Shown here: one piece after another, positions 1-64,000 of the stretch
How positions within the stretch are numbered: position 1 is the first letter of the stretch
Layout of the letters: every line of letters starts with the position of its first letter
Assembly: GCA_038534295.1 (NCBI GenBank)
Contig: JBCAXA010000003.1
Location: 263,926-327,925 of the forward strand
Direction: 5' to 3'
Length of the DNA stretch: 64,000 nt
DNA from: Pseudomonadota bacterium
Lineage (GTDB): Bacteria > Pseudomonadota > Gammaproteobacteria > Steroidobacterales > Woeseiaceae
Translations under genes and position numbers: made by a program
The notes under the pieces: model-generated
What the model saw: the letters and a program-made list of their open reading frames with translations, nothing else
Database searches by the model: none
Told to the model about the DNA's origin: nothing

Positions 1-75
1 CGAACCGATGGGTTCTCATCCATCACCCTCTAATCCCAGAAAAACAACCGGGGCCAAAGGCCCCGGTATGTTGTT

Positions 76-167
<92 letters not shown>

Positions 168-433
168 GCTGAGAATTCCTGGGTCGCCCCGACGGGGACC
201 GCGTAGGGTAAACCTTGTCATCGATCGTTGCCAGCCGTGCCGGCACTATGCCCGGCGCTTGGCCAGATACGACTACTGAGAGTCTTTGCCGAGGCGCATC
301 ACTTAGAGAATAGAAGTCGCTCGGCGAGGCAATGTCCGTCGATCCGTCGGCTTGCATGACAGGCATGCACGGTCGCATGGTCGCCCGGCACGCGCGATCC
401 TATAATCCCACTGACCCCGGCCCGGAGACACGG

Positions 434-2023
434 ATGTCAATCAACGATCACCTCATCAAGACCGGCGCCGACGGACGTCTCGACGGCACGTCCACGGCTC
501 AAATCGACAAATTGATTCGGCGGCTCAGCAAAGAACAGCGTGTCGTCATTCATCTGCACGGCGGTCTCGTGTCGACCAAAAACGGCATCGCCAGCGCGGC
601 CGAACTCGAGCCCGAGTACGAAGCCGCCGGTGCTTATCCGGTCTACTTCATCTATCGCACGGGGCTGTTGGAGATCGTCCGCAACAACCTCGGCGAAATC
701 GCCCGCGAGAAGATCTTCCAGCGCTTGCTCGTGAAGATCATCAAATTTGTCATGGGCAAGCTAACCGATTTCGGCGGTCGATCGACGTCTGCCGCCTTGG
801 CACTCCCCACCGAACGCGAGGTGCGAATCGAGCTGCAAAAATGTCGACAGAACATCGAACCGTTTGTCGCCGTCGCGCCAGCGCCCGCCGCGGCAGCGAC
901 AGGCCGGGGCGGTGCGGCAGCCGTACGTGGGCTAACGGCAACCGAAAAAGAACAGTTTCTTGACGATCTGTCCACGGATCCCGATCTGCAAACCGAGCTT
1001 CAGGAAATAATCAACGGCGCTGGTGATGTTGTCGGTGAGCACAGTCGCATGGCCGCGCGGGCCGGCGGCAGCGCGGCGTCCCGTGCAACGATGATGTCCG
1101 AGCATGTCGTGCATGAGTTGGTCGGTGACGGCTCCGCAAAAGACGCACGCGGTGTTTACAGCAGCGCAAAGTTCTTCGCTCATGCCATGAAGGTGCTTGG
1201 TCGGGTGATCAGTCGCTTTCGCTCCGGGCGCGACCACGGCGTTTACGCAACGGTAGTCGAAGAGCTAGCCCGCGAGCTCTACCTCGATAATGTCGGCCGC
1301 TTGGTGTGGAACACCATGAAAAAAGAGACGGCGCAGACGTTCGAGTCCGGGTCCGCCGGTGACGTACGTGGTGGCCGCTACTTCGTCGACGCGTTGAGCC
1401 AGATGGTCGCCGCGAGCGAAAACCCACCGGAAATCACCGTTGTTGCACACAGTCTGGGCTCAGTCTTCGCCTGCAACCTAATGGCCGATATTCGCAAAGC
1501 GCAGAAAGACGCTCAGCACCCCTGGCCTAAGGACTACCTCGTCGAAAACTTGATATTCCTCGCGCCGGCCGTCGAGCACAGTGTCTTCGCGAAGACGATC
1601 GGTCGCGACAGCGCAGCATTTCGACATTTTCGGATGTTTTCACTCAACGACACGCTCGAATCGGGTTATTGGGAAGTGCCGGTTGTGTATCCACGCTCGT
1701 TGCTTTATTTGGTGTCAGGTGCTTTCGAGGAAACCGACAAAGGCGACGGCGCATTCGATCGGCCGTTGGTCGGCATGCAGCGCTATCACACTCGAGCCAC
1801 CGTTTACCGTATGGCAGACGTCAAAAAGGTTCGCGACTACCTCAACGTGCGCGGTCTGGCGCGCGCCGTTTGGTCGGAGACGCCGGCTAACGCTCGTGCC
1901 GGGCAACGTTCCGATGCCATCGAGCATGCGACGTTCAACGACGTCAAGTTTCCGCCAGGCGAAAAGAAACGACGTGCGACGGTCGACAGCCTGCGGCACA
2001 TTATTCGTAACGGCATGAATTGA
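434..2023 (+). CDS. Alpha/beta-hydrolase fold protein (lipase/esterase-like, HGG oxyanion type) with a large internal insertion.
   Basis: It has a VVIHLHGG motif (HGG oxyanion hole) and a nucleophile elbow VVAHSLGS (GxSxG-like) about 300 aa downstream. GGAG lies 8 nt upstream of the ATG at 434, which is in frame with the track start at 332. Its stop overlaps the next gene. Confidence 0.6.
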   Translation: MSINDHLIKTGADGRLDGTSTAQIDKLIRRLSKEQRVVIHLHGGLVSTKNGIASAAELEPEYEAAGAYPVYFIYRTGLLEIVRNNLGEIAREKIFQRLLVKIIKFVMGKLTDFGGRSTSAALALPTEREVRIELQKCRQNIEPFVAVAPAPAAAATGRGGAAAVRGLTATEKEQFLDDLSTDPDLQTELQEIINGAGDVVGEHSRMAARAGGSAASRATMMSEHVVHELVGDGSAKDARGVYSSAKFFAHAMKVLGRVISRFRSGRDHGVYATVVEELARELYLDNVGRLVWNTMKKETAQTFESGSAGDVRGGRYFVDALSQMVAASENPPEITVVAHSLGSVFACNLMADIRKAQKDAQHPWPKDYLVENLIFLAPAVEHSVFAKTIGRDSAAFRHFRMFSLNDTLESGYWEVPVVYPRSLLYLVSGAFEETDKGDGAFDRPLVGMQRYHTRATVYRMADVKKVRDYLNVRGLARAVWSETPANARAGQRSDAIEHATFNDVKFPPGEKKRRATVDSLRHIIRNGMN

Positions 2024-2040
2024 GGTTTGGCAACGCTGCA

Positions 2041-3150
2041 ATGACTGCCGCCAGCGACGAGGTACCGAATCCCTACCATTACGCGGTGGTTGTAGGCATC
2101 GACAGCTACCCGTCACAGAAGCCACTCAAAGGTGCCCGCGTCGATGCTCGGCAGTTTGCCAAATGGCTGCGTCAACCTGAAAACGGCGGGCTCAAGCGGG
2201 AAAACGTCGGGCTCGTCGTCGATCCGTCAAAAAAAGACAAGCCACAGACTGACCGCGAATCCGCGGTGCCGACACGGATGCGGATCTACAAAGAGATACG
2301 CAAATTTGTCGAACGCGCTAAGCAAGCCGTCGATGCGGATCCGACCGTGTGGGACAGCACACGTCTGTATGTTTTTTTGGCTGGCCATGGAATCGCGCAC
2401 GGCCGCGAAAACGTCGCGCTGTTAATGGCCAACGTTGGCGACGAGTACCGCAGCGAAAATCTGTCGACCGGCCGAATTATCGATATTCTGAAGCTCCGGC
2501 AGGATTTCGCGGAAGTCGTGATCATTGCCGACTGCTGTCGCGACCGACCGCTGGCGACCGCATTCCCGCCGCTCGACCTCGACCCACGTGTTGGACAGAA
2601 CGGTGAGGTCAAGTGGTCCGTCTTTATGGGTTCGGAATTTGAGCGTCGCGCATTTGAGGCCGTACCGGAGGGTGCTGACCCAAACGATCCCAATCTGTTC
2701 CGCGGTCACTTCACCAAAGCGGTACTCGAAGGTCTGCGCGGTGGCTTCATCGACGGGCCCGTCAATATAGGAACGCTCAAGCAATTCGTTCGCGAGCGCT
2801 TGCGCAAACAGTTAGAAGGCCGTGGCTACGATCAGCGCGCGCGTCTGTTTGGCTACGAAGCCAGTGAAATCGTCCTTAGGCAATCGGCAACCGGTAGTAA
2901 CGACTCGCCTGCGCCGGCCAACGTTGAAATTGTGCTCGAAGTGTTAGCGCCGTTTGTTGGTGACGTTGCCGTGCATGGCGGCGAGAATGTGCAAATTACG
3001 CAGTTCCGCGTAACCGACGATCGTCGCCGCCATCGCGTATTGGCTAATGTCGGTATCAACCGCGTTGTAGCGGTCGGCGAGATCGACCACCGTTTTCAGG
3101 CTGACGGATTCTTCATCGCGCTAGTGGATGACGAGCATGTCCGGATCTAG
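2041..3150 (+). CDS. Caspase-fold peptidase (C14/CHAT-like); the catalytic His-Gly and Cys are present.
   Basis: YAVVVGIDSYPS matches a caspase N-terminal beta-strand, LAGHGIAHG carries the His of the dyad, and IIADCCRD carries the catalytic Cys. An alternative TTG start at 2020 overlaps the upstream stop (TTGA). Confidence 0.65.
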   Translation: MTAASDEVPNPYHYAVVVGIDSYPSQKPLKGARVDARQFAKWLRQPENGGLKRENVGLVVDPSKKDKPQTDRESAVPTRMRIYKEIRKFVERAKQAVDADPTVWDSTRLYVFLAGHGIAHGRENVALLMANVGDEYRSENLSTGRIIDILKLRQDFAEVVIIADCCRDRPLATAFPPLDLDPRVGQNGEVKWSVFMGSEFERRAFEAVPEGADPNDPNLFRGHFTKAVLEGLRGGFIDGPVNIGTLKQFVRERLRKQLEGRGYDQRARLFGYEASEIVLRQSATGSNDSPAPANVEIVLEVLAPFVGDVAVHGGENVQITQFRVTDDRRRHRVLANVGINRVVAVGEIDHRFQADGFFIALVDDEHVRI

Positions 3151-4693
3151 CGTCATGCATCGTGTACCGGTAACGGCTCATTGTCCGGACGGTCCGCTGC
3201 CTATCGCCATCGAGAACAATCGACTGCAAACCGTCGTTGGCGGTTATGGCGAGGCCGAGATCAATCTCGCGCAAGGTCTGTATCGTGCCCGGGTAAATAC
3301 CGGGGCTGAAGTGGCCGAGCGCTACATTGCAATTGCCGCAGGCGAGGACGCTAAAAGCATCGAGGTACCGTGCCGGATGGCGTCTGTAGCGCCAGTGCCG
3401 GGCATGCGCGGCGAATCGCCCGCACTCCTCGACGTCGTTAACTCGGCTTTGCAATCGCCGCCACCGTCTACGTCAGCACGAATTCTGATCTTGGTTCGTC
3501 GCTACGAGGGCACCGGCAAGATTGACACGTCGAATCTGCGCTTGGTCTTCGGCGACGACGTCGTTGCAGACATTGACGAGTGGCAGGCGGACCCGCACGG
3601 GCGCTTCACCTTACTGAGTGCTACGTTACCGCCCGGCGGTTACGGGCTCGAGTGGGCGTACAAGTGGCACCCGCGGTTCTCCAAGGGCGACGAGATAGCC
3701 GACGCGGTAACGTTGTCGCTGTGGGCTTGCGCCGGCTGGACAACCGTGGTGTTCCTGACGACCGACCCAACTATCGGTCATCGGCCGCGCATGAGCGGCA
3801 TGCACGCGCAAATGCGCCGCTTCGGATCGGTCATCGGTGAAGACCAATACGACACCTTGTGCCACCAGATCTCGCAACTGGCTATGAACGGCTTGCACGC
3901 CGGCCGCGCACTAGTACCTGATGACATCGTCAAGATCGTTAATGATTCGCGCTTTGCCGATCCACTGCTCGCGATCGTTGCGGCGCAGGCGCTGCTGTTC
4001 GACGATCGAGTCTCGCCAAGCGAAGTGATCGATACGCGTCGCGGGCATCGCGGTGTTCGCTGGACGCACTTCGATCACCTCGTCAGCACGCTACGTAAAT
4101 TGCTGCCCGACCATCCCGACGTGCTCGGTCTTTTTATGCTCGGCAAGGAGCTGCGCGGCGACCGTACGTCGCGAACCAAGGCAGACCCCATCGTCTGGCC
4201 GCCAATGCTGAATTCTGCCTTCCGCGTGATGATCGATCGCGATTGGCGCGAGCACGGCCTTATCCTGCCCGGCTCGCAGGCCGAGCAAGCCAGTCGTGCG
4301 CTCGTGCCGCACGGGCCATGGACCATGTGGTCCGAGCCGCAGGTTGGCGACGCCGCAGATATCGAAGCGCCTACGGACGAGCAACGTGCCGTTATCGGCG
4401 CGATCGTCGAGAAAGTTCGCGAGGACGGCATTCGACCCGATATACGCGCGCTGCTTGGTCTGGACGTCAGCGGCCGGTGGCGCGACGCCAAAGTCACCGT
4501 CGATCCAGAGCCGCAACGTCGTGTGCAAGCCATTGTTAACGATGCTATGGCATCAGCACGTACGCGCAGCAAAGCCGTCGCTAAAGCAGAGTTACAGAAC
4601 GCAGCGGCGACCATCGCGCTCGACAATCTTCGTCGTGCCAAACTGCCGCTGTCATCGGTAGTCGGCGCACTAGGCGGATTGCAGAAAAAGTAG
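3128..4693 (+). CDS. Hypothetical protein (521 aa), no recognisable motif. Operon member, coupled to the caspase-like gene by a 23-nt overlap.
   Basis: It is a long ORF with coding-like GC3 skew. Start/stop overlap with its neighbours on both sides. Confidence 0.5.
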   Translation: MTSMSGSSVMHRVPVTAHCPDGPLPIAIENNRLQTVVGGYGEAEINLAQGLYRARVNTGAEVAERYIAIAAGEDAKSIEVPCRMASVAPVPGMRGESPALLDVVNSALQSPPPSTSARILILVRRYEGTGKIDTSNLRLVFGDDVVADIDEWQADPHGRFTLLSATLPPGGYGLEWAYKWHPRFSKGDEIADAVTLSLWACAGWTTVVFLTTDPTIGHRPRMSGMHAQMRRFGSVIGEDQYDTLCHQISQLAMNGLHAGRALVPDDIVKIVNDSRFADPLLAIVAAQALLFDDRVSPSEVIDTRRGHRGVRWTHFDHLVSTLRKLLPDHPDVLGLFMLGKELRGDRTSRTKADPIVWPPMLNSAFRVMIDRDWREHGLILPGSQAEQASRALVPHGPWTMWSEPQVGDAADIEAPTDEQRAVIGAIVEKVREDGIRPDIRALLGLDVSGRWRDAKVTVDPEPQRRVQAIVNDAMASARTRSKAVAKAELQNAAATIALDNLRRAKLPLSSVVGALGGLQKK

Positions 4694-4751
4694 TGACGTG
4701 TCGTCGCTGACGGCGGCTAAAACGTCGGTCATAAAGCAGGGGGTAGAAATC

Positions 4752-5675
4752 GTGAAAGCACAAGGAATTCGTAAGCAAAGTCCGGCCGCTGTTTTCGTCT
4801 GTGCGTTCTTTCTGTCCGGTTGCGTCGCCACCGGCCCGTCGGTTGAATCCGCACCCGTGCAGGCGTTTCGCGACAGCGTTGCAACACTGCAGGCGGCATC
4901 TGAAACAGCGTTGGCTGCCGAGCGTGACCGCGCCTATTTTCGCTTTGCGCGCGAGCGCGGTGAGGTCAATGATTTTGCTGCTCTGCAGCTCGAAAGCGTG
5001 CAGCCTATGTCGCCGTTCGAAATGCAGCAGACCGGGAATCCGCTTTTTAGGAGTATCGATTCCGCACACGAGAGTCTCGGACAGCTGCACGACCTACTGC
5101 TTCGATATTGCGATGCGTTGCTCAGCATTTCCGGGCCAGATGGCGTTGCTACGTTCGACGCCGATGCTGAGGCCGGCGCGCTGCGGGATGCGGCTGAGTC
5201 GTTCGCAGCGTCAGCGGACGTCAGTTTGGATGTACCCGACGGTGTATTTTTCGGGTTTGCCGAAATTGCCCGAAACTACCTTGAAAGCCGGCGACGCGAC
5301 GAATTCGACGCATTAATCAACGCCTCACAACCGACGATTGCACGCGTTGCTGAGCTGGCCCAACAGTTGGTCACCCTGAGTGCGCTTGGCCTGCAAGCAG
5401 AATATGCTGCGGCCTACAGTGCAATGACCGACGATGTCGATTCGCTATCGGCATCTCGTCGTGCGCGCTTGCCCACTGACCTTCTCGAGCTGAACGAAGA
5501 GACGCTGCATCAATTGGCGGTCCTTGGCGACCTCAACGCCGCGTACGGAACTCTGCCGTCGACACACGCACGACTTGCAACGGCAAGCTCGGCCCGCGAC
5601 CTAGGTTTGTCGGAGATCGCCGAGTACTTGCGTTCGATTCGTCGCCGCTACAACGAATTCGAAAGGAGTAACTAA
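4752..5675 (+). CDS. Putative lipoprotein of unknown function (lipobox LSGC).
   Basis: A GTG at 4752 follows an AGGGGGT RBS. The N-terminus KAQGIRKQSPAAVFVCAFFLSGC is a typical n-region, h-region and lipobox. It is in frame with the track ORF from 4698. Confidence 0.5.
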   Translation: MKAQGIRKQSPAAVFVCAFFLSGCVATGPSVESAPVQAFRDSVATLQAASETALAAERDRAYFRFARERGEVNDFAALQLESVQPMSPFEMQQTGNPLFRSIDSAHESLGQLHDLLLRYCDALLSISGPDGVATFDADAEAGALRDAAESFAASADVSLDVPDGVFFGFAEIARNYLESRRRDEFDALINASQPTIARVAELAQQLVTLSALGLQAEYAAAYSAMTDDVDSLSASRRARLPTDLLELNEETLHQLAVLGDLNAAYGTLPSTHARLATASSARDLGLSEIAEYLRSIRRRYNEFERSN

Positions 5676-6022
5676 TGGCCATCAGCGCGTTTGATAAGAA
5701 GCTCGAGATTCTCAGCTTTGTCATTTTCCTGCACGGCAAACTCATTCGTCTGGCCCTAGTGCTCGAGCAGATGGGCGAAGACTCCGCGCGCGTACGCGAG
5801 CGAGAGGCCAAAGCGTTACAAACGATCGATGCTATGCGTGCTGCAATGCTCACGACGTGGAGCGGAAACGCTAAATCGGTCATGCGGGACCTGCGCGCGA
5901 TAAACGCAGATGCGCAGCGGCGGGTGAGAGAGCTCGAAAACACTATCGATCGCGTCGGCAAACTGACATCGGTTCTCGAGAGAATCGACAAAGCAATCGC
6001 ACTGGTTCGCAACTTGCTTTAG
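5675..6022 (+). CDS. Small hypothetical protein (115 aa), predicted helical/coiled-coil. Last gene of the operon.
   Basis: Its ATG overlaps the upstream TAA (TAATG). It is rich in heptad-like E/L/R/A stretches. Confidence 0.4.
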   Translation: MAISAFDKKLEILSFVIFLHGKLIRLALVLEQMGEDSARVREREAKALQTIDAMRAAMLTTWSGNAKSVMRDLRAINADAQRRVRELENTIDRVGKLTSVLERIDKAIALVRNLL

Positions 6023-6075
6023 TTGTTCGCGATGTCGCTATGCGGCAAGTAAATTAAAAAAGTTTTTGAGCACGG

Positions 6076-6103
6076 TTGACATGAAACATTCGGTGCGTAT
6101 AGT
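6076..6103 (+). promoter_or_regulatory. Near-consensus sigma70 promoter (-35 TTGACA, 16-nt spacer, -10 TATAGT) facing the tRNA cluster.
   Basis: TTGACA is at 6076-6081 and TATAGT at 6098-6103. A GC-rich structured leader follows (CGGGGCAGG...CCTGCCCCG at about 6368-6430). Confidence 0.45.
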
Positions 6104-6474
6104 TCCCGACCCTATGAGTAAACAGCTCGACAACTTGTTTACGTATCGACCCGGTGGAGAACCGCGCTTGCCCATACGCGCGATTCAACGTCGACGGATT
6201 CGTATGTCCTCGCGAAACGGTAGCGCGATGACGTAGCCTTGCAGCTGACATTGCTGGAAGGCCAAAAGTTTTGTGCCTTCCAGAGCAAATAGGCCCTGGT
6301 TGGTTTTTCCGATCAGGGCTTTTTTGTTGCCCCGATCATTGTTCTTTAACAATGCGGATTGCATGAACAGCGGGGCAGGGTCACGTCTAGTGGCGTCTCA
6401 CGCAGGCGTACACTCGCGTCCTGCCCCGCGAAGCTGGGGCCCTCTTCACGAGAAGTGTCCCCCCACTCAACAAA

Positions 6475-6550
6475 AATCCGGTGGACGAAGGGTTACGTCG
6501 CCAGGCTCTCAACCTGGAAGTTGCGGGTTCAAATCCCGTCCGGATTTCCA
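6475..6550 (+). tRNA. tRNA-Glu (anticodon CUC), CCA encoded.
   Basis: Acceptor AATCCGG/CCGGATT, D-stem GACG/CGTC, anticodon stem CCAGG/CCTGG with loop CTCTCAA, T-arm GCGGG-TTCAAAT-CCCGT, discriminator T and CCA. Confidence 0.6.
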
Positions 6551-6555
6551 ACAAT

Positions 6556-6631
6556 AGACCAGTAGCTCAGTCGGTAGAGCGCACGTCTGATATGCGTGAG
6601 GTCGAGTGTTCAATTCACTCCTGGTCGACCA
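6556..6631 (+). tRNA. tRNA-Ile (anticodon GAU) with an A1.G72 mismatch.
   Basis: D-arm TAGCTCAGTCGGTAGAGC, anticodon stem CACGT/GCGTG with loop CTGATAT, T-arm GAGTG-TTCAATT-CACTC, then CTGGTCG-A-CCA. The 5' acceptor AGACCAG leaves A1 opposite G72. Confidence 0.6.
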
Positions 6632-6685
6632 ATCCGTGCAGCTAAGCCACTTGCAACAGGTGCGCTTACCTGCACGTCAAATTTG

Positions 6686-6760
6686 AGATCGATAGCTCAA
6701 TGGCAGAGCACCCGGTTCTTACCCGGGAGGTTACGAGGTCGAGACTCGTTCGATCTACCA
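6686..6760 (+). tRNA. tRNA-Lys (anticodon CUU), CCA encoded.
   Basis: Perfect 7-bp acceptor AGATCGA/TCGATCT, D-arm TAGCTCAATGGCAGAGC, anticodon stem CCCGG/CCGGG with loop TTCTTAC, T-arm ACGAG-GTCGAGA-CTCGT. Confidence 0.8.
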
Positions 6761-7140
6761 CCTGTGGTTAGATCGTGCCGAAGACCGGCGCCATCTAGCG
6801 GAGCCGCACTTCGGCGTTTTGATTTTTGTCACTGCGCGAGGCGGCTCCGATCTACCACCTTCAAATAGATCGTGCCGCAGATCGGCGCCATCTAGCGGAG
6901 CCGCACTTCGGCGTCGTGGTTTTTGCCACTGCGCGAAGCGGCTCCAATCTACCACCTGTGGTTAGATCGTGCTGTACACCGGCGCCGTCTAGCGGAGCCG
7001 CACTTCGGCGTTTTGATTTTTGTCACTTCGCGAGGCGGCTCCGATCTACCACCTTCAAATAGATCGTGCCGTAGATCGGCGCCATCTAACGGAGCCGCTT
7101 TTCAGCGCAGCTATTATTGCCGCGCAAAGCGGCTGCCCAC
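6751..7140 (+). repeat. Tandem direct repeat of four units with exact 97-bp period (starts 6751, 6848, 6945, 7042). Each unit begins with a copy of the tRNA-Lys 3' end (CGATCTACCACC) and contains a GGAGCCGC...GCGGCTCC hairpin. Units alternate two spacer variants (tgtggtt / ttcaaat).
   Basis: Read directly from the sequence. The fourth unit degenerates after about 55 nt. Track ORFs 6596-7283 on the + strand are repeat artefacts with reiterated peptides. Confidence 0.8.
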
Positions 7141-7239
7141 CACGTTCGCGCATGACTTCAGCGGTTCGGGTTCTGAGTCCCGACTGGCGCGCCGACGCTA
7201 ACCATTGCAACGCGTGTACCGAAGTTTGCCGACCACCCA

Positions 7240-7315
7240 GCGAAACTAGCTCAGCGGTCAGAGCGTACGACCACAAGTCGTAAGGTCGCAGGTTCGAATC
7301 CTGTATTTCGCTCCA
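7240..7315 (+). tRNA. tRNA of uncertain identity. The anticodon loop CCACAAG has C33, and position 34-36 reads ACA.
   Basis: Acceptor GCGAAAC/ATTTCGC with a C7.A66 mismatch, D-arm TAGCTCAGCGGTCAGAGC, anticodon stem TACGA/TCGTA, T-arm GCAGG-TTCGAAT-CCTGT, discriminator T and CCA. Confidence 0.45.
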
Positions 7316-7389
7316 TGGGAATTAGCTCAGTTGGTAAGAGCATACGGCTGTTAACCGTAAAGTCGCAGGTTCGACTCCTGCATTTCCGC
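7316..7389 (+). tRNA. tRNA-Asn (anticodon GUU), no encoded CCA.
   Basis: Acceptor TGGGAAT/ATTTCCG (U1.G72 and G4.U69 wobbles), D-arm TAGCTCAGTTGGTAAGAGC, anticodon stem TACGG/CCGTA with loop CTGTTAA, T-arm GCAGG-TTCGACT-CCTGC. Confidence 0.7.
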
Positions 7390-7900
7390 TAAATCTTCCT
7401 CACTGGAGGATTGCCAAGGGACCAGGCGGTTCGACTCCGCCACCGGCAGGAAACTGCCACAACCGCGGCCGCTTCCGGCGTGCTCGTTGCGGCGAAGCTT
7501 GCTTCGCCAAGGCGAATACGCGGCAGCGTGCTGGCCGGCTCGCAGTTGCTTTGTCGAGTCCGACTTCATGCCCGGTGTTGCCCCAGGTTAATCGCGAAGG
7601 ATTGCGATTAGCCCCGGGTATCACCGCGTATAAGGTCCGCTCGCCAATTGCTGTGCGCCCGCCGACACACTGTGGAAGCGGTCGCATCAATTTCACAAAC
7701 GCACGCATCGGGCGTGCGTTCAATTTCTCAACGACGACAAAGGAGGTGATCCAATGAGCCACGGCATGGCCCGCGTGGTCGATGTCGAGCGTCAGATTCG
7801 TGCGCGCAAGGCGAGGATGCTTCCGTTGTCCGAGCCAGCCACGACGCTGCGCCCGACCGGGCCAGAACGAAACACTAACAACACAAAAGGAGCACGTAAC

Positions 7901-9040
7901 ATGATTTACACAAAGTTTATCGTGCGCAAGCACGAACGTGCACTCCTGTTCCGTGACGGTGACTTCGCGGGGTTCCTGGAGCCTGGCGTCCACCGTTTCG
8001 TAACGGTACTGCACAAGTACACGATCGAACGCTTCGATCTTACGGTACCAATCTTTGGCCACCGTCTGCAGGACTTCCTGATTGAGAAGTACCCGGAGGC
8101 GGTTGCGCGCTACTTCGACGTCGTAGCGACGGACAAGAACGAGATTGCGTTCGTCTACCACGACGAGCGCGTGACGCTCGTATTGGCACCGGCAACGCGC
8201 AAGCTTTTCACGAAGGGTGTGAAGACGATTCGCGTTGAGCGCTTCGAGATCATCGACACGCTCGATGTCGATCCTCGTCTGGCTAAGCGTCTCGTTGCCG
8301 GCAACGATCCGATGCTAAAGGCGATCGCGGATAAGGCGATCTACTCGCGCATCGTACCGGCCGGCCACGTTGGTTTGCTGACCGTTGACGGTGAGCTGGC
8401 CCGCACGCTTAAGCCTGGTTTCCACGCGTTCTTCGCGGTCGAGCGCGACGTTTCGGTCGAACTCTACGATACTCGTCTGCGTACCCTCGAGGTGTCGGGT
8501 CAGGAGATCCTGACCAAGGACAAGGTGTCACTGCGCATCAACCTGACGGCAACGTACCAGCTCAAGGACGTCGAGAAGGCTGTCCGTGAGACCAAGGATC
8601 CGCTGGATTATCTGTACAAGGAAGTGCAGTTCGCTCTGCGCGGCGCCGTTGGTACGCGCACGCTCGATGCTTTGCTCGAGGACAAGGCGGTCATCGATCG
8701 TACTGTTGCCGAGCATCTGAAGGCCCCGTTCGACGAGATCGGTATTGCCGTGAAGTCGGTCGGCGTCAAGGACATCATCCTGCCCGGTGATATGAAGGAG
8801 CTGCTGGGCAAGGTGGTGGAGGCTGAGAAGGCCGCACAGGCTAACGTGATCCGCCGTCGCGAAGAGACCAACGCAACGCGTTCACTGCTAAACACGGCCA
8901 AGGTCATGGAGACCAACGCTGTGGCGCTGCGTCTCAAGGAGCTAGAGACACTCGAGAAGATTACCGACAAGGTCGGCAACATCTCGGTCTACGGTGGTCT
9001 CGACGCCGTGCTGAACGACCTGGTTCGCATGAAGCAGTAG
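7901..9040 (+). CDS. SPFH/band-7 domain protein (slipin/HflK-C-like).
   Basis: AAAGGAG RBS 7 nt before the ATG at 7901. KHERALLFRDGDFAGFLEPGVH matches the SPFH N-terminal region. A C-terminal coiled-coil is present (EAEKAAQANVIRRREETNATR). The track start at 7754 probably over-extends. Confidence 0.65.
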   Translation: MIYTKFIVRKHERALLFRDGDFAGFLEPGVHRFVTVLHKYTIERFDLTVPIFGHRLQDFLIEKYPEAVARYFDVVATDKNEIAFVYHDERVTLVLAPATRKLFTKGVKTIRVERFEIIDTLDVDPRLAKRLVAGNDPMLKAIADKAIYSRIVPAGHVGLLTVDGELARTLKPGFHAFFAVERDVSVELYDTRLRTLEVSGQEILTKDKVSLRINLTATYQLKDVEKAVRETKDPLDYLYKEVQFALRGAVGTRTLDALLEDKAVIDRTVAEHLKAPFDEIGIAVKSVGVKDIILPGDMKELLGKVVEAEKAAQANVIRRREETNATRSLLNTAKVMETNAVALRLKELETLEKITDKVGNISVYGGLDAVLNDLVRMKQ

Positions 9041-9052
9041 TTCGGCACATTC

Positions 9053-9076
9053 GGGAGGGGGCGTTCGCCCCCTCCC
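9053..9076. terminator. Perfect GC hairpin (GGGAGGGGGCG-TT-CGCCCCCTCCC) between convergent genes; likely bidirectional terminator.
   Basis: An 11-bp perfect stem with a 2-nt loop, located between the + gene ending at 9040 and the - gene ending at 9223. Confidence 0.5.
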
Positions 9077-9222
9077 ATCTACGGCGATAGCTCAAAAGCT
9101 GGGAGACTAACAGGTGATGTCTGGACTCGTGCGTTTGAAGCAAACTTCACGGTGACATTCTTCCAATCTGATGCAAATTACGCATTTCGTGTGCATCTTT
9201 TTGCAGGGCTTCCTCCAGCTCG

Positions 9223-10776
9223 TCATTCAGCGGGTGGGAGCGCCTTTAGTCCCGCCAACGTGCGGATACGGCCAGGGGCCTTTTCAAGCGAGAGTTCATA
9301 AGCTTTACGAGCTTCTGAGACGTTTCCGAGTTCTCGATATACATCTCCCAACAGTTCAGCCATTGGCTGGACGGGTTGCGGCGGTCCGACGTCCAGTGGC
9401 CAGTTTGTTTCGATGTCCGCGGCTCGCTTCAACAACCTTAGCGCTGCGTCATGATCGCCTTCCGCCATCGCTATTTGGGCAGTCAAAGCCATCTGAAGTA
9501 GGGCCGGCGCAACGTTTGTGCGGCGCCCCGTCAACGGCACTTGCGGATTACGCATCCGAGACAAAGCAGATTCCGCAGACTCCAAGTCACCTCGCTGAAG
9601 GGCGATCACCCCGGCAAGATACAAATCCGTGATCTGACTATAGGGGGACAGATCGGAGTGATCGATCACAACCGACGAGAGTGGGTGGTCCCAGTCCTCC
9701 GTGTCGATGATGAAGGACGCACGAGCTTCGACATAGTGCATTCGCGCCATCTTGAAGGACGGATAGAGCTCAGTCTGCCGCGCGATCAGCGCGATGTACT
9801 CGAGCGCTTCGTCGTACTTTTTCTGCTGTTGAAGACCGTAGGGCAACCAGCTCAAGGAGTGGAACGTTTCAGGATGATACCGGTCGTCTGGATTCGATTG
9901 ACGCGACACCGCTTCATGGAAGGACAACTTGTTTCTTCCGACACCCTCGTCCCACATCGCGAGCGGGTAAAAAATGTGCGCCCCCATATGCAGCGCGTGA
10001 ACGGCCGATGGTGCGACCTTGATGTAATCCCTGGCGGCTCTCAGTCCGAGCGGCGCATGTATCGGATCATCATAGCTATGGATGTTGTAGTGCAGGGCGC
10101 CTGGGTGAAGCGGATTTCTGTCGAGAATCTCTTCGGTGACGGCACCTGCTCGCATGTAGAAAAACGGCTTTCGGCCACCGGAGCGGGCCAGAAGGGACAA
10201 GGCATAAAAGGCCGCGGCATCGAGGTCATCCGGGTACTTCGTCTTTAAGTCTAGAAGTGCGTCGGAATAGCGTTCTCTGGCGCGTTGCCGATCGTCACCC
10301 TCAAGCAATATTTCCAGCGTCCGCAGATAATCTCGTTCTCGTTCGGTTTGCCCCTGCTGAATTCGAGCGCTCGAGGTTGATCCCAGACGCGACATGATTT
10401 CTCTGGCGGCTTCGATGTTCGACGTTGGCCAAAGCGGGTGCCAATGAGTTAGCGCTTCGCCCCAAGTCGCCATAACAAACTCAGGATCAATCGCGAGCGC
10501 CCTTTGGAAGGAGTTGCGCGCATCAGCATACTCAAAGTTATGCAGTTGAAGCAGCCCGATCAAAAACTCTGAATGCGCTTCTGGCGCCCCTGTCGCGTCA
10601 AAGTCTGTCTGACCGTACTGCACCAACGCTTGCGTAGACTCAGTGCTGAGGGTGACGACTGAATTAGTCGTTTCACAGGCTGTAACAAGCAAAACGACAG
10701 ACGCCAACGCGAAGCCTTCGAGGACCTTCCTTCGCATGTCCTTCCTCCGAATCGCAGAAACGCTCTTGATTGACAA
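9223..10776 (-). CDS. TPR-like repeat lipoprotein.
   Basis: The N-terminus ends in the lipobox LLVTAC. Helical repeat-like regions follow (NFEYADARNSFQRALAIDPEF..., KYDEALEYIALIARQTELYPSF...). Confidence 0.45.
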   Translation of the reverse strand: MSIKSVSAIRRKDMRRKVLEGFALASVVLLVTACETTNSVVTLSTESTQALVQYGQTDFDATGAPEAHSEFLIGLLQLHNFEYADARNSFQRALAIDPEFVMATWGEALTHWHPLWPTSNIEAAREIMSRLGSTSSARIQQGQTERERDYLRTLEILLEGDDRQRARERYSDALLDLKTKYPDDLDAAAFYALSLLARSGGRKPFFYMRAGAVTEEILDRNPLHPGALHYNIHSYDDPIHAPLGLRAARDYIKVAPSAVHALHMGAHIFYPLAMWDEGVGRNKLSFHEAVSRQSNPDDRYHPETFHSLSWLPYGLQQQKKYDEALEYIALIARQTELYPSFKMARMHYVEARASFIIDTEDWDHPLSSVVIDHSDLSPYSQITDLYLAGVIALQRGDLESAESALSRMRNPQVPLTGRRTNVAPALLQMALTAQIAMAEGDHDAALRLLKRAADIETNWPLDVGPPQPVQPMAELLGDVYRELGNVSEARKAYELSLEKAPGRIRTLAGLKALPPAE

Positions 10777-11072
10777 TGCTACTTGTTGATCTAGGAGTTT
10801 TACAGATCGCGCTCGTTGTCATCGGCCGCCAAGGCGCGACAGCAATCGAGACGGACACACCGAGCGCTCGCCTATTTTTGGCGGCTTGGCTTTTCCCGTG
10901 GACCCGCCAGCGGTTGCGGGCGCAATCTCCGGTCTCCTCAGTCGTTTCATAACTCTGCGCGCTGGTCCAACGGCACAGTGCCCTGGCCACGCCGATAGGC
11001 GGGTTCGAGACCCATCGGGTCCACCAGATTCACGCAATCCGCATCTCCATACAACGCTATGGACTGCGGCCT

Positions 11073-11990
11073 GTGAAAAACAAAGACGTACTGGAAATTA
11101 TCGAGTGTCTACCCAACGAGAGAACACTCTTCTATTACTTCAAAGATCGCTACGCGCTGGAGATGCTGCGCCTCGCGATCAATGAGTCGGCGACCGTCGG
11201 TGCGCTGCGCCGAAGTCCTATTGCTGCCTTGCTCGACAAGCCCATCGTCAAGGCGACGGTTCGCGGTGACGGGCTCGTGATTGCAGAAGCGCTACGCCAC
11301 GTTTACCGCCAAGAACACGAGATCTACCGGCTGACGCTCGATGCCTGGGGCTCGGGATCGTGTATCGGCGATCAAACGTCCCGCCCGGGCCGCAACCTCG
11401 TCCTACAACTCAATTTCAGCAACAAGCACGATACGGCCTACAAGGAGTTGATTACCTGCGAGGGCATTAGTCCTTTCATGTCGTACGCACACCCGGTTGC
11501 GCTGGACGGCTTGAATACGCTGGCGTGGTCCCGGTTGGATATCGATCTGGCGACAGGCGAGGCGCTCATCGAAGAGATCCAGAGTGACTGGTTGCGATTT
11601 GCGGCGCACGCGTTTCAATGTTCGCGAAACTGGCGACGAGCTTTCCGCTACGGCGGTGTCGGGTTATCTGTGCGCAACTTGCAGACCTACGTGCGTGACG
11701 TGCTGGCGCCGCACCAGTCGATTTGGGACGAGGCCATGCTCATGGCGACGATTTGGTTCCTGCGTTACGAACTCGGTGTGCGAACCATCTATTTTCACAC
11801 CCATGCATCCGGTGCGGCGCTAAAGCGGATCGAGGGGCGCCTGCCGCCGCGTTCGATCTACGAAGCACTGCCAAAACGGTTCTGTTTTCAAAAGTCGGAC
11901 GCTAAGCCGTCGTTCTTGCACGTCAAAAGTCGCCGCTCGGCGCGACGGAAACTGCTCGATCAGGCTAGGTTTCGCGTGCTTGCGCTCTAA
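11073..11990 (+). CDS. Hypothetical protein (305 aa).
   Basis: ORF only; no motif recognised. It sits between the two 48-nt tRNA-3'-like repeats. Confidence 0.4.
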   Translation: MKNKDVLEIIECLPNERTLFYYFKDRYALEMLRLAINESATVGALRRSPIAALLDKPIVKATVRGDGLVIAEALRHVYRQEHEIYRLTLDAWGSGSCIGDQTSRPGRNLVLQLNFSNKHDTAYKELITCEGISPFMSYAHPVALDGLNTLAWSRLDIDLATGEALIEEIQSDWLRFAAHAFQCSRNWRRAFRYGGVGLSVRNLQTYVRDVLAPHQSIWDEAMLMATIWFLRYELGVRTIYFHTHASGAALKRIEGRLPPRSIYEALPKRFCFQKSDAKPSFLHVKSRRSARRKLLDQARFRVLAL

Positions 11991-12022
11991 TCGACAGATC
12001 GACGGAGCCGTCGACGGACGCG

Positions 12023-14344
12023 TCAGAACCCAATGACGCCACCGTAGATGGCTCCGCCGACGATTCCTATAGAAATGATCGCGCGCAGTGTGGCCGGCCC
12101 AAAACCATGGGCGAGCTGGAACCGATTCCAAAGATCCAGTTTGCGTTGCAGCACATGTTCCTGGCCCGGCAGGAGGGTTGGGTAGCCACTGGGGGCATTG
12201 CCGGGATCCGGCGCTGGACCAGGATCAGTGCCGTCCGTGCTGTGTTTAGCGACCGCCGTTTCCCGTTTGATCATTTCCTCCAGCGCCGCCGATCGGACGA
12301 TGCCCAGCGCGTAGGTCAGGTTGTCCATGATCTGCGATGCGACTCGACACCAGTCGACCCAGTTGTCTTTGGTGACGTCATCGATAGCGAACTTCGGAAA
12401 CTTCTCCGCCCAATTGTCGATGCCCGTCGCGCTGGCGATCGGCGCCGGGAGAACAATCTGTTCGGCAAAAGAGGAAACCTCGCGGAGCTTTTGCTGCACT
12501 TGATTGCAAACGCCCAGCATGCGCTTTTTCTCGAAATAACCGATCTGTCCGTCCGCAGTGATTACCTGCCACGTGTTTACCAACAGCGCTTGCTCGTTGC
12601 TGACCACCGCATGCAAGTGTTCGGTGCTGTGCAACAGCCGAACGAGTCCCAGCAGGTAGCTGTCCCAACCCTGACCGAGGGCCTTGGCCGCGGCCAGGTG
12701 CGCTTGCCGGCAGTTGGCGTCGTGCGTCTTGAGCTCCTCGCCGAGCGCTTTGCGTTCCGCAGCGACCTGCTCAATTGCATCCGGAATATCGCTCTTGTCG
12801 AGCTCTTCGCCGCGATGGCGAATAACGCCGCCGGAGGGTTTTAAATCGCCGGCAGCGAGCGCTTCCAAGGTGTGTCGCTCGGCGTCGAGGCTCCGACATT
12901 GCTCCAAGCGTTCCGCGATTGCTTCAGGATAAAGCTGCTGATGCGTAACGGCATGCTTGTCTTGCAAAGTCGCACACTCGAGCATTTCGTCGACACTGGC
13001 AAAGTTGCGTACCGGGCTTCGTGACAGATACGTGCCGCGGAACTCGGAGGACAGTGACGCCTTGTTAAACCGGCGCGTGACCGCCTCTTCACCATGTACG
13101 GTGTCGAGCTCGTCAATCTTGTCGGCGTTGTAGAAGCTGCGGCTTATCTGTTCACGAAGGGCCGGTGGATCTTTGAACACGAGCCAGGCGGACCGACTGT
13201 CGATATCGGCCGGTACGTAAACGCCTTTGGCGTTGTCTTCGCGGTCTCGGTTCGGCGGATGGGTCGACCACATCTGTGGTGGCGTCGCCATCTGCTCGGT
13301 AAATACACGATGCTCAGCCGCATCGTCGCTGTCCGGTTCGGGTGCCTTGCCGTACGTGTCATCGTTGAGCACGCGACCAATCGTTGAGACTGCCTCCAGC
13401 TGCGCGTCGAAAAGGTCGCCGATCCGTTTGCCGTTGCCGGCTTCCTGGCCAGCAATGTCGAGCGTGGTCTGCCAAGCTTCATCGGCCGCTTGCAGTTTGT
13501 GCAGCGCGTTGACCAGCGCATCGCTGCCGGTCACAGAAACGGCGACGAGGTCGGCGTTGAATTCCATTTCGCGGCTTAGCGCTCGCTCCGCCATGATCAC
13601 GATGGAGAACAGCGTGTCCATCAACGAGCGAATCGACCAAATAACGAGGGCCAAGATCCAGCCGATCCACGCGATGCGTATGTCGATGCGACCGATGAAC
13701 CGGACCACCGAATCCAGCCAATCGCGTGTCGCGACCATGTGCGAAATGATCTGCTGCGCTACGTATACCCAGCGGCCGACCGCCATCGCGCCTTGGGCGA
13801 AATGCCCGAACTCGTGCGCCAACACGGCTTTCAGTTCGCCGAGATTGAGCACGTTGACGAGCCCCAGGCCGACAATCAGATTTTTCTTCGAGGGGAAGAT
13901 GAGGTTGATTAGTGATAGGTCGTAAAACACCGCCGCGTTCACTTCCGGCGTAATGAACACCCGGTGCGGCTTCGGTGCGCCAATCTCATCGGCCAGGCGA
14001 TGCAAGAAATCGAACAGGACCGGTTCGTCGTCTGCGGTCACTTCAACGCCGCCCGGATCGCCCGACTTTCGTACCGTGAAAAGTGACTTAACCAAGAAGA
14101 CGGTCAGCAGTACCGAGATGCCCGTGACGACGATATGGAAGAAGTCGGAGTCGCCGGCCTGTATTCGGCGGAAGTTGTTGTACGCGATGATGGCGAAGCT
14201 CGCCGTCAGCGCCAGGTAAAAGAGAATGAATGTGAGCAAGCCGGCCATCGCGAGCCAGGCTTGGCGCCGATAGCTTCCGGTGGCGCGGGTCAGGCCTTGC
14301 GGAACGTCTCTGGGGCTTTCCGGGTAATGCGTGGCGTCTGACAT
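12023..14344 (-). CDS. M48-family zinc metallopeptidase (HtpX/Ste24-like) with N-terminal TM helices and a roughly 400-aa C-terminal extension.
   Basis: HEXXH motif LAHEFGHFAQG, downstream EFNADLVAVSVTGSDALVNALHKL (M48 third-ligand region), and hydrophobic N-terminal segments. Confidence 0.65.
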   Translation of the reverse strand: MSDATHYPESPRDVPQGLTRATGSYRRQAWLAMAGLLTFILFYLALTASFAIIAYNNFRRIQAGDSDFFHIVVTGISVLLTVFLVKSLFTVRKSGDPGGVEVTADDEPVLFDFLHRLADEIGAPKPHRVFITPEVNAAVFYDLSLINLIFPSKKNLIVGLGLVNVLNLGELKAVLAHEFGHFAQGAMAVGRWVYVAQQIISHMVATRDWLDSVVRFIGRIDIRIAWIGWILALVIWSIRSLMDTLFSIVIMAERALSREMEFNADLVAVSVTGSDALVNALHKLQAADEAWQTTLDIAGQEAGNGKRIGDLFDAQLEAVSTIGRVLNDDTYGKAPEPDSDDAAEHRVFTEQMATPPQMWSTHPPNRDREDNAKGVYVPADIDSRSAWLVFKDPPALREQISRSFYNADKIDELDTVHGEEAVTRRFNKASLSSEFRGTYLSRSPVRNFASVDEMLECATLQDKHAVTHQQLYPEAIAERLEQCRSLDAERHTLEALAAGDLKPSGGVIRHRGEELDKSDIPDAIEQVAAERKALGEELKTHDANCRQAHLAAAKALGQGWDSYLLGLVRLLHSTEHLHAVVSNEQALLVNTWQVITADGQIGYFEKKRMLGVCNQVQQKLREVSSFAEQIVLPAPIASATGIDNWAEKFPKFAIDDVTKDNWVDWCRVASQIMDNLTYALGIVRSAALEEMIKRETAVAKHSTDGTDPGPAPDPGNAPSGYPTLLPGQEHVLQRKLDLWNRFQLAHGFGPATLRAIISIGIVGGAIYGGVIGF

Positions 14345-14871
14345 TATTGAATTACCTTTTTGTTACAGACGAGGGGCGTTGAGCGTCTCTGATCGGTCCA
14401 CGTCCGTAGCTTAATGCGCCAGAGGTGCGTTGCGAAGAAAGAAACACAGCAAACGGCGGGCGGGTCTCAGATTGGCGAGGTTCAGGGTGAGCCCGATGCG
14501 TTCGATCCAAGCACGTAGGCTTTATGTCACTTTGTTCCGCCGCCAAGTGATCGGTGCGAAAAATGACGGGCACGTTGGCAAATGGATGCCGCCACCTAAA
14601 ACGTATTGGAAGGTGGTCCGGATAAAACCGGTCGTCGTTAAGGAGGGCGCCTCAGTTGCGAAGTCCTCCCAAAAGTCGAGAGGGTATGGTTGAGGATGGC
14701 AGGCGACTGCTCTGAGGAAGGGTTACTCGCTGGCGCCCGTTTTCCAACAATCGACTTACCGGTAGTAATGCCCCGGCTACGACGATATGCGGGTTCGATA
14801 CCCGTCGTGTCCACCACTTTCATGCAGTCTGCACGCTGACACCTTGCCGCCGAGCGCGCTGGCGCGACGCT

Positions 14872-15891
14872 GTGCCGTGGCAGATACTGACGCGCTGGCG
14901 AAAAGGGAAAACTCCGATGATCGTTCCATCGCACTGGGCGGAAGCCAAAGAGAGAGTTGTTATTGATGGCCAAGCGAGGACGTATCGCCGTTTCGGTTGG
15001 TCAAACGATAGCGAGGCTGATGCACTGGAGCGGGCTCGCGAGCGGGTCGAGGACGCCGCAGAGCGCGCGTCTCGCGGTGAAAAAGTTCGTCTCATTGATC
15101 GAAAGGTTCCGTACAACGGCGCCGAAGGCCTGCCGATTCGAGAAGAAGTCATCGCTCGCCATGGCGATACCGTCATCACGCGAAACTCGTACGGCGCGTT
15201 GTGTCTGAACACGCCGGACGTTTTGTTTGCCGACGTCGATTTCACGCCGCCCAGCTACGCGGCGTATGGCTGGATGGTTTTCTCTGTGATCGTCGGTACA
15301 GGCGTCGCGTTGACCATGAGCGGCTGGGGCGTCACTGCGATCAGCATTGCGTTTCTGGTGGCCGCCATTCTCGCGGCGCCGATCGGCAAGCTCATTGGTC
15401 GACTGGTATCGAGTGCGTCGCGCGATCCGGTGGCGGTGTCGATGCAGCGGATCGAGGCGTTTGCTGACAAGCATCCATCCTGGTCCTTGCGAGTCTATCG
15501 AACGCCAAACGGACTACGAATACTCGCCATGCACGCGGTTTTCGACCCGGTCGGTGACGACGCGCTGGCTTTTCTGCGGGCCGTCGGCAGCGATAAGAAT
15601 TACGTGCGTATGTGCCGTAATCAACGCTGCTTCCGTGCCCGGGTGAGCCCAAAACCGTGGCGCATCGACATTGCACACATCAAGCCGCGGCCGGGTGTTT
15701 GGCCGATTCGGCCGGAGCGGATGGCCGAGCGCGAAAGTTGGGTAGACGACTACGAGCGTAAATCTCGTGACTACGCGTCCTGCCGGTACGTGAGTACGGT
15801 GGGCATGAGTCACTCCGACAGACGCTGCGAGGATGTCTGTCGCCTCCACGATGAGCTCTGCCGCTCAGATCGGGACCTGCCTCTGGCCTAG
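14872..15891 (+). CDS. Hypothetical membrane protein (one or two TM helices, AYGWMVFSVIVGTGVALTMSGWGVTAISIAFLVAAILAAPI).
   Basis: ORF with a central hydrophobic region. The true start is probably the M at about 14917 (MIVPSHW). Confidence 0.4.
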   Translation: MPWQILTRWRKGKTPMIVPSHWAEAKERVVIDGQARTYRRFGWSNDSEADALERARERVEDAAERASRGEKVRLIDRKVPYNGAEGLPIREEVIARHGDTVITRNSYGALCLNTPDVLFADVDFTPPSYAAYGWMVFSVIVGTGVALTMSGWGVTAISIAFLVAAILAAPIGKLIGRLVSSASRDPVAVSMQRIEAFADKHPSWSLRVYRTPNGLRILAMHAVFDPVGDDALAFLRAVGSDKNYVRMCRNQRCFRARVSPKPWRIDIAHIKPRPGVWPIRPERMAERESWVDDYERKSRDYASCRYVSTVGMSHSDRRCEDVCRLHDELCRSDRDLPLA

Positions 15892-16000
15892 CGCTTGCGG
15901 TGCTTGGAAACGCTGCTGTAACGAATTTGTTACGTGTAAGAGATTTAACATAACATTTCCATCGATATACAATTATTAGTAATTAAAACAACAAATTAAA

Positions 16001-16047
16001 TAATTACATGTGAGAGTCTTGCGTTATCACATGTGAGTCTGTATAGT
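16001..16047 (+). promoter_or_regulatory. AT-rich promoter island (15892-16047) with two copies of a 10-bp palindrome: TTACATGTGA at 16004-16013 and TCACATGTGA at 16027-16036. Candidate -35 TTGCGT at 16018-16023 and -10 TATAGT at 16042-16047.
   Basis: Sharp local AT-rich stretch in a GC-rich window; palindromes and hexamers read directly. The second palindrome lies in the promoter spacer, suggesting repressor control of the downstream operon. Confidence 0.45.
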
Positions 16048-16054
16048 GCTGGCC

Positions 16055-16681
16055 ATGAACGTGAAAACGTCAGCACACTACCAGCGCGAGTACCGGCGCC
16101 GCCTGCGTGAGCAGGGCCTTGTAAAAAAGGAGATCTGGATCCGTCCGGAGAACGCCGACCGGGCCCGCGCGGTAGAAAAGGAGCTTCGTGACGAGAGTGC
16201 CAACGGCAATGCGTCCGGCGGTCGCGATTCACGCAGTCCCTGGCGTACCGGTGCGCTTTACGACGAGCTTGCAAACGACCCGCTCGTCCGCGATGCGCAC
16301 GCGAGCATCGAATTGATCGAAGGCGTCGATCCGACGCTGCATCTGATCATGCACGACTACGGTGATCTGCCGGTATTCGTGTCTGTTGCTGGCGATCAAA
16401 TCATTGCCGAATCGGTGCTATGGCCGGTATCGCTGGTACGCGATTCCATCGAGTTTAACGAGACCATTCTGCGGACCCACAAGTACTTCCCGCTGTCGAC
16501 GATTTGCCTCGGCCAGCGGATGGATCAGGACTACTACCTGATGTTTGGGTCGCTGAGTTCCGAATCGTCATTGGCGGACATCGTCCACGAGATCGAAGTT
16601 CTTGCCAGTAACGTTATCCACGCCACTGAGGCGTATGTCGATTTACTGCAATCAGATCACGTATCTGAAGGAGAGAAGTGA
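16055..16681 (+). CDS. Hypothetical protein (about 208 aa), first gene of the PspA-flotillin operon.
   Basis: ORF; the basic N-terminus (YRRRLREQGLVKKE) could be nucleic-acid binding. The track start is a GTG at 16046. Confidence 0.45.
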   Translation: MNVKTSAHYQREYRRRLREQGLVKKEIWIRPENADRARAVEKELRDESANGNASGGRDSRSPWRTGALYDELANDPLVRDAHASIELIEGVDPTLHLIMHDYGDLPVFVSVAGDQIIAESVLWPVSLVRDSIEFNETILRTHKYFPLSTICLGQRMDQDYYLMFGSLSSESSLADIVHEIEVLASNVIHATEAYVDLLQSDHVSEGEK

Positions 16682-17364
16682 TGAACGTCTGGTCGAAAAT
16701 GATGACCGCGTTGCGCGGCGGTATTAACGAAGCCGGCGAGGTAATCGTCGACAGCCAGGCGCTGCGCATTCTGGACCAGGAAGTCCGTGACGCTGCGGAG
16801 GAACTGAAACGTTCCAAAGACAGCTTGGCGGCAATCATTGCGCGGCAAAAGGTCTCCGAGGAGCGTTCGACGAAGATCGCTGAGGAGATCGCCGAGCACG
16901 AAGGCTATGCGATGGCGGCGATCGAAAAGGACGACGAAACGCTCGCCCTTGAAGTTGCCGAGAAAATCTCTGCGCTCGAAGTGAAGTTCGAGACCGAGAA
17001 AGCAGCCGGCGCCGGTTATGAAGAAAGCGCCAATCAGCTGCGCGACGCGATCGCTGACGCCGAGCGCGACATTCAGCGCATGAAGCAGCAGATCGACACC
17101 GTCAAGGCCACGGACAGCGTCCAGAAAGCCCAGGCGGCTGTGTCCGAACGGCACAGTGGTTCGGATTCCAAGCTGCGTACGGCCATGGAGTCACTGGAGC
17201 GTATTAAAGAGCGCCAGGAACTTCGGTCTGCACAAATGAAGGCAGCGCGTGAGATTGCAACCGAGAGCGGAGATGCGTCCCTGTCAGACAAGCTCGAGGC
17301 GGCCGGTATCACGAAGCACAGCCGCAGCGCCAAGGAAATCCTGGAGCGGCTGAAAGCCAAGTAA
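16681..17364 (+). CDS. PspA/IM30 (Vipp1/ESCRT-III-like) family protein.
   Basis: GAAGGAGAG RBS; TGATG stop/start overlap with the upstream gene. It is all-helical, and its N-terminus WSKMMTALRGGINEAGEVIVDSQALRILDQEVRDAAEEL resembles the PspA N-terminus. Length about 227 aa. Confidence 0.7.
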   Translation: MNVWSKMMTALRGGINEAGEVIVDSQALRILDQEVRDAAEELKRSKDSLAAIIARQKVSEERSTKIAEEIAEHEGYAMAAIEKDDETLALEVAEKISALEVKFETEKAAGAGYEESANQLRDAIADAERDIQRMKQQIDTVKATDSVQKAQAAVSERHSGSDSKLRTAMESLERIKERQELRSAQMKAAREIATESGDASLSDKLEAAGITKHSRSAKEILERLKAK

Positions 17365-17407
17365 AGCTGTCTTTTAACAACGCTACGCACGAGGGAGGTC
17401 ACCGCGT

Positions 17408-18100
17408 ATGTTCGCCATACTGTTCAGCGACAAGATGGATCCGTTCTATCAGAACATCGCGTCGTTCCCAACGGCGGTCTTCACGGTCCTCCTCGTGCTC
17501 AGCGTGTTCTTCTGGGCCGGTGCGGTACTTGGTTTTATCGATCTCGACTTTCTCGATTTCGATACCGACGTCGACCTTGACGTCGCCGACCTCAACGCCG
17601 ATTCGCCGCATACCGGCCCCGATGTGCTCGCCGGCTTGCTGCTTAGGCTCGGTCTGACCGGGGTGCCGGTAACGGTGAGCTTGTCGATCCTCATTCTGAT
17701 CGGCTGGTTCATCTGCTACTACGCCGTGTACTTGATCAATCCGATCGTGCCGGGGCGGTTTCTCGAGATCATCGTCGGTATTCCGATCCTCATCGGTTCG
17801 CTGTACCTCGCGGCGCTGATTACTGCGCAGCTCATCAAGCCGCTGCGGCCGTTGTTCGAGAAAGCGACCCAGGAGACCCATAAACAACTGTTGGGTCAGA
17901 CAGCCGTCGTGCGCACGTCGCGCGTCGACAAAGATTTTGGCGAAGCCACCGTCGATGACGGCGGCGCCGGCCTGATCCTCAAGGTCCGCGCTACCGGCGA
18001 CGACACGTTTCAGCGGGGCGATCGTGTCGTGCTCATCGAGCGCATCGACGAGGCCAGCACGTTCCGCGTGATTTCAGAAGACGAGTTCGTCGGTCAGTAG
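17408..18100 (+). CDS. YqiJ/NfeD-like inner-membrane protein (TM helices plus C-terminal beta-rich soluble domain).
   Basis: GAGGGAGG RBS. Three or four hydrophobic helices are followed by a C-terminal domain (VVRTSRVDKDFGEATVDDGGAGLILKVRATGDDTFQRGDRVVLIE) typical of NfeD OB-like tails. It sits immediately upstream of a flotillin gene, as in yqiJK. Confidence 0.55.
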   Translation: MFAILFSDKMDPFYQNIASFPTAVFTVLLVLSVFFWAGAVLGFIDLDFLDFDTDVDLDVADLNADSPHTGPDVLAGLLLRLGLTGVPVTVSLSILILIGWFICYYAVYLINPIVPGRFLEIIVGIPILIGSLYLAALITAQLIKPLRPLFEKATQETHKQLLGQTAVVRTSRVDKDFGEATVDDGGAGLILKVRATGDDTFQRGDRVVLIERIDEASTFRVISEDEFVGQ

Positions 18101-18139
18101 GCCGACGAGCAACAGGAAACAACCTACTGGGAGTCAACT

Positions 18140-19999
18140 ATGGCGGATTTGTCCGTACTCATGCCCATCGTGGTCGGCGTCGGTGTAACGCTGCTGATCC
18201 TGCTGGGCCTCGCGGGGCTGTTCAAAGCGTTCTACGTGAAGGTCGAGCAAGGCACGGCGCTGATCGTCAATGACATGAGCTCCAAGCCGAAGGTGCATTT
18301 CACCGGTGCCCTCGTCTATCCGATCATCTACAAAAAGGAGCTGATGCGCATCTCGCTGATCACGCTCGAAGTGGATCGGCGCGGTAAAGACGGACTGATC
18401 TGTCGCGACAACATGCGCGCGGACATCACGGTCGCGTTCTACCTCCGGGTCAACGAAACGGCCGAAGACGTTCTAAAGGTCGCCAAATCCATTGGCGCGA
18501 ACCGCGCGTCGGACAAGATTGCGGTCGATCAGTTGTTCTCCGCAAAATTTTCCGAAGCGCTGAAAACCGTCGGTAAGCAAATCGAGTTCGTGCAGCTGTT
18601 CGAGAATCGCCAAGAGTTTCGGGAGAAGATCATCGAGGTCATCGGCGACGACCTGAACGGTTATGTCCTCGAGGACGTTGCTATCGATTACCTCGAGCAG
18701 ACGCCGAAGGGAGCCTTGGATGCATCGAACATCCTCGACGCCGAAGGCATCAAGAAGATCACCGAGCTCACGGCGGCACAGAACGTTCGAACCAACGAAC
18801 TCGAGCGCGACGAGCAGCTGGCGATCAAAAAGAAAGACGTAACTACCGTCGAGGCCATGCTGGAACTCGAACGCCAGCAGGCCGACGCCGAAGCGCGTCA
18901 GCAGCGCGAGATTCTGTCGATTCAGGCACGCGAGGAAGCAGAAACTCGCAAGGTGCAGGAAGAAGAGCGCCGCCGCGCCGAACAGACCCACATCCAGGTC
19001 GTTCAGGACCTGTCGGTGCAGACCGAGAATCAGAAGCGCGAGGTCGAAGTCGCTGAGCAAAATCGTCAGCGGGCGGTCGCCATCGAGCAGGAGAAAGTGG
19101 TTCGGGCGCGGGATCTCGAGGTCGTCGCTCGCGAGCGCGAAGTGGCGGTCGAAAGCGTTCTTGCCGAGAAAGCGGTCGAGGTCGAAAAGAAAGAAATCGC
19201 CAATGTCATTCGCGAACGCGTTGCGGTCGACAAGACCGTTGCGGTCGAAGAGGAACGCATCAAAGAGGTACGCGAAGTCTCCGAAGCAGACCGGCTGAAG
19301 CAAACAGCCGTTCTTGCGGCCGAAGCCACCGCCGAAGAAGAGCGCATCAAAGAAGTCGTCGCCGCAAAAGCGACGGAGACGGCGGCGAACCACAAAGCCA
19401 AGGAAATCACGACACTGGCCGAAGCGCGGCTTGCGGCGGCCGGCAAAGACTCAGAGGCGAAGAAAGTGCTTGCCGAAGGTGTGCAGGCCGAAGAGGCGGC
19501 CCCAGGGCTTGCCAAGGCAGATATCGTCCGTGCCACCGGTACGGCCGAAGCCGAAGTCATCAAAGAGACCGGTACCGCCGAAGCTTCGGCTAAGACCGAA
19601 GTGGGCATGGCCAACGCCGCGATCACCAAGGCGCAGTTCCAGGCCGAAGCCGATGGTCTTACCGACAAGTTTGCAGCCATGGCCGGCATGAGTGGCGAGA
19701 CTCGCGAGCACGAGGAATTTCGCATGGCGCTCGAAACCGCCTTCAAGGAAGCCCTGGCATCGATTGAGGCCGGTAAGGAAATTGCCAAGGAGAACGCCGA
19801 GATCCTGTCCATTGCGCTCGAGAAAGCGCACATCGACATCGTCGGCGGTGAGGAGCACTTCTTCGACAACTTCGCCAAGTCGCTGTCGATCGGCAAAGCG
19901 GTCGACGGTCTCGCCGACAAATCCAGCGTGGTCAAAGCCTTGCTCGCCAAGGTGGCCACGTCCGGTGACAACGGCGCCGGTACAACGTCCAAATCGTAA
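18140..19999 (+). CDS. Flotillin-family SPFH protein (YqiK/FloT-like) with a long E/A/R/K-rich coiled-coil.
   Basis: N-terminal TM, then an SPFH core (GTALIVNDMSSKPKVHFTGALVYPIIYKKELMRISLITLEVDRRGKDGLICRDNMRADITVAFYLRV). An extensive EA-repeat coiled-coil follows. Confidence 0.8.
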   Translation: MADLSVLMPIVVGVGVTLLILLGLAGLFKAFYVKVEQGTALIVNDMSSKPKVHFTGALVYPIIYKKELMRISLITLEVDRRGKDGLICRDNMRADITVAFYLRVNETAEDVLKVAKSIGANRASDKIAVDQLFSAKFSEALKTVGKQIEFVQLFENRQEFREKIIEVIGDDLNGYVLEDVAIDYLEQTPKGALDASNILDAEGIKKITELTAAQNVRTNELERDEQLAIKKKDVTTVEAMLELERQQADAEARQQREILSIQAREEAETRKVQEEERRRAEQTHIQVVQDLSVQTENQKREVEVAEQNRQRAVAIEQEKVVRARDLEVVAREREVAVESVLAEKAVEVEKKEIANVIRERVAVDKTVAVEEERIKEVREVSEADRLKQTAVLAAEATAEEERIKEVVAAKATETAANHKAKEITTLAEARLAAAGKDSEAKKVLAEGVQAEEAAPGLAKADIVRATGTAEAEVIKETGTAEASAKTEVGMANAAITKAQFQAEADGLTDKFAAMAGMSGETREHEEFRMALETAFKEALASIEAGKEIAKENAEILSIALEKAHIDIVGGEEHFFDNFAKSLSIGKAVDGLADKSSVVKALLAKVATSGDNGAGTTSKS

Positions 20000-20007
20000 G
20001 ACCTGTC

Positions 20008-20028
20008 CGGCCGCCCGTCGGGGCGGCC
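20008..20028 (+). terminator. Intergenic GC hairpin (GGCCGCCC-GTCG-GGGCGGCC) followed by TCCTTTC; possible partial terminator/attenuator between the flotillin gene and the giant ATPase gene.
   Basis: An 8-bp perfect stem read directly; the downstream T-tract is weak. Confidence 0.35.
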
Positions 20029-20058
20029 GTCCTTTCACCGCAACGGGAGCGATGACGC

Positions 20059-23000
20059 GTGGAAAAAGGCGCCAAACCGACCAATCTCGTCGAACAAGCC
20101 GTCGCCGAAGGCGGTGCGTACGAGGTCATTCAGCAGCGACTGGTAACGCAGGGCGGCGAGCTCGATGCACTGGCGCAGCGTCTGAACGAAGGTCGGGCCA
20201 ACGAGTTCGGTTCGACCGAAATGGCGCTGGCCGCACGCTCGCGCGTGCGTACCGAAAACAACTGCGTCGGCCGGGACATCGTTCAAGTCGGCGAGCTTTT
20301 GGTCTTCGGCTACAACGTCTTCATTGGCCTCAAGACCACGACGAGCATCGAAGATGTCTTCGCGCTTTATCGACTGCAGCGCGAAGACGACAGCTACTCG
20401 ATGTCGCCGGTACCGCTGGAAGGCTCGTTCCTTACCGATGCCCGCTTTCGGCACGACTTCGACGAGCTGTATCGATACTACAAAGAAACACGGTTGATAC
20501 AGCTGGTCCACAAAGGCGGCAAACTGCTTGCGAGTTTTCAGATCGGCGAGCGGCTCGAGGACACCCGCGTATTTCGCTGGGAAGTGTCGCCGGACGGCAA
20601 GCAGCTGACATACATCGACAACCGCGGTGAGCGCGACATCGAACTGCCGCACCCTTACGACTTCGAGTGGCAGCCAACGACCCGCGACGACATCGTGCAC
20701 GGTCGTTTCCCACACATCAACGTTCGCAATCGCGTCTTCATCGAGATTGCCGAAGGCGAGCTGGCGATCAAGCTCGAAGACAACACCGAGGGCGGTCAGG
20801 GCGTACACAGCGAAGCTGTCGATGAGCCGCATCAATCCCTGGATGACTGCGAGGTCGACTACGCCGAGGTTGGCGAGCTGCTGTTGTTTCGCGTGCTGCC
20901 CTACAAAGAAGAAGACCGGCGCTATTACGTCTTCAACGCGTTTACGTCGTCGGTGACGCGCATCGACGCCATTGGCGATTCGTGCATCCAATTGCCAGAA
21001 GACCATGGTTTGATCTTCCCCGGCGGCTACTACCTCGCAACCGGTGAAACGCGCTCATTTAACGATCAAGAGTCCGACGGTTTGAAGTTCAAGCGAAGCT
21101 TTCGCTCGCCGAACGGCGAAGACGTGCTGTACGTCTTCTATGAGCCCAGCGAAGGCATTGTCGCGCTGCTGTCGTACAACTTGATTTCCAAGTCGCTGCA
21201 GAACCCCATCTTCGGCCACGGCTATGCGCTGGCCCAGGACGGCACGATCATTGTCTTTAACGCCGATCACGAGGCGACCCGGATCCACCCGATGCAGATC
21301 TGGATAACGCCATTCGTATCGGATGAGTTCGCGAGCAAGCAGCCGGTCGGAGAGTCGTTTTTCTCCCGCATCGGTAACGCCGAGTTGGTGCGGGGCGTCT
21401 CCGACGTCTTTAGCATTACCCAGCTCATTCGCGAGTCTGAAGCCAGCGTCGCGCATTACGAAGCGCTGCGTCGATCGGCGACGAGGCTGTTCGACAGTCA
21501 TTTCTGGATCGATGATCCGGACGCCTTCGGGATCGGCACGGCTGTGCGCGAGATTACCGCTACCGTTGAGCTCGTCATCGACGAGTTCGAGAAAGTCGAG
21601 GCCATCAAGCGCCAGTCCGACGCTGCTTTGCGCGAGGCTGAGGACACGCAGCAGAACATCGAAGCCACGACGCAGTCCGGCGCTTGGAACAGTGTCGACG
21701 AGTTTGTCGATGCGCTCGATCGGATCCGGCGCCAGCGCGGTCATCTGCAAACGATTCGCGAGTATCGATACATCGATGTCGATCGGATAGACGCGATGGA
21801 CGAAGCGCTCATCGAGCGTAGTGAAGAACTCGCCGGCAAGACGGCCGAGTTTCTTGCCGAAGAAGACGCCTTACAGCCGTATCGCGACCAAATCGTCACG
21901 GTTGCCGACGGCCTCGAAGCGCTCGAAACCGTGGCCGCCATCGAGCCACAGCTCGAAGCGCTCGATAAGGTGGCGGCCGGTCTCGACCTGTTGTCCGAGC
22001 TGATCGCGAGCTTGAAAATCGCCGATGCGAGCGTGCAAACGGCGATCGTCGACTCGATCTCGCAGGTCTACGGCAGCCTCAATCAGACGCGAGCCCGCGT
22101 TCGCCAGCGACGCGAGACCCTTGGTGCGAGCGAGTCCGTGGCGCAGTTCGGCGCACAGTTCAAACTGTTCGGGCAAAGCGTCGTCAACGCACTCAGCCTC
22201 GCCACCTCGCCGGAGCGTTGCGAAGATCAGCTGTCGCGATTGCTCGTGCAGCTCGAAGAATTGGAAAGCCAGTTCAGCGACTCCGAAGCGTTCCTCGCCG
22301 ACATCATGCAAAAGCGCGAGGAGGTCTACGAGACGTTCGAGGCGCACAAGCAACGCTTGCTCGACCAGCGCCAGGCGCGCGCACAGACCATGGCCGATGC
22401 GGTCTCGCGCATGTTGGCTAATGTTGAACGGCGCACCAAGCGCTTCCAGTCCCAGGACGAGCTCAACACGTACCTAGCGTCCGATCCGCTGGTCGTCAAA
22501 ATTCGCGACCTAATTGCCGATCTGCGGGAACTCGATAGTGCCGTCAAAGCCGACGACGCCGAAGCACGCTTGACAATGTTGCGCGATCAGGCGGTTCGGT
22601 CCCTGCGCGACAAGACCGAGCTGTACGCCGACGACGGTCGGGTTATCCGACTCGGGTCACGACACCGCTTTTCCGTCAATCGCGAAGACCTCGATCTCAC
22701 GATCATCCCGCGCGATGACGAGCTGTATCTGCATCTGATCGGTACGCAATTTTTCGAGCGTATCGACGACGCCGAACTCAATGCGCTCAAGCCCTATTGG
22801 GTGTTGAGCGGCGAGTCTGAGTCGGCTGACGTCTATCGCTCGGAGTATCTGGCGTTTCGGGTCATCGAAGCGGCCCGCAACGGCGACGACGGTCTCAGCT
22901 GGCCTGATCTCGTCGCCGCGTCGACGGACGAGGATGCGCTGCAAACGCTCTGCCGCAACGTCGCTACGCAACGTTACAAAGATGGCTACGAGAAAGGCGT

Positions 23001-25305
23001 TCACGACGCTGACGCCGCGCAGATGCTGCGTGTGCTCGTGCCCATGCTTGAAAAGGGCGATCTGCTGCGTTTCGGTCCTGAGTCTCGGGCACTCGCCCAG
23101 TTGTTCTGGGCCGCACGCGAAGACGGTGCCGAGGAGGCAGTAGCCCGACTGGCCGTGCTGCCGGCCGAAGCCAAAGCGGCGGCTGCCATGCAGGCCACGT
23201 TCGACGATCCGCGCGCGGCGACCCTAATTGAAGAAGAGCTCACCGAGCATCTGCGCGCGTTCGCTGCGACGAACGATGTCGACAGCGATGCGCTGACGAT
23301 CACCGATGCCGCGCGTTACCTCACCGCAGAGATTGCACGCGATGACATCAAGTTCGTTACCTCTGGACAGTCGCGGCAGTTGCTTCGCGATTTTCGTGCC
23401 GCCGTCACCGGCACAGCCGGCAAGCAGTTCAAGGCCGCGCTCGATAACTTGCAGGGTAATCCTGGCCGGCAGTATTCGCTCGCCTGCGCCGGGTTCTACG
23501 CCATGGTTGATACGAGCGAGGACCGGTCAATCCGGCACTATGTCCCGGAAGCCGCCGTCGAACTCGTCGTCGGTCGCGGGCTGGCCCGCCGCACGCTCAA
23601 AGTCGAGCCGCAGGCCACGGTCGATGGCCTGTTTGGTGAGCACGCACGCGTCGAAAACGGCACGCTGCAGATTCAGCTCGATGAGTTTCTGGGTCGCCTC
23701 GGGCACCACACCACGCAGGTCGTACCGGCCTACCAATCGTACCTGGCCGTACGCCAAGGCGTACTGGACGGCGCGCGCGATGAACTTCGCCTCGACGAGT
23801 TCAAACCGCGACCGCTGAGCTCTTTTGTGCGCAACAAGCTGATCAACGAAGCCTATCTGCCGTTGATTGGTGACAACCTCGCCAAGCAAATCGGCACGGC
23901 CGGCGATTCGAAGCGCTCTGATCTCAGCGGTCTGTTGATGATGATCTCGCCGCCGGGTTACGGCAAAACCACGTTGATGGAGTACGTCGCAAGCCGACTC
24001 GGCCTGACCTTCGTGAAAATCAACGGGCCGGCGCTTGGCCACCGCGTTGAGTCACTCGATCCGGAAACGGCGCCCGACTCGGCGGCAGCCAATGAGCTGA
24101 ACAAACTGAACCTTGCGCTCGAGATGGGCGACAACGTCATGCTGTACGTCGACGACATTCAGCACACCAACCCGGCTTTCCTGCAGAAGTTCATCTCGCT
24201 CTGTGATTCGACCCGGCGCATCGAGGGCGTTTGGAAAGGACGTACGCGAACGTACGATCTGCGTGGTCGCAAGTTTTGCGTCGTGATGGCCGGTAACCCA
24301 TACACCGAGTCGGGCGAGACTTTCCGCGTGCCCGACATGCTCGCCAACCGTGCCGATATCTACAATTTAGGCGACATCCTCAGTGGCAAGGAGGCGCAGT
24401 TCGAGCTGAGCTACATCGAGAACTCGTTGACCGCGAACCCCGTACTGGCGCCGTTGGCGACCCGTGATATCGCCGATGTCTACAAATTCATCGACATGGC
24501 CCGCGGGCGCACGGTGGCGACCACCGAGCTCAGCCACGCTTACAGCGCTGCCGAGGTCACCGAGATCACGCGGGTTCTCGAGCGCATGTTCCAGATTCAG
24601 GAAGTCATCCTGCTGGTCAACCGCCAGTACATCGCGTCCGCCGCGCAGGAAGACAAGTATCGTGTCGAGCCGCGCTTTCTGCTGCAGGGTAGCTATCGCA
24701 ACATGAACAAGCTGGCCGAGAAGATTTCGGCCGTCATGAACGATGCGGAGCTCAACGATCTCATCGACGATCACTACCGCGGTGAAGCGCAGCTGCTGAC
24801 GCAGGGCACCGAGGCCAACGTGCTGAAGCTCGCCGAGCTTCGCGGTGTTCTAACGGACGAGCAGCAAGTCCGCTGGGAGCAAATCAAGCAGGACTTCCTG
24901 CGTAACAAGTCGCTCGGTGGCGATAAGTCTGACGTCGGCACACGGATTTCGGCCCAGCTTGCCGATCTGGTCGACAACGTCGGCAGCCTCGGCGAGCAGC
25001 TGCAACCCAATGGCGTGCTCACCGAGCTGCGGGCGCAAAGCGCCAAGTCATCGGAAACGCTGGGCGCCGCACTCGACGCGCTGCGTGAGTCCATTGCCGA
25101 GCAGAAGACCACCGTCAACGTCACAAGCAAGCCATCGAAGGAATTCGGTGCCGTGCTGGAGACGTTAAACGAAACGATCCAGCACACGCTCTTTCCGCTA
25201 GTGCGCAGCATGGACAAGCGCATCGCGCAGGACCTCGAGGCGCACGAGAAGCTGGAGCAGTTGGCGAACGATGTTGCATCACTGAAGAATAGAATCAGCG
25301 GGTGA
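20059..25305 (+). CDS. Giant multidomain protein (1748 aa) with N-terminal region, long central coiled-coils, and a C-terminal MoxR/dynein-class (AAA_5-like) AAA+ ATPase domain.
   Basis: GTG start with a GGGAG RBS. Walker A LMMISPPGYGKTTL, Walker B-like VMLYVDDIQH, and sensor region VVMAGNPYTESGETFRVPDMLANRADIY (NP..E..G...P.A..R pattern of MoxR-like AAA). Coiled-coil segments about residues 560-760 and a C-terminal tail. Confidence 0.6.
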   Translation: MEKGAKPTNLVEQAVAEGGAYEVIQQRLVTQGGELDALAQRLNEGRANEFGSTEMALAARSRVRTENNCVGRDIVQVGELLVFGYNVFIGLKTTTSIEDVFALYRLQREDDSYSMSPVPLEGSFLTDARFRHDFDELYRYYKETRLIQLVHKGGKLLASFQIGERLEDTRVFRWEVSPDGKQLTYIDNRGERDIELPHPYDFEWQPTTRDDIVHGRFPHINVRNRVFIEIAEGELAIKLEDNTEGGQGVHSEAVDEPHQSLDDCEVDYAEVGELLLFRVLPYKEEDRRYYVFNAFTSSVTRIDAIGDSCIQLPEDHGLIFPGGYYLATGETRSFNDQESDGLKFKRSFRSPNGEDVLYVFYEPSEGIVALLSYNLISKSLQNPIFGHGYALAQDGTIIVFNADHEATRIHPMQIWITPFVSDEFASKQPVGESFFSRIGNAELVRGVSDVFSITQLIRESEASVAHYEALRRSATRLFDSHFWIDDPDAFGIGTAVREITATVELVIDEFEKVEAIKRQSDAALREAEDTQQNIEATTQSGAWNSVDEFVDALDRIRRQRGHLQTIREYRYIDVDRIDAMDEALIERSEELAGKTAEFLAEEDALQPYRDQIVTVADGLEALETVAAIEPQLEALDKVAAGLDLLSELIASLKIADASVQTAIVDSISQVYGSLNQTRARVRQRRETLGASESVAQFGAQFKLFGQSVVNALSLATSPERCEDQLSRLLVQLEELESQFSDSEAFLADIMQKREEVYETFEAHKQRLLDQRQARAQTMADAVSRMLANVERRTKRFQSQDELNTYLASDPLVVKIRDLIADLRELDSAVKADDAEARLTMLRDQAVRSLRDKTELYADDGRVIRLGSRHRFSVNREDLDLTIIPRDDELYLHLIGTQFFERIDDAELNALKPYWVLSGESESADVYRSEYLAFRVIEAARNGDDGLSWPDLVAASTDEDALQTLCRNVATQRYKDGYEKGVHDADAAQMLRVLVPMLEKGDLLRFGPESRALAQLFWAAREDGAEEAVARLAVLPAEAKAAAAMQATFDDPRAATLIEEELTEHLRAFAATNDVDSDALTITDAARYLTAEIARDDIKFVTSGQSRQLLRDFRAAVTGTAGKQFKAALDNLQGNPGRQYSLACAGFYAMVDTSEDRSIRHYVPEAAVELVVGRGLARRTLKVEPQATVDGLFGEHARVENGTLQIQLDEFLGRLGHHTTQVVPAYQSYLAVRQGVLDGARDELRLDEFKPRPLSSFVRNKLINEAYLPLIGDNLAKQIGTAGDSKRSDLSGLLMMISPPGYGKTTLMEYVASRLGLTFVKINGPALGHRVESLDPETAPDSAAANELNKLNLALEMGDNVMLYVDDIQHTNPAFLQKFISLCDSTRRIEGVWKGRTRTYDLRGRKFCVVMAGNPYTESGETFRVPDMLANRADIYNLGDILSGKEAQFELSYIENSLTANPVLAPLATRDIADVYKFIDMARGRTVATTELSHAYSAAEVTEITRVLERMFQIQEVILLVNRQYIASAAQEDKYRVEPRFLLQGSYRNMNKLAEKISAVMNDAELNDLIDDHYRGEAQLLTQGTEANVLKLAELRGVLTDEQQVRWEQIKQDFLRNKSLGGDKSDVGTRISAQLADLVDNVGSLGEQLQPNGVLTELRAQSAKSSETLGAALDALRESIAEQKTTVNVTSKPSKEFGAVLETLNETIQHTLFPLVRSMDKRIAQDLEAHEKLEQLANDVASLKNRISG

Positions 25306-25341
25306 CTTTTGTCTCATCGAACATGACAAAGATTCGGTGAT

Positions 25342-26484
25342 ATGGATCGTCGCCTCGTGCTCATCATCGTTTTCGTGACCTGCGCTCTGATCATCCTGTT
25401 GGCAAGCCCGTTCGGCCAAGGGTCATTGCCTTACGATTTATCGGCAGACAATCCGAGCAATGCCGGTGTCGAGGTTGCAGGCGCCGAGGTGAACACGACG
25501 GGAACACTTGAGACTCGCCAAGCCGACATACGTATCGCGTTGGAAAAAAGCTGCGCGAATTTCACCAGCAGCGATTCACCGGTGATCGAGCTACCAACGG
25601 ATGTTTACGAGGGTGTCGACGACCCTGAAGCTTGGTTTCGCGAGCTTGTAAGCAAAATGTCGGTGTCGTCAGAACCCGAGCACCTGTATTTCGCCGCCTT
25701 GATTGAGGACGATCCATCGTCGCGCCTGCAACTGCTCAAGCGTGCCATCCAGGGTAATCCGAACGACGCCTTGGTTGTCTGGGGCGCCGTACAAGCTTGC
25801 TCGGAATTCGACGCTTCGCCAACGTGCCCATTATCGGAATGGGAGCCAATGTTGATCGCTGTTGACGGTCAGAACAGCGAGACTTGGATCCGCATCGCCG
25901 CAAACCGTTATGGCTCGGGCGAGTTGGATGCCGCTCTGTCCGCCTTACGGCGAGCTGGCAGCGTCGCTAAGTCCAATGACTATTGGCCGGAAATGATCGA
26001 AATGATCGAACGGGGTCTCGCGGCAAGCACCGATCGGTCATTTTCATGGCGTGCCGGCATGGCTTTCGGTCTTGCCGCAGCCAATCTTCCACGTGTCGGC
26101 GACTACACGCGGATGTGTCGAGACCAATCGCAGCTAAGCGCCGAATGGGCGTATGCGTGCGTTGACTACGGCAAACGAGCCGAAGAACACGGTAAATCAA
26201 TGATGACCGTCGATATCGGACAAGCAATTCAGAAATATGCCCTCCAAGCGCTTGGTGAGTCAGCGTTAGCAGCGGAAGTGGAGAGACGAAGCCGCGCGCG
26301 CAGCCAGCAAGCAAGCGACGCGGTGAGCGACGGCAATGAGCTGCTGATCATTGCGACACCGGCGTTGTTTCACGCCTATTTGGACGCCGTCCGATTGCAT
26401 GGCGAGACCTCGGCGCGGCTTCGTTTCAACGCAGAGATTGCACAGACGCTAAGAGACGGTGAGCTGAAAAACTGCAACGAGTGA
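25342..26484 (+). CDS. Secreted/membrane-anchored hypothetical protein (380 aa).
   Basis: N-terminal hydrophobic signal/anchor (LVLIIVFVTCALIILLASP); the rest is unknown. It follows the giant gene by 37 nt. Confidence 0.4.
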   Translation: MDRRLVLIIVFVTCALIILLASPFGQGSLPYDLSADNPSNAGVEVAGAEVNTTGTLETRQADIRIALEKSCANFTSSDSPVIELPTDVYEGVDDPEAWFRELVSKMSVSSEPEHLYFAALIEDDPSSRLQLLKRAIQGNPNDALVVWGAVQACSEFDASPTCPLSEWEPMLIAVDGQNSETWIRIAANRYGSGELDAALSALRRAGSVAKSNDYWPEMIEMIERGLAASTDRSFSWRAGMAFGLAAANLPRVGDYTRMCRDQSQLSAEWAYACVDYGKRAEEHGKSMMTVDIGQAIQKYALQALGESALAAEVERRSRARSQQASDAVSDGNELLIIATPALFHAYLDAVRLHGETSARLRFNAEIAQTLRDGELKNCNE

Positions 26485-26577
26485 TCGAACCGTCCGGCCA
26501 TAGACAGATTCTCGTAACAGCCGTCTTCAGGGCAGCCAAAGTCCACTGACCGTCAATTGCCACGAGCAAAGGATCAA

Positions 26578-26916
26578 ATGGAATACATAATCGTAATAGC
26601 AATACTCATCGCCGTACTGGTCGTGCCGGTCATGATCGCCGCGCGAATGCTCGGCGCTCAAAACACTGGCTTCGGGTCCGCATTGCTCGCCGTTGTTGTC
26701 ATGGTGATTGTTTCTAAGGGCTTAGAGACCGCTGTGAGCCAGAACATTATTGGTTTGATTATCTCGGCTGCTATCGGTGCGTTCATTTACGCTGGCGTTC
26801 TGGGCACAACTTTTTGGCGTGGATTGGGTATCAGCATTATTTCAACGCTGATTCAGGTGTTTACTCTAATCGTCTTCGTCAGCGTGCTTGTGAGCAGCGG
26901 CGTTGATCTTGGCTAG
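26578..26916 (+). CDS. Small integral membrane protein (about 112 aa, three predicted TM helices).
   Basis: AAGGA RBS before the ATG at 26578; almost entirely hydrophobic. Confidence 0.4.
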   Translation: MEYIIVIAILIAVLVVPVMIAARMLGAQNTGFGSALLAVVVMVIVSKGLETAVSQNIIGLIISAAIGAFIYAGVLGTTFWRGLGISIISTLIQVFTLIVFVSVLVSSGVDLG

Positions 26917-26925
26917 GTGGAGAAT

Positions 26926-27309
26926 TCAAATCTTGCGCAGGCGGCCATTCCTGCGATGTCTTGTCGTCACCTGACGGTGCCTCAACAACAGATAAACCGC
27001 GAAGCCGACGGCGACCCCAGGCACCACACCCAGCAACACGCAAATCCAACCGTGCTTTACGTCATAGGCCTTCGCTTCGAACGCTACCCACGCGACCAAG
27101 ATCGCCCAACTGATGATGACATCGGTTGAGTATCCGCTGGCGTAGGGATTGACGAAACCGGCCGCGAACGCAGCAACGACGTCCGGTTTGTCAATGAGAA
27201 GCGGAACAAGGGTTACCGCAAAGAAACTCGTGAACGCAGACGCCGCAACGACGAGGCTAACCTTGAATGCATTCTCTGCAATGCCTGAGTTCCGCGAGCG
27301 TTGCTTCAT
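26926..27309 (-). CDS. Small membrane protein (127 aa), convergent with the previous gene.
   Basis: ORF with three or four hydrophobic helices; its start overlaps the stop of the SDR gene. Confidence 0.35.
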   Translation of the reverse strand: MKQRSRNSGIAENAFKVSLVVAASAFTSFFAVTLVPLLIDKPDVVAAFAAGFVNPYASGYSTDVIISWAILVAWVAFEAKAYDVKHGWICVLLGVVPGVAVGFAVYLLLRHRQVTTRHRRNGRLRKI

Positions 27310-28232
27310 CAGACTCCAGGCTGTGCCACGCAGCCGAGTTCGTCTCCCGCGGGGTTCGACAGTAGCTCCATGCTATCGATCCACAGCGTCTCGCCGACGC
27401 CGGGTCTGAGTGCGAGCGTTGACGGTTCCACGTGCACACCGCGACCGTCGCGCATAGCAATGTACGCGCCATTGCGGCTCACCGGTTCGGTACCCAGCAC
27501 CAGGCGAGCAAACACAGGTGCCGTCGTTGCCACCGTGCCGGTGCGGTCTTTTGGCATCGTATGGGGAACGATGCGTTTCACGAGAGCAGCAACCAGTTTG
27601 GGAAATTCCCGCGAGAGATTGGTCTCCGGCAGAAATCCGGGGTCAAAGCTGACCGAGCGTAAGTTTGGATAGCGATTGGCGATCTCCCTCGCCAGTAGGA
27701 TGCAGCACAGTTTTGACGCGGTGTAAGCACGCGCCGCCGCGCGAGGACCGAGCCGGTCGCGATACGGATCGCGATCGGGGAAGGCCAGCCAGGGAACGCT
27801 TGCGTGTCGAGGTGCCGGCGGCGGTGCTTTCTCGTCCGGGTCGTGGGTACCGCTGCCCGTAGTCAGAACGATCGCATCGTTCGTCAGCCGACTCTCGAGT
27901 AGCTGAAACATCAAAAAGTGGCCGAGATAGTTCACCTGAAACGTCCGGTCGAATCCGTCTTCGGTCATCCGCATCTTGTTGGATGTGATCCCGGCGTTCA
28001 TCGCCAGCGCGCAAATCGGCCCATCGCCGACTTCGTCGCAGAACTGGCGCACGCTCGTAAGACTCTCCAAGTCCAGTCGTACTGCTCGTACGTGATCGCC
28101 AAAGCTGACCGGAACAGATGACACATCGCGCGCGCCGACGACGACAGGACCCGTATGATGCTCGGCGATCGTCGCGAGGGCAGTGCGCCCGAATCCGGAC
28201 GTTGCTCCGGTAATGACAATAGTTGCGCTCAT
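27309..28232 (-). CDS. Short-chain dehydrogenase/reductase (SDR) family oxidoreductase.
   Basis: N-terminal Rossmann motif IVITGATSGFGRTAL (TGxxxGxG); length about 300 aa. Confidence 0.75.
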   Translation of the reverse strand: MSATIVITGATSGFGRTALATIAEHHTGPVVVGARDVSSVPVSFGDHVRAVRLDLESLTSVRQFCDEVGDGPICALAMNAGITSNKMRMTEDGFDRTFQVNYLGHFLMFQLLESRLTNDAIVLTTGSGTHDPDEKAPPPAPRHASVPWLAFPDRDPYRDRLGPRAAARAYTASKLCCILLAREIANRYPNLRSVSFDPGFLPETNLSREFPKLVAALVKRIVPHTMPKDRTGTVATTAPVFARLVLGTEPVSRNGAYIAMRDGRGVHVEPSTLALRPGVGETLWIDSMELLSNPAGDELGCVAQPGV

Positions 28233-28238
28233 TGGACC

Positions 28239-28736
28239 TTAATTCCCTCGTTGCTCGGGCCGGTCCATGGCGAAGCCGTGATTCGGTAGCGGCTCGTCGG
28301 CCGCCAACGGTTGGAAAGTAGCAGTGCGGCCAAGCAGCGAGATACCCACAAAACCGCGCATCTTCAGTGCGCCGTCTTCGACCCACAGCGTGCCTCGATA
28401 GGTCCGACCGTTGTCTGGGGCGTATACGCGACCGTCTCGCCAACGATCCTCGCCATCGAAGCGAAATCCGGTGATGAACGGCACCCCCAATAGATCGCGA
28501 CTTCGCAACGCTGGATCCGGATTCTCCGTGTCCAGCATCGGTTCAGCGCTCCAAATCGCTTTGCCAAAGACGACGCCGTCGGTCGAGTAGATCTCGACAA
28601 TGGCGTCCCGGTCCGGATTCCAGTATCGACCGACAATCGGGTCATCCGCACCAGCGGACAGCCATGAAGACGCGAAAATGGACAGAGCCGCCGCCCCAAG
28701 CGTGCACAATCTAAGCATGTGTTTCTTTAATGACAA
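28239..28736 (-). CDS. DUF2147-like periplasmic protein with signal peptide.
   Basis: Signal peptide; core ENPDPALRSRDLLGVPFITGFRFDGEDRWRDGRVYAPDNGRTYRGTLWVEDGALKMRGFVGISLLGRTATF matches the DUF2147 consensus pattern. Confidence 0.6.
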   Translation of the reverse strand: MSLKKHMLRLCTLGAAALSIFASSWLSAGADDPIVGRYWNPDRDAIVEIYSTDGVVFGKAIWSAEPMLDTENPDPALRSRDLLGVPFITGFRFDGEDRWRDGRVYAPDNGRTYRGTLWVEDGALKMRGFVGISLLGRTATFQPLAADEPLPNHGFAMDRPEQRGN

Positions 28737-28794
28737 AAAAGCGTATTTGTCATTAGTATCACCTATAATGCCCGTTTACAAGTGCTGACCGTCA

Positions 28795-29394
28795 ATGGCC
28801 AAACGACCCGCGCGCAGACAGAACGACACGCAAGTCACGCGTGATGCCATCGCCGAGGCGGCCGAAAGACTGATCGTTCAGGGTGGTGTGCACGCGCTGA
28901 ACATCTCGAAAATCGCCCGCGAGCTCGGTATGTCGCACGGCAACGTCTATCGCCATTTCTCATCGAAAGACGAGTTGGCTGCCGAAATTGCGATGCGATG
29001 GATGGGCGAAACACGCGACGCGTGCCAGTCGGCCGTTGATATCGACGCACCCGCCGCCGAGCGGCTGCGCGCGCTCGTGATGACCATTCGCAAACAGATT
29101 CTGAGTCGCGCGAATAACCCGGACGCTTTCGCGATCTATCGCTTCGTTCTGGAGCACCGTCCGGCGGAAGCGCTTGCTCACCACCAGCATCGGCGAAACT
29201 TGATTGTTCGGATCCTCGAGGATGCCAATTTCTCGACCGACCAGAGTCTTGCAGCAGAGGCAGAACGCTTCCTCGATGCGCTTCGCTTCTTCATCGATCC
29301 ATTCGCGATGGTGGCTTATCGCAACGTGGACATGACGGCTAGGATCGAGCAGGTAGTAGACCTGCTGGCGGGCTACATCCAGTCCCGGACCTAA
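28795..29394 (+). CDS. TetR/AcrR-family transcriptional regulator.
   Basis: N-terminal HTH AIAEAAERLIVQGGVHALNISKIARELGMSHGNVYRHFSSKDEL, typical TetR signature; about 200 aa. Confidence 0.8.
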   Translation: MAKRPARRQNDTQVTRDAIAEAAERLIVQGGVHALNISKIARELGMSHGNVYRHFSSKDELAAEIAMRWMGETRDACQSAVDIDAPAAERLRALVMTIRKQILSRANNPDAFAIYRFVLEHRPAEALAHHQHRRNLIVRILEDANFSTDQSLAAEAERFLDALRFFIDPFAMVAYRNVDMTARIEQVVDLLAGYIQSRT

Positions 29395-29594
29395 CCGACC
29401 GGTCAGCGTCGGCAGCCACATCGCGGCGCCGCCTCGACGATGCACGCTCCCAGCGACCTTCTTGCCGTCGCGCTACGACTTTCGTTGGAGCCTGGCAGGC
29501 CTTCTTTACATTTCCTGCCATAGCTGCCGACCTTCGTCACACTCTGTCGGCCAAACTAAGAACCATCAGATCAACTCACCCCCCATAAGGACAC

Positions 29595-30263
29595 GTGATG
29601 AAAACGACGAAGTTTGCGGTTTTGAGTACCACGGCGGCGCTGCTGCTCGCCATGCAACCCGCGTTTGCCCAGGACGAAACGGATTCAGCGCGCGGCGTCG
29701 ATGGTTCCAGTTCCGTTGTCCAAAACGATGACGGCTCTGTGACCTATCAACAGGACCGCACGTACACGAATCGTGATGGCGAGAGCGTCACCAAAAGCAA
29801 TACGGTCGATGCGGCGCGCGATGACGAAGGCACGCTGACCGTCGATCGTCGCAACGATGTCAGCACCAGCGACGGTCGCAGCGCTTCCACCGAGCAGCAA
29901 AGCCAGCTCAGTCGCGGCGAAGACGGGTCCGGCTCGTTCAGCCGCAACCGGAGTGGTTCAGCGACGAACGCAGAGGGAGAAACTCGCACGGCTCAGGGTG
30001 AACGGCAGTCCGACTGGGGCAAGAACGAAGACGGCGGTCGCGATTTCGACTCGACCTGGGGTGCATCGACCAGCGAAGGACGGGCTGGAGAGGGTACTCG
30101 TTCCGCCCGAACAACACGCGATGGCGCCGGTAACGCGACATTTGAGTCGATGCGTGATCGCACGACCGGTCAGGGTGGTATCAGCGTCCAGCGCGACGGT
30201 TCCCGCCAGGTCGGCGAAAACGGTGCGACCCGCGATCGCAGCCGGAGCCGCAAGCGCAAATAA
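29595..30263 (+). CDS. Secreted low-complexity (D/G/S/R/T-rich, likely disordered) protein.
   Basis: Signal peptide MMKTTKFAVLSTTAALLLAMQPAFA, then a compositionally biased sequence with a basic tail RSRSRKRK. Confidence 0.45.
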   Translation: MMKTTKFAVLSTTAALLLAMQPAFAQDETDSARGVDGSSSVVQNDDGSVTYQQDRTYTNRDGESVTKSNTVDAARDDEGTLTVDRRNDVSTSDGRSASTEQQSQLSRGEDGSGSFSRNRSGSATNAEGETRTAQGERQSDWGKNEDGGRDFDSTWGASTSEGRAGEGTRSARTTRDGAGNATFESMRDRTTGQGGISVQRDGSRQVGENGATRDRSRSRKRK

Positions 30264-30500
30264 GTACACACGTTTATGCCGCCGGGCCCGACTTGCTCCT
30301 CCTCCCCCTCGCTTCTCCGTAGCGGGTCCGGCGGCAACCTCCAGCTCTCCAAATGCTTATGCCCGATTGGAATTTCCTGCTTGCCTCGCCCATGCGGCAT
30401 TCGCGTTTGACGCCATACCCTTCATTGCAATTCTTGACAGCAAATCACGTCCCACTCGCTATCGTAGTCCTAACTCGCTAATGCCCCTGGATGCGCTCTC

Positions 30501-31283
30501 GTGAAACCGACCACCCTAGCGATAGTTAGCCTGCTGATGACTGTTGGACCGAAAATCGCGTCAGCCGATCCGAACGACGCATCGCTCGAAGCGATGATTG
30601 CGCTGTCTATTATCGTCAGCGAGCCGCGTACCGAGCCGCTCGATTTGTTGACTTGCCACGACGGATTTTGGGTCGCCGATTACGAAACCGACGATCGGGA
30701 ATCGCTGACGGTCGTCAACGACACCCACATCGACGTACAGAATCGTCGCACCACCGTTTATGCCCAGATCACGTCCTCTACGGGCGACGTCATCGCACCA
30801 CCACAGCTGAACACGGGCGAGTGTCGAACGGATTCGAACGACGAGACGGTTTGTTTCCACCCCAATGCCGTTTATCTCAACGGCAGCGGCCAGGAGCTGG
30901 CGGTGGCCGATGGCACTGGCGATTGGTGGGCAAAGTATTCTTGGATCGACGGTGGGCCTGCGTATTACAACTGCCAGCTGGCGGCGCGGGAGGACTACCA
31001 GTGCGCCTGGGTGAAAGCGAGATTGCTCGATGACGGCAAAACGATGCGCATTGGCGGCGTCAACGCGGTCACAAGAAACATTTTTGATACGCGCAGCCCG
31101 ATCGTTGGCGATTTCGGCATAACCTACGAGATTAACCGCTACCTCGACTTGGGCTGGGAGCCTCTCGAGCCGACGTTCTCGTTAACCGCCGATTGCATCG
31201 AAGACCCGAGTCCGCTCGACGGTCGGCGGCGGGCGTGTCCACACCGCGTCCACAGTCGGTGCGGACGTCTCGTCTACGATTGA
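30501..31283 (+). CDS. Secreted hypothetical protein (260 aa, several Cys).
   Basis: Signal peptide IVSLLMTVGPKIASA; the mature part has no recognised motif. Confidence 0.4.
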   Translation: MKPTTLAIVSLLMTVGPKIASADPNDASLEAMIALSIIVSEPRTEPLDLLTCHDGFWVADYETDDRESLTVVNDTHIDVQNRRTTVYAQITSSTGDVIAPPQLNTGECRTDSNDETVCFHPNAVYLNGSGQELAVADGTGDWWAKYSWIDGGPAYYNCQLAAREDYQCAWVKARLLDDGKTMRIGGVNAVTRNIFDTRSPIVGDFGITYEINRYLDLGWEPLEPTFSLTADCIEDPSPLDGRRRACPHRVHSRCGRLVYD

Positions 31284-31311
31284 TTTCAGCAGTTGTCTGG
31301 CGTGCCGTCGC

Positions 31312-31830
31312 TCAGTCAAAAACCACGATGGCATCAACTTCAAACAGCATATCGTCGAGGGCCAGCCGTGGCACGGGCACCAGCGTCTGTGCCGGCAACG
31401 ACTCCCCGAACACCTCGGTGACGGCTGCCGTCATCACGGCCAGCATGGATTGCTCGTAGTCAACGACGTACGTGGTGATTTTGGTGACCTGGGCTGGTTC
31501 TGCGCCGACGGCCGCGATGGCTGAGAGCAGGTTCCGATAAGCTTGACGCACTTGCTCGTCGAATTCTGGCGACAGCGCACCATCAAGAGTCTCGCCGCCC
31601 TGGCCGGCGATAAACGCCACGTTCGAGACGCCGTTCGCAACGACCGCGTGGCTGTAACCGTTCGGTGCCGGGTCGTAGAGGTCAGGCGGGTTAACGATAT
31701 TCAGCTGCAGTTGTCCGGTCGATCTCTCGCCGGTCACCATCGATGCGCTCATTAGCAGCAGTACTCCCAATGAAAAGTATGAAATGACTCGGTTGGTTGT
31801 CATGGCCCGATTGTTCATGGGTAGTCGCAC
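31312..31830 (-). CDS. RidA/YjgF/TdcF-family protein with N-terminal signal peptide (periplasmic RidA-like).
   Basis: C-terminal region AYRNLLSAIAAVGAEPAQVTKITTYVVDYEQ...LPAQTLVPVPRLALDDMLFEVDAIVVFD matches the RidA fold signature. A hydrophobic leader precedes it. Confidence 0.6.
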   Translation of the reverse strand: MRLPMNNRAMTTNRVISYFSLGVLLLMSASMVTGERSTGQLQLNIVNPPDLYDPAPNGYSHAVVANGVSNVAFIAGQGGETLDGALSPEFDEQVRQAYRNLLSAIAAVGAEPAQVTKITTYVVDYEQSMLAVMTAAVTEVFGESLPAQTLVPVPRLALDDMLFEVDAIVVFD

Positions 31831-31832
31831 CG

Positions 31833-32720
31833 TCAGTGGAGCGGTTGGGCCTTGAGCTTCGTTAGTTTGTCCGGATTGCGAACGATGTAGATATGCGTGA
31901 CCTTGCCGCTGTCGGCATAGGCGAACGTCACCGCCGCGACGACCTCATCGCCGTCTCGAATGACCACACCGCGTTCGCCGTTCATGTCCACGACGTTCCA
32001 AGCGTGGTCGTCCCAGTAGTCATGCAACCGAACTGACAGGAACTCCGTCACTGACTCGACACCGCGCAGAGTGTCCAAGATTGCTGGGACCTTGCCGCCG
32101 CCGTCTGCGACCAAGCGGATATCGTCGGCGAGTAGGGGTGTCAGATGGCCGGTCGTACCGCTCTTAATCGCAGTTTCGAAAGCGGCTAACAGTTCGTCCT
32201 GTCGCTGAATCGGAACCCTAAAGCGGGTACGCGTCGAATCGATGTTGTCCTTCGCGCGCGATACCAGTTTTCGACAGGCCGGTTCGCTGACATCCAACGT
32301 CGCAGCAACGTCCCGATAGGGCAGTTCGAAGATTTCGTGCAGCAGATAGGCGGCGCGCTCTCGGGGTGTCAATCGTTGCAACATTAGAAGGAACGCCGTT
32401 TTCAGCGACGTCGCCAGGTCTAGGTCGGCATCGGATGCGTCCTGAATGGCCGTTTGAATGGGTTCGGGCAGCCACGTGCCGACGTAGTCGACCCTCGATC
32501 GGTGTGCGCCCCGCAAAACGTCGAGACACTGCCGCGTGCATGCGGTGGTCAGCCACGCCGGTGGGCTGACGATGGCTTCGCGATCGACGTTGGCCCATTT
32601 CAGAAAAGTCTCCTGAACGGCATCCTCGGCATCCGTGAGTGAACCGAGTATCCGGTACGCCAACCCCAGTAGCCGGGGTCGGACGTCCTCGAAAGTCTGC
32701 GTGTCGGATTGGCTCAGCAT
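31833..32720 (-). CDS. ECF sigma-70 factor with C-terminal SnoaL-like extension (ECF41-like).
   Basis: Sigma region 2 (DAEDAVQETFLKW) and region 4 (RERAAYLLHEIFELPYRDVAATLDVSEPACRKLVSRAK) are present. It is about 295 aa, with an extra roughly 100-aa C-terminal tail, and sits adjacent to an AhpD-like gene, as is typical for ECF41. Confidence 0.65.
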   Translation of the reverse strand: MLSQSDTQTFEDVRPRLLGLAYRILGSLTDAEDAVQETFLKWANVDREAIVSPPAWLTTACTRQCLDVLRGAHRSRVDYVGTWLPEPIQTAIQDASDADLDLATSLKTAFLLMLQRLTPRERAAYLLHEIFELPYRDVAATLDVSEPACRKLVSRAKDNIDSTRTRFRVPIQRQDELLAAFETAIKSGTTGHLTPLLADDIRLVADGGGKVPAILDTLRGVESVTEFLSVRLHDYWDDHAWNVVDMNGERGVVIRDGDEVVAAVTFAYADSGKVTHIYIVRNPDKLTKLKAQPLH

Positions 32721-32721
32721 G

Positions 32722-33153
32722 TCAGTGCCGTGAAATGTTGATGCGGTTCCATAGATTGATCATCGCTACTGTCGCCGTCAGCGCACCAATCTCGGCTTCG
32801 GAAAAATGCTCTCTGAGGCGGGCGCGGAGCGGGCCCAAATTGGTCGCGGGCTCGAGCAATGTCAGTGCCTCGGTCCACGCCAGCGCTGCCCGCTCCTTGT
32901 CGCTGAAATCATCGACCTGGTCCCACACGACAACCCGGTCCAAGCGCGTGTTTGACTCGCCATCCTGGCGCGCTTCGCGCGTGTGCATCTTGATACAAAA
33001 AGCACAGCGATTGATTTGCGATGCGCGCAGCTGAACGAGGTGGTGAACGGTCCGGTCGAGGCCATGTTCGTTGATGGCCTGATGAACACCCGCCATCGAG
33101 GACATCACGTCGGGAATCACTCGTTCATAGCCAATAGGCATTGTGTCGTTCAT
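32722..33153 (-). CDS. Carboxymuconolactone decarboxylase/AhpD-like family protein.
   Basis: CxxC-containing motif INRCAFCIKMHT, typical of the AhpD core; 143 aa. Confidence 0.65.
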   Translation of the reverse strand: MNDTMPIGYERVIPDVMSSMAGVHQAINEHGLDRTVHHLVQLRASQINRCAFCIKMHTREARQDGESNTRLDRVVVWDQVDDFSDKERAALAWTEALTLLEPATNLGPLRARLREHFSEAEIGALTATVAMINLWNRINISRH

Positions 33154-33315
33154 ACCGGCACTCGCTCAGCATTTGTTGTTCGATGCTGATATGACGAATT
33201 ACGCGGTGCGTTTGTGACGCACGACGATCAGAAACTCGAAACATTCGTCTGCGCAGGTTGCGGTCGGCTGCCCAGGACCCGTGCCGTTACGTACCGCGAT
33301 GCGCTGCAATCAATC

Positions 33316-35226
33316 TCAACTGCGCGGTATGTCGAGCTCGAGATTTAGGCCGGTCAATTTGTCCTCGTCCAAACCGACTTTGTCGAGAAACGCGTGCCAG
33401 CGATCGTCGTCGCGCAAATTGTCGTACCAGCGCTGTAAACGTACTTCGCCCCAGCCGGCCGCTCCGTACTTCTCGTAGTCCTTGTCCAGCCATTCGAAAG
33501 CGGCGTCGAGTTCGCCCCGAAACGCATAGACGTCCGCGATGACGCCTGGCCATTTCTCGGCCCAGGTCTCTGTCAGCTCCGCGAGCGCCGCGTCCGAGCC
33601 GTCTGCGTCATCCATGATGTACCGAGTCACCGAAATGCCCTTCAGGCGGTTATAGCCACTGAGCGCCTCGAACTCAGCGAGCGCGGCCTCCGGCTCTCCG
33701 GTGAGCAGCAGCGTCTCGGCGAGCTGATACTGCGCACCGTTGTAATCCGGATTCATCTCGCGAACTTTGCGAAAGCTCACCAGTGCACCTTCGAGCTGGT
33801 CGGCGTACTTATAGGTAACACCCAGGTTGTAGCGCAATCTTGGATCCGTGGGCGAACGCCGTATGCAGTAACGCAGCACGTCAATGGCCTGGTCGAGCTG
33901 ACCGGCTTGCAGCAGCAGTATGGCGGCGTCCGGCAAAATGGTAACGTCCAGCGAATTGATCGCCAGCGCCCGCTGCATGTGGGCAAAGGCCGCGCGCAAA
34001 TCTCCGTCGTAGCGGTGCGCGACCCAGGCGAGTTCAGCGTGCCCGCCGGCGTATTCAGGATCTGCGGCCACCGCGGTTTCGGCGGCTTCGCGTGCTGCTG
34101 CAAAGCCGCGATCCCAGTCCCAAAATCCCTGGCCGGCCAAGTTGTTGTAAACGTCGGCCATCTGCGCCCACGCCGGCGCGTAGTCGGGATCGATCAACAC
34201 CGCTTCGCGCAGTAGCTCAATGGCGTTTTCGAACTCTTGCTGATTGCCGCCGCGAGCCAGATGGCGAGCCTCGAGATAGAGCGTGTACGCCTCTGGATCG
34301 GTACGCCGCGCCGTAGCCGTATCGCCGAGCGCGCTGACCTCCAGGGTGGCGGCGACACGCGCGGAGATATCCTCCTGAATGTCGAAAATGTTGCCTACGG
34401 GTTGGTCGAAGCGGTCACGCCAAATGATGTTGCCGCTAGCCGCGTCAACCAGTTGGGTGCGGATTCGCAGCAAATCACCGTCGCGGGCAACGCTGCCTTC
34501 CACCAGATGCCGAACGCCGAGTCGTTGACCGATCTCCGGCGCAGCCAACGACGATTCCCGGAACTGAAAGGCCGACGTGCGCGACGTAACCGTTAGCGCC
34601 GGATTGCCTGCGAGCAGCGACATTAACTCCTCTGCCAGACCGTCGGCGAAGTAGGCCTGATCCTGAGCAGCCGTCATATCCTCAAACGGCAGCACGGCGA
34701 CCGAGCGGTCATCGACAATCGGCGCGACAGCGGCTGCAACGCTGGCGTCGGTTGGCCGGTCAATCGCGCGTTCAATGACAATTTGCACGACGGCCGCCAG
34801 CACGAGCACCGCAAACCCGACCAGCATTTTGCGCAGCGTCACGAAACGCGCCGCGCGAGACGCCAGCGTTTCTTCGCTGGCTGCGCTCGGCGGCGCTGTG
34901 TTGTTCAGCTCGCGTGGCGCTGTCAGCAGGCGATAGCCGCGTTTCGGCACCGTCATGATGTAGGTCGGGTCGGAACGCGAATCGTCGAGCGCTTTTCGTA
35001 GATCGGCAATGCAGCGGGTTAGCGGTTCATCGCTAACCGCCCGTTCGCCCCAGACGTTGGCCAGCAGCGACTCTCGTTCGACGACACCGCCGGCCGCGTC
35101 CGCAAGACACAACAACACGTCCATGCTTTTCGGCGTTACGTGACGTTCGTCGTCGCCGCGTTGCAGCCGGCCTTCCAGCGGCAGCACGGTCCAGTCGCCT
35201 AGTAGAAAACCGTCGCGCAAGTTCAA
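33316..35226 (-). CDS. CadC/ToxR-like regulator: N-terminal OmpR/PhoB winged-helix DNA-binding domain, one TM helix, periplasmic TPR-repeat domain.
   Basis: Winged-helix motifs VTPKSMDVLLCLADAAGGVVERESLLANVW and PKRGYRL; TM helix LVGFAVLVLAAVVQIVI; multiple TPR-like repeats in the C-terminal 400 aa. Confidence 0.6.
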   Translation of the reverse strand: MNLRDGFLLGDWTVLPLEGRLQRGDDERHVTPKSMDVLLCLADAAGGVVERESLLANVWGERAVSDEPLTRCIADLRKALDDSRSDPTYIMTVPKRGYRLLTAPRELNNTAPPSAASEETLASRAARFVTLRKMLVGFAVLVLAAVVQIVIERAIDRPTDASVAAAVAPIVDDRSVAVLPFEDMTAAQDQAYFADGLAEELMSLLAGNPALTVTSRTSAFQFRESSLAAPEIGQRLGVRHLVEGSVARDGDLLRIRTQLVDAASGNIIWRDRFDQPVGNIFDIQEDISARVAATLEVSALGDTATARRTDPEAYTLYLEARHLARGGNQQEFENAIELLREAVLIDPDYAPAWAQMADVYNNLAGQGFWDWDRGFAAAREAAETAVAADPEYAGGHAELAWVAHRYDGDLRAAFAHMQRALAINSLDVTILPDAAILLLQAGQLDQAIDVLRYCIRRSPTDPRLRYNLGVTYKYADQLEGALVSFRKVREMNPDYNGAQYQLAETLLLTGEPEAALAEFEALSGYNRLKGISVTRYIMDDADGSDAALAELTETWAEKWPGVIADVYAFRGELDAAFEWLDKDYEKYGAAGWGEVRLQRWYDNLRDDDRWHAFLDKVGLDEDKLTGLNLELDIPRS

Positions 35227-35452
35227 AGCAGGGTCTCAGTCCAAAGCCGAGGTACGGTCACTTGCCAAAACATCACGGTGCCTTGTTCCTCGTCGGATTC
35301 GCGGATTGAATATTGCTGCTCGGTGCGACCATTTTAGCCCGCACCGAGTTCGCCTCGCTCCCATGATTCGCCACAACTTACGCACTATGCCGCGCCCGTC
35401 GGTCGTTTAGCATCTATGCAGACGCGATAAGATCGGCGGAACGATCGGGAGG

Positions 35453-38400
35453 GTGTCAATGGGGATAATAGGTCGGCTTATTGGCGTTATTCGCTGGACT
35501 CCACCACCTTGGCTGACGCAATTCGGGGTGCGCCGCTTTGGCGGCTTGCTCGTGCTCGTACTAGCGATTGCTGCGGGCGGTTACGCGTATCAGCGACATC
35601 TCGAAACAAAACCGAAACCTCCCGGTATTGTCGCGACCGCGACGGCCCCGGGGATAACGCCCATTGTCGATGGCGAACTCGTCCCCCAGCCATTGGTGTT
35701 GCGATTCGAGGTGGTTCCCGACCCGCGCGTGCCGGTCGAGACCGTCGAGTCGGTAGCGCCGCTCGAAGCTATTGATCGCACGGTCGATGCCGGAATCACG
35801 CTGTCGCCCGCGCACCCCGGCGAATGGCGTTGGCGTGACGAAACGACGCTCGTTTTCGCTCCGTCCGAAGACTGGCCGGCCGGTCAATCGTTCAAAGCGA
35901 GCTGGGAGCCGTCGCTGTTTGCACCGGGGCTGACGATTCGCGAGCGGAGCGTCGAATTCGAAACGCCGCCCTTCGCGGTGACGATCGACGAATTCGTTTT
36001 CTACCAAAACCCGGAAGACACGGCCGAGCGGCGCACCGTGGCGACGTTGTCGTTCACGCACCCGGTCGACCCGGACAGCCTCGACCGAGAACTTGAACTC
36101 CTGTTGCGCCGTTCCGGTGCCACCGTCGATGAGCCGGCTGACGCGCTCGAACGGGAGCTGCGCTTCGATCAAGCCGGTCGCGTCGCGTACGTCTCGTCGG
36201 AGACGCTGACGATTCCGCCCGAAGAGAACTTTGTGACGCTAGAGATCGACGCTGGTCTGGCGCCGACCCGCGGACCGTCGCGCGTCGACGAAGAGGTCGT
36301 CGGTTCGGTGCGGATACCGGACATTTCGAGCTACTTCCGTGTCGCCAACGTCGATGCGCAAATCGTGCGCGACGACAACAACGACCCGCATCAAGCGGTT
36401 ATCTTGGAGTTCACCGACCGGGTCGCGCTCGACGATCTCGAGTCGGTGTTGACCCTGTACCTGTTGCCACAGTCGGTAACTATTAATGGCCGCACTCACA
36501 ACAACAAGCGCTGGCAGTCGCCGCGCGAGGTAACACCAGATGTACTCGCCAGCGCCGAGCCAGTCGAGTTTACGCTCAACGCTGTCGAGAACGACGCGGC
36601 CGTGTTCCACAGCATGTCGCTCGACGTACCGCAGGGGCGATACTTATACATACGTGTCGAGTCCGGGCTCGCGTCCAGCGGCGATTTTGTGCTCGCGCAA
36701 GCGTTCGACACAGTCGTTCGTGCTCCCAACTATCCTCGCGAAGTCGCCATCGCGCAGTCCGGGGCGCTACTGCCGCTCACCGGCGATCACAAACTGACCT
36801 TTGTCGCCCGCGGCGTGGACGCGCTGCGCGTTGAGATCGGTCGCTTGCTCGACGGTGAAATAAACCATCTCGCCAGCCAGACCGGTGGCGATATTCGCAA
36901 TCCGTACTGGCAAAACTATCGGTTCAACGAGGAAAACCTGACGACCCGAACCGCGCGCTACATCGATCTTGAGACGGCGCATCCCAAACAGGCGGTCTAC
37001 GCCAGTCAGGACTTGAGTGAGTTTTTGCTGTCGGGTGGCTACTACTTCATCACCGTCCAAGGCTGGGACCGAGAGCGCAAACGAACGGTAGGGCCGCAGG
37101 ATCGGCGCTTTGTGCTGATCACCGACCTCGGACTGCTCGTCAAGAACAACGCCGACAATTCACACGATGTGTTCGTTCATTCGCTGGCGAGCGGTCGGCC
37201 TGCAGCGGGCGCGACGGTTCAGCTGCTTGGCAAGAACGGCATTCCCGTTTATGAGCGCCAAGTCGAGCGCGACGGACGGGCACGAATTCCTAGTACGAAG
37301 GACTTAAAGCGCGAACGGGCGCCGACCGTTTTTGTCGTTCGCAATGGTCTCGATTCGGTGTTTCTGCCGTTCGCCCGTCGCGAGCAAATGCTGCAGCTAT
37401 CGCGATTCGACGTAGGCGGTGACTATGTCCGCAACCGCACCGATGCGGATCGGTTGCGGGCACAAGTTTTTTCCGACCGCGGACTGTATCGCCCCGGCGA
37501 TACCGCGCGCCTTGCGGCGATCGTCAAACGCGATGACTGGATCCCTGTCGGTAATCTACCGCTGGTGCTCAATATTCGCGATCCGCGTTCGCAGACGGTC
37601 CTCGACGAGCGTCTTGCGTTGCCGGATGACGGCTTCTTCGATCGACCGTTCGAAACGGAAGCGGCCTCGGCGACCGGGAACTACACGGCGACGCTGTACC
37701 TGATCGACGAACGAGATCGCCGTCGAGCCATTGGTAGTACGCGCTTTAAAGTCGAAGAGTTTCAGCCGGATCGCATGCGGATCCGTTCGCGCATCGAAGG
37801 ACAGAAACCCGCCGGCTGGCTGAAACCCGGCAACCTTACCGCCGTCGTCGAGCTCGAGAATCTTTTCGGTACGCCGGCGTCGGATCGTCGCGTAACCGGC
37901 GAGGTCGAGCTTGCGCCGATTGCCGTGAGCTTTCCCGGTTACCCCGATTTCGTTTTTGACGATCCGCTGCGCCGCAGCAACACCGTGCTCGGCCCCGTCA
38001 CGTTGCCACTGCCGGAGGCAACCACGAATGACAACGGTGTTGCGCAAATCCCGCTAGACCTGACCCAATACGACAAAGGCATCTATCGGCTAACGGTCCA
38101 TACCGAGGGTTTTGAGGCTGGCGATGGGCGCAGCGTGCGGTCACGCGCGCAAACCATCCTGTCGCCTCTCGATGCATTGGTAGGCTACAAGAGCACCAGC
38201 AATCTTCAGTTTCTCGACCGCGACGCCGAGCACGACGTCGAGCTACTGGCGCTTTCAAGTTCCGCCGAGCCAATTGCTCTCGACAACCTGACCGTCGAAC
38301 GCATCGAAGAACGCTACGTATCCACACTGGTACGCCAGCCCAACGGTACCGTTGCGTATCAGTCGATATTGAAAGAAGAGTCCATCGCGAGCCGCGACTT

Positions 38401-41143
38401 CGCCATTGCGGAAGGCGGCAGCACACTTGCCTTACCCACCGACCGTGCCGGACGGTTTGTTATGCGGATCGTCGATGCCGACGGCACGGCGCTTTGTCAG
38501 GTGCGCTATACCGTTGCCGGTGCACGCAACATGGCCGGCAATCTCGAGCGCAACGCCGAGCTCGACTTGGTGCTCGATGCAGCCAATTACGACAACGGCG
38601 AGGAGATTCGCATCGAAGTAACGGCGCCGTACTCGGGTACGGGCTTAATTACCATCGAACGCGATCGCGTGTATGCGCATCGGTGGTTCCGCTCCGATAC
38701 GACGTCGAGCGTACAGAGCATTACGGTGCCGGCAGGTCTCGAAGGCAATGCGTACGTCAACGTGGCCTATGTTCGCGATCTGGATTCGCCGGAAATTTTC
38801 GTAAACCCGCTGAGCTATGCGGCGGCACCGTTTGCGATCAATCGCGACGCGCGTACTGTCGACATTGAGCTTGACGCACCCGAGCGGATTCAGCCCGGCG
38901 ATACCATGGCCGTTTCGTATCGAACCGACCGCGACGCCAAGCTCCTGGTCTACGCGGTCGACGAGGGCATTTTGCAGGTTGCGAACTATCGGATGCCCGA
39001 TCCGCTCAGCTTCTTCCTGCGCAAGATGGCGCTGCAGGTGTCGACGCACCAACTCGTCGACCTCATCCTGCCGGCGTTCGACGCCGTGCGCCAAGCGGCT
39101 GCGCCCGGCGGCGGCGAAGCGCGTGGTTTGGCTGGCCAAAACCTCAATCCGTTCAGGCGCAAAACCGAGCCACCGGTGGTGTTCTGGTCAGGGATCGTCG
39201 CGAGTAGCGACACGCCGCGCAGCGTCGAGTTTGAGGTGCCCGACTACTTCAACGGCGAGCTGCGCGTCATGGCGATCGCCGTGTCCGACAGCGCCGTCGG
39301 CGCGCAACAGGACAGGACCACCGTGCGCGGACCGTTTGTCATCACGCCAAATCTGTTGACGGCTGCCGCGCCAAGCGATGAATTCGATGTAACGGTCGGG
39401 CTTGCCAACAACCTCGACGGCTCGGGCAGCGATGCCGAGGTGCGACTGAGTGTGTCGCCGTCGCCGGCGCTCGAGGTCCTCGGCGACACCACGCAGACGC
39501 TGGCGGTGGCGGAGGGTCGCGAAACCAAGGCAGTGTTTCGGGTTCGTGCACGCGACCAATTGGGTTCGGCCGAACTGCGTTTCGTCGCATCCAGCGGCTC
39601 GGTGTCGGTGCCGCGGACGGCGACGGTCAGCATCCGCCCGCAGGTGGCCTATCTGACGACGGTTGCGTCGGGCAGCGCGTCGGCTGACCCTCTGTCGCTG
39701 TCGTTCGAGCGCCGCATGTACGATCAGCTCGCCGAGCAATCGGCCGCCGCGTCAGCCAGTCCGCTGGTGCTGGCCGACGGCCTGTTGGACTACCTCGAGT
39801 ACTACCCGCACTACTGCGCCGAGCAGATCGTCAGTCGGGTATTCCCGCAAATCGGTTTCCTGAACGATGGCGACTCGTCGCTTGATGCCGCGTCTATTCG
39901 TCGCGGGTTCAACGACGTCATCGCAAAGCTACGGGCGCGGCAAACCGATCAAGGGTGGTTCAGGTTTTGGCTGACGTCGACCGAGCCGGTCGACTTTGCG
40001 AGCGTTTACATCATCCACTTTCTGACTGACTCGGCGGCCCAGGGACTGCCCGTGCCGCGTGCGATGGTGGACCGCGGGCTCGGTTTCACACGCCAAGTGG
40101 CCGCTCGCGACGTCGCCGACCTGCCGTCCGCACGCTTGCGCGCGTACGCCATCTATCTGTTGACGCGCAACGGCGATGTTACGACCAATTCGCTAACCAA
40201 TTTGCACGAGACGCTCGATCGCTTGTTCGCCGACGATTGGCACAGCGACATTGCGGCGTCGTACATGGCGGCCAGCTACGCGCTACTGCAGCAACCGGCA
40301 CTCGCCGATCCGCTGATCGACGCCTATGAGATCGGCGCGGGCGACGAGATGTCCAGCGACTTTGATACGCGGCTCGGTCGCGATGCGCAGTATGTCTATC
40401 TGATTGCGCGGCACTTCCCGGAGCGTATGCAAGCGCTCGACGGCACGACGTTGCGTGCGTTGATCGATCCGGTCATGCAAAACCGATTCAACACGGTCTC
40501 GTCTGCCTATACGGTGCTTGCGCTTGGTGCGTACACGCGCGCATTGGCCGCCGGCGGCGACTTGCCGGCGCTGTCGCTCGAGGACGCACAAGGAGTCGAG
40601 CTGGCAGCGGCAGCCCGCTTTGTTAGGGCCAAGGTGACCAACGATCTCGCTGCCGTGGCGGTTACCGGCGGCGGTTCCCGCGAGATCTACCACGTCCTCG
40701 CGCAAACCGGTTTCGACCGCGAGCCGCCGGCCGACGCACAAGCGGAAGGCATCGAAATATTCCGCGAGTATCTCGACGACAACGGCGACGCCGTCACTAG
40801 CGCCGGCGTCGGCGACGAATTGATGGTGCGACTCAGGATCCGATCAACGGGCCAGCCAAGATCGAACGTCGCCGTTGTCGACATGCTGCCGGGCGGTTTC
40901 GAGGTGCTGACCGACTCGTTGCGCGATCAGTACCAGGGCTGGCGCGTGGATTATCAGGATGTGCGCGAAGACCGCGTCGTTACCTACGGTCGCTTCACCG
41001 ATCGGGTCACCGAGCTGACTTATCGAGTCAAGCTGACGAGCCCCGGGCGCGTCGTCGTCCCGTCTGCATTCGCCTCGTCCATGTACGACCGAACCGTACA
41101 CGCGCGCACGCAGCCCGGCAGGTTTGAGGTTCGCTCCAACTGA
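35453..41143 (+). CDS. Bacterial alpha-2-macroglobulin family protein (YfhM/ECAM-like), membrane anchored, thioester CxEQ motif present.
   Basis: At 1896 aa, it has an N-terminal TM anchor, a CAEQ thioester motif in YYPHYCAEQIVSRV, and a pbpC gene immediately downstream (a conserved pairing). Confidence 0.8.
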   Translation: MSMGIIGRLIGVIRWTPPPWLTQFGVRRFGGLLVLVLAIAAGGYAYQRHLETKPKPPGIVATATAPGITPIVDGELVPQPLVLRFEVVPDPRVPVETVESVAPLEAIDRTVDAGITLSPAHPGEWRWRDETTLVFAPSEDWPAGQSFKASWEPSLFAPGLTIRERSVEFETPPFAVTIDEFVFYQNPEDTAERRTVATLSFTHPVDPDSLDRELELLLRRSGATVDEPADALERELRFDQAGRVAYVSSETLTIPPEENFVTLEIDAGLAPTRGPSRVDEEVVGSVRIPDISSYFRVANVDAQIVRDDNNDPHQAVILEFTDRVALDDLESVLTLYLLPQSVTINGRTHNNKRWQSPREVTPDVLASAEPVEFTLNAVENDAAVFHSMSLDVPQGRYLYIRVESGLASSGDFVLAQAFDTVVRAPNYPREVAIAQSGALLPLTGDHKLTFVARGVDALRVEIGRLLDGEINHLASQTGGDIRNPYWQNYRFNEENLTTRTARYIDLETAHPKQAVYASQDLSEFLLSGGYYFITVQGWDRERKRTVGPQDRRFVLITDLGLLVKNNADNSHDVFVHSLASGRPAAGATVQLLGKNGIPVYERQVERDGRARIPSTKDLKRERAPTVFVVRNGLDSVFLPFARREQMLQLSRFDVGGDYVRNRTDADRLRAQVFSDRGLYRPGDTARLAAIVKRDDWIPVGNLPLVLNIRDPRSQTVLDERLALPDDGFFDRPFETEAASATGNYTATLYLIDERDRRRAIGSTRFKVEEFQPDRMRIRSRIEGQKPAGWLKPGNLTAVVELENLFGTPASDRRVTGEVELAPIAVSFPGYPDFVFDDPLRRSNTVLGPVTLPLPEATTNDNGVAQIPLDLTQYDKGIYRLTVHTEGFEAGDGRSVRSRAQTILSPLDALVGYKSTSNLQFLDRDAEHDVELLALSSSAEPIALDNLTVERIEERYVSTLVRQPNGTVAYQSILKEESIASRDFAIAEGGSTLALPTDRAGRFVMRIVDADGTALCQVRYTVAGARNMAGNLERNAELDLVLDAANYDNGEEIRIEVTAPYSGTGLITIERDRVYAHRWFRSDTTSSVQSITVPAGLEGNAYVNVAYVRDLDSPEIFVNPLSYAAAPFAINRDARTVDIELDAPERIQPGDTMAVSYRTDRDAKLLVYAVDEGILQVANYRMPDPLSFFLRKMALQVSTHQLVDLILPAFDAVRQAAAPGGGEARGLAGQNLNPFRRKTEPPVVFWSGIVASSDTPRSVEFEVPDYFNGELRVMAIAVSDSAVGAQQDRTTVRGPFVITPNLLTAAAPSDEFDVTVGLANNLDGSGSDAEVRLSVSPSPALEVLGDTTQTLAVAEGRETKAVFRVRARDQLGSAELRFVASSGSVSVPRTATVSIRPQVAYLTTVASGSASADPLSLSFERRMYDQLAEQSAAASASPLVLADGLLDYLEYYPHYCAEQIVSRVFPQIGFLNDGDSSLDAASIRRGFNDVIAKLRARQTDQGWFRFWLTSTEPVDFASVYIIHFLTDSAAQGLPVPRAMVDRGLGFTRQVAARDVADLPSARLRAYAIYLLTRNGDVTTNSLTNLHETLDRLFADDWHSDIAASYMAASYALLQQPALADPLIDAYEIGAGDEMSSDFDTRLGRDAQYVYLIARHFPERMQALDGTTLRALIDPVMQNRFNTVSSAYTVLALGAYTRALAAGGDLPALSLEDAQGVELAAAARFVRAKVTNDLAAVAVTGGGSREIYHVLAQTGFDREPPADAQAEGIEIFREYLDDNGDAVTSAGVGDELMVRLRIRSTGQPRSNVAVVDMLPGGFEVLTDSLRDQYQGWRVDYQDVREDRVVTYGRFTDRVTELTYRVKLTSPGRVVVPSAFASSMYDRTVHARTQPGRFEVRSN

Positions 41144-43467
41144 TGCGTATCGTCACTCGACTCGCTGTGCGTGCGGCCATCGTCGTCGCGGCGTTGACCG
41201 TTGCTTGGTTGCTCATTCCCAAACCAACGCTGTACGGCGATGTGACGTTCTCGACGGTGATCGACGATCGCAACGGTGAGCTGTTGCGCTTAGCGCTCGC
41301 CGATGACGAGAGATATCGTGTCAAAGCGAATCTCGCCGATATTGCGCCGGCCGCCGTGCAAGCAACCTTGCTGTATGAGGATCGGCACTTCCGTTCGCAT
41401 CTCGGGTTCAACCCGGCGGCGCTACTGCGCGCCGCTTGGTCGACGTACGTCGTGCGCCAGCGCGTTGTCGGCGGCTCGACGATCACGATGCAGCTGGCGC
41501 GGCTGCGCTTCGACCTCGACACGACGACGATTGGCGGCAAGCTGGTTCAAATCGCGCGCGCGATTCAGCTCGAGCGCCACTACAGCAAGGACGACATTCT
41601 CGAGGCGTATCTGAATCTTGCGCCGTACGGCGGCAATATCGAAGGGCTGGCTACGGCCGCGCGGATCTATTTCGACAAGCGCGCCGATGAACTCACGCTT
41701 CCCGAAGCCTTGGCACTGGTCGTCATTCCGCAGAATCCAGCGCAACGCAATCCACAAACCGCGGTCGGTTACGCGGCCATGCGCGATGCACAGGTTCGGC
41801 TGTTCGAGATTTGGCGCGACAAGTACGGCGCGTCCACGGAGCTCGCCGCGCACTTCCGCCTACCTCTGGCGGTTCGTAGCACGCCCGAACTGCCTTTTTT
41901 GGCGCCGCACACCACCGAGCGATTGCTGCACAGCGCACCTCTCGCTGAGCACATCGCTGCCACCGTCGACATCAACTTGCAGCGCGTGCTGGAGCAACGC
42001 CTTGCCGACCATGTCGAGCGGCATCGGGGCGCTGGCATCGATAATGCCGCAGCGATGCTCGTCGATACGCGGACGATGGACGTCTTGGCTGAGGCCGGCT
42101 CGGTGGATTTCTTCAACGCCGCCATTGCCGGGCAGGTCAACGGCACACGCGCCAAGCGCTCGCCCGGTTCGACGCTAAAGCCGTTCGTCTATGCGCTGGC
42201 GCTCGACCAAGGGCTGATTCATCCGATGAGCTTGCTTAAGGATGCGCCGCGGCGATTTGCGGCGTACACGCCCGAAAACTTCGATCGCGGTTTTCTCGGG
42301 CCGATCACGGCTCGCGATGCGCTGATCTATAGCCGCAACGTGCCGGCCATCGAGCTGTTGAATCAGATTGGTACCGAACCCTTCAACGCGTTTCTTGGCC
42401 GGGCCGGCGTCGCCAATTTACTTAGCGCCGAACACTACGGATTGTCGATGGTGCTCGGTGGCAACGAAGCAACCATGAGTGAGCTAGTGGGCTTGTACGC
42501 GATGTTGGCCAACGCCGGCGTTTCGCGCCCATTGCGGCGCGAGCTGAACGCACCGCTCGGTGCTGCCGAACGCCTGCTCAGTCGCGAAGCCAGCTTTCTT
42601 GCGCTCGATATGCTGCGCGCCAATCCGCGGCCCGACGCACTCGCCTTCGCCGGCGAACAAGCTCGAACGGCCGTCGCGTGGAAAACGGGGACGTCATACG
42701 CATATCGTGACGCGTGGAGTGTCGGCATCGTCGGTCCATACGCGCTCGCGGTCTGGGTCGGTCATTTTGACGGTCGCAGCAACCCGGCACTGGTCGGCCG
42801 CCGTGCGGCGGCTCCGCTGTTTTTCGCGATCGTCGATCAGCTTGCGGCCGGCTTGCCGGCGGTAGCGAAGCAGTCGGTACCGCCAGTCGATCTGAATCTC
42901 GCAAAAATCGACGTGTGCGCGCCGACCGGCGACTTGCCGGGACGCTATTGCCCGCGCACGACCAAGAGTTGGTTCATTCCGGGCGTGTCGCCGATCCGCG
43001 TCTCGAACGTGCATCGCGCGGTCGCCGTCGACAGCCGGACCGGTGCGCGCAGTTGCGCGCCCGGCGAGACGACGCGTACCGAGGTTTACGAATTCTGGCC
43101 ATCCGACTTGCTGCGCCTCTACCGCCAGGCCGGCATTGCGGTGCGATCGCCACCGCCATGGGCACCGGATTGCGGGCTCGACGTGCGCGCCGCCACCGGC
43201 GTGCAGCCGGAAATCACGTCGCCGCTGAGCGGTACGACCGTGTTGCGCACGGCGGCGGCGAGCCACGGTCGCGAATTGCCGCTAACGGCGACGACGGATG
43301 CCGATGCCCGCTGGCTGTACTGGTTCGCGAACGATCGGTTTCTCGCCAAAGTCGACCGCGATGAACCGCTGCTGTGGGAGCCGGAGTCCGGGGAATACCG
43401 GCTGGTCGCTGTGGATGATCTTGGTCGCAGCGGTTCGGCGTCACTGACCGTCGCGGCCGTGCCGTAG
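41143..43467 (+). CDS. pbpC: Penicillin-binding protein 1C (GT51 transglycosylase + transpeptidase + C-terminal domain).
   Basis: GT51 motifs EDRHFRSHLGFNPAALLRA and GGSTITMQLARL. About 774 aa. Its start overlaps the alpha-2-macroglobulin stop (TGATG). Confidence 0.8.
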   Translation: MRIVTRLAVRAAIVVAALTVAWLLIPKPTLYGDVTFSTVIDDRNGELLRLALADDERYRVKANLADIAPAAVQATLLYEDRHFRSHLGFNPAALLRAAWSTYVVRQRVVGGSTITMQLARLRFDLDTTTIGGKLVQIARAIQLERHYSKDDILEAYLNLAPYGGNIEGLATAARIYFDKRADELTLPEALALVVIPQNPAQRNPQTAVGYAAMRDAQVRLFEIWRDKYGASTELAAHFRLPLAVRSTPELPFLAPHTTERLLHSAPLAEHIAATVDINLQRVLEQRLADHVERHRGAGIDNAAAMLVDTRTMDVLAEAGSVDFFNAAIAGQVNGTRAKRSPGSTLKPFVYALALDQGLIHPMSLLKDAPRRFAAYTPENFDRGFLGPITARDALIYSRNVPAIELLNQIGTEPFNAFLGRAGVANLLSAEHYGLSMVLGGNEATMSELVGLYAMLANAGVSRPLRRELNAPLGAAERLLSREASFLALDMLRANPRPDALAFAGEQARTAVAWKTGTSYAYRDAWSVGIVGPYALAVWVGHFDGRSNPALVGRRAAAPLFFAIVDQLAAGLPAVAKQSVPPVDLNLAKIDVCAPTGDLPGRYCPRTTKSWFIPGVSPIRVSNVHRAVAVDSRTGARSCAPGETTRTEVYEFWPSDLLRLYRQAGIAVRSPPPWAPDCGLDVRAATGVQPEITSPLSGTTVLRTAAASHGRELPLTATTDADARWLYWFANDRFLAKVDRDEPLLWEPESGEYRLVAVDDLGRSGSASLTVAAVP

Positions 43468-43586
43468 CGACGTCCGGTTTCATCCGTCGCATTAAAGTCA
43501 CAGGTGGTCGCAGGCCGCTCCGTTGCCCATCGTTTGGGCTGCACGAATTCGCTACCTTTAACTAATAGGTAAGAACGACGTGGGGG

Positions 43587-44078
43587 GTGAGCATGGCGAC
43601 GTACGAGTTCCGGGTAAACGACGCTGCCGTTGAATTCGACGGCGACGGTGCAACGCCCTTGCTGTGGGTCTTGCGCGAGCCGCTAAACCTTACCGGCACG
43701 AAGTTTGGCTGCGGTACCGGTCAATGCGGCGCCTGCACGGTGCACGTCAATGGCCGCGCGCGCCGCTCGTGCATAACGCCGGTCGCCAGCGTGGTCGACA
43801 GTCGCATCACCACCATCGAGGGTCTCGCGGCATCCAGCGACAAACTGCATCCGGTGCAGCAGGCCTGGATCGAGCACGCCGTGCCGCAGTGCGGCTACTG
43901 TCAGGCCGGCCAGATTATGGCGACGGCGGATCTGCTCCGTCGCAACAAATCTCCCAGCGACGCCGATATCAACGCCGAGCTCACCAACATTTGTCGCTGC
44001 GGCACCTACCCGCGGATACGGCGCGCCGTGCATCGCGCCGCCGAGCTACTTGCCAGCGAGGAATCGAACGATGCGTGA
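43587..44078 (+). CDS. (2Fe-2S)-binding small subunit of a molybdenum hydroxylase (IorA/aldehyde-oxidoreductase small subunit-like).
   Basis: CGTGQCGACTV and CITP... ferredoxin motifs plus a second cluster QCGYCQAG...CRCGTY. Confidence 0.85.
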   Translation: MSMATYEFRVNDAAVEFDGDGATPLLWVLREPLNLTGTKFGCGTGQCGACTVHVNGRARRSCITPVASVVDSRITTIEGLAASSDKLHPVQQAWIEHAVPQCGYCQAGQIMATADLLRRNKSPSDADINAELTNICRCGTYPRIRRAVHRAAELLASEESNDA

Positions 44079-46323
44079 CGCAACGGTTACGACGCCGCGA
44101 ATGAACCGACGCCAGTTGTTCGTCAGCGGTTCCACGCTGGCCGGCGCATGGATTGTCGGTATCCCCGTCACCTCACTGCTCGCAGACGACGGTCCCGGCG
44201 ACCGCCAGTTGGGTTATTTCATCGAAATTCGCCCGGATGGCGATGTGATCATCGGCAGCAACCAGCCGGAGATTGGCCAGGGCGTTCGAACCGCGCTGCC
44301 GATGCTCGTCGCCGAAGAGCTCGACGTCGAATGGTCCACAGTGACGGTGCGTTCGATGCCGCTCGGGCTGGTAAAAACTGACGACGGATTTACTTGGAAA
44401 TACGGCAGTCAGGGTGTCGGTGGCAGCACCGGACTCACGCGCAATTTCGACTACATGCGTGAGTTGGGCGCGACGGCGCGCGGTCAGCTGATCCGCGCCG
44501 CGGCACGGCGTTGGGAGGTTGACCCAGCGACGTGTCGTACGGAGCCCGGTGTGGTGGTCTGCGACGACATCGCGCAGCGCGCGCCGTACGCCGAGCTCAT
44601 CGAATCGGCGGCAACGCTACCGATGCCGGACGAGTCGCCAACGCTAAAGGCGCAATCCGATTACCGCATTGTCGGCAAGGCGCAGCAGCCGGTCGACCTC
44701 GAAGCGATCGTTACCGGCAAAGCCAAATACGGTATCGACACGCGCGAGCCCGACATGCGTTTCGCTGTTATCGCCCGCAGTCCGGTATTGAACGGTCGAG
44801 TTGCCAAGATTGACGCCAGCGCTGCGCGCGGCATCGACGGCGTGCTCGACGTATTCGAAATTGAGGGACCCGCGCCGGGTGCGCCTTATCAGATCCTCGC
44901 CCACGGCGTTGCCGTCGTTGCGACGTCGACGTGGGCAGCGATCAAAGGTCGCGAGGCGCTTAATATCGAATGGGAGCCCGGTCCGAACGCGACCGACAGC
45001 ACCGAGCAGTTTTGGGCCGACAACGAGGCGATGCTCAATGGCACCGGCCAAGTCGTCGTCGACGACGGTGACTACGACGCGGCCATGGCCAGCGCCACGC
45101 ACACGGTCGTACGCCGCTACCGCGTGCCGTTTGCCAATCACGCGCCGCTCGAGCCGCAAAACTGCTACGCGTATGTCGATGGCGATCGTTGCCACATCAT
45201 CGCGCCGACGCAAACGCCTGGCGGTGCATCACGATCGGCTGCTTGGGCGACGGGTCTCGACCGCGAGCGGATCCACGTCGACTTCACGCGCGTTGGTGGC
45301 GGTTTTGGACGTCGCCTGACCAACGACTATGTCGCCGAAGCGGCGCTCATTTCGAAACGCACCGGCTGGCCGATCCAGCTGCAGTGGACGCGTGAAGACG
45401 ACATGCGTAACGACTTCTTCCGACCTGCTGGGCTCCACGAAATGCGTGCCGGGCTCGACGGCTTCAACAACGTCGTCGCTTGGACGCAGCGTTTGGCGAG
45501 TGCCAGCAAGTACTACCGTCGGCCAAACATGACCGACGACAAGCTGTGGGAAGCCGAACTCTATTCCGACGATTTTCCGCGGCGCATTGTCGAGAATCTG
45601 CGGCTCGAGTATTTCAATCATCCGATCGGCGTACCGCGCGGCTCGTGGCGGGCGCCGGCGCATACTGCGAATGCGTTTGTCATCCAGAGTTTTATCGACG
45701 AAGTCGCGGATGCGACCGGACAAGATCCGCTGGAACTTCGCGTCAAGCTGTTCGGCGAAGAACGCGAGCTCGAGTACGGCAATCACGGCGGCCCGACGTT
45801 CAACCCGGGCCGACTGACGCGCTTGACGAAATTTGTTGCGGAGAAAATCGACTATGCCCGCGAACGGCCGGCGATGCGCGGCGTAGGTTTGGCTGCACAT
45901 TTCACGTTCGGCGGTTATGCCGCTCACGCCATTGAGGTTAGCGTCAACGACGCTGGCGAATTCACGATCGAGCGGATCGTGGCCGCCATCGACTGCGGTT
46001 TCGCGGTTCACCCGAACGCCGTCAAGGCGCAGCTCGAGGGCGGTACCGTCGATGGTATTAGCACGGCGCTCGGACTCGAGATTACCGTTCGCGATGGGCA
46101 AATCGAGCAAAGCAATTTCCACGATTACCCGCTCGCGCGCATTGGCGTGTTTCCGGCGGCGTTCGAAGCGCACATTCTGCCGTACGGTGAGACGCCAACT
46201 GGCGTCGGTGAGATGGGCATCCCAAGTGCCGCGCCGGCGCTGACCAACGCCATCTTTGCGGCGACCGGTGTGCGCATTCGCGACCTGCCCATCAAAAACC
46301 AACTACGCGACGCCCTTGCCTGA
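44071..46323 (+). CDS. Molybdopterin-dependent oxidoreductase large subunit (xanthine dehydrogenase/IorB family) with a Tat signal.
   Basis: GAGGAA RBS before the ATG at 44071 (overlaps the upstream stop). Twin-arginine MNRRQLFVSGSTLAGAW. About 750 aa, typical for IorB-like subunits. Confidence 0.75.
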   Translation: MRDATVTTPRMNRRQLFVSGSTLAGAWIVGIPVTSLLADDGPGDRQLGYFIEIRPDGDVIIGSNQPEIGQGVRTALPMLVAEELDVEWSTVTVRSMPLGLVKTDDGFTWKYGSQGVGGSTGLTRNFDYMRELGATARGQLIRAAARRWEVDPATCRTEPGVVVCDDIAQRAPYAELIESAATLPMPDESPTLKAQSDYRIVGKAQQPVDLEAIVTGKAKYGIDTREPDMRFAVIARSPVLNGRVAKIDASAARGIDGVLDVFEIEGPAPGAPYQILAHGVAVVATSTWAAIKGREALNIEWEPGPNATDSTEQFWADNEAMLNGTGQVVVDDGDYDAAMASATHTVVRRYRVPFANHAPLEPQNCYAYVDGDRCHIIAPTQTPGGASRSAAWATGLDRERIHVDFTRVGGGFGRRLTNDYVAEAALISKRTGWPIQLQWTREDDMRNDFFRPAGLHEMRAGLDGFNNVVAWTQRLASASKYYRRPNMTDDKLWEAELYSDDFPRRIVENLRLEYFNHPIGVPRGSWRAPAHTANAFVIQSFIDEVADATGQDPLELRVKLFGEERELEYGNHGGPTFNPGRLTRLTKFVAEKIDYARERPAMRGVGLAAHFTFGGYAAHAIEVSVNDAGEFTIERIVAAIDCGFAVHPNAVKAQLEGGTVDGISTALGLEITVRDGQIEQSNFHDYPLARIGVFPAAFEAHILPYGETPTGVGEMGIPSAAPALTNAIFAATGVRIRDLPIKNQLRDALA

Positions 46324-46413
46324 CTGAGCACCGGCGTCTCATGTCAGCGGGGCGGTGCGCCGCCGTCCGCCACGCGTCTTCGAATTACCAATTGACGCGG
46401 CCTTGTTCTATAT

Positions 46414-46830
46414 TTGTCGAATAGCGGGCGGCGCCGGCTGCGTTCCCCGCTTCGACAAACAAAAACAAAACAAGGGGCAGGGATGAAATCGACGATGTTT
46501 CGGGCGGCGGCGCTCGCGGTCGTGCTGTGTCTGGCGGCCTGCGGCCGCGGGCCAGCCGATACCGCTGAGGCGTTCATGACGCACATCAACGACGGCAAGA
46601 TCTCCGAAGCCAAAGGACTCGCTACCGAAAGCACCGGTGAACTGTTGGATTTGGTCTCCGGACTCGGCGGACTCGAGATCGATCCGGACTTCAAGTTCAG
46701 GTTGGTCGACGAGGAGATTGACGGCAATCGCGCGACCATCACGTTCGAGAACGCCGCGGATGGCAAAAAGGACACGATCTCGCTCGTCAAGGTGGACGGC
46801 GCATGGAAGGTGCACGCCGAAAAACGCTAA
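46414..46830 (+). CDS. Small lipoprotein of unknown function.
   Basis: Signal and lipobox LCLAAC; 138 aa. Confidence 0.45.
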   Translation: MSNSGRRRLRSPLRQTKTKQGAGMKSTMFRAAALAVVLCLAACGRGPADTAEAFMTHINDGKISEAKGLATESTGELLDLVSGLGGLEIDPDFKFRLVDEEIDGNRATITFENAADGKKDTISLVKVDGAWKVHAEKR

Positions 46831-47420
46831 CGTTGCTCGCGCTGGCGCTGCTGTCGTCGCCGGCCCATCCAGCCCCTGAGCTCGGCCCGGCGCTGCAGCC
46901 AGGCGATATCGTTTTTCGGCGCCAGAGCGGGTTTTTCTCGGAAATCGCACGGCGTCATTCGATCGGCGAGAAGCGTTTCTCACACGCCGGGATCTACGCT
47001 GTTCGCGACGGTCAGCCCGTGGTTGTGCACGCGATCTACGATTCCGAGCGGGCGCGCGACGGTGTGGTCATCGATTCGTTCGATGACTTCTTGCGGGACG
47101 CATCGGATTGGGCAGCGTACCGAACTCGAATGTCGGATGCGCAGCGCGCAAAGATCGGCCAGCTGGCGCTAGTCGCCGCCGATGCCGCCGTGCCCTTCGA
47201 TCTTGATTTCGATCTAGCCAGTACGTCGACGGTTTATTGCACCGAATTCATCTGGCGCACCGTCAATACCGTCGCTGCCTACGAACTGATGCCGAGCAGC
47301 CGTCTCGCCGGCAAGCGCGACGTCGTCAGGCTGTCGGACTTAATACTCGGCGACGGCACTTTCGTCATTGCCGACGCCACAGTGGTCAACAACGCAACAC
47401 CAATCGGAAAAAAACCATAA
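46803..47420 (+). CDS. Putative permuted papain-like/YiiX-like hydrolase with signal peptide (low confidence).
   Basis: The His-containing segment SHAGIYAV precedes the Cys segment VYCTEFIWRTV (permuted order); there is a signal-like N-terminus. The family assignment is tentative. Confidence 0.3.
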   Translation: MEGARRKTLTLLALALLSSPAHPAPELGPALQPGDIVFRRQSGFFSEIARRHSIGEKRFSHAGIYAVRDGQPVVVHAIYDSERARDGVVIDSFDDFLRDASDWAAYRTRMSDAQRAKIGQLALVAADAAVPFDLDFDLASTSTVYCTEFIWRTVNTVAAYELMPSSRLAGKRDVVRLSDLILGDGTFVIADATVVNNATPIGKKP

Positions 47421-47436
47421 CAACAGGGAGTACGTC

Positions 47437-47685
47437 ATGATTCTTTCAAGGCTCATCGTTCAGTGGCTCGAAGTCATTATCGAAGTCGGTTTGTGGATAT
47501 TCTTGATTGCCTCGTTCATCGCCGGCTGGATGTCGGTCGACGGATTTTTCGCTGGTCTGATCCGCGGCATCATTTCCATGATCATCGGCGCGATCTTTTC
47601 TGCGGTTCTGTTCGGTTTCTTCATCCTGCTTGCGGACATTCGCAAGATGTTGAAGCAGCTACTGGATATGAAAACGGTGGCTTAG
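47437..47685 (+). CDS. Small membrane protein (82 aa, two TM helices).
   Basis: CAGGGAG RBS before the ATG at 47437; hydrophobic. Confidence 0.4.
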   Translation: MILSRLIVQWLEVIIEVGLWIFLIASFIAGWMSVDGFFAGLIRGIISMIIGAIFSAVLFGFFILLADIRKMLKQLLDMKTVA

Positions 47686-47704
47686 CGCGAAGAGGCTGGC
47701 TCAG

Positions 47705-48130
47705 TCAGTCGACGTACGGCAGACGGGTCGGATCGCAATCGACAAAGTCAGGGTCTGGTGTGCGCGTGAATTGAACCGCCAGGACTCGTTGCCGGCCGGC
47801 ACGCAACGCGCGACAAACCCGGTGCATGCCGTCCATCACACGGCCGGTGTGATCAAGGATGATCGGGTAGTCGAGATCGGCCTCGTCGATGAGCCGCATA
47901 TGCTCGAGCAAGGATCGACACGTCGGCGTGGCCCCTTCGTGTGTGTACCAGTGGGGCTCGTCGAGCTCGGCGATATCGTCGATAGCAACGTGCACAATCG
48001 GTAGCTCTCGGCTGAGTTCGATCAAGCGGCGCACGTCCCACGCGAGCAAACCGTTCGCGGAATCCTTGAAGAAGTATTGGGCACGAATCATGGTCCGATA
48101 GGTCTCGTACGCGCGGTCGCACTGGGCCAA
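47705..48130 (-). CDS. ParB/Srx-like nuclease-fold domain protein (DGxHR-type motif).
   Basis: ILDHTGRVMDGMHRVCRA contains the DG.HR motif characteristic of the ParB/sulfiredoxin fold; 141 aa with no partner gene. Confidence 0.4.
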   Translation of the reverse strand: MAQCDRAYETYRTMIRAQYFFKDSANGLLAWDVRRLIELSRELPIVHVAIDDIAELDEPHWYTHEGATPTCRSLLEHMRLIDEADLDYPIILDHTGRVMDGMHRVCRALRAGRQRVLAVQFTRTPDPDFVDCDPTRLPYVD

Positions 48131-48483
48131 CGTAGCCTACCCCAGCCGGCGATCAGCACATCGATTGCAATGCATTAGCCAGCATGCGACTCGACATGCG
48201 TGGTGCTGAGTTTTTGTTTCACTGTCTATTCCGATCGCATACGGGCAATAGCAATGAATCATAGAACAATGACGTTGCCGTGCGTCGTCGCCACGTTGCG
48301 AGTGTTTGTGCGATGCGCGCCAAAGCTCAGGACGAGTGGCCGCTCGTCGGCGGCTAGCACTGGGAAGTCACCGGCATCGACATCAAAGATGGCTGCCGTT
48401 AGAAGAACGCAAACTGGCTAGCGACGGTGTGGCGCGAGTAGCCAGGCACCCGAGTGTCTGGCTGTCTTCGGTAGACCATTGGG

Positions 48484-49185
48484 TCAGCGTTTGCGCGACG
48501 ACAGCGCAAGGCAAAGTACGTCGAACAGCGTTTTCACGAGCAGAACAACCACAGCAAATACTAACGTGTTTACCTCGTCGTCGTAGAGCGCCGTTACGAC
48601 AACGGCCGCGAAGATGGCACCGACAATCCAAAGGCCACGTACGTAGGGATACAGCAACAATGAGATGACGCCGATGTCGCGGTAGCCGCGACCGAACAAG
48701 TAGCGCGTCACAAAAGCGATCGCGTGACTCGCCAAGAGGACCCAGAAGCTAATCGTTACCCAGGGCCCAAGATCGTTCGGCGCGAAGTCGCGCCAGCCTG
48801 CCTCACCGGCAAGCGTAATCAGAATCAAGAACAAACCGAGCAAGACGGCGCCGAACTTGGTGATGAAAAATCCGCCGGCCATTACCGACAGCACCAAGGT
48901 GCCGCCGCGGCTGGCTTCGCTGTAGCGACTGTCGAACGGATAGCCGATGAGTGCGGCGACGGCTAGTTGCAGCAAGGCGAAAAGGCCGATGATCGCAAGT
49001 TCGATCCAGAAGACGAACAGGAGGTCATACGCCGACATGCGCTCGAAGACGATCAGCAAAAAGAACAAGGCATTGGCAATGAGAACGCCGCCCTGCGACG
49101 CCCAGCTTGGCAATACTCCAGTAGGAGCAGCGATGGTCGGTGCTGACGAATCGGGAACGGCGGCCATGGCCCGAACTCCGTACAT
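48484..49185 (-). CDS. Polytopic integral membrane protein (233 aa), unknown function.
   Basis: Six or seven hydrophobic helices in the ORF. Confidence 0.4.
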   Translation of the reverse strand: MYGVRAMAAVPDSSAPTIAAPTGVLPSWASQGGVLIANALFFLLIVFERMSAYDLLFVFWIELAIIGLFALLQLAVAALIGYPFDSRYSEASRGGTLVLSVMAGGFFITKFGAVLLGLFLILITLAGEAGWRDFAPNDLGPWVTISFWVLLASHAIAFVTRYLFGRGYRDIGVISLLLYPYVRGLWIVGAIFAAVVVTALYDDEVNTLVFAVVVLLVKTLFDVLCLALSSRKR

Positions 49186-49207
49186 TTCGGCAAAAACCTA
49201 GCACGGT

Positions 49208-49705
49208 GTGGCACTTACGTCCGGAACCAGAGCACACCTTCGGCTTGCCAGCGCAGCATCGCTCTGCGACGCTGCTACCCGCTACTGCCGTCGTCGCGAG
49301 GGTTACGCCGTGAACATACCGAGACTGATTACCGCCATTGAGAAAACGATCTTGGCACTGATCGTCGTGTTAACGGTGGGCGCGGTGGGCATCGAACTGC
49401 ACATGGTTTGGCGCAATCAGACGATTGAAATCGCCGATATTCTGCTGTTGTTTCTATACACCGAAGTGATTTCGATGGTCGGAATCTTTTATCGGAGTCA
49501 GACGATTCCGGTGCTGTACCCGATTTTCATTGCCATTACCGCGCTCGCACGACTCGTTGTCCTGCAAAGCAAAGAGATGGATCCGCAGGTCATCCTCTTC
49601 GAGTCCGGCGCAATCTTGATTCTCGGTCTGGCCGCCCTTGCACTACGGCCGACGGTAGCGCGTGGCTTTGGACAGACGGCGGAGGGCGGTGACGCCGGTC
49701 ATTGA
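49208..49705 (+). CDS. psiE: PsiE-family (phosphate-starvation-inducible) membrane protein; the true start is probably downstream of the track start.
   Basis: LLFLYTEVISMVGIFYRSQTIPVLYPIFIAITALARLVVLQSKEMDPQVILFESGAILILGL aligns by eye with the conserved PsiE core FLYFEFIALIVKYF...PLRYFVYIGITAIVRLII...P..VLIYSAAILLL. Confidence 0.55.
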   Translation: MALTSGTRAHLRLASAASLCDAATRYCRRREGYAVNIPRLITAIEKTILALIVVLTVGAVGIELHMVWRNQTIEIADILLLFLYTEVISMVGIFYRSQTIPVLYPIFIAITALARLVVLQSKEMDPQVILFESGAILILGLAALALRPTVARGFGQTAEGGDAGH

Positions 49706-49738
49706 AGTCACTCGACGCCTACTTTAGGCACCACGGAT

Positions 49739-50128
49739 TTAACGACCCAGCACGTCGTCGCGAACGGACTCGACCACCGCCAGCACTGCATCGACGGTTG
49801 CCGCGTCGACATCGAAATCATTCAGCGTCATCGCAAGGCATTCACTGACGGCGTTAAAATGACTGTCATCGAGTCCAAACTCGTCGACCAGTCGACTGTG
49901 CGCCGCACGCAGCGAGCGGCCACTGTACGGGTGCGGCCCGCCCAGCACGTAGGTCAAAAACTCACGCTGATGCGCGAGCAGACGCTCGCTGTCGAAGTCG
50001 CCAAAAAAACCGGCGACGCGCGGATCGAGAAACACGTGAAAGTAAAAGCCTTGCACGATCTGGCGAATGCCGTCGCCACCACCGAGGCGGTCGTAAAGGC
50101 TAGGTGCTTGCGGAGATTCTGCGTTCAT
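49739..50128 (-). CDS. Group I truncated hemoglobin (trHbN).
   Basis: SLYDRLGGGDGIRQIVQGFYFHVFLDPRVAGFF... and FLTYVLGGPHPYSGRSLRAAHSRL are trHb hallmarks (Gly-Gly motifs, proximal His). The start is placed at MNAESP; the track ORF extends to 50182. Confidence 0.75.
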   Translation of the reverse strand: MNAESPQAPSLYDRLGGGDGIRQIVQGFYFHVFLDPRVAGFFGDFDSERLLAHQREFLTYVLGGPHPYSGRSLRAAHSRLVDEFGLDDSHFNAVSECLAMTLNDFDVDAATVDAVLAVVESVRDDVLGR

Positions 50129-50225
50129 TGTTGTATCCGAGCACAAGCGAGTCGCAAAAAGGGCCGGCAGCTCGAACGCCATTGAGCTGCCGGCCAGTCA
50201 TGCCCTCACGGGTAGGTGGAAAGCG

Positions 50226-50642
50226 TCAATTCTTGGCGACCTTGCTGTCGCGGGAACTGCCAACCATGGCCGCGCGTTCGGCGAGAACAGCGTCGAATTT
50301 GCTTTGCTGCTCCGGCGTCAGTACGGCACGAATGGCCGCATTCTCAGCGGCACGGATGGCCGTCAGGTCCTGCTGCAGTGCTGCGACAATCAGCTCCTGG
50401 CGCGCGACCGCCTCGACGTCGTTGGCGCTACGTGCACGGCGCAATGCGCGCGACTCGCGATTGAACTCCTGACGCTTGGCGGAGAATGTCCGGCGATACT
50501 CCGCCTGGATGTCCGCAACGGCACTCGCCTGGTGCATGTCGAGATCGAGCTTGCTTTTCAGCGGCGCATCGGCGAGCGCCGAACCGGCAAGCAACATGAG
50601 TCCGGCGGCGGCAAGGGACAGCAGTTTGGTTTTCATCGTCAT
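50226..50642 (-). CDS. Periplasmic LTXXQ-motif protein (Spy/CpxP family).
   Basis: Signal peptide; LTPEQQSKFDAV (LTXXQ) and helical KR-rich repeats. Confidence 0.55.
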   Translation of the reverse strand: MTMKTKLLSLAAAGLMLLAGSALADAPLKSKLDLDMHQASAVADIQAEYRRTFSAKRQEFNRESRALRRARSANDVEAVARQELIVAALQQDLTAIRAAENAAIRAVLTPEQQSKFDAVLAERAAMVGSSRDSKVAKN

Positions 50643-50713
50643 CTTCCTGTTTGGGGTGGGTCTACCGCCTTAAGCGAAAACGAGGCCCAAAAACGACAGC
50701 GCGATGAAGATTT

Positions 50714-53605
50714 TTATTGCGTCATGCAGGTGGCGGCCGGTTGGGATGCAGCGTCGGGCAGCCGTGTCGCCGACGGAAACCGCGCTACCAAACCGGCCAG
50801 CCGTGCGGCATCGTCGCGCAAGATTCGCTGCGCCGCGCGCCGCTGCGCGTCGGCTGTCTCTGCGAAATCGGCGGCGATATCGCTCGGCAGCGCAGCGCCT
50901 CGTCTGTTGGCGAGCTGCGTCAAGGCTGCGAGCGCGTGCCAGCGATCGAGCGCGTCGAAAAATGGGTGACGGGCGCTGCGGTAGGCGCTGAACGCTCGTT
51001 CCAGCGCCGCTTGGTCCGCATCTGCATCGGCCGCCAGCACGAGTGCCAGCCACAGGCCCAGTTCTTGTGCGTCGGCGCCACCGGCGATGGGCAGCGCTTG
51101 CGTCGCTTCAGCGACAACGCTCGGCAAGCGTTCCGCCGCGCCAGCGGCGCACGCGATCCGCAGTTTTAGTTGCAGCGCTTTCGGTGCCACATCGACGCTG
51201 CTGAGCAACTCGTCTGCAAGCTCGGTATTGCCGGCCGCCAACGTGACTAGCACGGCGGTCAGTATGCTCGAGCTACTGGCGTCCTCATCGTTCGCCCGTG
51301 CCAGCGCGAGCCGCAAGGCATTGGTATGGTCACCGGCGAAACTTAAGGTACGCGCCAACGGCACCGTTGCGCGCCGGACGTACGCCAGTTCGCCGCCGTA
51401 GCTGCCAAGCGCAAGCTCGCTGGCGGAAACCGCGGCATCCAACGCTGCATCGGTGTCGCCAGCGACCAGTGCATGGGTGCCCAAGTTCACCAGCACGACA
51501 AACCGTGTGTAGAGCTCATCGTTGACACTCAGCACCGCAAGCGCCTCGTTGAGCCGTGCAATCGAGCCCGACGCATCACCGCGCCGAATGAGCAGCCCTG
51601 CGTAGCTTCGCAATACGCTGGCGCGGGTCGGATCATCCGGCGCGTTTTCGTCGAATACGGCAAGGGCTTCATTGAATGCGGCGTCAGATGCGTCGTATCG
51701 ACCCTTGCGACCAAAATGCATCGCTTGGTTCGACAGCATCACGGCCAATGCAAACGGATTTTCCGCATCGCGCATATGCCGAATCGCGTCGCGCCAATGG
51801 GCATCGGCCGCTACCTCGTCACCGGCGCGGTCTGCTCGACCGGCGAGCAACTGACTGAATCGACCCCGCAAGCGTGCGTCGCCAATACCAAATTGCTCTG
51901 CGATTTCGTCCATGCGACCGATTTCCCGATCGGCATCGTCGAAACGCCGCAGCCGCATCAGCGCGTTGATTGCCGCGTACTGTGCATACAACCAATCATC
52001 GCTTGCGTTGACTGAATTTGGGCGGTCATCGAGTTCTGCGGCGAAGAACGCAAGCGCAGCGGACGGATTTTCGCGCACCAGCGCGTTGCCAAGGCCGGCT
52101 ACTGCAACGAGCCGTTCGCGTTGGTTGTTGCCATCGAGGTCATGCGCTGCAGATAACGCTGCACGAAACGCATCTTTCTCGGCATCGCTGAGGCCGAGCG
52201 ACGAGAGAATTTCCCCCAGCCGAGAATTCACCTCCCAGGCGAGTCGCGCGTCGCCGCGCACCTCGGCCTCGATGCCCGGGATGGCATCGAGCAAGGCATC
52301 TGCCAAGGTTACGTTCTTGCCGGCCCCGCTGCCGTAAGGATCTGCCTGCTCAAAAATGCTGCCGAGTATTTCCTGCGTTTTGGCGCTGCGCGCCGCTTGG
52401 GCACTAGCCTCGCTGGCCAGGTTGAGCGACACGCCGGTCGCGATCGCGAGTCCGACGACGAACGTGGTCGTCAAGCCAACGACCAAGGCATTGCGTTGCA
52501 CGAAGCGCCATGCCACATAGGCGCGCGATGGTGGTCGCGCAGTCACCGGGTGACCGTTCAGCATTCGCTGAATATCGGCAGCGAATTCGACGACAGACCG
52601 GTAGCGCTGTGCCGGGTCTTTGGCAAGCGCCTGCAGAATGATCGCGTCGAGATCCGTGCTGACACTGTTGCTTTGTTCGCGCGGCGACGGCGCCGGCGTT
52701 TCGGCGATCAGCTTGACGGCATCGGTCAGCGAGACATCGTCCAGCCGATACGGCAAGGTGCCGGTGGTGAGCTCGTACAGCAGCATCCCGAGCTGGTAGA
52801 TATCGCTGCCGACCGTCATCGGTGCGCCGCTGACCTGTTCGGGACTCGCGTACTGCAGCGTCAACGGGCTGCCGCCCGTGCGTGTTTTCATATCGGGCAG
52901 CGCGCCGAGAATGGTTGCAACACCGAAGTCGAGCAAGCGTGCGCGGCCAGACTCGTCCACCAGAATGTTGGCGGGTTTGATATCGCGATGGATGATCAGC
53001 CGTTCATGGGCAAACTGCAGCGCCGCACAGACCGACAAAAACAGCTCGAGCTTGTCGTGCAGCGACAGTGTCTTCGCAAACGACACGATATCGGTGCCGT
53101 CGACGTATTCCATCGCAAACCATGGTCGACCGTCACCGAGCAATCCACCATCGAGCAAGCGCGCCAGCCCAGGATGTTCGAGCGACGCCAGAATTTGCCG
53201 CTCGCGCAAAAACCGTGCGGTGAATTCATCGTCAGCACGGTGCGACCAGAGAATCTTGACCGCCGCGCGCTGCACATAGTCGTCGCCGTCGCGGACGCCC
53301 AGCCAGACCTGGCCCATCCCGCCCGAGCCCAACTCGCGCTTGAGTCGCCAGCGGCCGGCGTTCGCGCTGCTTGGCGGCGTCTTGGCCGCCGCCATCGATC
53401 GCTGTGCATCGCGGGCAATGGCGTCGACATCTGTTGCGTCCGCATGGGCCAACAGGCGACGAAGTTTTTCGGCTTTGCTGGCGGCAAGCGCGTTAACGAA
53501 CTCATCCCGAGCAGGCGGCTCGAGATCGAGTGCAGCATCGAGTAACGCGTCGAGTTCGACAAAATCTTCTGCGGCCGACCGTTCGTCGTCCCGTTTGTCG
53601 TTCAC
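50714..53605 (-). CDS. Serine/threonine protein kinase with a roughly 90-aa N-terminal region, TM helix and large C-terminal TPR-like domain.
   Basis: Kinase subdomains GSGGMGQVW, VAVKIL-like AAVKILW, HRDIKPANILVD and DFGVA. A TM helix (ALVVGLTTTFVVGLAIATGV) follows the kinase domain. Its start overlaps the ECF sigma gene stop. Confidence 0.8.
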   Translation of the reverse strand: MNDKRDDERSAAEDFVELDALLDAALDLEPPARDEFVNALAASKAEKLRRLLAHADATDVDAIARDAQRSMAAAKTPPSSANAGRWRLKRELGSGGMGQVWLGVRDGDDYVQRAAVKILWSHRADDEFTARFLRERQILASLEHPGLARLLDGGLLGDGRPWFAMEYVDGTDIVSFAKTLSLHDKLELFLSVCAALQFAHERLIIHRDIKPANILVDESGRARLLDFGVATILGALPDMKTRTGGSPLTLQYASPEQVSGAPMTVGSDIYQLGMLLYELTTGTLPYRLDDVSLTDAVKLIAETPAPSPREQSNSVSTDLDAIILQALAKDPAQRYRSVVEFAADIQRMLNGHPVTARPPSRAYVAWRFVQRNALVVGLTTTFVVGLAIATGVSLNLASEASAQAARSAKTQEILGSIFEQADPYGSGAGKNVTLADALLDAIPGIEAEVRGDARLAWEVNSRLGEILSSLGLSDAEKDAFRAALSAAHDLDGNNQRERLVAVAGLGNALVRENPSAALAFFAAELDDRPNSVNASDDWLYAQYAAINALMRLRRFDDADREIGRMDEIAEQFGIGDARLRGRFSQLLAGRADRAGDEVAADAHWRDAIRHMRDAENPFALAVMLSNQAMHFGRKGRYDASDAAFNEALAVFDENAPDDPTRASVLRSYAGLLIRRGDASGSIARLNEALAVLSVNDELYTRFVVLVNLGTHALVAGDTDAALDAAVSASELALGSYGGELAYVRRATVPLARTLSFAGDHTNALRLALARANDEDASSSSILTAVLVTLAAGNTELADELLSSVDVAPKALQLKLRIACAAGAAERLPSVVAEATQALPIAGGADAQELGLWLALVLAADADADQAALERAFSAYRSARHPFFDALDRWHALAALTQLANRRGAALPSDIAADFAETADAQRRAAQRILRDDAARLAGLVARFPSATRLPDAASQPAATCMTQ

Positions 53606-54213
53606 GTGCCGTCGTCCAGCAGTTCACCGATCCACGCACGCGCGCGCTGCACTTGCCGCTGTATCGTGCGCACGTTCGTCGCCTTGAGCGCGGCGATCTC
53701 ATGCGTGCTGAGTCCGCCGAAGCAGGCTAGGTCGATCACCTCGGCCAGTTCGGCGTTGTTTTCTGTCAGCAGCTCGAGCGCTTGATCCAGTTTCAGCAGG
53801 CGCTGCGGGTCGGCGAGATCAACCAACGCGTTTGTCGATAACTCCTCGACGCCAACGCCGCCGCCGCGCTTCGCGGCCATCTGGGCACGATACGTATCGA
53901 CGACGATCTGCCGCATCGCGCGCGACGCGATGGCGAAAAAATGCCGGCGATCTTCGACGCTTTGTGTCTCACCGAGCGAGAGCTTTTCGTACGCTTCGTG
54001 CACCAGCACGGTGGTCTGCAGGTGCTGGCGCAAACCCGACCGACCGAGCTGCGCGTGCGCCAGCGACTTGAGTTCTCCGTATACGAGCGGGATGACGGCG
54101 TCGAGCGACGCGCGATCGCCGCGCGCATAGTCGCGCAGCAGGCGGGTCACATTCCGTGCTGATTTGTCGCCGGATGCTGGCATGGGTAGGACAAGGGCTT
54201 TGGCTAAATTCAT
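53602..54213 (-). CDS. ECF sigma-70 family factor, coupled to the downstream Ser/Thr kinase.
   Basis: Region 2 (YRAQMAAKRGGG...) and region 4 HTH (ELAEVIDLACFGGLSTHEIAALKATNVRTIQRQVQRARAWI). Confidence 0.65.
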   Translation of the reverse strand: MNLAKALVLPMPASGDKSARNVTRLLRDYARGDRASLDAVIPLVYGELKSLAHAQLGRSGLRQHLQTTVLVHEAYEKLSLGETQSVEDRRHFFAIASRAMRQIVVDTYRAQMAAKRGGGVGVEELSTNALVDLADPQRLLKLDQALELLTENNAELAEVIDLACFGGLSTHEIAALKATNVRTIQRQVQRARAWIGELLDDGT

Positions 54214-54833
54214 TCCGCCACATGCTCTGAGCAGCTGTCAACGAGCATCGATGCGCCAAGGAAAAATCAGCTTGGGTGTCGTTTACCTGACGTTTTTTCG
54301 CTTGGTTCCATGACAAGGCTCAAACGACGGCGACGCGCGCCAAGGAGAGAATCATGCGAATAACGACACGAATCGGCCCGGGCGGTTTCGGTGTTCTGTA
54401 TCTGCCGCAACAGTCGACGGCAGGTGTTCGCACCAAGCGAACGGCATCAAGGCTGCACAAGCGCCGTGCGCAAGGACATTGGGAAATCGATCAAGCTGGG
54501 GACTTGGTATTTATTCGCGACGGCGGCCAGCCGTGCTGCGGATAAACGGCTGCAAGTCTGCGCGACCAGGTCACAGCCACGCACCGCTGCACAAACGGGC
54601 ATTCGAACCGCTGCGAGATCCGGTAGATGCCGAACTTAATGTCGGCCAGGCTCCGTTCGGCGGTGCTAAACCGCTCGTTGGGCGATGAGTCGGACGAGGT
54701 TGCGTTAGCCCGAAACACTAACTCGGGAATGAGCCCCTTGCATCGCTGCAAGGGGCGAAAGCTCGCCGGAGGCGCGTCCTTTTTCTTCTCCGGTGCAGGT
54801 TATTTCGCAGCCGGGGTCGGTCCAGTGCGGCGA

Positions 54834-55703
54834 CTACTCGGGTCGGTCGGCCCGCGGTGCGAGTGCATCGAGCACGTGCGACCAGATTGTCGGGTTGAAC
54901 GCCATGCCGAGGTGAGCGGCGTCGACCTCAATGTGCTTGACCGACTCATTGCTGCGGTCGAGGGCAGCTTCCCAGCTGACGATCGCGTCGCTTTTGCTGT
55001 AAATCGCCGTCACTGGCTGACTGATCGGCCGCGCATCGCGTTTGCCAATTTCCGACTCGATCCAGTCGAGGTCCATACCGCGTTTCGTGAAGAACTGAGC
55101 GGCGGCTGTGTATTTTGGCCCGCCAACTATCGGCGAACCCAAAGTGACTACGCGATTGACGATCTCCGGCAAATCCCGCGCGGCTTCGCGAGTCACATAG
55201 CCACCGAGACTCCAGCCGATCAACGCGATGGGTCGCTCGAGTTCGGCGTGTCGCTCGCGAACGCGGTCGATGAAGCGGTCGCACAAATACGGTACACCCG
55301 CTTCGCCGCGATAGGGCTCGCGCTGTCTGTCGACGTCCCACGACGGCGACAGGTCTTCCAGCGTGTGCCGCAGGTTGATGCCGGCCAAGTTGCGGCCCAA
55401 ACCCCAGCCCTCGGCCGTAAAGCCACGGCTTTTCAAGTAGTGACGTAGCGGTGCAGTCGAGCGATCGTCGGCGCCGAACCCCGGCACGACAATAACGTGC
55501 AGGTCATCGCGCGCCTCGCTGCGGCTGAACTGTGCGCCGACCAGCGGACCGATCATGCGGGCGACGTCGATCGCAGCGCGGGTTTCAAGAAATATGCTGC
55601 GGCGCGAGGGCGCCGACATCGGTGTTGATTCATTCACGTTCCGTTCCTCCGGATTCGACTCAGGCCGTCGCGGCAATGCGCGCGACGATCCGATCGGGGT
55701 CAA
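54834..55703 (-). CDS. Alpha/beta hydrolase (GxSxG: IGWSLGGYV).
   Basis: Nucleophile elbow GWSLGG. The most likely start is the internal M (MSAPSRRSIF). Confidence 0.55.
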   Translation of the reverse strand: MTPIGSSRALPRRPESNPEERNVNESTPMSAPSRRSIFLETRAAIDVARMIGPLVGAQFSRSEARDDLHVIVVPGFGADDRSTAPLRHYLKSRGFTAEGWGLGRNLAGINLRHTLEDLSPSWDVDRQREPYRGEAGVPYLCDRFIDRVRERHAELERPIALIGWSLGGYVTREAARDLPEIVNRVVTLGSPIVGGPKYTAAAQFFTKRGMDLDWIESEIGKRDARPISQPVTAIYSKSDAIVSWEAALDRSNESVKHIEVDAAHLGMAFNPTIWSHVLDALAPRADRPE

Positions 55704-56139
55704 TGGTTTGCAAGTGATCGTGCATGGCGTTCATCTGTTCTTCGGTATGGCGTAGCGCCGCGTCGTCAAATGGCGCAAGCTGCTCACGAATGAAATGCGT
55801 GCCGGCGGCGCGCGCTTTTTCCAGCAGCGCCATACCGTCGGCCGTTAGCTCGCAAATAAACGATCGGCCGTCCTCTTTGTTGCTCCGGGTTCTGAGAAGC
55901 CCATTCTCTTCCAGCCGATGTAAAACACCGGTGATGTTGCCGCGGGTAACGACGAGGTCGTCGGCGATGACCTTCGGCTGTGCTGCATCGCCCAGCCGAG
56001 CAATGGCGCTCATAACGTCAAACTGCGGCACGGTGAGGCCAAACGCTTTCATCATTTGCGAATAACGCCGTCTGCACTCCTCGTAGGCATGCACGACGGC
56101 GAACCAGGAAGCCGCTTCGAGTTTTTGTCGGGACGCCAT
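55660..56139 (-). CDS. MarR-family transcriptional regulator.
   Basis: Winged HTH LTVPQFDVMSAIARLGDAAQPKVIADDLVVTRGNITGVLHRLEENGLL. Confidence 0.8.
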   Translation of the reverse strand: MASRQKLEAASWFAVVHAYEECRRRYSQMMKAFGLTVPQFDVMSAIARLGDAAQPKVIADDLVVTRGNITGVLHRLEENGLLRTRSNKEDGRSFICELTADGMALLEKARAAGTHFIREQLAPFDDAALRHTEEQMNAMHDHLQTIDPDRIVARIAATA

Positions 56140-56249
56140 GGCGACCTCTGCGAATCAATATAGTTGAAGCTTAAATCAATAAAGTTTAAGTATCAACTAA
56201 AAAATTAAGTCACTATTATTCAACGACTTAGAGGTTTATGCGGTTCGGT

Positions 56250-56720
56250 TCAGCGAGCAGCCAGGCGGATTGCGCGACGCTCGCCGGCTTCGGTGAAGCG
56301 ACGTTTTTCGGCAGTGGTCTCTGCGACGATTGCCGGGACTGGCTGCGGTGCACCGTTATCATCGAGCGCCACGAACGTCAGATACGCGGAGACGACATGG
56401 CGGCTTTCGCCGGTCATGCTGTTTTCGGCATCGACCCGCACGCCGATCTCCATCGACGTTCGCCAGGTCCGGTTAACGGCCGATTTGACGATCAGCGTGT
56501 CGCCCGATCGAGCCGGTGCAAGGAAGTTCAGACTGTCGACCGCCGCCGTAACGGCGCTGGAGCCGGCATGGCGTTCCGCGACAATCAGTGCGGTGCGGTC
56601 ACACAACCCCATCACCACGCCACCGAACACCGTGTACTCGGCGTTCAGATCGTTTGGAAAAACCTTATAGACGTTTTGTTCGATGGCCGATGCACGGACC
56701 GGCTTGCCGCCGTCGTTCAC
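56250..56720 (-). CDS. Hotdog-fold acyl-CoA thioesterase.
   Basis: YKVFPNDLNAEYTVFGGVVMGLCDRTALIVAERH resembles the 4HBT/YbgC active-site region; about 150 aa. Confidence 0.5.
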   Translation of the reverse strand: MNDGGKPVRASAIEQNVYKVFPNDLNAEYTVFGGVVMGLCDRTALIVAERHAGSSAVTAAVDSLNFLAPARSGDTLIVKSAVNRTWRTSMEIGVRVDAENSMTGESRHVVSAYLTFVALDDNGAPQPVPAIVAETTAEKRRFTEAGERRAIRLAAR

Positions 56721-57757
56721 CGTCCTGGAATGGGTGCGTCGAGCGTGATGACTTCGCCGTCACGGAGAACGCGTATGGCGACCGATCCGGTTTTCATGGC
56801 GGTCTTCCTCATTTCCATCATTTCGCGCATTTTGCCGGGCGCGAGCGAGATATTGTTGAGCGACAGGATGATGTCACCGCCAATAAAGAGTTCCTGCTGG
56901 CCAATTCGAGCCGGTATGCGGCTCGGGCGCAAACCCAGTCGCGCAGCCGGAGAGTCTGATGCCACCCGCTGCACGAGGTAGCCAGATTCCTGCGGGACGT
57001 TCAGCGCCGCCGCTAGTTCGCCAGTCAGCAGTACCCCACTCATGCCCGACCACGGGGTGCGCTGCTCGAACAGCGCTTCATACGCGGCGTTCGACGTCAC
57101 GGCAAAGCCGAGACCCTCGGAGCCGCCGGAGCGACTGCGAATGTAGCTGACGACGCCGATGACCTCGCCGCGCCGATTGAACATCGGTCCGCCGGAATTG
57201 CCCTGATTGATCGCAGCGTCGGTCTGGAAAGTCTCTGCCTGGACTTCGCCTAATACGCTGCCGTCGTTCGTGTGGCGTGCCGAAATATGGCCAACCGACA
57301 GCGTGTGCGACAGACCGTACGGAGCGCCGATCACCAGGATTTCCTCGCCGACCCGCACTTTGTCGGAATCGCCGAGTTTCGCCGGCTTAATGCCGGACGG
57401 CATCGATGCGAGCTTCAATAGCGCGACATCTTTGACCGGATTGGATGCGATGATCTTGGCGTCGATCTGCGTGCCGTCGACCAGCTCTGCGCGGACTTTG
57501 TCGGCTGTTTGCACGACGTGAGCTGCAGTAATGATGTAGCCCTCGTCGTTGATGAGAAATCCGGACCCGAGACCCTGCGCGGAGGTTTCGCCACTGCGCA
57601 GCTGCGGCGCCGCGACCCTCTCGACGGTGTAAAGCACGACCACCGACGGATCGACTTTTGCAAACAGGTCGCGGTAGTCATCGGCGAAGCTGGTTCGCGA
57701 CGCAACAACAACGACCAATAGGGGCAGCAACTTGAGCACGGGCAGTACCGAACGCAT
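56717..57757 (-). CDS. HtrA/DegS-like periplasmic serine endoprotease with one PDZ domain.
   Basis: Catalytic motifs TAAHVV (His), D, GNSGGPMFN (Ser); a C-terminal PDZ-like region; signal peptide. Confidence 0.8.
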   Translation of the reverse strand: MRSVLPVLKLLPLLVVVVASRTSFADDYRDLFAKVDPSVVVLYTVERVAAPQLRSGETSAQGLGSGFLINDEGYIITAAHVVQTADKVRAELVDGTQIDAKIIASNPVKDVALLKLASMPSGIKPAKLGDSDKVRVGEEILVIGAPYGLSHTLSVGHISARHTNDGSVLGEVQAETFQTDAAINQGNSGGPMFNRRGEVIGVVSYIRSRSGGSEGLGFAVTSNAAYEALFEQRTPWSGMSGVLLTGELAAALNVPQESGYLVQRVASDSPAARLGLRPSRIPARIGQQELFIGGDIILSLNNISLAPGKMREMMEMRKTAMKTGSVAIRVLRDGEVITLDAPIPGR

Positions 57758-57831
57758 TTTCTTGGTTCTCCGACGAAGACTTGTGAACTAGCAAACAGCG
57801 GTATACAGCGACCGGCGGCCAGGCGCTAGCG

Positions 57832-59709
57832 TTAGGCGTTACGGTCAAGCGCAAAACGCAGCAAGCGCCGCGTAATTCGGTCGGCGGTACCGGCATTGTC
57901 GAGGCCGAGACGTTCGATCGCATCGTCATGCGCAGAACCGCCACGTACGAGCGCGCCAAGGAGTTCCGCGAGGTTCTGCAGCGGCTCGGCCGTCTTGTGC
58001 TTAAGCCATTCGAGTGCCGGGATCAGCCGTTGTTCCACCGGCGTAAACACCGTCCCCAGCGGATAGGTCGGAAAATGCGGCTGCACGCCTGGGTCTGAAA
58101 ACACCTCGGCAATCCGTTCCGGTGTGTTGTCGTTGGTCTCCGGTACCGCCGAAAAGTTTGCTGCGAGCTTGCGTGCGTCTTGCGCCGCGGCCGTGAGCGT
58201 CGGCAAAAACGCCCGATCGGCAATACCAAGCATTGCGGCGATGGTCTGCGCGTCGCTGCGGTTTCGCGTTGCGGCCAAGCCATACTCGGTAGCAAACACA
58301 TCACGATGGTGTCGCGGCACTGTCGTATGGCCATAGTTCCACTTGATGTTCGTTTGCGGGCGACCGCCGTGCATGCGGCGTGCGCGCAGCATCAAGATCG
58401 AGTGCGCATCATCGAGTTCGTGGCCCATCTGCACGAAATCGAACTGGCCGCCAACGCCGCTGACCACTCGCCCGTCATCGAGTCCATCCGAGACGGCGGC
58501 GCCGAGCAACGTTGCCATCATGGTTTCATTAACAAAACGGGCGTTGCGGCGCTGCGCTCGTTTGCGCTGCTCGTCCCCGTACAAGGTGTTGACGGCCGAG
58601 ATGCGCGTCATATTGATCAGCGCGCGCCGGTCAGTCGGTAGCTTGCGTAGCTTTTCATAAAAAGCTGGCGAGCCGACAAAAAACCCGCCGTGAATCACGC
58701 AAGGATCGTGGTCATCGGCTGGGCGACGGACGATGTTCGCCTCGAACAACGCGAATAGTGCATCACTGACGAGTTCCGTCGACGCGAACAGGCCATGCTC
58801 AAATGACCCCGTTTCGATCGGTAGTTGCTGGCGCCGCGCCGTCCGCGTGCCGCCGGGCAACTCGTTCAGCACAGCGTCGAAAATTGCCGGTTCACGTTGC
58901 CTGAGGATGAGGCAATGCGCCAACGCATCGCTCAATGAGCCGATGCCGACCTGCAGCGTGCCACCGTCGCGTACCAGGCTGGCGACGTGCATTGCCGTTG
59001 CGTAGTCGGCTGGGCCGACCGGTCGATTCGGTAGCCCAAACGGCTCAAAGTCCAGCGCTGAATCGTCAAGCACGAAATCAAAGCTGGACCGTTCCAGTTC
59101 GGCATCGCCGCCCATGTACGGCATGCGTCGATTCACTTGCCCAACCAGCGCGACGTCTCGGCCGCTAACGCGCGCGGCTCGTAGGCGAGGCCACAGGTCT
59201 AGCGTGATCTCCGGGTTCGAGCTCAAGCTGTAGTGTTCCGGCCGCGCCGGGTCGGCCGCCACCAACTGTGCAATAACGTTGACGCCGAGTTCGAGCAGTG
59301 CGCCGACGACCTGGCTGTAGTTGATGCTGGTGTAGCTTTGCTGCACGAATGGTGAGCCGAGCCAGGCACCCGGACGCAAATAGAATTCATGCACGCGAAC
59401 GTTGGCGGGTAGCTGACCGGACCGGAGCGCGCGCGCGTATTTCGGCGTCGGCCAATCCGCGTAAAGCCGTTCGGCCAACGGCGCGAGGAATCGCCCCTCG
59501 ATTCCATCGCCGACGGCCGGTTGCTCGAGCGTCAGGCCGGTGAACAGCGTGAGTTCAATGCTCGAGTCGGCCGCTGCTCTGTCATAAAGTGCATCGGCGA
59601 CGTGCAGCGCTTTGCCAATACCGAGCGGCAGCCCGACGACCAGTCGCTTACCAACACCGGCGATCAGAGCATCAACGAGCTCGTCGGATTTTGAAAACGA
59701 CGTGGTCAC
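57832..59709 (-). CDS. Acetyl-CoA hydrolase/transferase family protein (CoA-transferase family I-like).
   Basis: N-terminus LVVGLPLGIGKA and C-terminal VSGVGGQFDFV, characteristic of the Ach1/Cat1 family; about 625 aa. Confidence 0.55.
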   Translation of the reverse strand: MTTSFSKSDELVDALIAGVGKRLVVGLPLGIGKALHVADALYDRAAADSSIELTLFTGLTLEQPAVGDGIEGRFLAPLAERLYADWPTPKYARALRSGQLPANVRVHEFYLRPGAWLGSPFVQQSYTSINYSQVVGALLELGVNVIAQLVAADPARPEHYSLSSNPEITLDLWPRLRAARVSGRDVALVGQVNRRMPYMGGDAELERSSFDFVLDDSALDFEPFGLPNRPVGPADYATAMHVASLVRDGGTLQVGIGSLSDALAHCLILRQREPAIFDAVLNELPGGTRTARRQQLPIETGSFEHGLFASTELVSDALFALFEANIVRRPADDHDPCVIHGGFFVGSPAFYEKLRKLPTDRRALINMTRISAVNTLYGDEQRKRAQRRNARFVNETMMATLLGAAVSDGLDDGRVVSGVGGQFDFVQMGHELDDAHSILMLRARRMHGGRPQTNIKWNYGHTTVPRHHRDVFATEYGLAATRNRSDAQTIAAMLGIADRAFLPTLTAAAQDARKLAANFSAVPETNDNTPERIAEVFSDPGVQPHFPTYPLGTVFTPVEQRLIPALEWLKHKTAEPLQNLAELLGALVRGGSAHDDAIERLGLDNAGTADRITRRLLRFALDRNA

Positions 59710-59748
59710 CGCGCCATTTTACGGTGCCGCCGTGGCAAAAGCGTCGTT

Positions 59749-60513
59749 TCAAGCGGCGCCGAAAATCGCGGCCGCGTCGGCAGTCAGCTGCGCCATCGCG
59801 CGGCGATGCGGGCCTGGACCGTAGCTGATGCGAGCGACACCAGCGGCGGCAAGTTCGGCAATACCCGGCATGCCGTCTCGCATCATGACATTTACGGGTA
59901 GGGCGACGCGGTCACACAGGTTGGCGATCAAGTCGAGGTCGGCAAGCCACGGCACAAAGAAACTGCCGGCCCCGGCTTCTCGATACGCGACAGCTCGTTC
60001 GACGGCCGCCGAAATCAAATCGGCGTGCCTTCGCTCGTCCGATTCTTTGAGAAAAAGGTCGGTGCGAGCGTTGATGTGCATGCCCAGGCCGTTGCCGGAA
60101 ACGGCCTCGGCAATCGCATTGATCCGAGCGCGCTGCTCGTCGATGGAATAAATGCCGTCGCCGCCGACAATTTGGTCCTCGAAGTTACAGCCAACCGCGC
60201 CCGCAGACGCGAGTCTGACAGCCGTCGCCGCAACGACCTCAGGCGACCGGCCGTAACCGCCTTCGAGGTCGACCGACACCGGCTGGCTTACGTGAACAGC
60301 AATCTGCCGTACAGTACGTTCGAGATCGTCGAGCGGCAGCCGCTCACCGTCGGCAAAGCCTTGCGCCGCAGCGACGGACGCGCTACCCGTTGCGATAGCT
60401 TTGGCGCCGGCAGCCGCGACGGCCTGCGCCGAGCCGGCGTCCCAGACGTTGTAGAGCACCAGCGGCTCGCCGGCGACGTGCAAATCGGCAAAAGCCGTGG
60501 CGGTTGTGGTCAT
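59749..60513 (-). CDS. Isocitrate lyase/PEP mutase superfamily enzyme (2-methylisocitrate lyase / carboxyvinyl-carboxyphosphonate phosphorylmutase-like).
   Basis: N-terminus PLVLYNVWDAGSAQAVAAAGAKAIATGSASVAAAQGFADGE matches the ICL/PEPM family phosphate/Mg-binding start; about 254 aa. Confidence 0.65.
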   Translation of the reverse strand: MTTTATAFADLHVAGEPLVLYNVWDAGSAQAVAAAGAKAIATGSASVAAAQGFADGERLPLDDLERTVRQIAVHVSQPVSVDLEGGYGRSPEVVAATAVRLASAGAVGCNFEDQIVGGDGIYSIDEQRARINAIAEAVSGNGLGMHINARTDLFLKESDERRHADLISAAVERAVAYREAGAGSFFVPWLADLDLIANLCDRVALPVNVMMRDGMPGIAELAAAGVARISYGPGPHRRAMAQLTADAAAIFGAA

Positions 60514-60981
60514 AGGTCAAGGCTCCAGCAATACCAAGTGTTGACGGCGCTACGCCGTGAGTAGGCGACGAATAGTACCGCTGTGGCTGGTGGAGCAGGA
60601 CCGCAAACCGGGCAGCGAACTGCCGCTGCGACCGGCAAATTCATATAACATGAATGAAAAAATCGCCTGACAAACTTTGCCCCGCCGGTCGCGCGAACCG
60701 AGCGCGTATGCAACGAATCTTCGACCCCGCCGCGCGCTGGCAGCGATCGTAACGAGCCCGGATGGCTCTAGCGAAACCCAACCGGTGAAGCTTGGTTGGG
60801 TAACACGCCAGACCGTCCTGAATGCAGTTGACGGCGTCAGTCCAGGCAAACCTGACCGTGGCCGGCTGTTTTTCCGTCAACCGCAGCAGTGAAGTGCCGC
60901 ATCGTGCGCAAGGCATTGCAGTCGAGCTGCACGTGTTGTTGCAAGACGGGAAACAGAAGAACGTAGAACGACGGTGGTGTC

Positions 60982-63021
60982 ATGTCGATTTCGTATCGCC
61001 CGGAAGTGGATGGCCTCCGGGCGCTGGCAGTTATACCGGTCATTCTTTTTCATGCCGGTTTTGTGCAGTTCAGCGGCGGCTTTGTCGGCGTTGATGTCTT
61101 TTTCGTCATCAGTGGCTATCTGATCACGAGTATCATCGCCGGCGAACTTGCTGAGGATCGGTTTAGCCTCATCCACTTCTACGAGCGCCGGGCACGGCGC
61201 ATTCTGCCGGCGCTGGTTCTGGTCATCATCGCCACGCTGCCGTTCGCCTGGTTCTGGCTGATGCCCGCCGACATGCGGGACTTTATGCAGAGCATCGTCG
61301 CTGCGGCGACGTTCTCGTCGAACATCCTGTTCTGGTTCGAAAGCGGCTATTTCGATACCGCAGCAGAGCTCAAACCGCTGCTGCACACGTGGAGCCTTGC
61401 GGTCGAGGAGCAGTACTACATCCTTTTTCCACTGCTGCTGATGCTTGCCTGGCCGCTTGGCAAGCGCCGCGTCGTGATACTGCTTACGGTTCTGTTCGTG
61501 GGTAGTTTCGGGTTGGCGAGCTGGGCATCGGTCGAGCACCCGGACTTTGCGTTCTATTGGCTGCCGACGCGCGCATGGCAGCTGCTAATTGGCGTGATGG
61601 CGGCACTCTATTTAGGGCGGCGGGCGTTCGCCGCTGCACCGCGGTGGCTCGCCGAGCTGGCCGCCGCCGGCGGGCTCGCGCTGATTCTCTGCGCTGTGTT
61701 TGTGTTCGACGAGCACACGCGCTGGCCCGGTGCTTTGGCGCTCGTGCCGACGGTCGGCACCGTGTTGGTGATTTTGTATGCGCGACCGGGGACCGTCGGT
61801 CATCGCCTTCTTGCCAGCAAAATTCCGGTGGGAATCGGGCTGGTCAGCTACAGCGCCTATCTTTGGCATGTGCCGATTTTCGCGCTGTTTCGCCATCGCA
61901 GCCTGGCTGAGCCAGATCTTACAGCGATGGCCGCGCTATGCGTCTTGAGTCTCGCGCTGGCGTACCTAAGCTGGCGTTTCGTTGAGGTACCGTTCCGCAA
62001 CAAACGGCTGATTTCTCGACCGGTCATTTTTACCTTTGCCGGGGTTGCGTGCTCGGCGTTGATGGCTGTCGGCATCACTGGCCACGTTACGGCCGGCTGG
62101 AGTTCGCGCCTCGCTCCCGAAATCGCTGAGCTTGGCAGTATTCGGCGCGCGCATTTCAAACAGCGCGACGACGGCGGTTGCAACCAGTACAGAAAAGACA
62201 CCGACCTCGGCGGGTGCGTATGGGGCGCCGACGTCACGCCGAAATTCGCCCTCATCGGTGACAGTCATGCCTCGACTGTAGTCGCAGCGCTCGCCGATCT
62301 GTTCGCCCAGCAAGGCATCAGCTTCGTTCAATACACGAAGAACGGGTGCCCGCTCGCCCAAGATTTTGTCGCCAGTGACAATCGTCGCTGTCAGCGTTTT
62401 CGGCAAAATGTGCTCTCTGACTTGGATGCTCGCGGTATCACTCATGCGATTGTCTTGTCGCAGTGGTCGCACTACCTCTACGGTGACGAGCGCTACGAGA
62501 ATGGCGTTGGCGGTATCGAGGCTCGCCCGCGCGTGCGCTATTCGGTGCTTGGCCTTGGGTTCGACGCCGACGCCGAGCAGCGCCGGTTGGCGATACTGCG
62601 CGCCTACGAGGCAGCCATCGTGGATTTGGAGGTACGCGGTATTCGCACGATTATCGTAGGCCCAATTCCCGAGCACGCGTGGGATGTTCCAACCCAGTTG
62701 GCCAAACAGCGCTGGCTGGATTCAACACGACCTGAGCTGGCCGCGCTGCCCAACGAGGTTTACGAACAGCGACACGCCACGATCAGCGAGATGCTAGCAG
62801 CGATGGCCGAGCGAGCATCGGTCAACGTGATCGATCCCTATCCCGTTTTCTGTAGAGAGGCCCCGGCTGGCTGCGCCTCGGTGCGTCAAGGCTCGGTCCT
62901 TTACTACGACGACGACCATCTATCGAACGACGGCGCTTCCCTGTTGGTAGCGGCCATGCGCGATGACATCCGACGCGCCCGGCTGTCGTCGGCCGCAACG
63001 CCCGACGCGACCGCGCTTTGA
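60982..63021 (+). CDS. Acyltransferase-3 (OafA/YrhL-like) membrane O-acyltransferase with C-terminal SGNH/GDSL hydrolase domain.
   Basis: N-terminus YRPEVDGLRALAVIPVILFHAGF (AT3 signature) and about 10 TM helices; C-terminal LIGDSHA (GDSx) motif. Confidence 0.8.
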   Translation: MSISYRPEVDGLRALAVIPVILFHAGFVQFSGGFVGVDVFFVISGYLITSIIAGELAEDRFSLIHFYERRARRILPALVLVIIATLPFAWFWLMPADMRDFMQSIVAAATFSSNILFWFESGYFDTAAELKPLLHTWSLAVEEQYYILFPLLLMLAWPLGKRRVVILLTVLFVGSFGLASWASVEHPDFAFYWLPTRAWQLLIGVMAALYLGRRAFAAAPRWLAELAAAGGLALILCAVFVFDEHTRWPGALALVPTVGTVLVILYARPGTVGHRLLASKIPVGIGLVSYSAYLWHVPIFALFRHRSLAEPDLTAMAALCVLSLALAYLSWRFVEVPFRNKRLISRPVIFTFAGVACSALMAVGITGHVTAGWSSRLAPEIAELGSIRRAHFKQRDDGGCNQYRKDTDLGGCVWGADVTPKFALIGDSHASTVVAALADLFAQQGISFVQYTKNGCPLAQDFVASDNRRCQRFRQNVLSDLDARGITHAIVLSQWSHYLYGDERYENGVGGIEARPRVRYSVLGLGFDADAEQRRLAILRAYEAAIVDLEVRGIRTIIVGPIPEHAWDVPTQLAKQRWLDSTRPELAALPNEVYEQRHATISEMLAAMAERASVNVIDPYPVFCREAPAGCASVRQGSVLYYDDDHLSNDGASLLVAAMRDDIRRARLSSAATPDATAL

Positions 63022-63070
63022 GACTCGTTACTCGACGTCGAGCAGCCTTGCGTCGAGCGGGGGCTAAAGA

Positions 63071-64000
63071 CTATGCCGCTACGTCTCCGGACTGGGCGGC
63101 GGTGAAATGCCGCCGTTCGTGATCGATCAGCCATTGCTTGCGCCACGTCCCACCGCCGTAACCGGTCAACGAGCCGTCGGCACCGATCACGCGATGACAC
63201 GGTATGACGATCGCCAAGGTGTTGGCGCCATTTGCGCGGGCGACAGCGCGCGTAGCGTTCGGCTGCTCGATCGCTTCGGCGATCTGCCTGTAGCTGCGCG
63301 TCTCGCCCGCGGGAATGGTCATTAGGACGTCCCAAACAGCGCGCGAGAATGGCGTACCGCCGCGTGTAAGTGGCGTTGCAAAACGGCATCCTTCGCCGTC
63401 GAAGTAGGTGGCTAACTCAGCGGCGATTGACTCAGTGGCTGCGAAGCGACCGACGCCAATTGCACCCTTAACATCGCGTTTCAGACGCGCCAGCTCGGTC
63501 GGTAACTGAGGTCGGTCAAAGAACTCCAGCAGTGCGAGGCCTTGCGCGTTGGCAACCGCCAACATCGGGCCCAGCGGGGTGTCGATAAAGTCGGCACGCA
63601 GGTGCGCGTCGCTCACTAATTGACCGGGCGCCACGCCGAGTTTCTTAGCAAACGCCTCGCGAAACCCACTGGCAGACTCAAACCCGGCCGTCACCTGTGC
63701 GTCGATGACACGCCCTCCGTTGGCGAGGCTCGCACCGGCACGCGTTAGGCGAAGGCTGCGGGCAAACTCGAGAAACGTTGTGCCGAACTGACGGCGAAAC
63801 GCTCGGCGGACCGTCGATGGGTCGAAGCCGAGGTCGACCAAGTCCTTTTCACACCAACGCCTGTCGGGCTCGGCCAGCAAGCGTTCGACGAGTGTGCTGA
63901 CCGACGGTTCGACGGCACCGGCGGCAGACAGCGGCTTACACCGGCGGCATGGCCGAAAGCCGGCCTCGATGCAGGCGGCCGGCGAATCGAAAAACCGGGT
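63071..64000 (-). CDS. Ada-like bifunctional regulator/methyltransferase (AraC HTH + O6-methylguanine-DNA methyltransferase). Its 5' end runs off the window.
   Basis: MGMT active site IPCHRVIG at the C-terminus and an AraC-type HTH upstream. The frame stays open to position 64000 and the upstream residues contain a Cys cluster (CIEAGFRPCRRCKP) like the Ada N-terminal Zn domain. Confidence 0.7.
   Translation of the reverse strand, partial: TRFFDSPAACIEAGFRPCRRCKPLSAAGAVEPSVSTLVERLLAEPDRRWCEKDLVDLGFDPSTVRRAFRRQFGTTFLEFARSLRLTRAGASLANGGRVIDAQVTAGFESASGFREAFAKKLGVAPGQLVSDAHLRADFIDTPLGPMLAVANAQGLALLEFFDRPQLPTELARLKRDVKGAIGVGRFAATESIAAELATYFDGEGCRFATPLTRGGTPFSRAVWDVLMTIPAGETRSYRQIAEAIEQPNATRAVARANGANTLAIVIPCHRVIGADGSLTGYGGGTWRKQWLIDHERRHFTAAQSGDVAA

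Follow-up and report, generated by a model that had tools for sequence, protein, structure and literature searches.

A caspase-fold protease, its constant partner and a predicted zymogen hydrolase as a putative conflict module in a gammaproteobacterial chromosome

Five tightly packed genes (g1 to g5) on the plus strand of a 64,000-nucleotide stretch of a gammaproteobacterial contig, hereafter the window, place a caspase-fold protease beside a lipase-like hydrolase in a block flanked by tRNA genes. The arrangement raises the question of which of these genes belong together and what they do. Our analysis suggests, with a probability of about 0.55, that g1, g2 and g3 represent, on a chromosome, a conflict module of three components (for abortive infection or programmed death) that is widespread and patchily distributed, and in which a protease triggers a hydrolase made as a zymogen. 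To the already known caspase/hydrolase kind of module, these genes add a separate constant partner, g3, which was previously unnamed.

Layout of the locus

A sequence check recovers all five plus-strand ORFs where the sequence-only reading had placed them, and gene calls made independently on the public contig yield products of 529, 369, 518, 325 and 115 amino acids (aa). The g1 stop codon, TGA at 2021–2023, is overlapped by a TTG at 2020, and the caspase gene g2 ends with TAG at 3148–3150. The g3 stop (TAG, 4691–4693) is separated by 4 nt from the GTG start of g4 at 4698, while g4 and g5 meet in a TAATG (5673–5677) with an AAAGGAG Shine–Dalgarno sequence just 5′ of it. Among the tight junctions described earlier, the 4-nt gap and the TAATG stand, but the starts at 2020 and 3128 are moved to 2041 and 3137.

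A minus-strand tRNA-Ser gene (78–167) and five tRNA genes (6475–7389) flank the block, as found with ARAGORN and Rfam in agreement with the sequence-only reading. The block is tRNA-bounded in position but not beyond that: no integrase, att-like direct repeat or GC shift was found around it, and no evidence found here supports a mobile island. Genes near the block encode SPFH, TPR, M48, PspA and alpha-2-macroglobulin/PBP1C proteins. The surroundings in the window are ordinary chromosome and not a defence island, co-localisation with which had been named earlier as a check, and PADLOC matches the caspase only.

The protease and its constant partner

The g2 gene (2041–3150, plus strand) encodes a cysteine peptidase of the caspase fold (clan CD, C14), as judged by Pfam, PADLOC and AF2/Foldseek. 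ATG at 2041 is more likely to be its start than the alternative TTG at 2020, because gene callers chose it and homologs start about 10 residues before HYAVVVG. The protein matches Peptidase_C14 of Pfam with 35.4 bits (cut-off 21.4) and the PADLOC 'caspase' model with E = 1.1e-14; the earlier label 'C14/CHAT-like' is correct in its first half, whereas the CHAT assignment is unsupported (E = 0.26). Catalytic His116 (2386–2388; GHG motif) and Cys166 (2536–2538; DCC motif) are invariant in 20 homologs, as is Asp164. The His/Cys dyad, whose loss had been named as a refutation, is intact. A C-terminal Ig-like beta-sandwich occupies roughly residues 290–369. In a Foldseek comparison with the PDB, the AF2 model (pLDDT 83.5) is closest to the caspase-Ig3 structure of MALT1 (E = 2.5e-11), followed by Arabidopsis metacaspases 4 and 9 and yeast Yca1, all at 12–19% sequence identity. 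MALT1 and metacaspases are specific for Arg/Lys (basic P1), and activation of MALT1 proceeds by scaffold-driven oligomerisation. On the model, g2 would be a paracaspase/metacaspase-like protease, with cleavage predicted C-terminal to Arg or Lys, and a comparable mode of activation is conceivable. As modelled, g2 shares with MALT1 the order of a caspase domain and then an Ig-like domain, but it lacks a death domain and any other N-terminal domain.

The next gene, g3 (3137–4693, plus strand), identified by gene calls, homologs and a model, encodes the constant partner of the caspase, a protein of 518 aa named 'hypothetical protein' at NCBI. Its family comprises 455 cluster representatives; no Pfam, NCBIfam or PADLOC model was found for it, nor any structural match. 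The model consists of tandem Ig/transthyretin-like beta-sandwiches (residues ~10–228), a helical domain (~237–400) and a three-helix C-terminal tail (457–517). A gasdermin-like fold, which was to be looked for in this ORF (521 aa in its earlier version), is not present; the sequence-only reading had seen no gasdermin, NACHT/STAND or cyclase domain, and we likewise find no gasdermin, NACHT or cyclase in this copy. Judged only by its architecture and constancy, g3 is predicted to control the caspase as a non-enzymatic sensor or scaffold.

The start of g3 is more likely ATG at 3137 than the codon at 3128, because an M-S N-terminus is invariant in close homologs and a 14-nt overlap with the caspase gene recurs in about 18 independent loci. 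With this start, the 23-nt overlap reported earlier (3128–3150) is revised to 14 nt (3137–3150, plus strand, ATGTCCGGATCTAG). The overlap, an NTG-TCN...TCT-RR junction, is available from loci of Actinomycetota, Brocadia, Planctomycetota, Chloroflexota, Acidobacteriota, Verrucomicrobiota, Myxococcota and Alphaproteobacteria, and its conservation implies translational coupling. Among genome loci collected with a g3-only pattern, 25 of the 26 that could be evaluated have a caspase directly upstream of the g3 homolog, as do 39 of the 41 metagenome loci whose upstream DNA was long enough; the loci come from many phyla and usually show the same 14-nt overlap. In one locus (L033) caspase and g3 are fused. 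The caspase–g3 pair is the near-obligatory core, and only g1 to g3 are a conserved unit. The proposed functional link of the caspase to the lipase-like hydrolase and the 521-aa protein is supported by their co-conservation in related loci.

The hydrolase and its middle segment

The g1 gene (434–2023, plus strand) encodes a cytoplasmic alpha/beta-hydrolase of 529 aa, predicted from Pfam, orthologs and motifs to be a latent (zymogen) effector. It matches PF05990 (DUF900) above the Pfam cut-off (31.8 against 20.5 bits), with further weak matches to lipase families, and carries the motifs HLHGG (residues 40–44) and AHSLGS (338–343), which are separated by about 295 aa. These bear out the lipase-like hydrolase with HGG and GxSxG that had been recognised earlier. 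The HxHGG oxyanion motif (H40–G44) and the nucleophile elbow (H339-S340-x-G342), whose residue coordinates were verified, are invariant in a 12-sequence alignment, as are E409 and H498. No signal peptide is found at the N-terminus. More than 13 loci, spread over several phyla, have a full-length ortholog (30–46% identity) next to the caspase gene.

Between the motifs lies a predicted inhibitory middle segment (residues 116–239; 779–1150, plus strand), with conserved basic sites at both ends that are predicted to serve as P1: R116/S117 (R116 codon 779–781) and R239/G240 (R239 codon 1148–1150). In the same alignment these are the only two (near-)universal K/R columns outside the conserved core motifs, and both border indel-rich, variable stretches. 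The R239 site reads [KR][GA] in 12 of 12 sequences, and the R116 site [KR][STAG], with a shift of the window by one column. The residue that follows the first site is S, T, A or G and not strictly G. Cleavage at the two sites is a prediction from the sequence, and their position on either side of the insertion fits the double-cleavage zymogen mechanism of Evans et al. 2025 (PMC12642450).

The third component in related loci

Of 27 genome loci, 15 have a g1-type hydrolase alongside the core and 7 an astacin-like zincin; of 29 metagenome loci, 18 have the hydrolase and 6 the zincin. The hydrolase is thus present in about 60% of loci and the zincin in about 20–25%, and the two never occur together in one locus. 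A single case has an LCAT-type lipase, with a C11 peptidase and Endonuclease_NS (L005). Effector-type domains are found at the C-terminus of about 13% of the top g3 relatives. Fusions of g3 relatives include those to trypsin plus Endonuclease_NS (NucA) in P0068 and in Rhizobium (L034), to NNH7 plus NACHT (P0138) and to TIR, CHAT, STAND and TPR (L032). Defence-type neighbours occur at some loci, namely CHAT (L015), McrB/McrC (L016) and STAND with an EAD5-trypsin (L033), and the neighbours in many related loci are unremarkable (GH114, TetR, DinB and GATase, for example). Kaur et al. 2020 (PMC7159879) count a swappable component among the marks of a genuine conflict system. The replacement of the effector, the fusions (TIR, CHAT, STAND, NACHT and trypsin plus NucA) and the McrBC, CHAT and EAD5 neighbours favour a conflict system, as suggested earlier in terms of abortive infection, over conserved metabolism.

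Proposed mechanism and alternatives

It is most likely that g1 to g3 form a protease-triggered cell-suicide defence module, of a kind that has been shown to work in another bacterium (PMC12642450). The 14-nt overlap would ensure that g2 and g3 are made in fixed proportion. g3 would either keep the protease inactive, or assemble and activate it upon a trigger such as phage infection. The hydrolase, a Ser-His enzyme, would be made as an inactive zymogen, in which the middle segment of about 120 aa lies between the N-terminal HGG strand region and the C-terminal catalytic part. The activated caspase would cut after R116 and R239 and free this segment, and the two remaining pieces would combine into an active lipase or esterase, lethal to the cell.

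A different distribution of roles, which we consider rather unlikely, would have the caspase act primarily on g3 and not on g1. As a latent carrier, g3 would be cleaved to release its C-terminal part, and g1 or the zincin would serve either as an additional, optional effector or for processing within a protease cascade. It is g3 that is the invariant partner, g1 being dispensable in about 40% of loci, and the C-terminal effector-type domains of its relatives agree with such a role, as does the proteolytic release of fused effectors proposed for such systems by Kaur et al. (PMC7159879). Low-confidence linkers (294–297 and 443–452) precede the C-terminal helices in the g3 model, and in the five close homologs an otherwise variable linker keeps an invariant R417, with A or G after it. 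However, no conserved basic linker site was found across 40 members of the family, some relatives are fused to modules of sensor type (NACHT, STAND-TPR) and not to effectors, and no toxic domain can be recognised in the stand-alone g3 of the window.

Two further readings compete with the conflict module. The triad might serve the housekeeping or developmental maturation of an intracellular lipase or esterase and have no role in defence, for instance in membrane-lipid remodelling or in regulated developmental autolysis of multicellular or colonial bacteria. The ordinary chromosomal setting beside membrane-stress genes (SPFH, PspA) would suit this, as would a phyletic spread rich in Streptomyces, Myxococcota, Planctomycetota and Chloroflexota; Kaur et al. 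(PMC7159879) tie comparable systems to a multicellular habit, and no copy was found on phage or viral contigs, and none on plasmids except for two Rhizobium chromids. But the distribution is patchy across phyla with non-syntenic flanks, unrelated zincin, LCAT lipase, NucA or TIR components replace the hydrolase, and the STAND/NACHT fusions and McrBC, CHAT and EAD5 neighbours also make this reading improbable. Still less probable is the earlier version, in which all five genes are one system that requires g4 and g5, for example as membrane anchor or target and as small regulator. g4 (4698–5675, plus strand; 325 aa), which is co-transcribed here, is a putative lipoprotein, a call upheld by its lipobox FLSGC, and g5 (5675–6022, plus strand; 115 aa), delimited by the junction and its strong Shine–Dalgarno sequence, appears from the TAATG to be translationally coupled to g4. 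This tight packing and the finding of no promoter-like or convincing terminator-like site within the block would speak for a single system. However, g4 has no family match and g5 only sub-threshold ones to helical families such as WXG100, and homologs of neither were found in 32 related loci, a metagenome scan or plasmids; everywhere else the triad occurs without them. The proposed co-conservation holds for g1 to g3 and not for g4 and g5, which are treated as lineage-specific riders, local additions outside the conserved system, because their homologs are not detectable in the data searched.

Relation to known systems

The earlier view that the caspase has no known partner, and that its pairing with a lipase-like enzyme is uncharacterized, was overstated. 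Kaur et al. 2020 (PMC7159879) first noted the pairing of caspase and alpha/beta-hydrolase as an obligatory adjacency, and Evans et al. 2025 (PMC12642450) demonstrated biochemically that LcCaspase-LcHydrolase of Lysobacter capsici is a death effector with a double-cleavage zymogen, LcHydrolase being cut at R73/G and R117/G. The published module is known from Actinobacteria and Pseudomonadota. In both cases a caspase-like protease gene adjoins that of a cytoplasmic lipase-like alpha/beta-hydrolase with an internal segment between two conserved basic/small-residue sites; the likeness drawn here between the hydrolases is one of layout. g1 is, however, longer (529 against ~290 aa), and so is its predicted excised segment (~123 against 44 aa). 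Whereas the published caspases are fused to sensors (beta-transducin repeats, STAND) or placed within VMAP ternary systems, g2 is short and has an obligatory separate partner, which is not mentioned in the excerpted texts of Kaur et al. and Evans et al. Unlike in the LcCaspase-LcHydrolase module, the hydrolase of the triad can be replaced by a zincin.

The two-gene EACC1-caspase system (Kaur et al. 2020; Evans et al. 2025) likewise pairs a short caspase, which stands alone and belongs to a related subfamily, with a conserved partner gene next to it. g2 scores 47.2 bits against its NCBIfam model NF047832 (cut-off 140); no gene for a single-TM EACC1 lies 5′ of g2, and the soluble 518-aa partner is 3′ instead. 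The NCBIfam release used, which presumably holds CATRA models, gave no match to any model for the five window proteins and 40 members of the g3 family. CATRA, compared here by its description only, is similar in being a caspase-dependent ternary system with variable effectors, but the conserved triad has no TPR protein. The CATRA-defining paper is cited for a caspase-associated alpha/beta-hydrolase and for the small associated protein CATASP.

The NucA-peptidase system (System 3 of Kaur et al. 2020), an architecture described as mostly alphaproteobacterial (PMC7159879), has a trypsin-like peptidase and Endonuclease_NS on one polypeptide, as in P0068 and in L034, which is from Rhizobium gallicum. 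The g3 of the window differs in having neither domain, and the triad is defined by the caspase together with the N-terminal module of g3, which the excerpted text of Kaur et al. 2020 does not describe. The C-terminal part of g3 is a small helical tail in the window, and elsewhere consists of trypsin plus NucA, TIR or oxidoreductase domains.

Gene organization of the block

Re-reading of the sequence reproduces the five + strand genes, the junctions and the flanking tRNAs described in the sequence-only reading. The genes encode an alpha/beta-hydrolase of 529 aa (g1, 434-2023), a caspase (g2, 2041-3150), its partner protein (g3, 3137-4693), a putative lipoprotein of 325 aa (g4, 4698-5675) and a protein of 115 aa (g5, 5675-6022), and lie between tRNA-Ser and a five-tRNA cluster. 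The window comes from a Pseudomonadota MAG contig, and the contig carrying the same genes in the public assembly has gene calls of 529, 369, 518, 325 and 115 aa; g3 is named by NCBI as 'hypothetical protein AAFM91_14030'. ATG 2041 is the more likely start of the caspase than TTG 2020; the deposited gene starts at 2041, and an exact look-up of the 376-aa TTG-start form returned no match. ATG 3137 is likewise the more likely start of g3 than 3128, being favoured by the M-S N-terminus common to the homologs and by an overlap of 14 nt with the 3' end of the caspase gene. This overlap, with the junction NTG-TCN...TCT-stop, is found again in about 18 independent loci. Neither a promoter-like site nor a convincing terminator-like site is present inside the five-gene block.

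The caspase

g2 matches Peptidase_C14 (PF00656) above the curated threshold (35.4 bits, cut-off 21.4, E = 1.2e-8) and the PADLOC 'caspase' model with E = 1.1e-14. Alignment of 20 homologs reveals that G115-H116-G117 and C166 are invariant and that C165 is kept in at least 90%, the positions being confirmed in the window. The assignment as a C14-like caspase-fold peptidase with an intact His116/Cys166 dyad thus stands, whereas the CHAT-like label attached to it does not, as PF12770 scores 11.1 bits where 24 are required (E = 0.26). Among Foldseek PDB matches of the AF2 model of g2 (pLDDT 83.5), MALT1 caspase-Ig3 comes first (E = 2.5e-11), followed by metacaspases 4 and 9, with Yca1, procaspase-1 and caspase-8 also matched; the modelled protein has the caspase-hemoglobinase fold. 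MALT1 and metacaspases cleave after Arg or Lys. Asp164 of g2, located two residues ahead of the catalytic Cys, is invariant and may correspond to the S1-pocket Asp of MALT1.

We also considered g2 as an EACC1-associated caspase (NF047832). The score of 47.2 bits lies far below the cut-off of 140, the gene on its 5' side is the 529-aa hydrolase, and the Pfam scan found no match to EACC1 models among the five proteins. Caspase homologs of about 350 aa with 32-36% identity to g2 come mostly from Streptomyces. In L021, a related locus of an alphaproteobacterial MAG, two ORFs of 204 and 185 aa (6918-8004) together make up the caspase ahead of g3; the split may be due to a frameshift, to pseudogene formation or to misassembly.

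Co-conservation of hydrolase, caspase and g3

Loci of the caspase homologs have a three-gene order, in which a protein of about 500 aa is followed by the caspase and by a protein of about 460-495 aa. Of the two proteins that flank the caspase, the first is homologous to g1 (39% identity) and the second to g3 (25-31%). A scan of species-representative genomes with a peptide pattern specific to g3 gave 27 loci, 26 of them evaluable for the caspase, from Brocadia, Gaiellaceae, Polyangiales, Opitutus, Chloroflexia, Planctomycetes, Acidobacteriota, Verrucomicrobia, Alphaproteobacteria, Dactylosporangium, Cytophagales and others. A caspase of the g2 family is present immediately upstream of the g3 homolog in 25 of the 26. 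The metagenome scan added 64 loci, of which 41 have at least 900 nt of upstream sequence, and 39 of these 41 carry the caspase. In a Cytophagales MAG (L033, 6759-9302), caspase and g3 form a single ORF of 847 aa, with genes for a STAND NTPase and an EAD5-trypsin protein ahead of it.

The five-gene block proposed from the sequence is therefore upheld for g1, g2 and g3, which are co-conserved, whereas g4 and g5 were rejected as conserved partners because no homologs of either were found in the related loci, the metagenome scan or the plasmids. g4 has a lipobox and is without a family match, and g5 gives sub-threshold matches only.

The partner protein g3

g3 is without a family in Pfam, NCBIfam, PADLOC and PHROGs. 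Its predicted architecture consists of tandem Ig-like domains and a helical domain, without a structural relative of the modelled protein. Word-index searches with the single sequence or a 40-sequence profile recovered g3 itself and one other protein only, so that an exhaustive HMMER search was needed to see the family, which comprises 455 cluster representatives at 50% identity (E <= 1e-3). The N-terminal part of about 400 aa is conserved in these proteins while the C-termini are variable. A conserved basic cleavage site was not found in the g3 linkers across 40 sequences. The C-terminal tail of g3 was also considered as a helix-turn-helix, since its conserved GLP motif resembles one by eye, but neither a profile nor a fold match supports this and we make no such assignment.

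In Dactylosporangium sp. McL0621 (L023, 7878-10619), the g3 homolog is an ORF of 913 aa with a WhiB domain in its C-terminal part (E = 5.5e-14), and one of the aligned g3 sequences has response-regulator matches as well. It is possible that g3 is sometimes wired to transcription or signalling modules.

A variable third component

A hydrolase of the g1 type adjoins the pair in 15 of the 27 genome loci and in 18 of the 29 metagenome loci whose upstream sequence is long enough. These hydrolases are full length, with 30-46% identity to g1, and include its 'insertion'. The place of the hydrolase is taken by an astacin/M10-like zincin of about 230-285 aa at other loci (7/27 genome, 6/29 metagenome), and in one related locus (L005) by an LCAT-type lipase flanked by a C11 peptidase and Endonuclease_NS.

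Fusions of g3 present a similar range of domains: Trypsin_2 and Endonuclease_NS in the g3-family protein P0068 and in Rhizobium gallicum (L034), NNH7 and NACHT in another family member (P0138), and FAD oxidoreductases and Ig domains in further g3 relatives. The fusion with TIR, CHAT, STAND and TPR domains belongs to a Planctomycetota MAG (L032, 7419-12836), where g3 lies within an ORF of 1805 aa, its STAND portion matching AAA_16/NB-ARC. Defence-type neighbours (CHAT, McrB/McrC, STAND with EAD5-trypsin) are present at some related loci; others are unremarkable.

The Rhizobium locus is located on plasmid pRgalIE4872d of R. gallicum IE4872 (NZ_CP017105.1, 3167-9672), in a stretch that is unannotated in PLSDB, and has all three genes of the triad, including the 14-nt overlap. 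Its g3 of 1252 aa is collinear with P0068, the protein with trypsin-like peptidase and Endonuclease_NS domains, so that the triad connects with the 'NucA-peptidase' system of Kaur et al. As a cultured carrier of the triad, this strain is a possible experimental host.

The hydrolase and its predicted cleavage sites

g1 matches PF05990 (DUF900, an alpha/beta-hydrolase family) over the elbow region with 31.8 bits (cut-off 20.5), and its matches to lipase families are weak. H40/H42-G43-G44 (HxHGG, 40-44), H339-S340-x-G342, E409 and H498 are invariant in 12 orthologs. Judged from these motifs, g1 is a serine hydrolase of the alpha/beta-hydrolase fold, with elbow, His and oxyanion hole all recognizable. 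Outside the conserved core motifs, only two basic columns are found in the 12 orthologs, at R116 and R239. The site R239|G240 is [KR][GA] in 12/12 sequences; R116|S117 is [KR][STAG] and hence not strictly R|G. Each has an indel-rich stretch next to it, and the family-specific insertion lies between them.

A caspase paired with a lipase-like hydrolase had appeared uncharacterized from the sequence. The pairing is, however, already known: Kaur et al. 2020 (PMC7159879) describe the caspase domain of their conflict systems as always having a neighbouring alpha/beta-hydrolase gene, and Evans et al. 2025 (PMC12642450) demonstrated cleavage of LcHydrolase by LcCaspase at R73|G and R117|G. Like this LcHydrolase-type zymogen, g1 has a caspase gene as its neighbour, both here and at more than 30 related loci. 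In view of this precedent and of the two bracketing basic sites, we propose the same double-cleavage logic for g1. The caspase would cut at R116 and R239, freeing a middle segment of about 123 aa (residues 117-239). The excised segment would be larger than that of LcHydrolase, with the zymogen logic being otherwise the same.

Relation to known systems and possible function

The block contains no gasdermin-fold protein adjoining the caspase. The sequence-only reading had recognised no cyclase, and searches of the five proteins against Pfam, PADLOC and NCBIfam agree, with no CD-NTase domain and no Cas/CARF/SAVED partner found. A further comparison is with CATRA (Burroughs & Aravind 2020), a caspase-dependent, ternary system whose citations mention an alpha/beta-hydrolase together with a small accompanying protein. 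As CATRA is described in the papers citing it, the conserved triad differs in being without a TPR gene. The nearest TPR gene in the window is at 9223-10776 on the - strand, past the tRNA cluster. NCBIfam models gave no match for the five proteins or for 40 g3 relatives, which also counts against identity with CATRA. In the literature consulted, where CATRA is represented by citing papers, neither the g3 family as a constant caspase partner nor the long-insert hydrolase subfamily is described. If the triad proves to be CATRA or another computationally described system, it would count for less, as one more well-annotated member for which cleavage sites are predicted.

It is well supported that g1, g2 and g3 form a three-component protease-effector module whose sensor or scaffold component is uncharacterised. 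The locus adds a third, near-obligatory partner family to the caspase/alpha-beta-hydrolase pair, one that occurs in many phyla and that the family libraries searched leave unnamed. The published caspases carry fused sensors whereas g2 carries none, and we take g3 to be its putative regulator or scaffold. As with the trigger and the lethal substrate of the system, this role is one that we infer. The g3 family could supply the sensing or regulation that is missing from stand-alone caspases without fused sensor domains. A more tentative reading, to which we assign a probability of roughly 0.3, is that the caspase-g3 pair is the core of an undescribed immune or death signalling platform, in which g3 would be a new sensor/scaffold family activating a MALT1-like protease by assembly, with interchangeable effectors (alpha/beta-hydrolase zymogen, zincin, NucA, TIR). 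If true, such a platform would be the prokaryotic equivalent of paracaspase activation by a scaffold. In bacterial immunity, the gating of death effectors by proteases is coming to be seen as a dominant logic, with parallels to eukaryotic caspase/paracaspase signalling.

Genomic context of the block

A tRNA-linked integrative island was considered and rejected, as att-like repeats, an integrase among the neighbouring genes and a GC shift are all absent. Phage or plasmid origin was rejected as well: PHROGs searches were empty, there was no phage match and no viral contig, and only two Rhizobium chromids, both carrying the triad, were matched. Genes downstream of the block are ordinary chromosomal ones, including SPFH, TPR, M48 peptidase, DUF2170-PspA, DUF3686 ATPase, alpha-2-macroglobulin with PBP1C and Ser/Thr kinase genes.

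Between the block and the tRNA cluster, a sigma-70-like promoter (11/12, TTGACA-16-TATAGT) is located at 6076-6103 and is followed by a strongly folding stretch of about 220 nt (z = -3.9), which ends in a terminator with a 13-bp stem at 6291-6321. The region 6076-6325 has no Rfam family above threshold and may encode a small RNA or serve as a leader to the tRNA cluster that follows. The five-tRNA cluster itself (6475-7389) contains a 97-bp tandem repeat between tRNA-Lys and tRNA-Cys (3.6 copies, 84% matches); the array spans 6751-7098, its start falling within the 3' end of tRNA-Lys (6686-6760). ARAGORN assigns an ACA anticodon to the tRNA-Cys, which is unusual in bacteria.

Further downstream, alpha-2-macroglobulin (1896 aa) is directly followed by a PBP1C-type penicillin-binding protein (774 aa) at 35453-43467, with a stop/start overlap at 41143; the two form a classic bacterial pair. 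The stretch 16046-25305 carries, in order, DUF2170 and PspA/IM30, two proteins without a family match (230 and 619 aa) and a DUF3686/DUF7902/AAA ATPase of 1748 aa. The region of the 619-aa ORF, at 18-20 kb, shows a strong AT skew of 0.17-0.29.

Follow-up and report, generated by a model that had tools for sequence, protein, structure and literature searches.

A tandem array of hairpin-forming units behind tRNA-Lys in a slipin-containing tRNA array of a marine-sediment Woeseiaceae bacterium

We identified a head-to-tail array of 97-bp units immediately downstream of a tRNA-Lys(CUU) gene in a 64,000-nucleotide stretch of DNA (the window) from a marine-sediment Woeseiaceae bacterium. We consider it moderately probable that this array arose within one lineage by tandem amplification of a transcribed, hairpin-forming inter-tRNA spacer module, and we do not think that its units are tRNAs or integration scars. 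Amplification is favored by the strict period, the homology of the units over their whole length, the alternation of two unit types, and the short length of tRNA sequence that is repeated (12 nt), as well as by the lack of a recombinase domain in the open reading frames scanned around the array and by a gene order on both sides like that of the nearest relative. We infer the mechanism of amplification as well as the transcription and processing of the units, and any role of the units beyond that of a spacer is putative and unproven.

Anatomy of the array

Tandem Repeats Finder delimits the array at positions 6751-7098 (period 97, 3.6 copies, 84% matches, 0% indels, score 521), and with its diverged last unit it extends over 6751-7145. 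The array sits between tRNA-Lys and the 'Cys' tRNA-like gene, on the same strand as the tRNAs (Table 1). A start at 6751, inside tRNA-Lys, had been proposed in the original prediction and is borne out both by Tandem Repeats Finder and by the recurrence of the 12-mer CGATCTACCACC, which is found at 6751, 6848, 6945 (there as CAATCT...), and 7042, or four matches compared to 0.12 expected from shuffles. Four units had been counted from this point; the end of unit 4 is diverged, and the array is better described as 3.6 to 4 units. Likewise, the description of the array as exact applies to its period, which is free of indels, but not to its units, which are alike at 80-92 of 97 positions (82-95% pairwise identity) with unit 4 set apart, as this last unit has only 59-67 of 97 positions in common with the others.

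Two types of unit alternate along the array. The linkers TGTGGTT (A type) and TTCAAAT (B type) follow one another in the order A-B-A-B, and copies spaced by 194 nt are 91% alike, compared to 85% for neighbors. The A-type units 1 and 3 are identical at 92 of 97 positions, and the A and B types share 80-84 positions. The greater likeness of the 194-nt-spaced copies agrees with the duplication of a dimer put forward in the original prediction, and the alternation of unit types fits a scenario in which an A-B dimer was duplicated to give ABAB. The hairpins have stayed intact despite differences between the A and B types at 13-17 of 97 positions, so the array is not very young.

The ends of the units are less uniform than had been described. 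The bounds AGATCG at the start and CGATCT-ACCACC at the end are found in two of the four units; unit 2 has CAATCT in place of CGATCT, and unit 4 terminates in GCGGCTGCCCACCACG, without a tRNA-Lys-derived end. The internal hairpin GGAGCCGC/GCGGCTCC, which had been assigned to every unit, is present in units 1-3. Unit 4 is fused to a hairpin that precedes element X, the conserved structured leader next to the array, in relatives, including those that are array-less. The open reading frames lying over the array had already been regarded as artefacts, and we agree, since they run across tRNA genes, the period of 97 is not divisible by 3, and the nearest relative differs by one whole unit.

Table 1. 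Features of the array and its surroundings, in window coordinates
Feature	Position	Strand	Evidence or detail
Sigma-70-like promoter, TTGACA-16-TATAGT	6076-6103	+	11/12 consensus positions
Candidate leader ORF, ~40 aa	6116-6238	+	Counterpart with the same start and end motifs in L004
Terminator-like 13-bp stem and T-run	6291-6331	+	Sequence prediction
tRNA-Glu(CUC)	6475-6550	+	ARAGORN; Rfam tRNA 61.6 bits; CCA encoded
tRNA-Ile(GAU)	6556-6631	+	ARAGORN; Rfam tRNA 63.9 bits; CCA encoded
tRNA-Lys(CUU)	6686-6760	+	ARAGORN; Rfam tRNA model
Seed copy of the repeat, CGATCTACCACC	6751-6762	+	Last 10 nt of tRNA-Lys and the next 2 bases
Unit 1, A type	6763-6859	+	Linker TGTGGTT; hairpin 1 6770-6796; hairpin 2 6799-6849
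Unit 1 copy of the tRNA-Lys 3' end	6848-6859	+	
Unit 2, B type	6860-6956	+	Linker TTCAAAT; hairpin 1 6867-6893; hairpin 2 6896-6946
Unit 2 end copy, CAATCTACCACC	6945-6956	+	
Unit 3, A type	6957-7053	+	Hairpin 1 6964-6990; hairpin 2 6993-7043; end copy 7042-7053
Unit 4, B-type 5' half and diverged 3' half	7054-7145	+	Hairpin 1 7061-7087; hairpin 2 7091-7137
Element X, conserved structured leader	7137-7238	+	Three helices; several pairs with compensatory changes
Two tandem tRNA-like genes, called Cys-ACA and Asn-GUU	7240-7389	+	ARAGORN
Slipin (SPFH/Band 7) gene, embedded in the tRNA array	7754-9040	+	Domain scan; homologues

Host locus and related loci

Between positions 6475 and 7389, the window holds five same-strand tRNA or tRNA-like genes, which were called by ARAGORN and score 54-65 bits with the Rfam tRNA model (RF00005; gathering score 29 bits). 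The last two of these form a tandem pair, the orthologues of which keep the body of the gene and differ in their anticodons among relatives. Upstream of the tRNAs, the sigma-70-like promoter, whose hexamers are also visible in the related locus L004, is the likely start of the operon containing the array. The leader ORF and terminator-like stem that follow (6116-6331), together with a further hairpin, represent a possible attenuator ahead of the tRNAs. On its right side the array is bounded by element X, which is present in more than 15 related array-less loci. The 3' part of unit 4 aligns with the pre-X hairpin of relatives, which places the right edge of the array within an ancestral feature. 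A 26-nt likeness between positions 6384-6409 and the units (69-73%) was attributed to chance, and it is not kept in L004.

Using the slipin gene as an anchor, we located orthologous loci. The homologues of slipin assign the window to Woeseiaceae or to allied uncultured Gammaproteobacteria. These related slipin loci (n=22) contain 4-25 tRNAs each, in sets that differ between close relatives, L014 having the largest with as many as 25 tRNAs within 7 kb. An HNH endonuclease gene after the tRNA array was confirmed in L014 (Pfam HNH_5, E 4.6e-16), and the start of the same ORF was read in L015, L016, and L021. In the window, the tRNAs 3' of slipin have been lost, save for a 5' remnant of tRNA-Arg at ~9071-9086. 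The host cluster is thus a decayed long tRNA array (L-array), accessory and horizontally mobile, with many close same-strand tRNAs that vary between relatives. Long tRNA arrays generally evolve by tandem duplication and bear hairpin spacers. Among the loci studied here, tRNA-Leu paralogues occur in tandem with a period of 79 in L014 and L021, and other inter-tRNA spacers in related arrays are long hairpins beginning right after the CCA.

The nearest relative, L003 (GCA_039818465.1), has a slipin that is 97% identical, flanks at 97.6% and 96.4%, and the same gene order as the window on both sides. Its array consists of three units in the order B-A-B, so that the comparison of copy number suggested in the original prediction returned four units here versus three in L003. 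The first unit of L003 is identical to unit 2 of the window at 97 of 97 positions; its terminal unit is B-like, whereas the counterpart in the window, unit 4, is diverged. Both assemblies may be short-read based, so absolute copy numbers could be wrong, and caution with assembly-based copy numbers is further warranted by the public short-read contig L001, which begins inside the array and hence marks an assembly break there. The window and L003 do not represent a single collapsed array, since their unit sequences differ. The tRNA-Lys of L003 was also observed to have a T-stem mismatch.

These two genomes are the only carriers of the array among the loci fetched. Tandem Repeats Finder detected no such repeat in the other related slipin loci checked, and a covariance model of the unit, run over 26 sources and 237 kb of related loci, gave no further convincing copies; a match at positions 406-505 of L021 (12.8 bits, E 0.69) represents another spacer hairpin. 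Absence of the array from more distant Woeseiaceae loci indicates that it arose in one shallow lineage. In relatives with a tRNA-Lys, the next feature is tRNA-Val or a short hairpin, after which comes element X. The original prediction had allowed for array-less relatives with an intact element at this site; the relatives examined have no mobile element after tRNA-Lys, and instead show tRNA-Val or a direct junction to the leader. Searches beyond the related loci gave a similar picture: a BLAST search of positions 6400-7450 against phage and plasmid collections yielded generic tRNA matches only, a pattern scan of IMG/VR for hairpin 2 plus the tRNA end gave 0 matches, and JGI metagenome scans with two unit patterns also gave 0 matches. 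The 16-mer AGCGGAGCCGCACTTC has 18 viral matches, which show no likeness past the 16-mer and are ascribed to chance. A 12-mer of unit 1 that also occurs in the anticodon arm of tRNA-Phe (L006-L008) was dismissed on the same grounds, as it concerns one unit only and another pairing register.

A single, more distant homologue of the unit is found in L004, in which slipin is 86% identical. It lies after a tRNA-Leu(CAG), downstream of slipin, and is supported by an ungapped local alignment of 64 nt with a score of 48, compared to 18 +/- 3.3 for shuffles. The motifs TGTGGTT, AGCGGAGCCGCACTTC, TCACTGC, and GAGCGGCTC are common to the homologue and the unit, with their order kept. The tRNA-Leu 3' end recurs at the end of the homologue as a second copy of ~45 nt, which sets the period at 101.

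RNA folding and the origin of the units

The minimum-energy fold of each unit comprises two independent hairpins with a free tail, (G)AUCUACCACC, behind them. Hairpin 1 is formed by AGAU.GUGCCG, a 5-nt loop, and CGGCGC.AUCU, and hairpin 2 by GGAGCCGC and GCGGCUCC, with an extended apex. Folding on the tRNA strand reaches -39 to -45 kcal/mol (z -3.9 to -4.5), and the reverse strand folds more weakly (z -2.1 and -2.7); a stable fold, on which the original prediction had made itself depend, is therefore predicted. Pairing was counted over six distinct units taken from the window and L003. All six pair throughout hairpin 1, where the two changes seen, both in unit 3, yield G.U pairs. Hairpin 2 is 92% paired, with two pairs altered on both sides, and its apex shows an A-U to G-C exchange. 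Based on the fold energies, the strand bias, and these counts, the hairpins look real on the tRNA strand. With six sequences the covariation is not significant, as 34-43 of 500 shuffles reach the observed values. A fold of the whole array produced inter-unit pairings and was uninformative, and terminator-like matches inside units 1 and 3 were fewer than expected from shuffles.

The original prediction envisaged a different structure, a tRNA-like minihelix ending in ACCA. Such a minihelix is possible on paper, but it appears disfavored and is not supported. Enforcing the acceptor-like helix (AGAUCG with CGAUCU) gives a fold that is 5.5-7 kcal/mol worse than the two-hairpin minimum. Moreover, this helix is paired in 75% of cells without any compensation, every departure being a broken pair, and it is mismatched in unit 2 and missing from the terminal unit(s). 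A check of the units with tRNA models, which had been recommended, was silent: ARAGORN called no gene in 6761-7239, and the Rfam tRNA model, with E values up to 10 allowed, matched none of the units. At the same threshold, a cmscan of positions 5500-8500 returned on the units just Pseudomon-Rho (E 1.9-3.3), which we regard as noise, and the sub-threshold matches to YrlA and mascRNA in the region scanned fall on true tRNAs only.

Stable and strand-specific folds raise the question of whether the units are selected functional small RNAs, cut from a stress-type tRNA operon and ending in ACCA. These could be tRNA-like decoys or substrates (for RNase P, the CCA-adding enzyme, or tRNA-targeting nucleases) or structural or processing elements. 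Changes in the stems mostly keep pairing, including G.U pairs that are available on the + strand only and one compensated pair, and the A and B types have lasted through ~15% divergence; that the hairpins remained intact meanwhile may point to some selection on RNA structure. In addition, the locus around the array is rich in non-coding tRNA-like and structured elements, and the E. coli counterpart yields a discrete RNA, rtT, according to the literature cited below. We nevertheless judge this explanation unlikely. The acceptor-like helix needed for tRNA mimicry is the one that is energetically costly and poorly conserved, the units have no match to the tRNA model or to another Rfam family above noise, and the covariation statistics fall short of significance. 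The family, furthermore, consists of one shallow lineage and one distant homologue, with two metagenome scans returning 0 matches and the viral matches being due to chance.

The units could alternatively be degenerate tRNA pseudogenes, that is, copies of tRNA-Lys or of an L004-type tRNA-Leu-like gene in which the acceptor halves and CCA were kept and the interior was scrambled or replaced. Consistent with such an origin, the units open with the tRNA-Lys 5' hexamer AGATCG and close with its 3' strand and ACCA, leaving a short linker of 7 nt between ACCACC and the next AGATCG (9 nt from the CCA). The L004 homologue still ends in a full T-arm together with the acceptor 3' strand and CCA, and an acceptor stem could form between its AGCCGC and GCGGCT. 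Tandem tRNA duplication is also common in related arrays. However, the 73-nt interior is unlike any tRNA in the loci (blastn-short gave chance 11-12-mers only), and it has no D, anticodon, or T arm. These features, together with the silence of the tRNA model and an acceptor pairing that is not conserved, make a pseudogene origin quite improbable.

Integration at tRNA genes typically leaves direct repeats of the tRNA 3' end, and the original prediction accordingly saw in the array a record of serial site-specific integration into, and excision from, a tRNA-Lys attB. The L004 homologue, flanked by two tRNA-Leu 3'-end copies, lends some substance to this idea. L005, a lower-coverage contig from the same sample and locus as L004 (1 SNP and 1 indel over 5.6 kb), parts from L004 at position 5662, exactly inside the second tRNA-Leu copy, and beyond this point it carries a large serine recombinase, a CI-like repressor, and an HsdM gene. 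As the L005 element begins within this copy, the orphan tRNA 3' end beside a unit has been used for insertion. L004 and L005 are the sole support for integration, and they concern another tRNA in another genome; the only pair of occupied and empty sites is at tRNA-Leu. Serine recombinases, moreover, do not duplicate their target. At tRNA-Lys, the units are 97 bp long without element content, strictly periodic, and homologous over their full length, which is the signature of amplification rather than of independent insertions, and the repeated part of the tRNA is limited to 12 nt. A scan of the eight large ORFs lying within ~6 kb to the left and right revealed no recombinase domain, the gene order on both flanks is as in L003, and no relative has an element at the tRNA-Lys site. 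We therefore regard serial integration at this locus as very unlikely.

A further suggestion, to which we give little credence, is that the units were kept because they are useful, either as CCA-ended two-hairpin RNAs that soak up or guide tRNA enzymes or as sacrificial tRNA 3' ends. As RNAs, they might be released from a stress-inducible tRNA operon, with tRNA-processing or tRNA-cleaving enzymes as possible targets. As sacrificial copies, they might lure the recombinases of mobile elements off the real tRNA gene, a notion that derives from the L005 element having landed in the orphan copy and not in tRNA-Leu itself.

We favor amplification of a spacer, and hypothesize that it began with a module of ~85 nt and two hairpins starting directly after the CCA of tRNA-Lys(CUU). 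The last 12 nt of the tRNA would have been copied onto the 3' side of this module, creating a short direct repeat. Unequal recombination or replication slippage between the repeats would then have generated two diverged unit types, and the same process would have doubled the dimer to ABAB and would still be altering copy number, which differs between the window and its nearest relative. Transcription from the promoter at 6076 would cover the array along with the tRNAs, perhaps subject to leader-peptide attenuation, and tRNA processing would free hairpin-rich fragments of ~90-97 nt, comparable to the rtT RNA released from the E. coli tyrT transcript. Tandem accretion is common elsewhere in the same arrays (the period-79 tRNA-Leu genes and the pair at 7240-7389), and this counts for an amplified spacer. 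Against the first step, 12 nt is short for homologous recombination. The AGATCG at the start of each unit, identical to the 5' start of tRNA-Lys, also counts against a pure spacer, which must ascribe it to the palindrome CGATCT...AGATCG.

Comparison with known systems

Repeats seeded by a tRNA end have been known from the tyrT operon of E. coli since the 1980s. We reran the tyrT/tyrV array of E. coli K-12 (NC_000913.3), which has a period of 178, 3.1 copies, and 95% matches; it spans 1105-1663 and overlaps the final 19 nt of tyrV (1645-1729), and its first repeat unit carries the annotations rttR and tpr. In both systems, 3-4 head-to-tail copies follow immediately after a tRNA gene of a tRNA operon, on the same strand, and each period opens with the 3' end of that tRNA including CCA (19 nt in E. 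coli and 12 nt here). Conversely, there is no sequence or Rfam relationship between the two, and the periods differ (97 here versus 178). The units described here are 82-95% alike and of two alternating types, compared to 95% in E. coli, and contain no conserved ORF, whereas the E. coli unit holds the tpr ORF. The host operon is an accessory array here and a housekeeping tRNA-Tyr operon in E. coli. Finally, an RNA product has been demonstrated in E. coli, where one tyrT repeat unit encodes the rtT RNA (as related in PMC3318445, citing Bosl and Kersten 1991), whereas any RNA product of the units here is putative. The array thus shares the anatomy of the tyrT repeats and is not a member of the rtT (RttR) family, to which a cmscan of 5500-8500 gave no match at E up to 10. 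It represents a second, independent case of a tandem repeat seeded by a tRNA end, which suggests that such arrays are a recurrent by-product of tRNA operon evolution. In practical terms, the array breaks short-read assemblies, yields spurious ORFs, and could pass for integration scars.

Other systems resemble the array in part. As in viral tRNA-like structures (TLS), mascRNA, and YrlA, units 1 and 3 can be drawn with a helix that leads into ACCA, although here that helix is neither the favored fold nor conserved. Attachment sites of genomic islands and prophages share the repeated tRNA 3' end, and the L004/L005 homologue adjoins a real insertion point; the repeats of the array, however, have no element DNA between them and recur every 97 bp instead of over kilobases, and they comprise the whole unit, not the core alone. 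Periodic tRNA arrays (A-arrays) have been ascribed to slippage or recombination with satellite-like growth in PMC8421152. The array has their periodic head-to-tail pattern and the same proposed mechanism of growth, and tRNA-Leu genes of period 79 occur in the related loci, but its repeated unit is a spacer with a 12-nt tRNA end and not a tRNA gene.

The setting is that of the horizontally spread L-arrays, described for Anabaena and others in PMC8421152. The related loci share with these the dense same-strand tRNA genes, in several cases an adjoining HNH gene, and a content that varies between close relatives, whereas the window is reduced to five tRNA or tRNA-like genes and the tRNA-Arg remnant. 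A non-tRNA tandem repeat is not described for L-arrays in the portions of that literature considered here. In an Anabaena trcR mutant, a slipin gene, an HNH gene, and the trn array are de-repressed together, as stated in PMC10272220; slipin is thus co-induced with the trn array in Anabaena, and here it lies inside the array. More generally, the array points to a Woeseiaceae family of slipin-containing long tRNA arrays, characterized by a conserved structured leader, tRNA-like genes with shifting anticodons, and a candidate attenuator. Loci of this family physically join a tRNA array, an HNH endonuclease, and slipin, which Anabaena joins by co-regulation.

Insertion and tandem accretion in related tRNA arrays

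In a relative of the window whose slipin is 86% identical (L004), a single array-unit homologue stands behind tRNA-Leu(CAG) and ends in a second, orphan tRNA-Leu 3' end. The site is polymorphic within the sample that yielded L004: on a lower-coverage contig (L005) it is occupied by an element encoding a large serine recombinase, a CI-like repressor and HsdM. The insertion point lies after GGGCGGC, within the orphan 3'-end copy, and the recombinase ORF takes approximately its last 25 codons from host-side unit sequence.

Two further loci hold tRNA-Leu paralogues (CAA, CAG, TAA, and TAG) in tandem with a 79-nt period, which shows that whole tRNA genes are also subject to tandem accretion in this island family. 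Many inter-tRNA spacers contain long hairpins that start directly after CCA, including a recurring type, ACCAATC(A/C)CGCC...GGACCGCG(T/G)GATTGCC(T/G)TTAGCGG. These hairpins may form a family of modules for spacing or processing.

Coordinates of features in the window and at related loci (L handles, found via slipin homologues)
Feature	Window	Related loci
Empty versus occupied insertion site		L004 5567-5672 (empty); L005 5567 onwards (occupied)
Periodic tRNA-Leu array		L014 5342-5652; L021 3347-3685
Hairpin spacers	6632-6685	inter-tRNA gaps of L010, L014, L021
Sigma-70-like promoter, ORF, hairpin, terminator stem	6076-6331	
Element X (leader of ~100-130 nt)	~7137-7238	>15, e.g. L012 2402-2559
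tRNA-like gene, variable anticodon	7316-7389; second copy 7240-7315	L004 3487-3634; L006 3343-3490; 16 further loci
Upstream neighbour genes	332-3150	
GC-rich hairpin and tRNA-Arg remnant	9053-9095	
Slipin (SPFH) gene	7754-9040	L003-L028

Upstream region and possible attenuation

Directly upstream of the tRNA cluster lie, in order, a strong sigma-70-like promoter, an ORF of ~40 codons (MSKQLDNLF...SAMT in the window; MKTQPNNLF...GGMT in L004), a hairpin, and a terminator-like stem of 13 bp with its run of T. This arrangement could possibly act as a ribosome-dependent attenuator. Expression of long tRNA arrays is known to be stress-induced, and such an attenuator, if real, would fit that behaviour. 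Farther upstream, the window codes for a DUF900 alpha/beta hydrolase and a caspase-domain (Peptidase_C14) protein; the three ORFs that follow these genes had no Pfam match.

Element X, the tRNA-like gene and slipin

Element X, the conserved, structured leader bounding the array of 97-nt period on its right, sits between the last ordinary tRNA and a tRNA-like gene of variable anticodon. It comprises three helices, with compensatory changes at several pairs and an invariant stretch, GCCGACGCTAACCAT-GCAACGCGTGTACCGA; because it has no match in Rfam, we regard it as a candidate new RNA motif. The body of the tRNA-like gene (acceptor, D arm, anticodon stem ATACG/CGTA, and T arm) is conserved across 19 loci, while its anticodon reads GTT, CAC, GCT, AGT, TGT, TAG, ACT, CAA, TGA, AAT, or others according to locus. 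This looks like a single tRNA-like scaffold undergoing rapid anticodon switching. The second copy and its orthologues lack U33 and have non-canonical anticodon loops.

The window's tRNA-like gene lies ~370 nt upstream of slipin; a tRNA-like gene also immediately precedes more distant slipin homologues, which come from MAGs labelled Rhodospirillales and Accumulibacter. On the other side, the slipin stop codon is followed by a GC-rich hairpin and then tacggcgatagctcaa, the 5' remnant of a truncated tRNA-Arg; L004 and two other relatives (L006 and L008) have this tRNA-Arg behind slipin. In the window lineage, the tRNA array has lost its downstream half. Long tRNA arrays across Woeseiaceae harbour an embedded slipin gene; in an Anabaena trcR mutant, the trn array, RtcB, HNH all8564, and slipin alr0740 are co-induced (PMC10272220).

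Follow-up and report, generated by a model that had tools for sequence, protein, structure and literature searches.

A BacE-type giant AAA+ ATPase encoded with NfeD-like and SPFH proteins in a gammaproteobacterium, a candidate remodeller of membrane scaffolds

Cages of SPFH flotillin proteins and polymers of the ESCRT-III-like protein PspA are thought to organise and repair bacterial membranes. For neither structure, to our knowledge, has an ATPase been identified that assembles or recycles it. SPFH cages that house an AAA+ machine are found in the HflK/C-FtsH and prohibitin-m-AAA complexes. In Bacillus subtilis, the SPFH protein YdjI connects PspA to the membrane (PMC8581546), and according to a review of 2025, bacteria apparently have no Vps4-like ATPase (PMC7619361). 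The bacABCDEF genes of Pseudomonas aeruginosa are co-transcribed, and BacB to BacF are upregulated 6- to 13-fold in a bacA mutant (PMC10948618). In the same organism, PA14_16160 is a short NfeD and PA14_16180 an SPFH protein, and a mutant of the linked SPFH gene, paFlo3, formed only about 20% less biofilm and showed otherwise mild phenotypes (PMC13086221). PA3728-PA3732 belong to a set of 17 genes whose induction was seen in every phage-infected sample (PMC12041424). Finally, Ravi et al. 2024 (mSystems) described an operon class encoding CesT/Tir, PspA, band-7/flotillin, YqiJ and a "novel AAA+ with coiled-coil and beta-propeller", and noted abbreviated band-7/YqiJ/AAA+ versions of it (PMC11237479).

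The gene cluster and its conservation

We analyzed a 64,000-nucleotide stretch of DNA (the window) from a gammaproteobacterium of the Woeseiaceae, in which the gene of a 1748-residue ATPase is the fifth of a same-strand cluster:

16046-16681, + strand: YjfI/DUF2170 protein with CesT/Tir-like chaperone fold, BacA-like, first gene of the cluster (Pfam DUF2170, E=1.1e-46)
16678-17364, + strand: PspA/IM30 of the YjfJ type, ESCRT-III superfamily (Pfam PspA_IM30, E=6.1e-43)
17408-18100, + strand: short NfeD/YqiJ-YuaF-like membrane protein (alignment with orthologues, hydropathy)
18140-19999, + strand: divergent flotillin/YqiK-like SPFH protein (faint profile matches, homologue names)
20059-25305, + strand: DUF3686-DUF7902-AAA+ protein (BacE-type), 1748 aa, without TM segment or signal peptide

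The YjfI/DUF2170 protein scores 278 bits against the NCBIfam model "biofilm formation regulator BacA", under the equivalog cut-off of 300, and its gene overlaps the PspA gene by 4 nt. The NfeD-like protein has about three TM segments by hydropathy, an acidic loop and a C-terminal soluble beta domain; it has no Pfam match and aligns with orthologues of six other loci, one of which matches Pfam YqiJ_N. The SPFH protein consists of one N-terminal TM segment, an SPFH-like domain and a long E/A/K-rich helical region. It has no Pfam match and a faint one to NCBIfam FloT (E=0.004), one of seven orthologues matches Band_7 at 8.6e-8, the family profile weakly matches QmcA (E=0.035), and its homologues are named "YqiK" or "flotillin family protein" at source. 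A hairpin between the SPFH and ATPase genes was rejected as a feature because it folds no better than shuffles (z = -1.0).

The cluster corresponds to the operon type of Ravi et al. 2024 and to P. aeruginosa bacABCDEF, which has the same order: DUF2170/BacA, PspA/BacB, short NfeD/BacC, SPFH/BacD (PaFlo3) and the large "ATPase" BacE. From operon order, primer translations and the "ATPase" annotation, we infer that the window protein is probably an orthologue of BacE (PA3728 / PA14_16190). Two of the RT-PCR primers published for PA14 give PKNNCI and IKVMDR when translated, similar to the family's TENNC(I/V) at residues 65-70 and SMDKR near the C terminus, and a third translates to EGDFFN, resembling the SPFH C-terminal "GGE..FFD". 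No Pseudomonas member is among the 20 cluster representatives named. The two operons differ in that a sigma-54 promoter is reported for the bac operon, whereas positions 15890-16046, upstream of our cluster, hold no -24/-12 match (window-wide, such matches are no commoner than in shuffles). Furthermore, the bac operon has a sixth gene, bacF, whereas the 380-aa ORF downstream of our ATPase gene has no counterpart in any other related locus examined.

We then counted gene linkage over 90 loci, with informative loci as denominators. In 68 of 71 loci (96%), the gene immediately before the ATPase gene, and on its strand, encodes an SPFH protein; the other 3 lack it there. An NfeD-like gene lies upstream in 61/65 (94%). 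PspA was found within 6.5 kb upstream in 23 of 53 loci (43%) and a CesT-like gene in 21/53. The NfeD-like/SPFH/ATPase order recurs in Flavobacterium, Teredinibacter, Planctomycetota and Nocardia, the latter having only this triad. The SPFH/NfeD pair is thus the near-obligate partner of the ATPase and PspA an optional add-on, whereas Ravi et al. 2024 frame the ATPase as a PspA partner. No conserved sixth gene was found downstream, the largest cluster of downstream genes covering 6/63 loci; one member of it (locus L007) is annotated rhomboid. TelA, rhomboid and polyamine/DUF4178 stress genes adjoin some loci of the family. Two of 150 representatives (gene calls P0243 and P0245) appeared as SPFH-ATPase Rosetta-stone fusions, but both are apparently merged or truncated calls and therefore provide no evidence of a fusion.

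A role in anti-phage defence or inter-bacterial conflict, with membrane perturbation by the phage triggering an ATPase-driven response, would agree with the phage induction of PA3728-PA3732 and with the stress genes sometimes adjacent. However, that induction is equally consistent with a general envelope-stress response, no relatives were found in 2.9 million viral contigs, and the conserved core encodes no nuclease or toxin effector. PADLOC gave no significant match for the ATPase, SPFH or NfeD proteins, only weak, coiled-coil-type ones to LmuB (ATPase, E=0.005) and PbeC/JetC (PspA, 1e-4 to 3e-3). Since the family also looks broadly and vertically distributed, with a fixed architecture, we consider a conflict system very improbable.

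Domain anatomy of the ATPase

The sequence-only reading had proposed a 1748-aa protein at 20059-25305, and the ORF is indeed real and intact, with a GTG start, 1748 codons and a stop, a Shine-Dalgarno sequence (GGGAG) 9 nt 5' of the start, and an N terminus that aligns with homologues from about residue 10 on. The protein has neither a TM segment nor a signal peptide. An identical NCBI entry is named "DNA repair ATPase". The regions outside the AAA+ module are as follows:

20158-21504, + strand: DUF3686 (residues 34-482); AF2 model with helix 20-50, all-beta body 56-416 and helices 434-509
21526-22635, + strand: helical, coiled-coil-rich stalk including DUF7902 (residues about 490-859; composition, heptad score)
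21865-22116, + strand: DUF7902 (residues 603-686; Pfam)
22636-23790, + strand: small beta unit and globular all-helical middle domain (residues 862-901 and about 927-1244; AF2)
24919-25302, + strand: variable C-terminal helical tail (residues 1621-1748; heptad signal 1716-1747)

The first 500 or so residues, in which no motif had been recognised from sequence, proved to contain Pfam DUF3686 (PF12458) over the whole profile: residues 34-482 match positions 1-448 of 448 (E=1.7e-192, 640.3 bits against a cut-off of 25). AlphaFold, which had been suggested as a check on this part, predicts a beta-propeller-like body of about 27 strands (residues 56-416) and a bundle, formed by helices 434-509 packing with helix 20-50, that clamps it. 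DUF7902 (PF25472; E=2.5e-26, 92.1 bits against a cut-off of 26) lies within the helical region.

A heptad-like region had been claimed at 560-1000. A helical, heptad-rich stretch is present, but it extends over about 490-860. E/Q/A/L/R/K/D make up 0.61-0.64 of its residues and P+G no more than 0.07, and in a crude heptad scoring, residues 511-540, 762-797 and 809-838 lie above the 99th percentile of shuffles. Residues 860-1000 instead comprise the beta unit (860-901) and then the start of the globular helical domain (about 927-1244), a region modelled mostly at pLDDT 85-95 and moderately conserved (0.40). In a PDB fold search, this middle domain gave no match ranking above AAA+ ones. The helical tail expected after the ATPase is present as well, with long AF2 helices at low pLDDT; no part of the protein is less conserved (conservation 0.23, occupancy 0.58), and a short motif near its end, FPLVRSMDK, is conserved among gammaproteobacterial homologues.

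The family comprises 735 clusters at 50% identity, and its architecture is fixed, since all full-length members are 1590-1930 aa long. In full-length representatives, the DUF3686 match begins within about 40 residues of the N terminus, as it does here. With both Pfam domains, the AAA+ motifs, the length and the NfeD-like/SPFH neighbours of the family, the 1748-aa gene is an ordinary, intact member of a catalogued, uncharacterised giant-ATPase family and not a new kind of system. Nor is it an orphan, the family being already in Pfam and NCBI.

The AAA+ module and its relatives

The ATPase module occupies the C-terminal part of the protein:

23929-24378, + strand: AAA+ alpha/beta core (residues 1291-1440), most conserved part of the protein
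23947-23973, + strand: Walker A SPPGYGKTT (residues 1297-1305), invariant in the alignment
24139-24165, + strand: Walker B MLYVDDIQH (residues 1361-1369), Asp-Asp, not Asp-Glu
24214-24258, + strand: predicted pre-sensor-1 beta-hairpin RRIEGVWKGRTRTYD (residues 1386-1400; AF2)
24286-24363, + strand: sensor-1 Asn N1413 (GNPYTE) and candidate arginine finger R1431 (MLANRAD)
24379-24918, + strand: enlarged helical lid (residues 1441-1620), AF2 helices at pLDDT 70-89
24685-24705, + strand: candidate sensor-2 Arg in QGSYRNM (residues 1543-1549); Q1543, G, S, Y and R1547 invariant

Motif invariance was scored over 37 sequences, with identity down to 31%. SPPGYGKTT, DDIQH, GNPYTE, NRAD and QGSYR are all carried by the window protein and are invariant in these diverse members. 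Bacteroidota, Planctomycetota and Actinomycetota share with Gammaproteobacteria an unchanged Walker A, Walker B (DD), sensor 1, R1431 and GSYR, and within Walker B the residues D1365, D1366, Q1368 and H1369 do not vary across phyla. A Walker A near residue 1300 and a MoxR-like sensor stretch following it had been picked out from sequence, and both stand. Their invariance down to 31% identity is far beyond chance. The sensor-1 stretch, MAGNPYTESGETFRVPDMLANRADIY (residues 1410-1435), is modelled by AF2 at low confidence (pLDDT 37-55); its invariant residues are G1412, N1413, P1414, Y and T, followed by P1425, D, M, L, N1430, R1431 and D1433. For the arginine finger and sensor 2, the family alignment yielded the invariant candidates R1431 and R1547, and the Walker and sensor motifs are not degenerate. 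Based on these invariant motifs and on the highly conserved core, the protein is predicted to be an active ATPase. With its Asp-Asp Walker B, the protein might hydrolyse ATP slowly, as a switch, and not work as a motor. No aromatic pore-loop-1 residue was found in the beta2-alpha2 loop of any of 10 diverse members, which is more in keeping with remodelling through appended domains than with the threading of polypeptides.

The likeness to MoxR/AAA_5 and dynein/midasin proteins that had been proposed is partly supported. Like the MoxR family (RavA, CbbQ, NorQ; AAA_5/AAA_3) and dynein/midasin, the ATPase has an NP-x-E-x-G ... P-x-x-L-x-R pattern after sensor 1, a GxSxR-type sensor 2 and a predicted pre-sensor-1 hairpin, a MoxR clade trait. 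AF2 places the hairpin strands at 1387-1392 and 1395-1400 between alpha3 and beta4 (pLDDT 60-71), with R1386 and G1390 invariant. CbbQ and NorQ are among the top PDB fold matches and show the highest sequence identities (18-19%). The combination of an AAA+ module with a long helical stalk further recalls dynein, but dynein and midasin have six concatenated AAA+ modules, whereas this ATPase has one per chain. It differs from the MoxR group in its DD Walker B, in the lack of a VWA-domain partner among window neighbours or in annotated related loci, and in the lack of a helix-2 beta-hairpin insert in the AF2 model, where beta2 (1317-1322) is joined to alpha2 (1341-1356) by a 4-residue helix and coil (pLDDT about 82). 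Pfam AAA_5 is matched only at its threshold (22.1 bits, cut-off 22), and PF00004 AAA scores 26.9 bits (cut-off 21.2), over 36 residues only.

The ATPase might be a chaperone of the MoxR style, working inside an SPFH cage as FtsH does in HflK/C. It would then mature, insert or extract one specific client membrane complex rather than act on the scaffold. The motifs after sensor 1, the AAA_5 score, the CbbQ and NorQ matches and the established SPFH-AAA+ partnerships are in its favour. Nevertheless, we regard it as distinctly unlikely, given that the model has no helix-2 insert, the protein has no protease domain, and the loci hold neither a VWA partner nor a conserved client gene, the downstream gene being variable.

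Sequence searches of the PDB with the single protein and with the 37-sequence profile matched only the surroundings of the P-loop (NVL, Rix7, RuvB and p97; best E 9e-4), and because these matches are limited to about 35-65 residues, the family has no solved relative. The database label suggests an SMC/RecN-like DNA-repair ATPase, and the Pfam/PGAP names, the long helical region, the sub-threshold RuvB P-loop matches and the LmuB hit could be read this way. Yet the protein has a single contiguous C-terminal AAA+ module with its sole P-loop at residue 1297, not a split ABC/SMC head. There is no Pfam match to SMC_N or AAA_23, no DNA-binding domain was found, the RuvB likeness is confined to about 40 residues at the P-loop even by family profile, and the conserved neighbours all encode membrane or membrane-associated proteins. 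DNA repair is hence extremely improbable, and the label looks like a misnomer.

Proposed role at the membrane

Since its gene nearly always adjoins a flotillin-like gene, the ATPase most likely powers membrane-scaffold remodelling and not DNA repair. We propose, with a probability of roughly one half, that this giant cytoplasmic AAA+ ATPase of the BacE type is the subunit that consumes energy in a conserved membrane module of three genes, NfeD/YqiJ-like protein, SPFH protein and ATPase, preceded here, as in bacABCDEF, by the genes of a CesT-like YjfI/BacA protein and PspA. Its observed basis is the domain layout of the ATPase, the invariance of its motifs and the near-obligate linkage of the genes. 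One N-terminal TM helix would hold the SPFH protein in the membrane, most of the chain being cytoplasmic, and the SPFH and NfeD-like proteins together would oligomerise into a cage or scaffold on the inside of the membrane. The presumably cytoplasmic ATPase would oligomerise via its C-terminal AAA+ module, the propeller and helical bundle serving as a docking platform, and its stalk would act as spacer or lever. Driven by the binding and hydrolysis of ATP, it may then build, open, take apart or reposition the SPFH scaffold, the clients of that scaffold or PspA polymers recruited to it during envelope stress. Gene linkage is compatible with any of four targets: the SPFH scaffold itself, a client of it, the NfeD protein or PspA. 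No partner-binding motif was identified.

This module resembles HflK/C-FtsH and prohibitin-m-AAA in that an SPFH scaffold is genetically coupled to an AAA+ ATPase at the membrane, the functional coupling being established for those systems. FtsH, however, is a membrane-anchored classical-clade AAA protease, whereas our ATPase has neither a TM segment nor a protease domain and carries a 1290-residue N-terminal extension and a pre-sensor-1-hairpin AAA+ module.

Alternatively, the AAA+ ring could be primarily a functional analogue of Vps4 that disassembles or recycles PspA polymers, with SPFH and NfeD proteins as a mere membrane recruitment platform. Both Vps4 and our ATPase are AAA+ proteins, ours being encoded next to an ESCRT-III-superfamily gene (PspA), and an analogous recycling role is possible. 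We nonetheless find this reading unlikely: PspA is missing from the neighbourhood in 30/53 loci, including Nocardia, while SPFH/NfeD are nearly always present, and the helical-bundle matches are non-specific. The protein has no MIT domain, its core has the predicted pre-sensor-1 hairpin that classical-clade cores lack, and it has no aromatic pore loop 1, which bears out the earlier judgement that it is not Vps4.

Being tied to SPFH/NfeD in at least five phyla and to PspA in about 40% of loci, the ATPase family is a strong candidate for assembling or recycling SPFH cages and PspA polymers. Tentatively, and with less confidence than in the three-gene module itself, we suggest that the DUF3686 AAA+ protein may be the missing ATP-driven remodeller of bacterial membrane scaffolds: a ring in the cytoplasm, around a megadalton in size, that would open or take apart flotillin/SPFH cages and, where PspA is present, recycle its polymers. 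The first partner of interest is the flotillin-like protein rather than PspA. The operon of the likely P. aeruginosa member has been linked to biofilm formation, virulence, the phage-infection response and recurrent mutation in CF isolates. If our suggestion is true, the DUF3686 AAA+ proteins would be the bacterial functional counterpart of Vps4, built from another AAA+ lineage with a propeller-and-stalk substrate arm.

Family, predicted anatomy, and ATPase motifs

The ATPase gene (20059-25305, + strand) is an unbroken ORF of 1,748 codons, as claimed in the sequence-only reading. A Shine-Dalgarno sequence (GGGAG) lies 9 nt 5' of its GTG start, which is supported by the homologues, since their alignment begins at about residue 10; a nearby ATG (20052) is out of frame. 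The first ~500 residues had been described as lacking any recognizable motif. However, Pfam places DUF3686 (PF12458) on residues 34 to 482 (E=1.7e-192) and DUF7902 (PF25472) on residues 603 to 686 (E=2.5e-26), with only marginal AAA/AAA_5 matches around the P-loop. Of the more than 4,000 homologues scored, the best 120 are without exception full length and share these Pfam domains. The N-terminal 510 residues matched 735 clusters among 1.84 billion cluster representatives; because their full-length members measure 1590 to 1930 aa with DUF3686 at the N terminus, the architecture is fixed. By source names, the family occurs in five phyla: Gammaproteobacteria, Bacteroidota (Flavobacterium, Sphingobacterium), Planctomycetota, Actinomycetota (Nocardia), and Acidobacteriota. 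No viral relatives were found in 2.9 million viral contigs. Judged by these matches, the ATPase is no orphan and belongs to a catalogued, functionally uncharacterized family.

DUF3686-DUF7902 proteins of 1040 to 1048 aa, devoid of the AAA+ module and of SPFH/NfeD neighbors, were also observed: P0310, encoded at 9001-12123 of the related locus L005 near integrase and Rhs/Tc-toxin genes, and P0311. Either these copies have decayed or they represent a distinct variant that lacks the ATPase.

In the AlphaFold2 model of residues 1 to 510 (pLDDT 83.7, pTM 0.80), a long helix (20 to 50) precedes an all-beta body of ~27 strands (56 to 416) and helices (434 to 509) packed against the first one. The heptad-rich region noticed earlier is real but extends over ~490 to 860 instead of 560 to 1000 according to heptad score and AlphaFold2; the score, a crude one, is above the 99th percentile for shuffled sequences at residues 511 to 540, 762 to 797, and 809 to 838. 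The model of residues 860 to 1748 (pLDDT 74.5) contains a small beta unit (862 to 901) and a high-confidence globular helical middle domain (~927 to 1244), followed by the AAA+ alpha/beta core, an enlarged helical lid, and a low-confidence helical tail. TM segments are absent. Since a pre-sensor-1 beta-hairpin is predicted at residues 1387 to 1400 (pLDDT 60 to 71) and a helix-2 insert is absent from the model, in a stretch predicted at pLDDT ~82, the modeled AAA+ topology resembles the RuvB/Lon/Clp-D2 group.

NCBI holds the identical ATPase sequence under the name "MAG: DNA repair ATPase [Pseudomonadota bacterium]". RuvB was a Foldseek match (8.8e-4) of the middle/C-terminal regions. In sequence profile comparisons with solved structures, similarity, including that to RuvB, was confined to the P-loop surroundings. 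Moreover, an SMC/ABC head is absent and the neighboring genes are not DNA related. The "DNA repair" label of the family thus lacks support, and we regard such a function as very improbable.

Walker A (SPPGYGKTT) and the quoted MoxR-like sensor stretch (MAGNPYTESGETFRVPDMLANRADIY) were located at residues 1297 to 1305 and 1410 to 1435. Degeneracy of these motifs, which by the earlier reading would have refuted it, was not observed: Walker A, Walker B, N1413, R1431, and QGSYR are invariant in 37 sequences (identity down to 31%), and conservation peaks in the AAA core (0.81; the regions preceding the ATPase module reach 0.40 to 0.55, and the tail 0.23), indicating that the motifs are intact. Walker B of the family reads Asp-Asp instead of Asp-Glu, as it does in DnaA. 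In none of the lineages examined does the usual pore-loop 1 site carry an aromatic residue, which fits remodeling via appended domains better than polypeptide threading. The segment following sensor 1 resembles MoxR proteins in sequence, as does the sensor-2 motif (GSYR). That the protein is a MoxR-like client chaperone is rather unlikely, given that a VWA partner and a conserved client gene are both absent.

The operon and its core unit

The sequence-only interpretation was partly right, as this is a remodeling-type AAA+ protein with MoxR-like motifs; it missed both the catalogued family and the explanatory operon, a tight same-strand cluster in which the ATPase gene is the fifth.

Genes of the cluster in the window
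16046-16681, +, DUF2170/YjfI protein (278 bits on the NCBIfam Pseudomonas BacA model, under the equivalog cutoff)
16678-17364, +, PspA/IM30
17408-18100, +, 230-aa NfeD-like protein (~3 TM segments)
18140-19999, +, 619-aa SPFH protein (one N-terminal TM)
20059-25305, +, ATPase (1748 aa)

The window's 230-aa and 619-aa proteins have no Pfam match, and both align with orthologues at six other loci. Pfam assigned YqiJ_N to one orthologue of the former and Band_7 (8.6e-8) to one of the latter, whose homologues are named "YqiK" or "flotillin family protein" in their sources.

The SPFH partner, annotated mostly as "hypothetical", is missed by the Pfam Band_7/Flotillin models and is more conserved than the ATPase (71 to 93% versus 54 to 80% identity among the best 120 homologues). 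It looks like a distinct SPFH subfamily without an existing model.

We scanned 90 loci (the window, 9 genome/assembly loci, and 80 metagenome loci at 41 to 63% identity) with purpose-built partner HMMs.

Neighbors upstream of the ATPase gene (denominators: informative loci, in which the upstream sequence was long enough)
SPFH, as immediate neighbor on the same strand: 68/71
NfeD-like: 61/65
PspA: 23/53
CesT-like: 21/53

Linkage to the SPFH and NfeD-like genes is thus nearly obligate, and no conserved gene was found downstream among the loci examined. Because of this, the core unit is NfeD-like, SPFH, and ATPase, with PspA/CesT as a frequent add-on. Among annotated examples, Flavobacterium litorale, Teredinibacter, and a Planctomycetota MAG combine CesT and/or PspA with this triad, and Nocardia has the triad alone. 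In three of the 71 informative loci (L012, L054, L069), the ATPase gene is full length and the fetched flank harbors no SPFH or NfeD-like gene. A role as a dedicated PspA disassemblase, analogous to Vps4, is also unlikely, if less so than the client chaperone: 57% of the loci lack PspA, and the ATPase has neither a MIT domain nor pore-loop features.

Downstream of the ATPase gene, one sublineage with the triad but no PspA/CesT carries a gene for a TelA-like toxic anion resistance protein (L004, 13989-15227; L030, L032, L033, L035). The biggest downstream cluster (6/63 loci: L007, L018, L020, L023, L044, L046) comprises a related ~180- to 196-aa ORF whose start is only a few bases from the ATPase stop codon and which is annotated in L007 (14302-14871) as a rhomboid-family intramembrane protease. 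In one MAG (L006, 14230-18162), a DUF4178/DUF350/spermine-synthase set directly follows the operon; this set is the other of the PspA-linked classes described by Ravi et al.

Flanks and putative regulatory features

The AT-rich stretch 5' of the cluster (15945-16043) contains a sigma-70-like promoter match (TTAACA-17-TACAAT, 15945-15973) and two direct copies of AT(T/C)ACATGTGAG (16003-16014 and 16026-16037), 23 nt apart and each with the palindrome ACATGT, which could be an operator. No sigma-54 -24/-12 match was found in this upstream region, unlike P. aeruginosa bacA, for which a sigma-54 promoter is reported.

The first ~60 residues of the YjfI/BacA-like protein (16046-16240) form a basic extension (YQREYRRRLREQGLVKKEIWIRPEN) ahead of DUF2170, weakly matching the plasmid repression protein UrfF (E=0.006) and also spanned by the NCBIfam BacA model. 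This extension may bind DNA or RNA as a regulatory arm, a role that would agree with the negative control of the operon proposed for BacA.

A GC-rich 9-bp hairpin (GGCCGCCCG-UCGG-GGCGGCC, 20008-20030) with a weak U-tract lies 9 nt past the SPFH stop, ahead of the ATPase RBS. It could lower the ATPase:SPFH ratio via attenuated read-through; its fold is no better than that of shuffles (z = -1.0).

Other ORFs flanking the cluster
12023-14344, -, 773-aa protein with an M48 peptidase domain
14872-15891, +, 339-aa ORF between the M48 gene and the cluster, one central hydrophobic segment, no family match
25342-26484, +, 380-aa ORF, N-terminal hydrophobic segment, faint TPR match
26557-26916, +, 119-aa multi-TM ORF

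The 380-aa and 119-aa ORFs are probably outside the system, since neither has a counterpart in any other locus examined.

Relation to the bac cluster and proposed role

Exactly this operon class was described by Ravi et al. (mSystems 2024, PMC11237479). In P. aeruginosa, RT-PCR extended the bac cluster to bacABCDEF (PA3732-PA3727), and a bacA mutant shows a 6- to 13-fold increase of BacB-F (PMC10948618). There, the SPFH protein PaFlo3 is PA14_16180 (BacD) and the short NfeD is PA14_16160 (BacC) (PMC13086221); PA3728, listed as "ATPase", is a recurrent target of mutation in CF isolates. Among the published PA14 primers, the translations of two (PKNNCI and IKVMDR) resemble ATPase family motifs near residues 65 to 70 and the C terminus, and that of a third (EGDFFN) resembles the SPFH C terminus. 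Based on these translations, BacE is very probably a member of the family. Phage infection induces the cluster (PMC12041424). An antiphage function of the operon seems quite improbable, as there is no PADLOC signal, no viral signal, and no effector.

The best-supported reading is that of a cytoplasmic AAA+ machine, presumably ring forming, acting on a flotillin/NfeD membrane scaffold. Its propeller/bundle platform and helical stalk would engage this scaffold on the inner membrane face, and ATP would be spent to assemble, open, disassemble, or reposition the scaffold, its clients, or recruited PspA polymers, as part of an envelope stress response. The analysis shows the domain anatomy, the intact catalytic motifs, the lack of TM segments, and the nearly obligate gene linkage; topology, oligomerization, docking, and substrate are inferred from these. 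HflK/C-FtsH is a precedent for pairing an SPFH scaffold with an AAA+ protein, and in B. subtilis membrane recruitment of PspA depends on an SPFH protein (PMC8581546).

Overall, our counts add that the flotillin/NfeD pair, rather than PspA, is the constant partner of the ATPase. A second addition is that "DNA repair" is an unsupported label. The family, already flagged in the literature, is a credible candidate for the ATPase that remodels SPFH and ESCRT-III-like scaffolds in bacteria.
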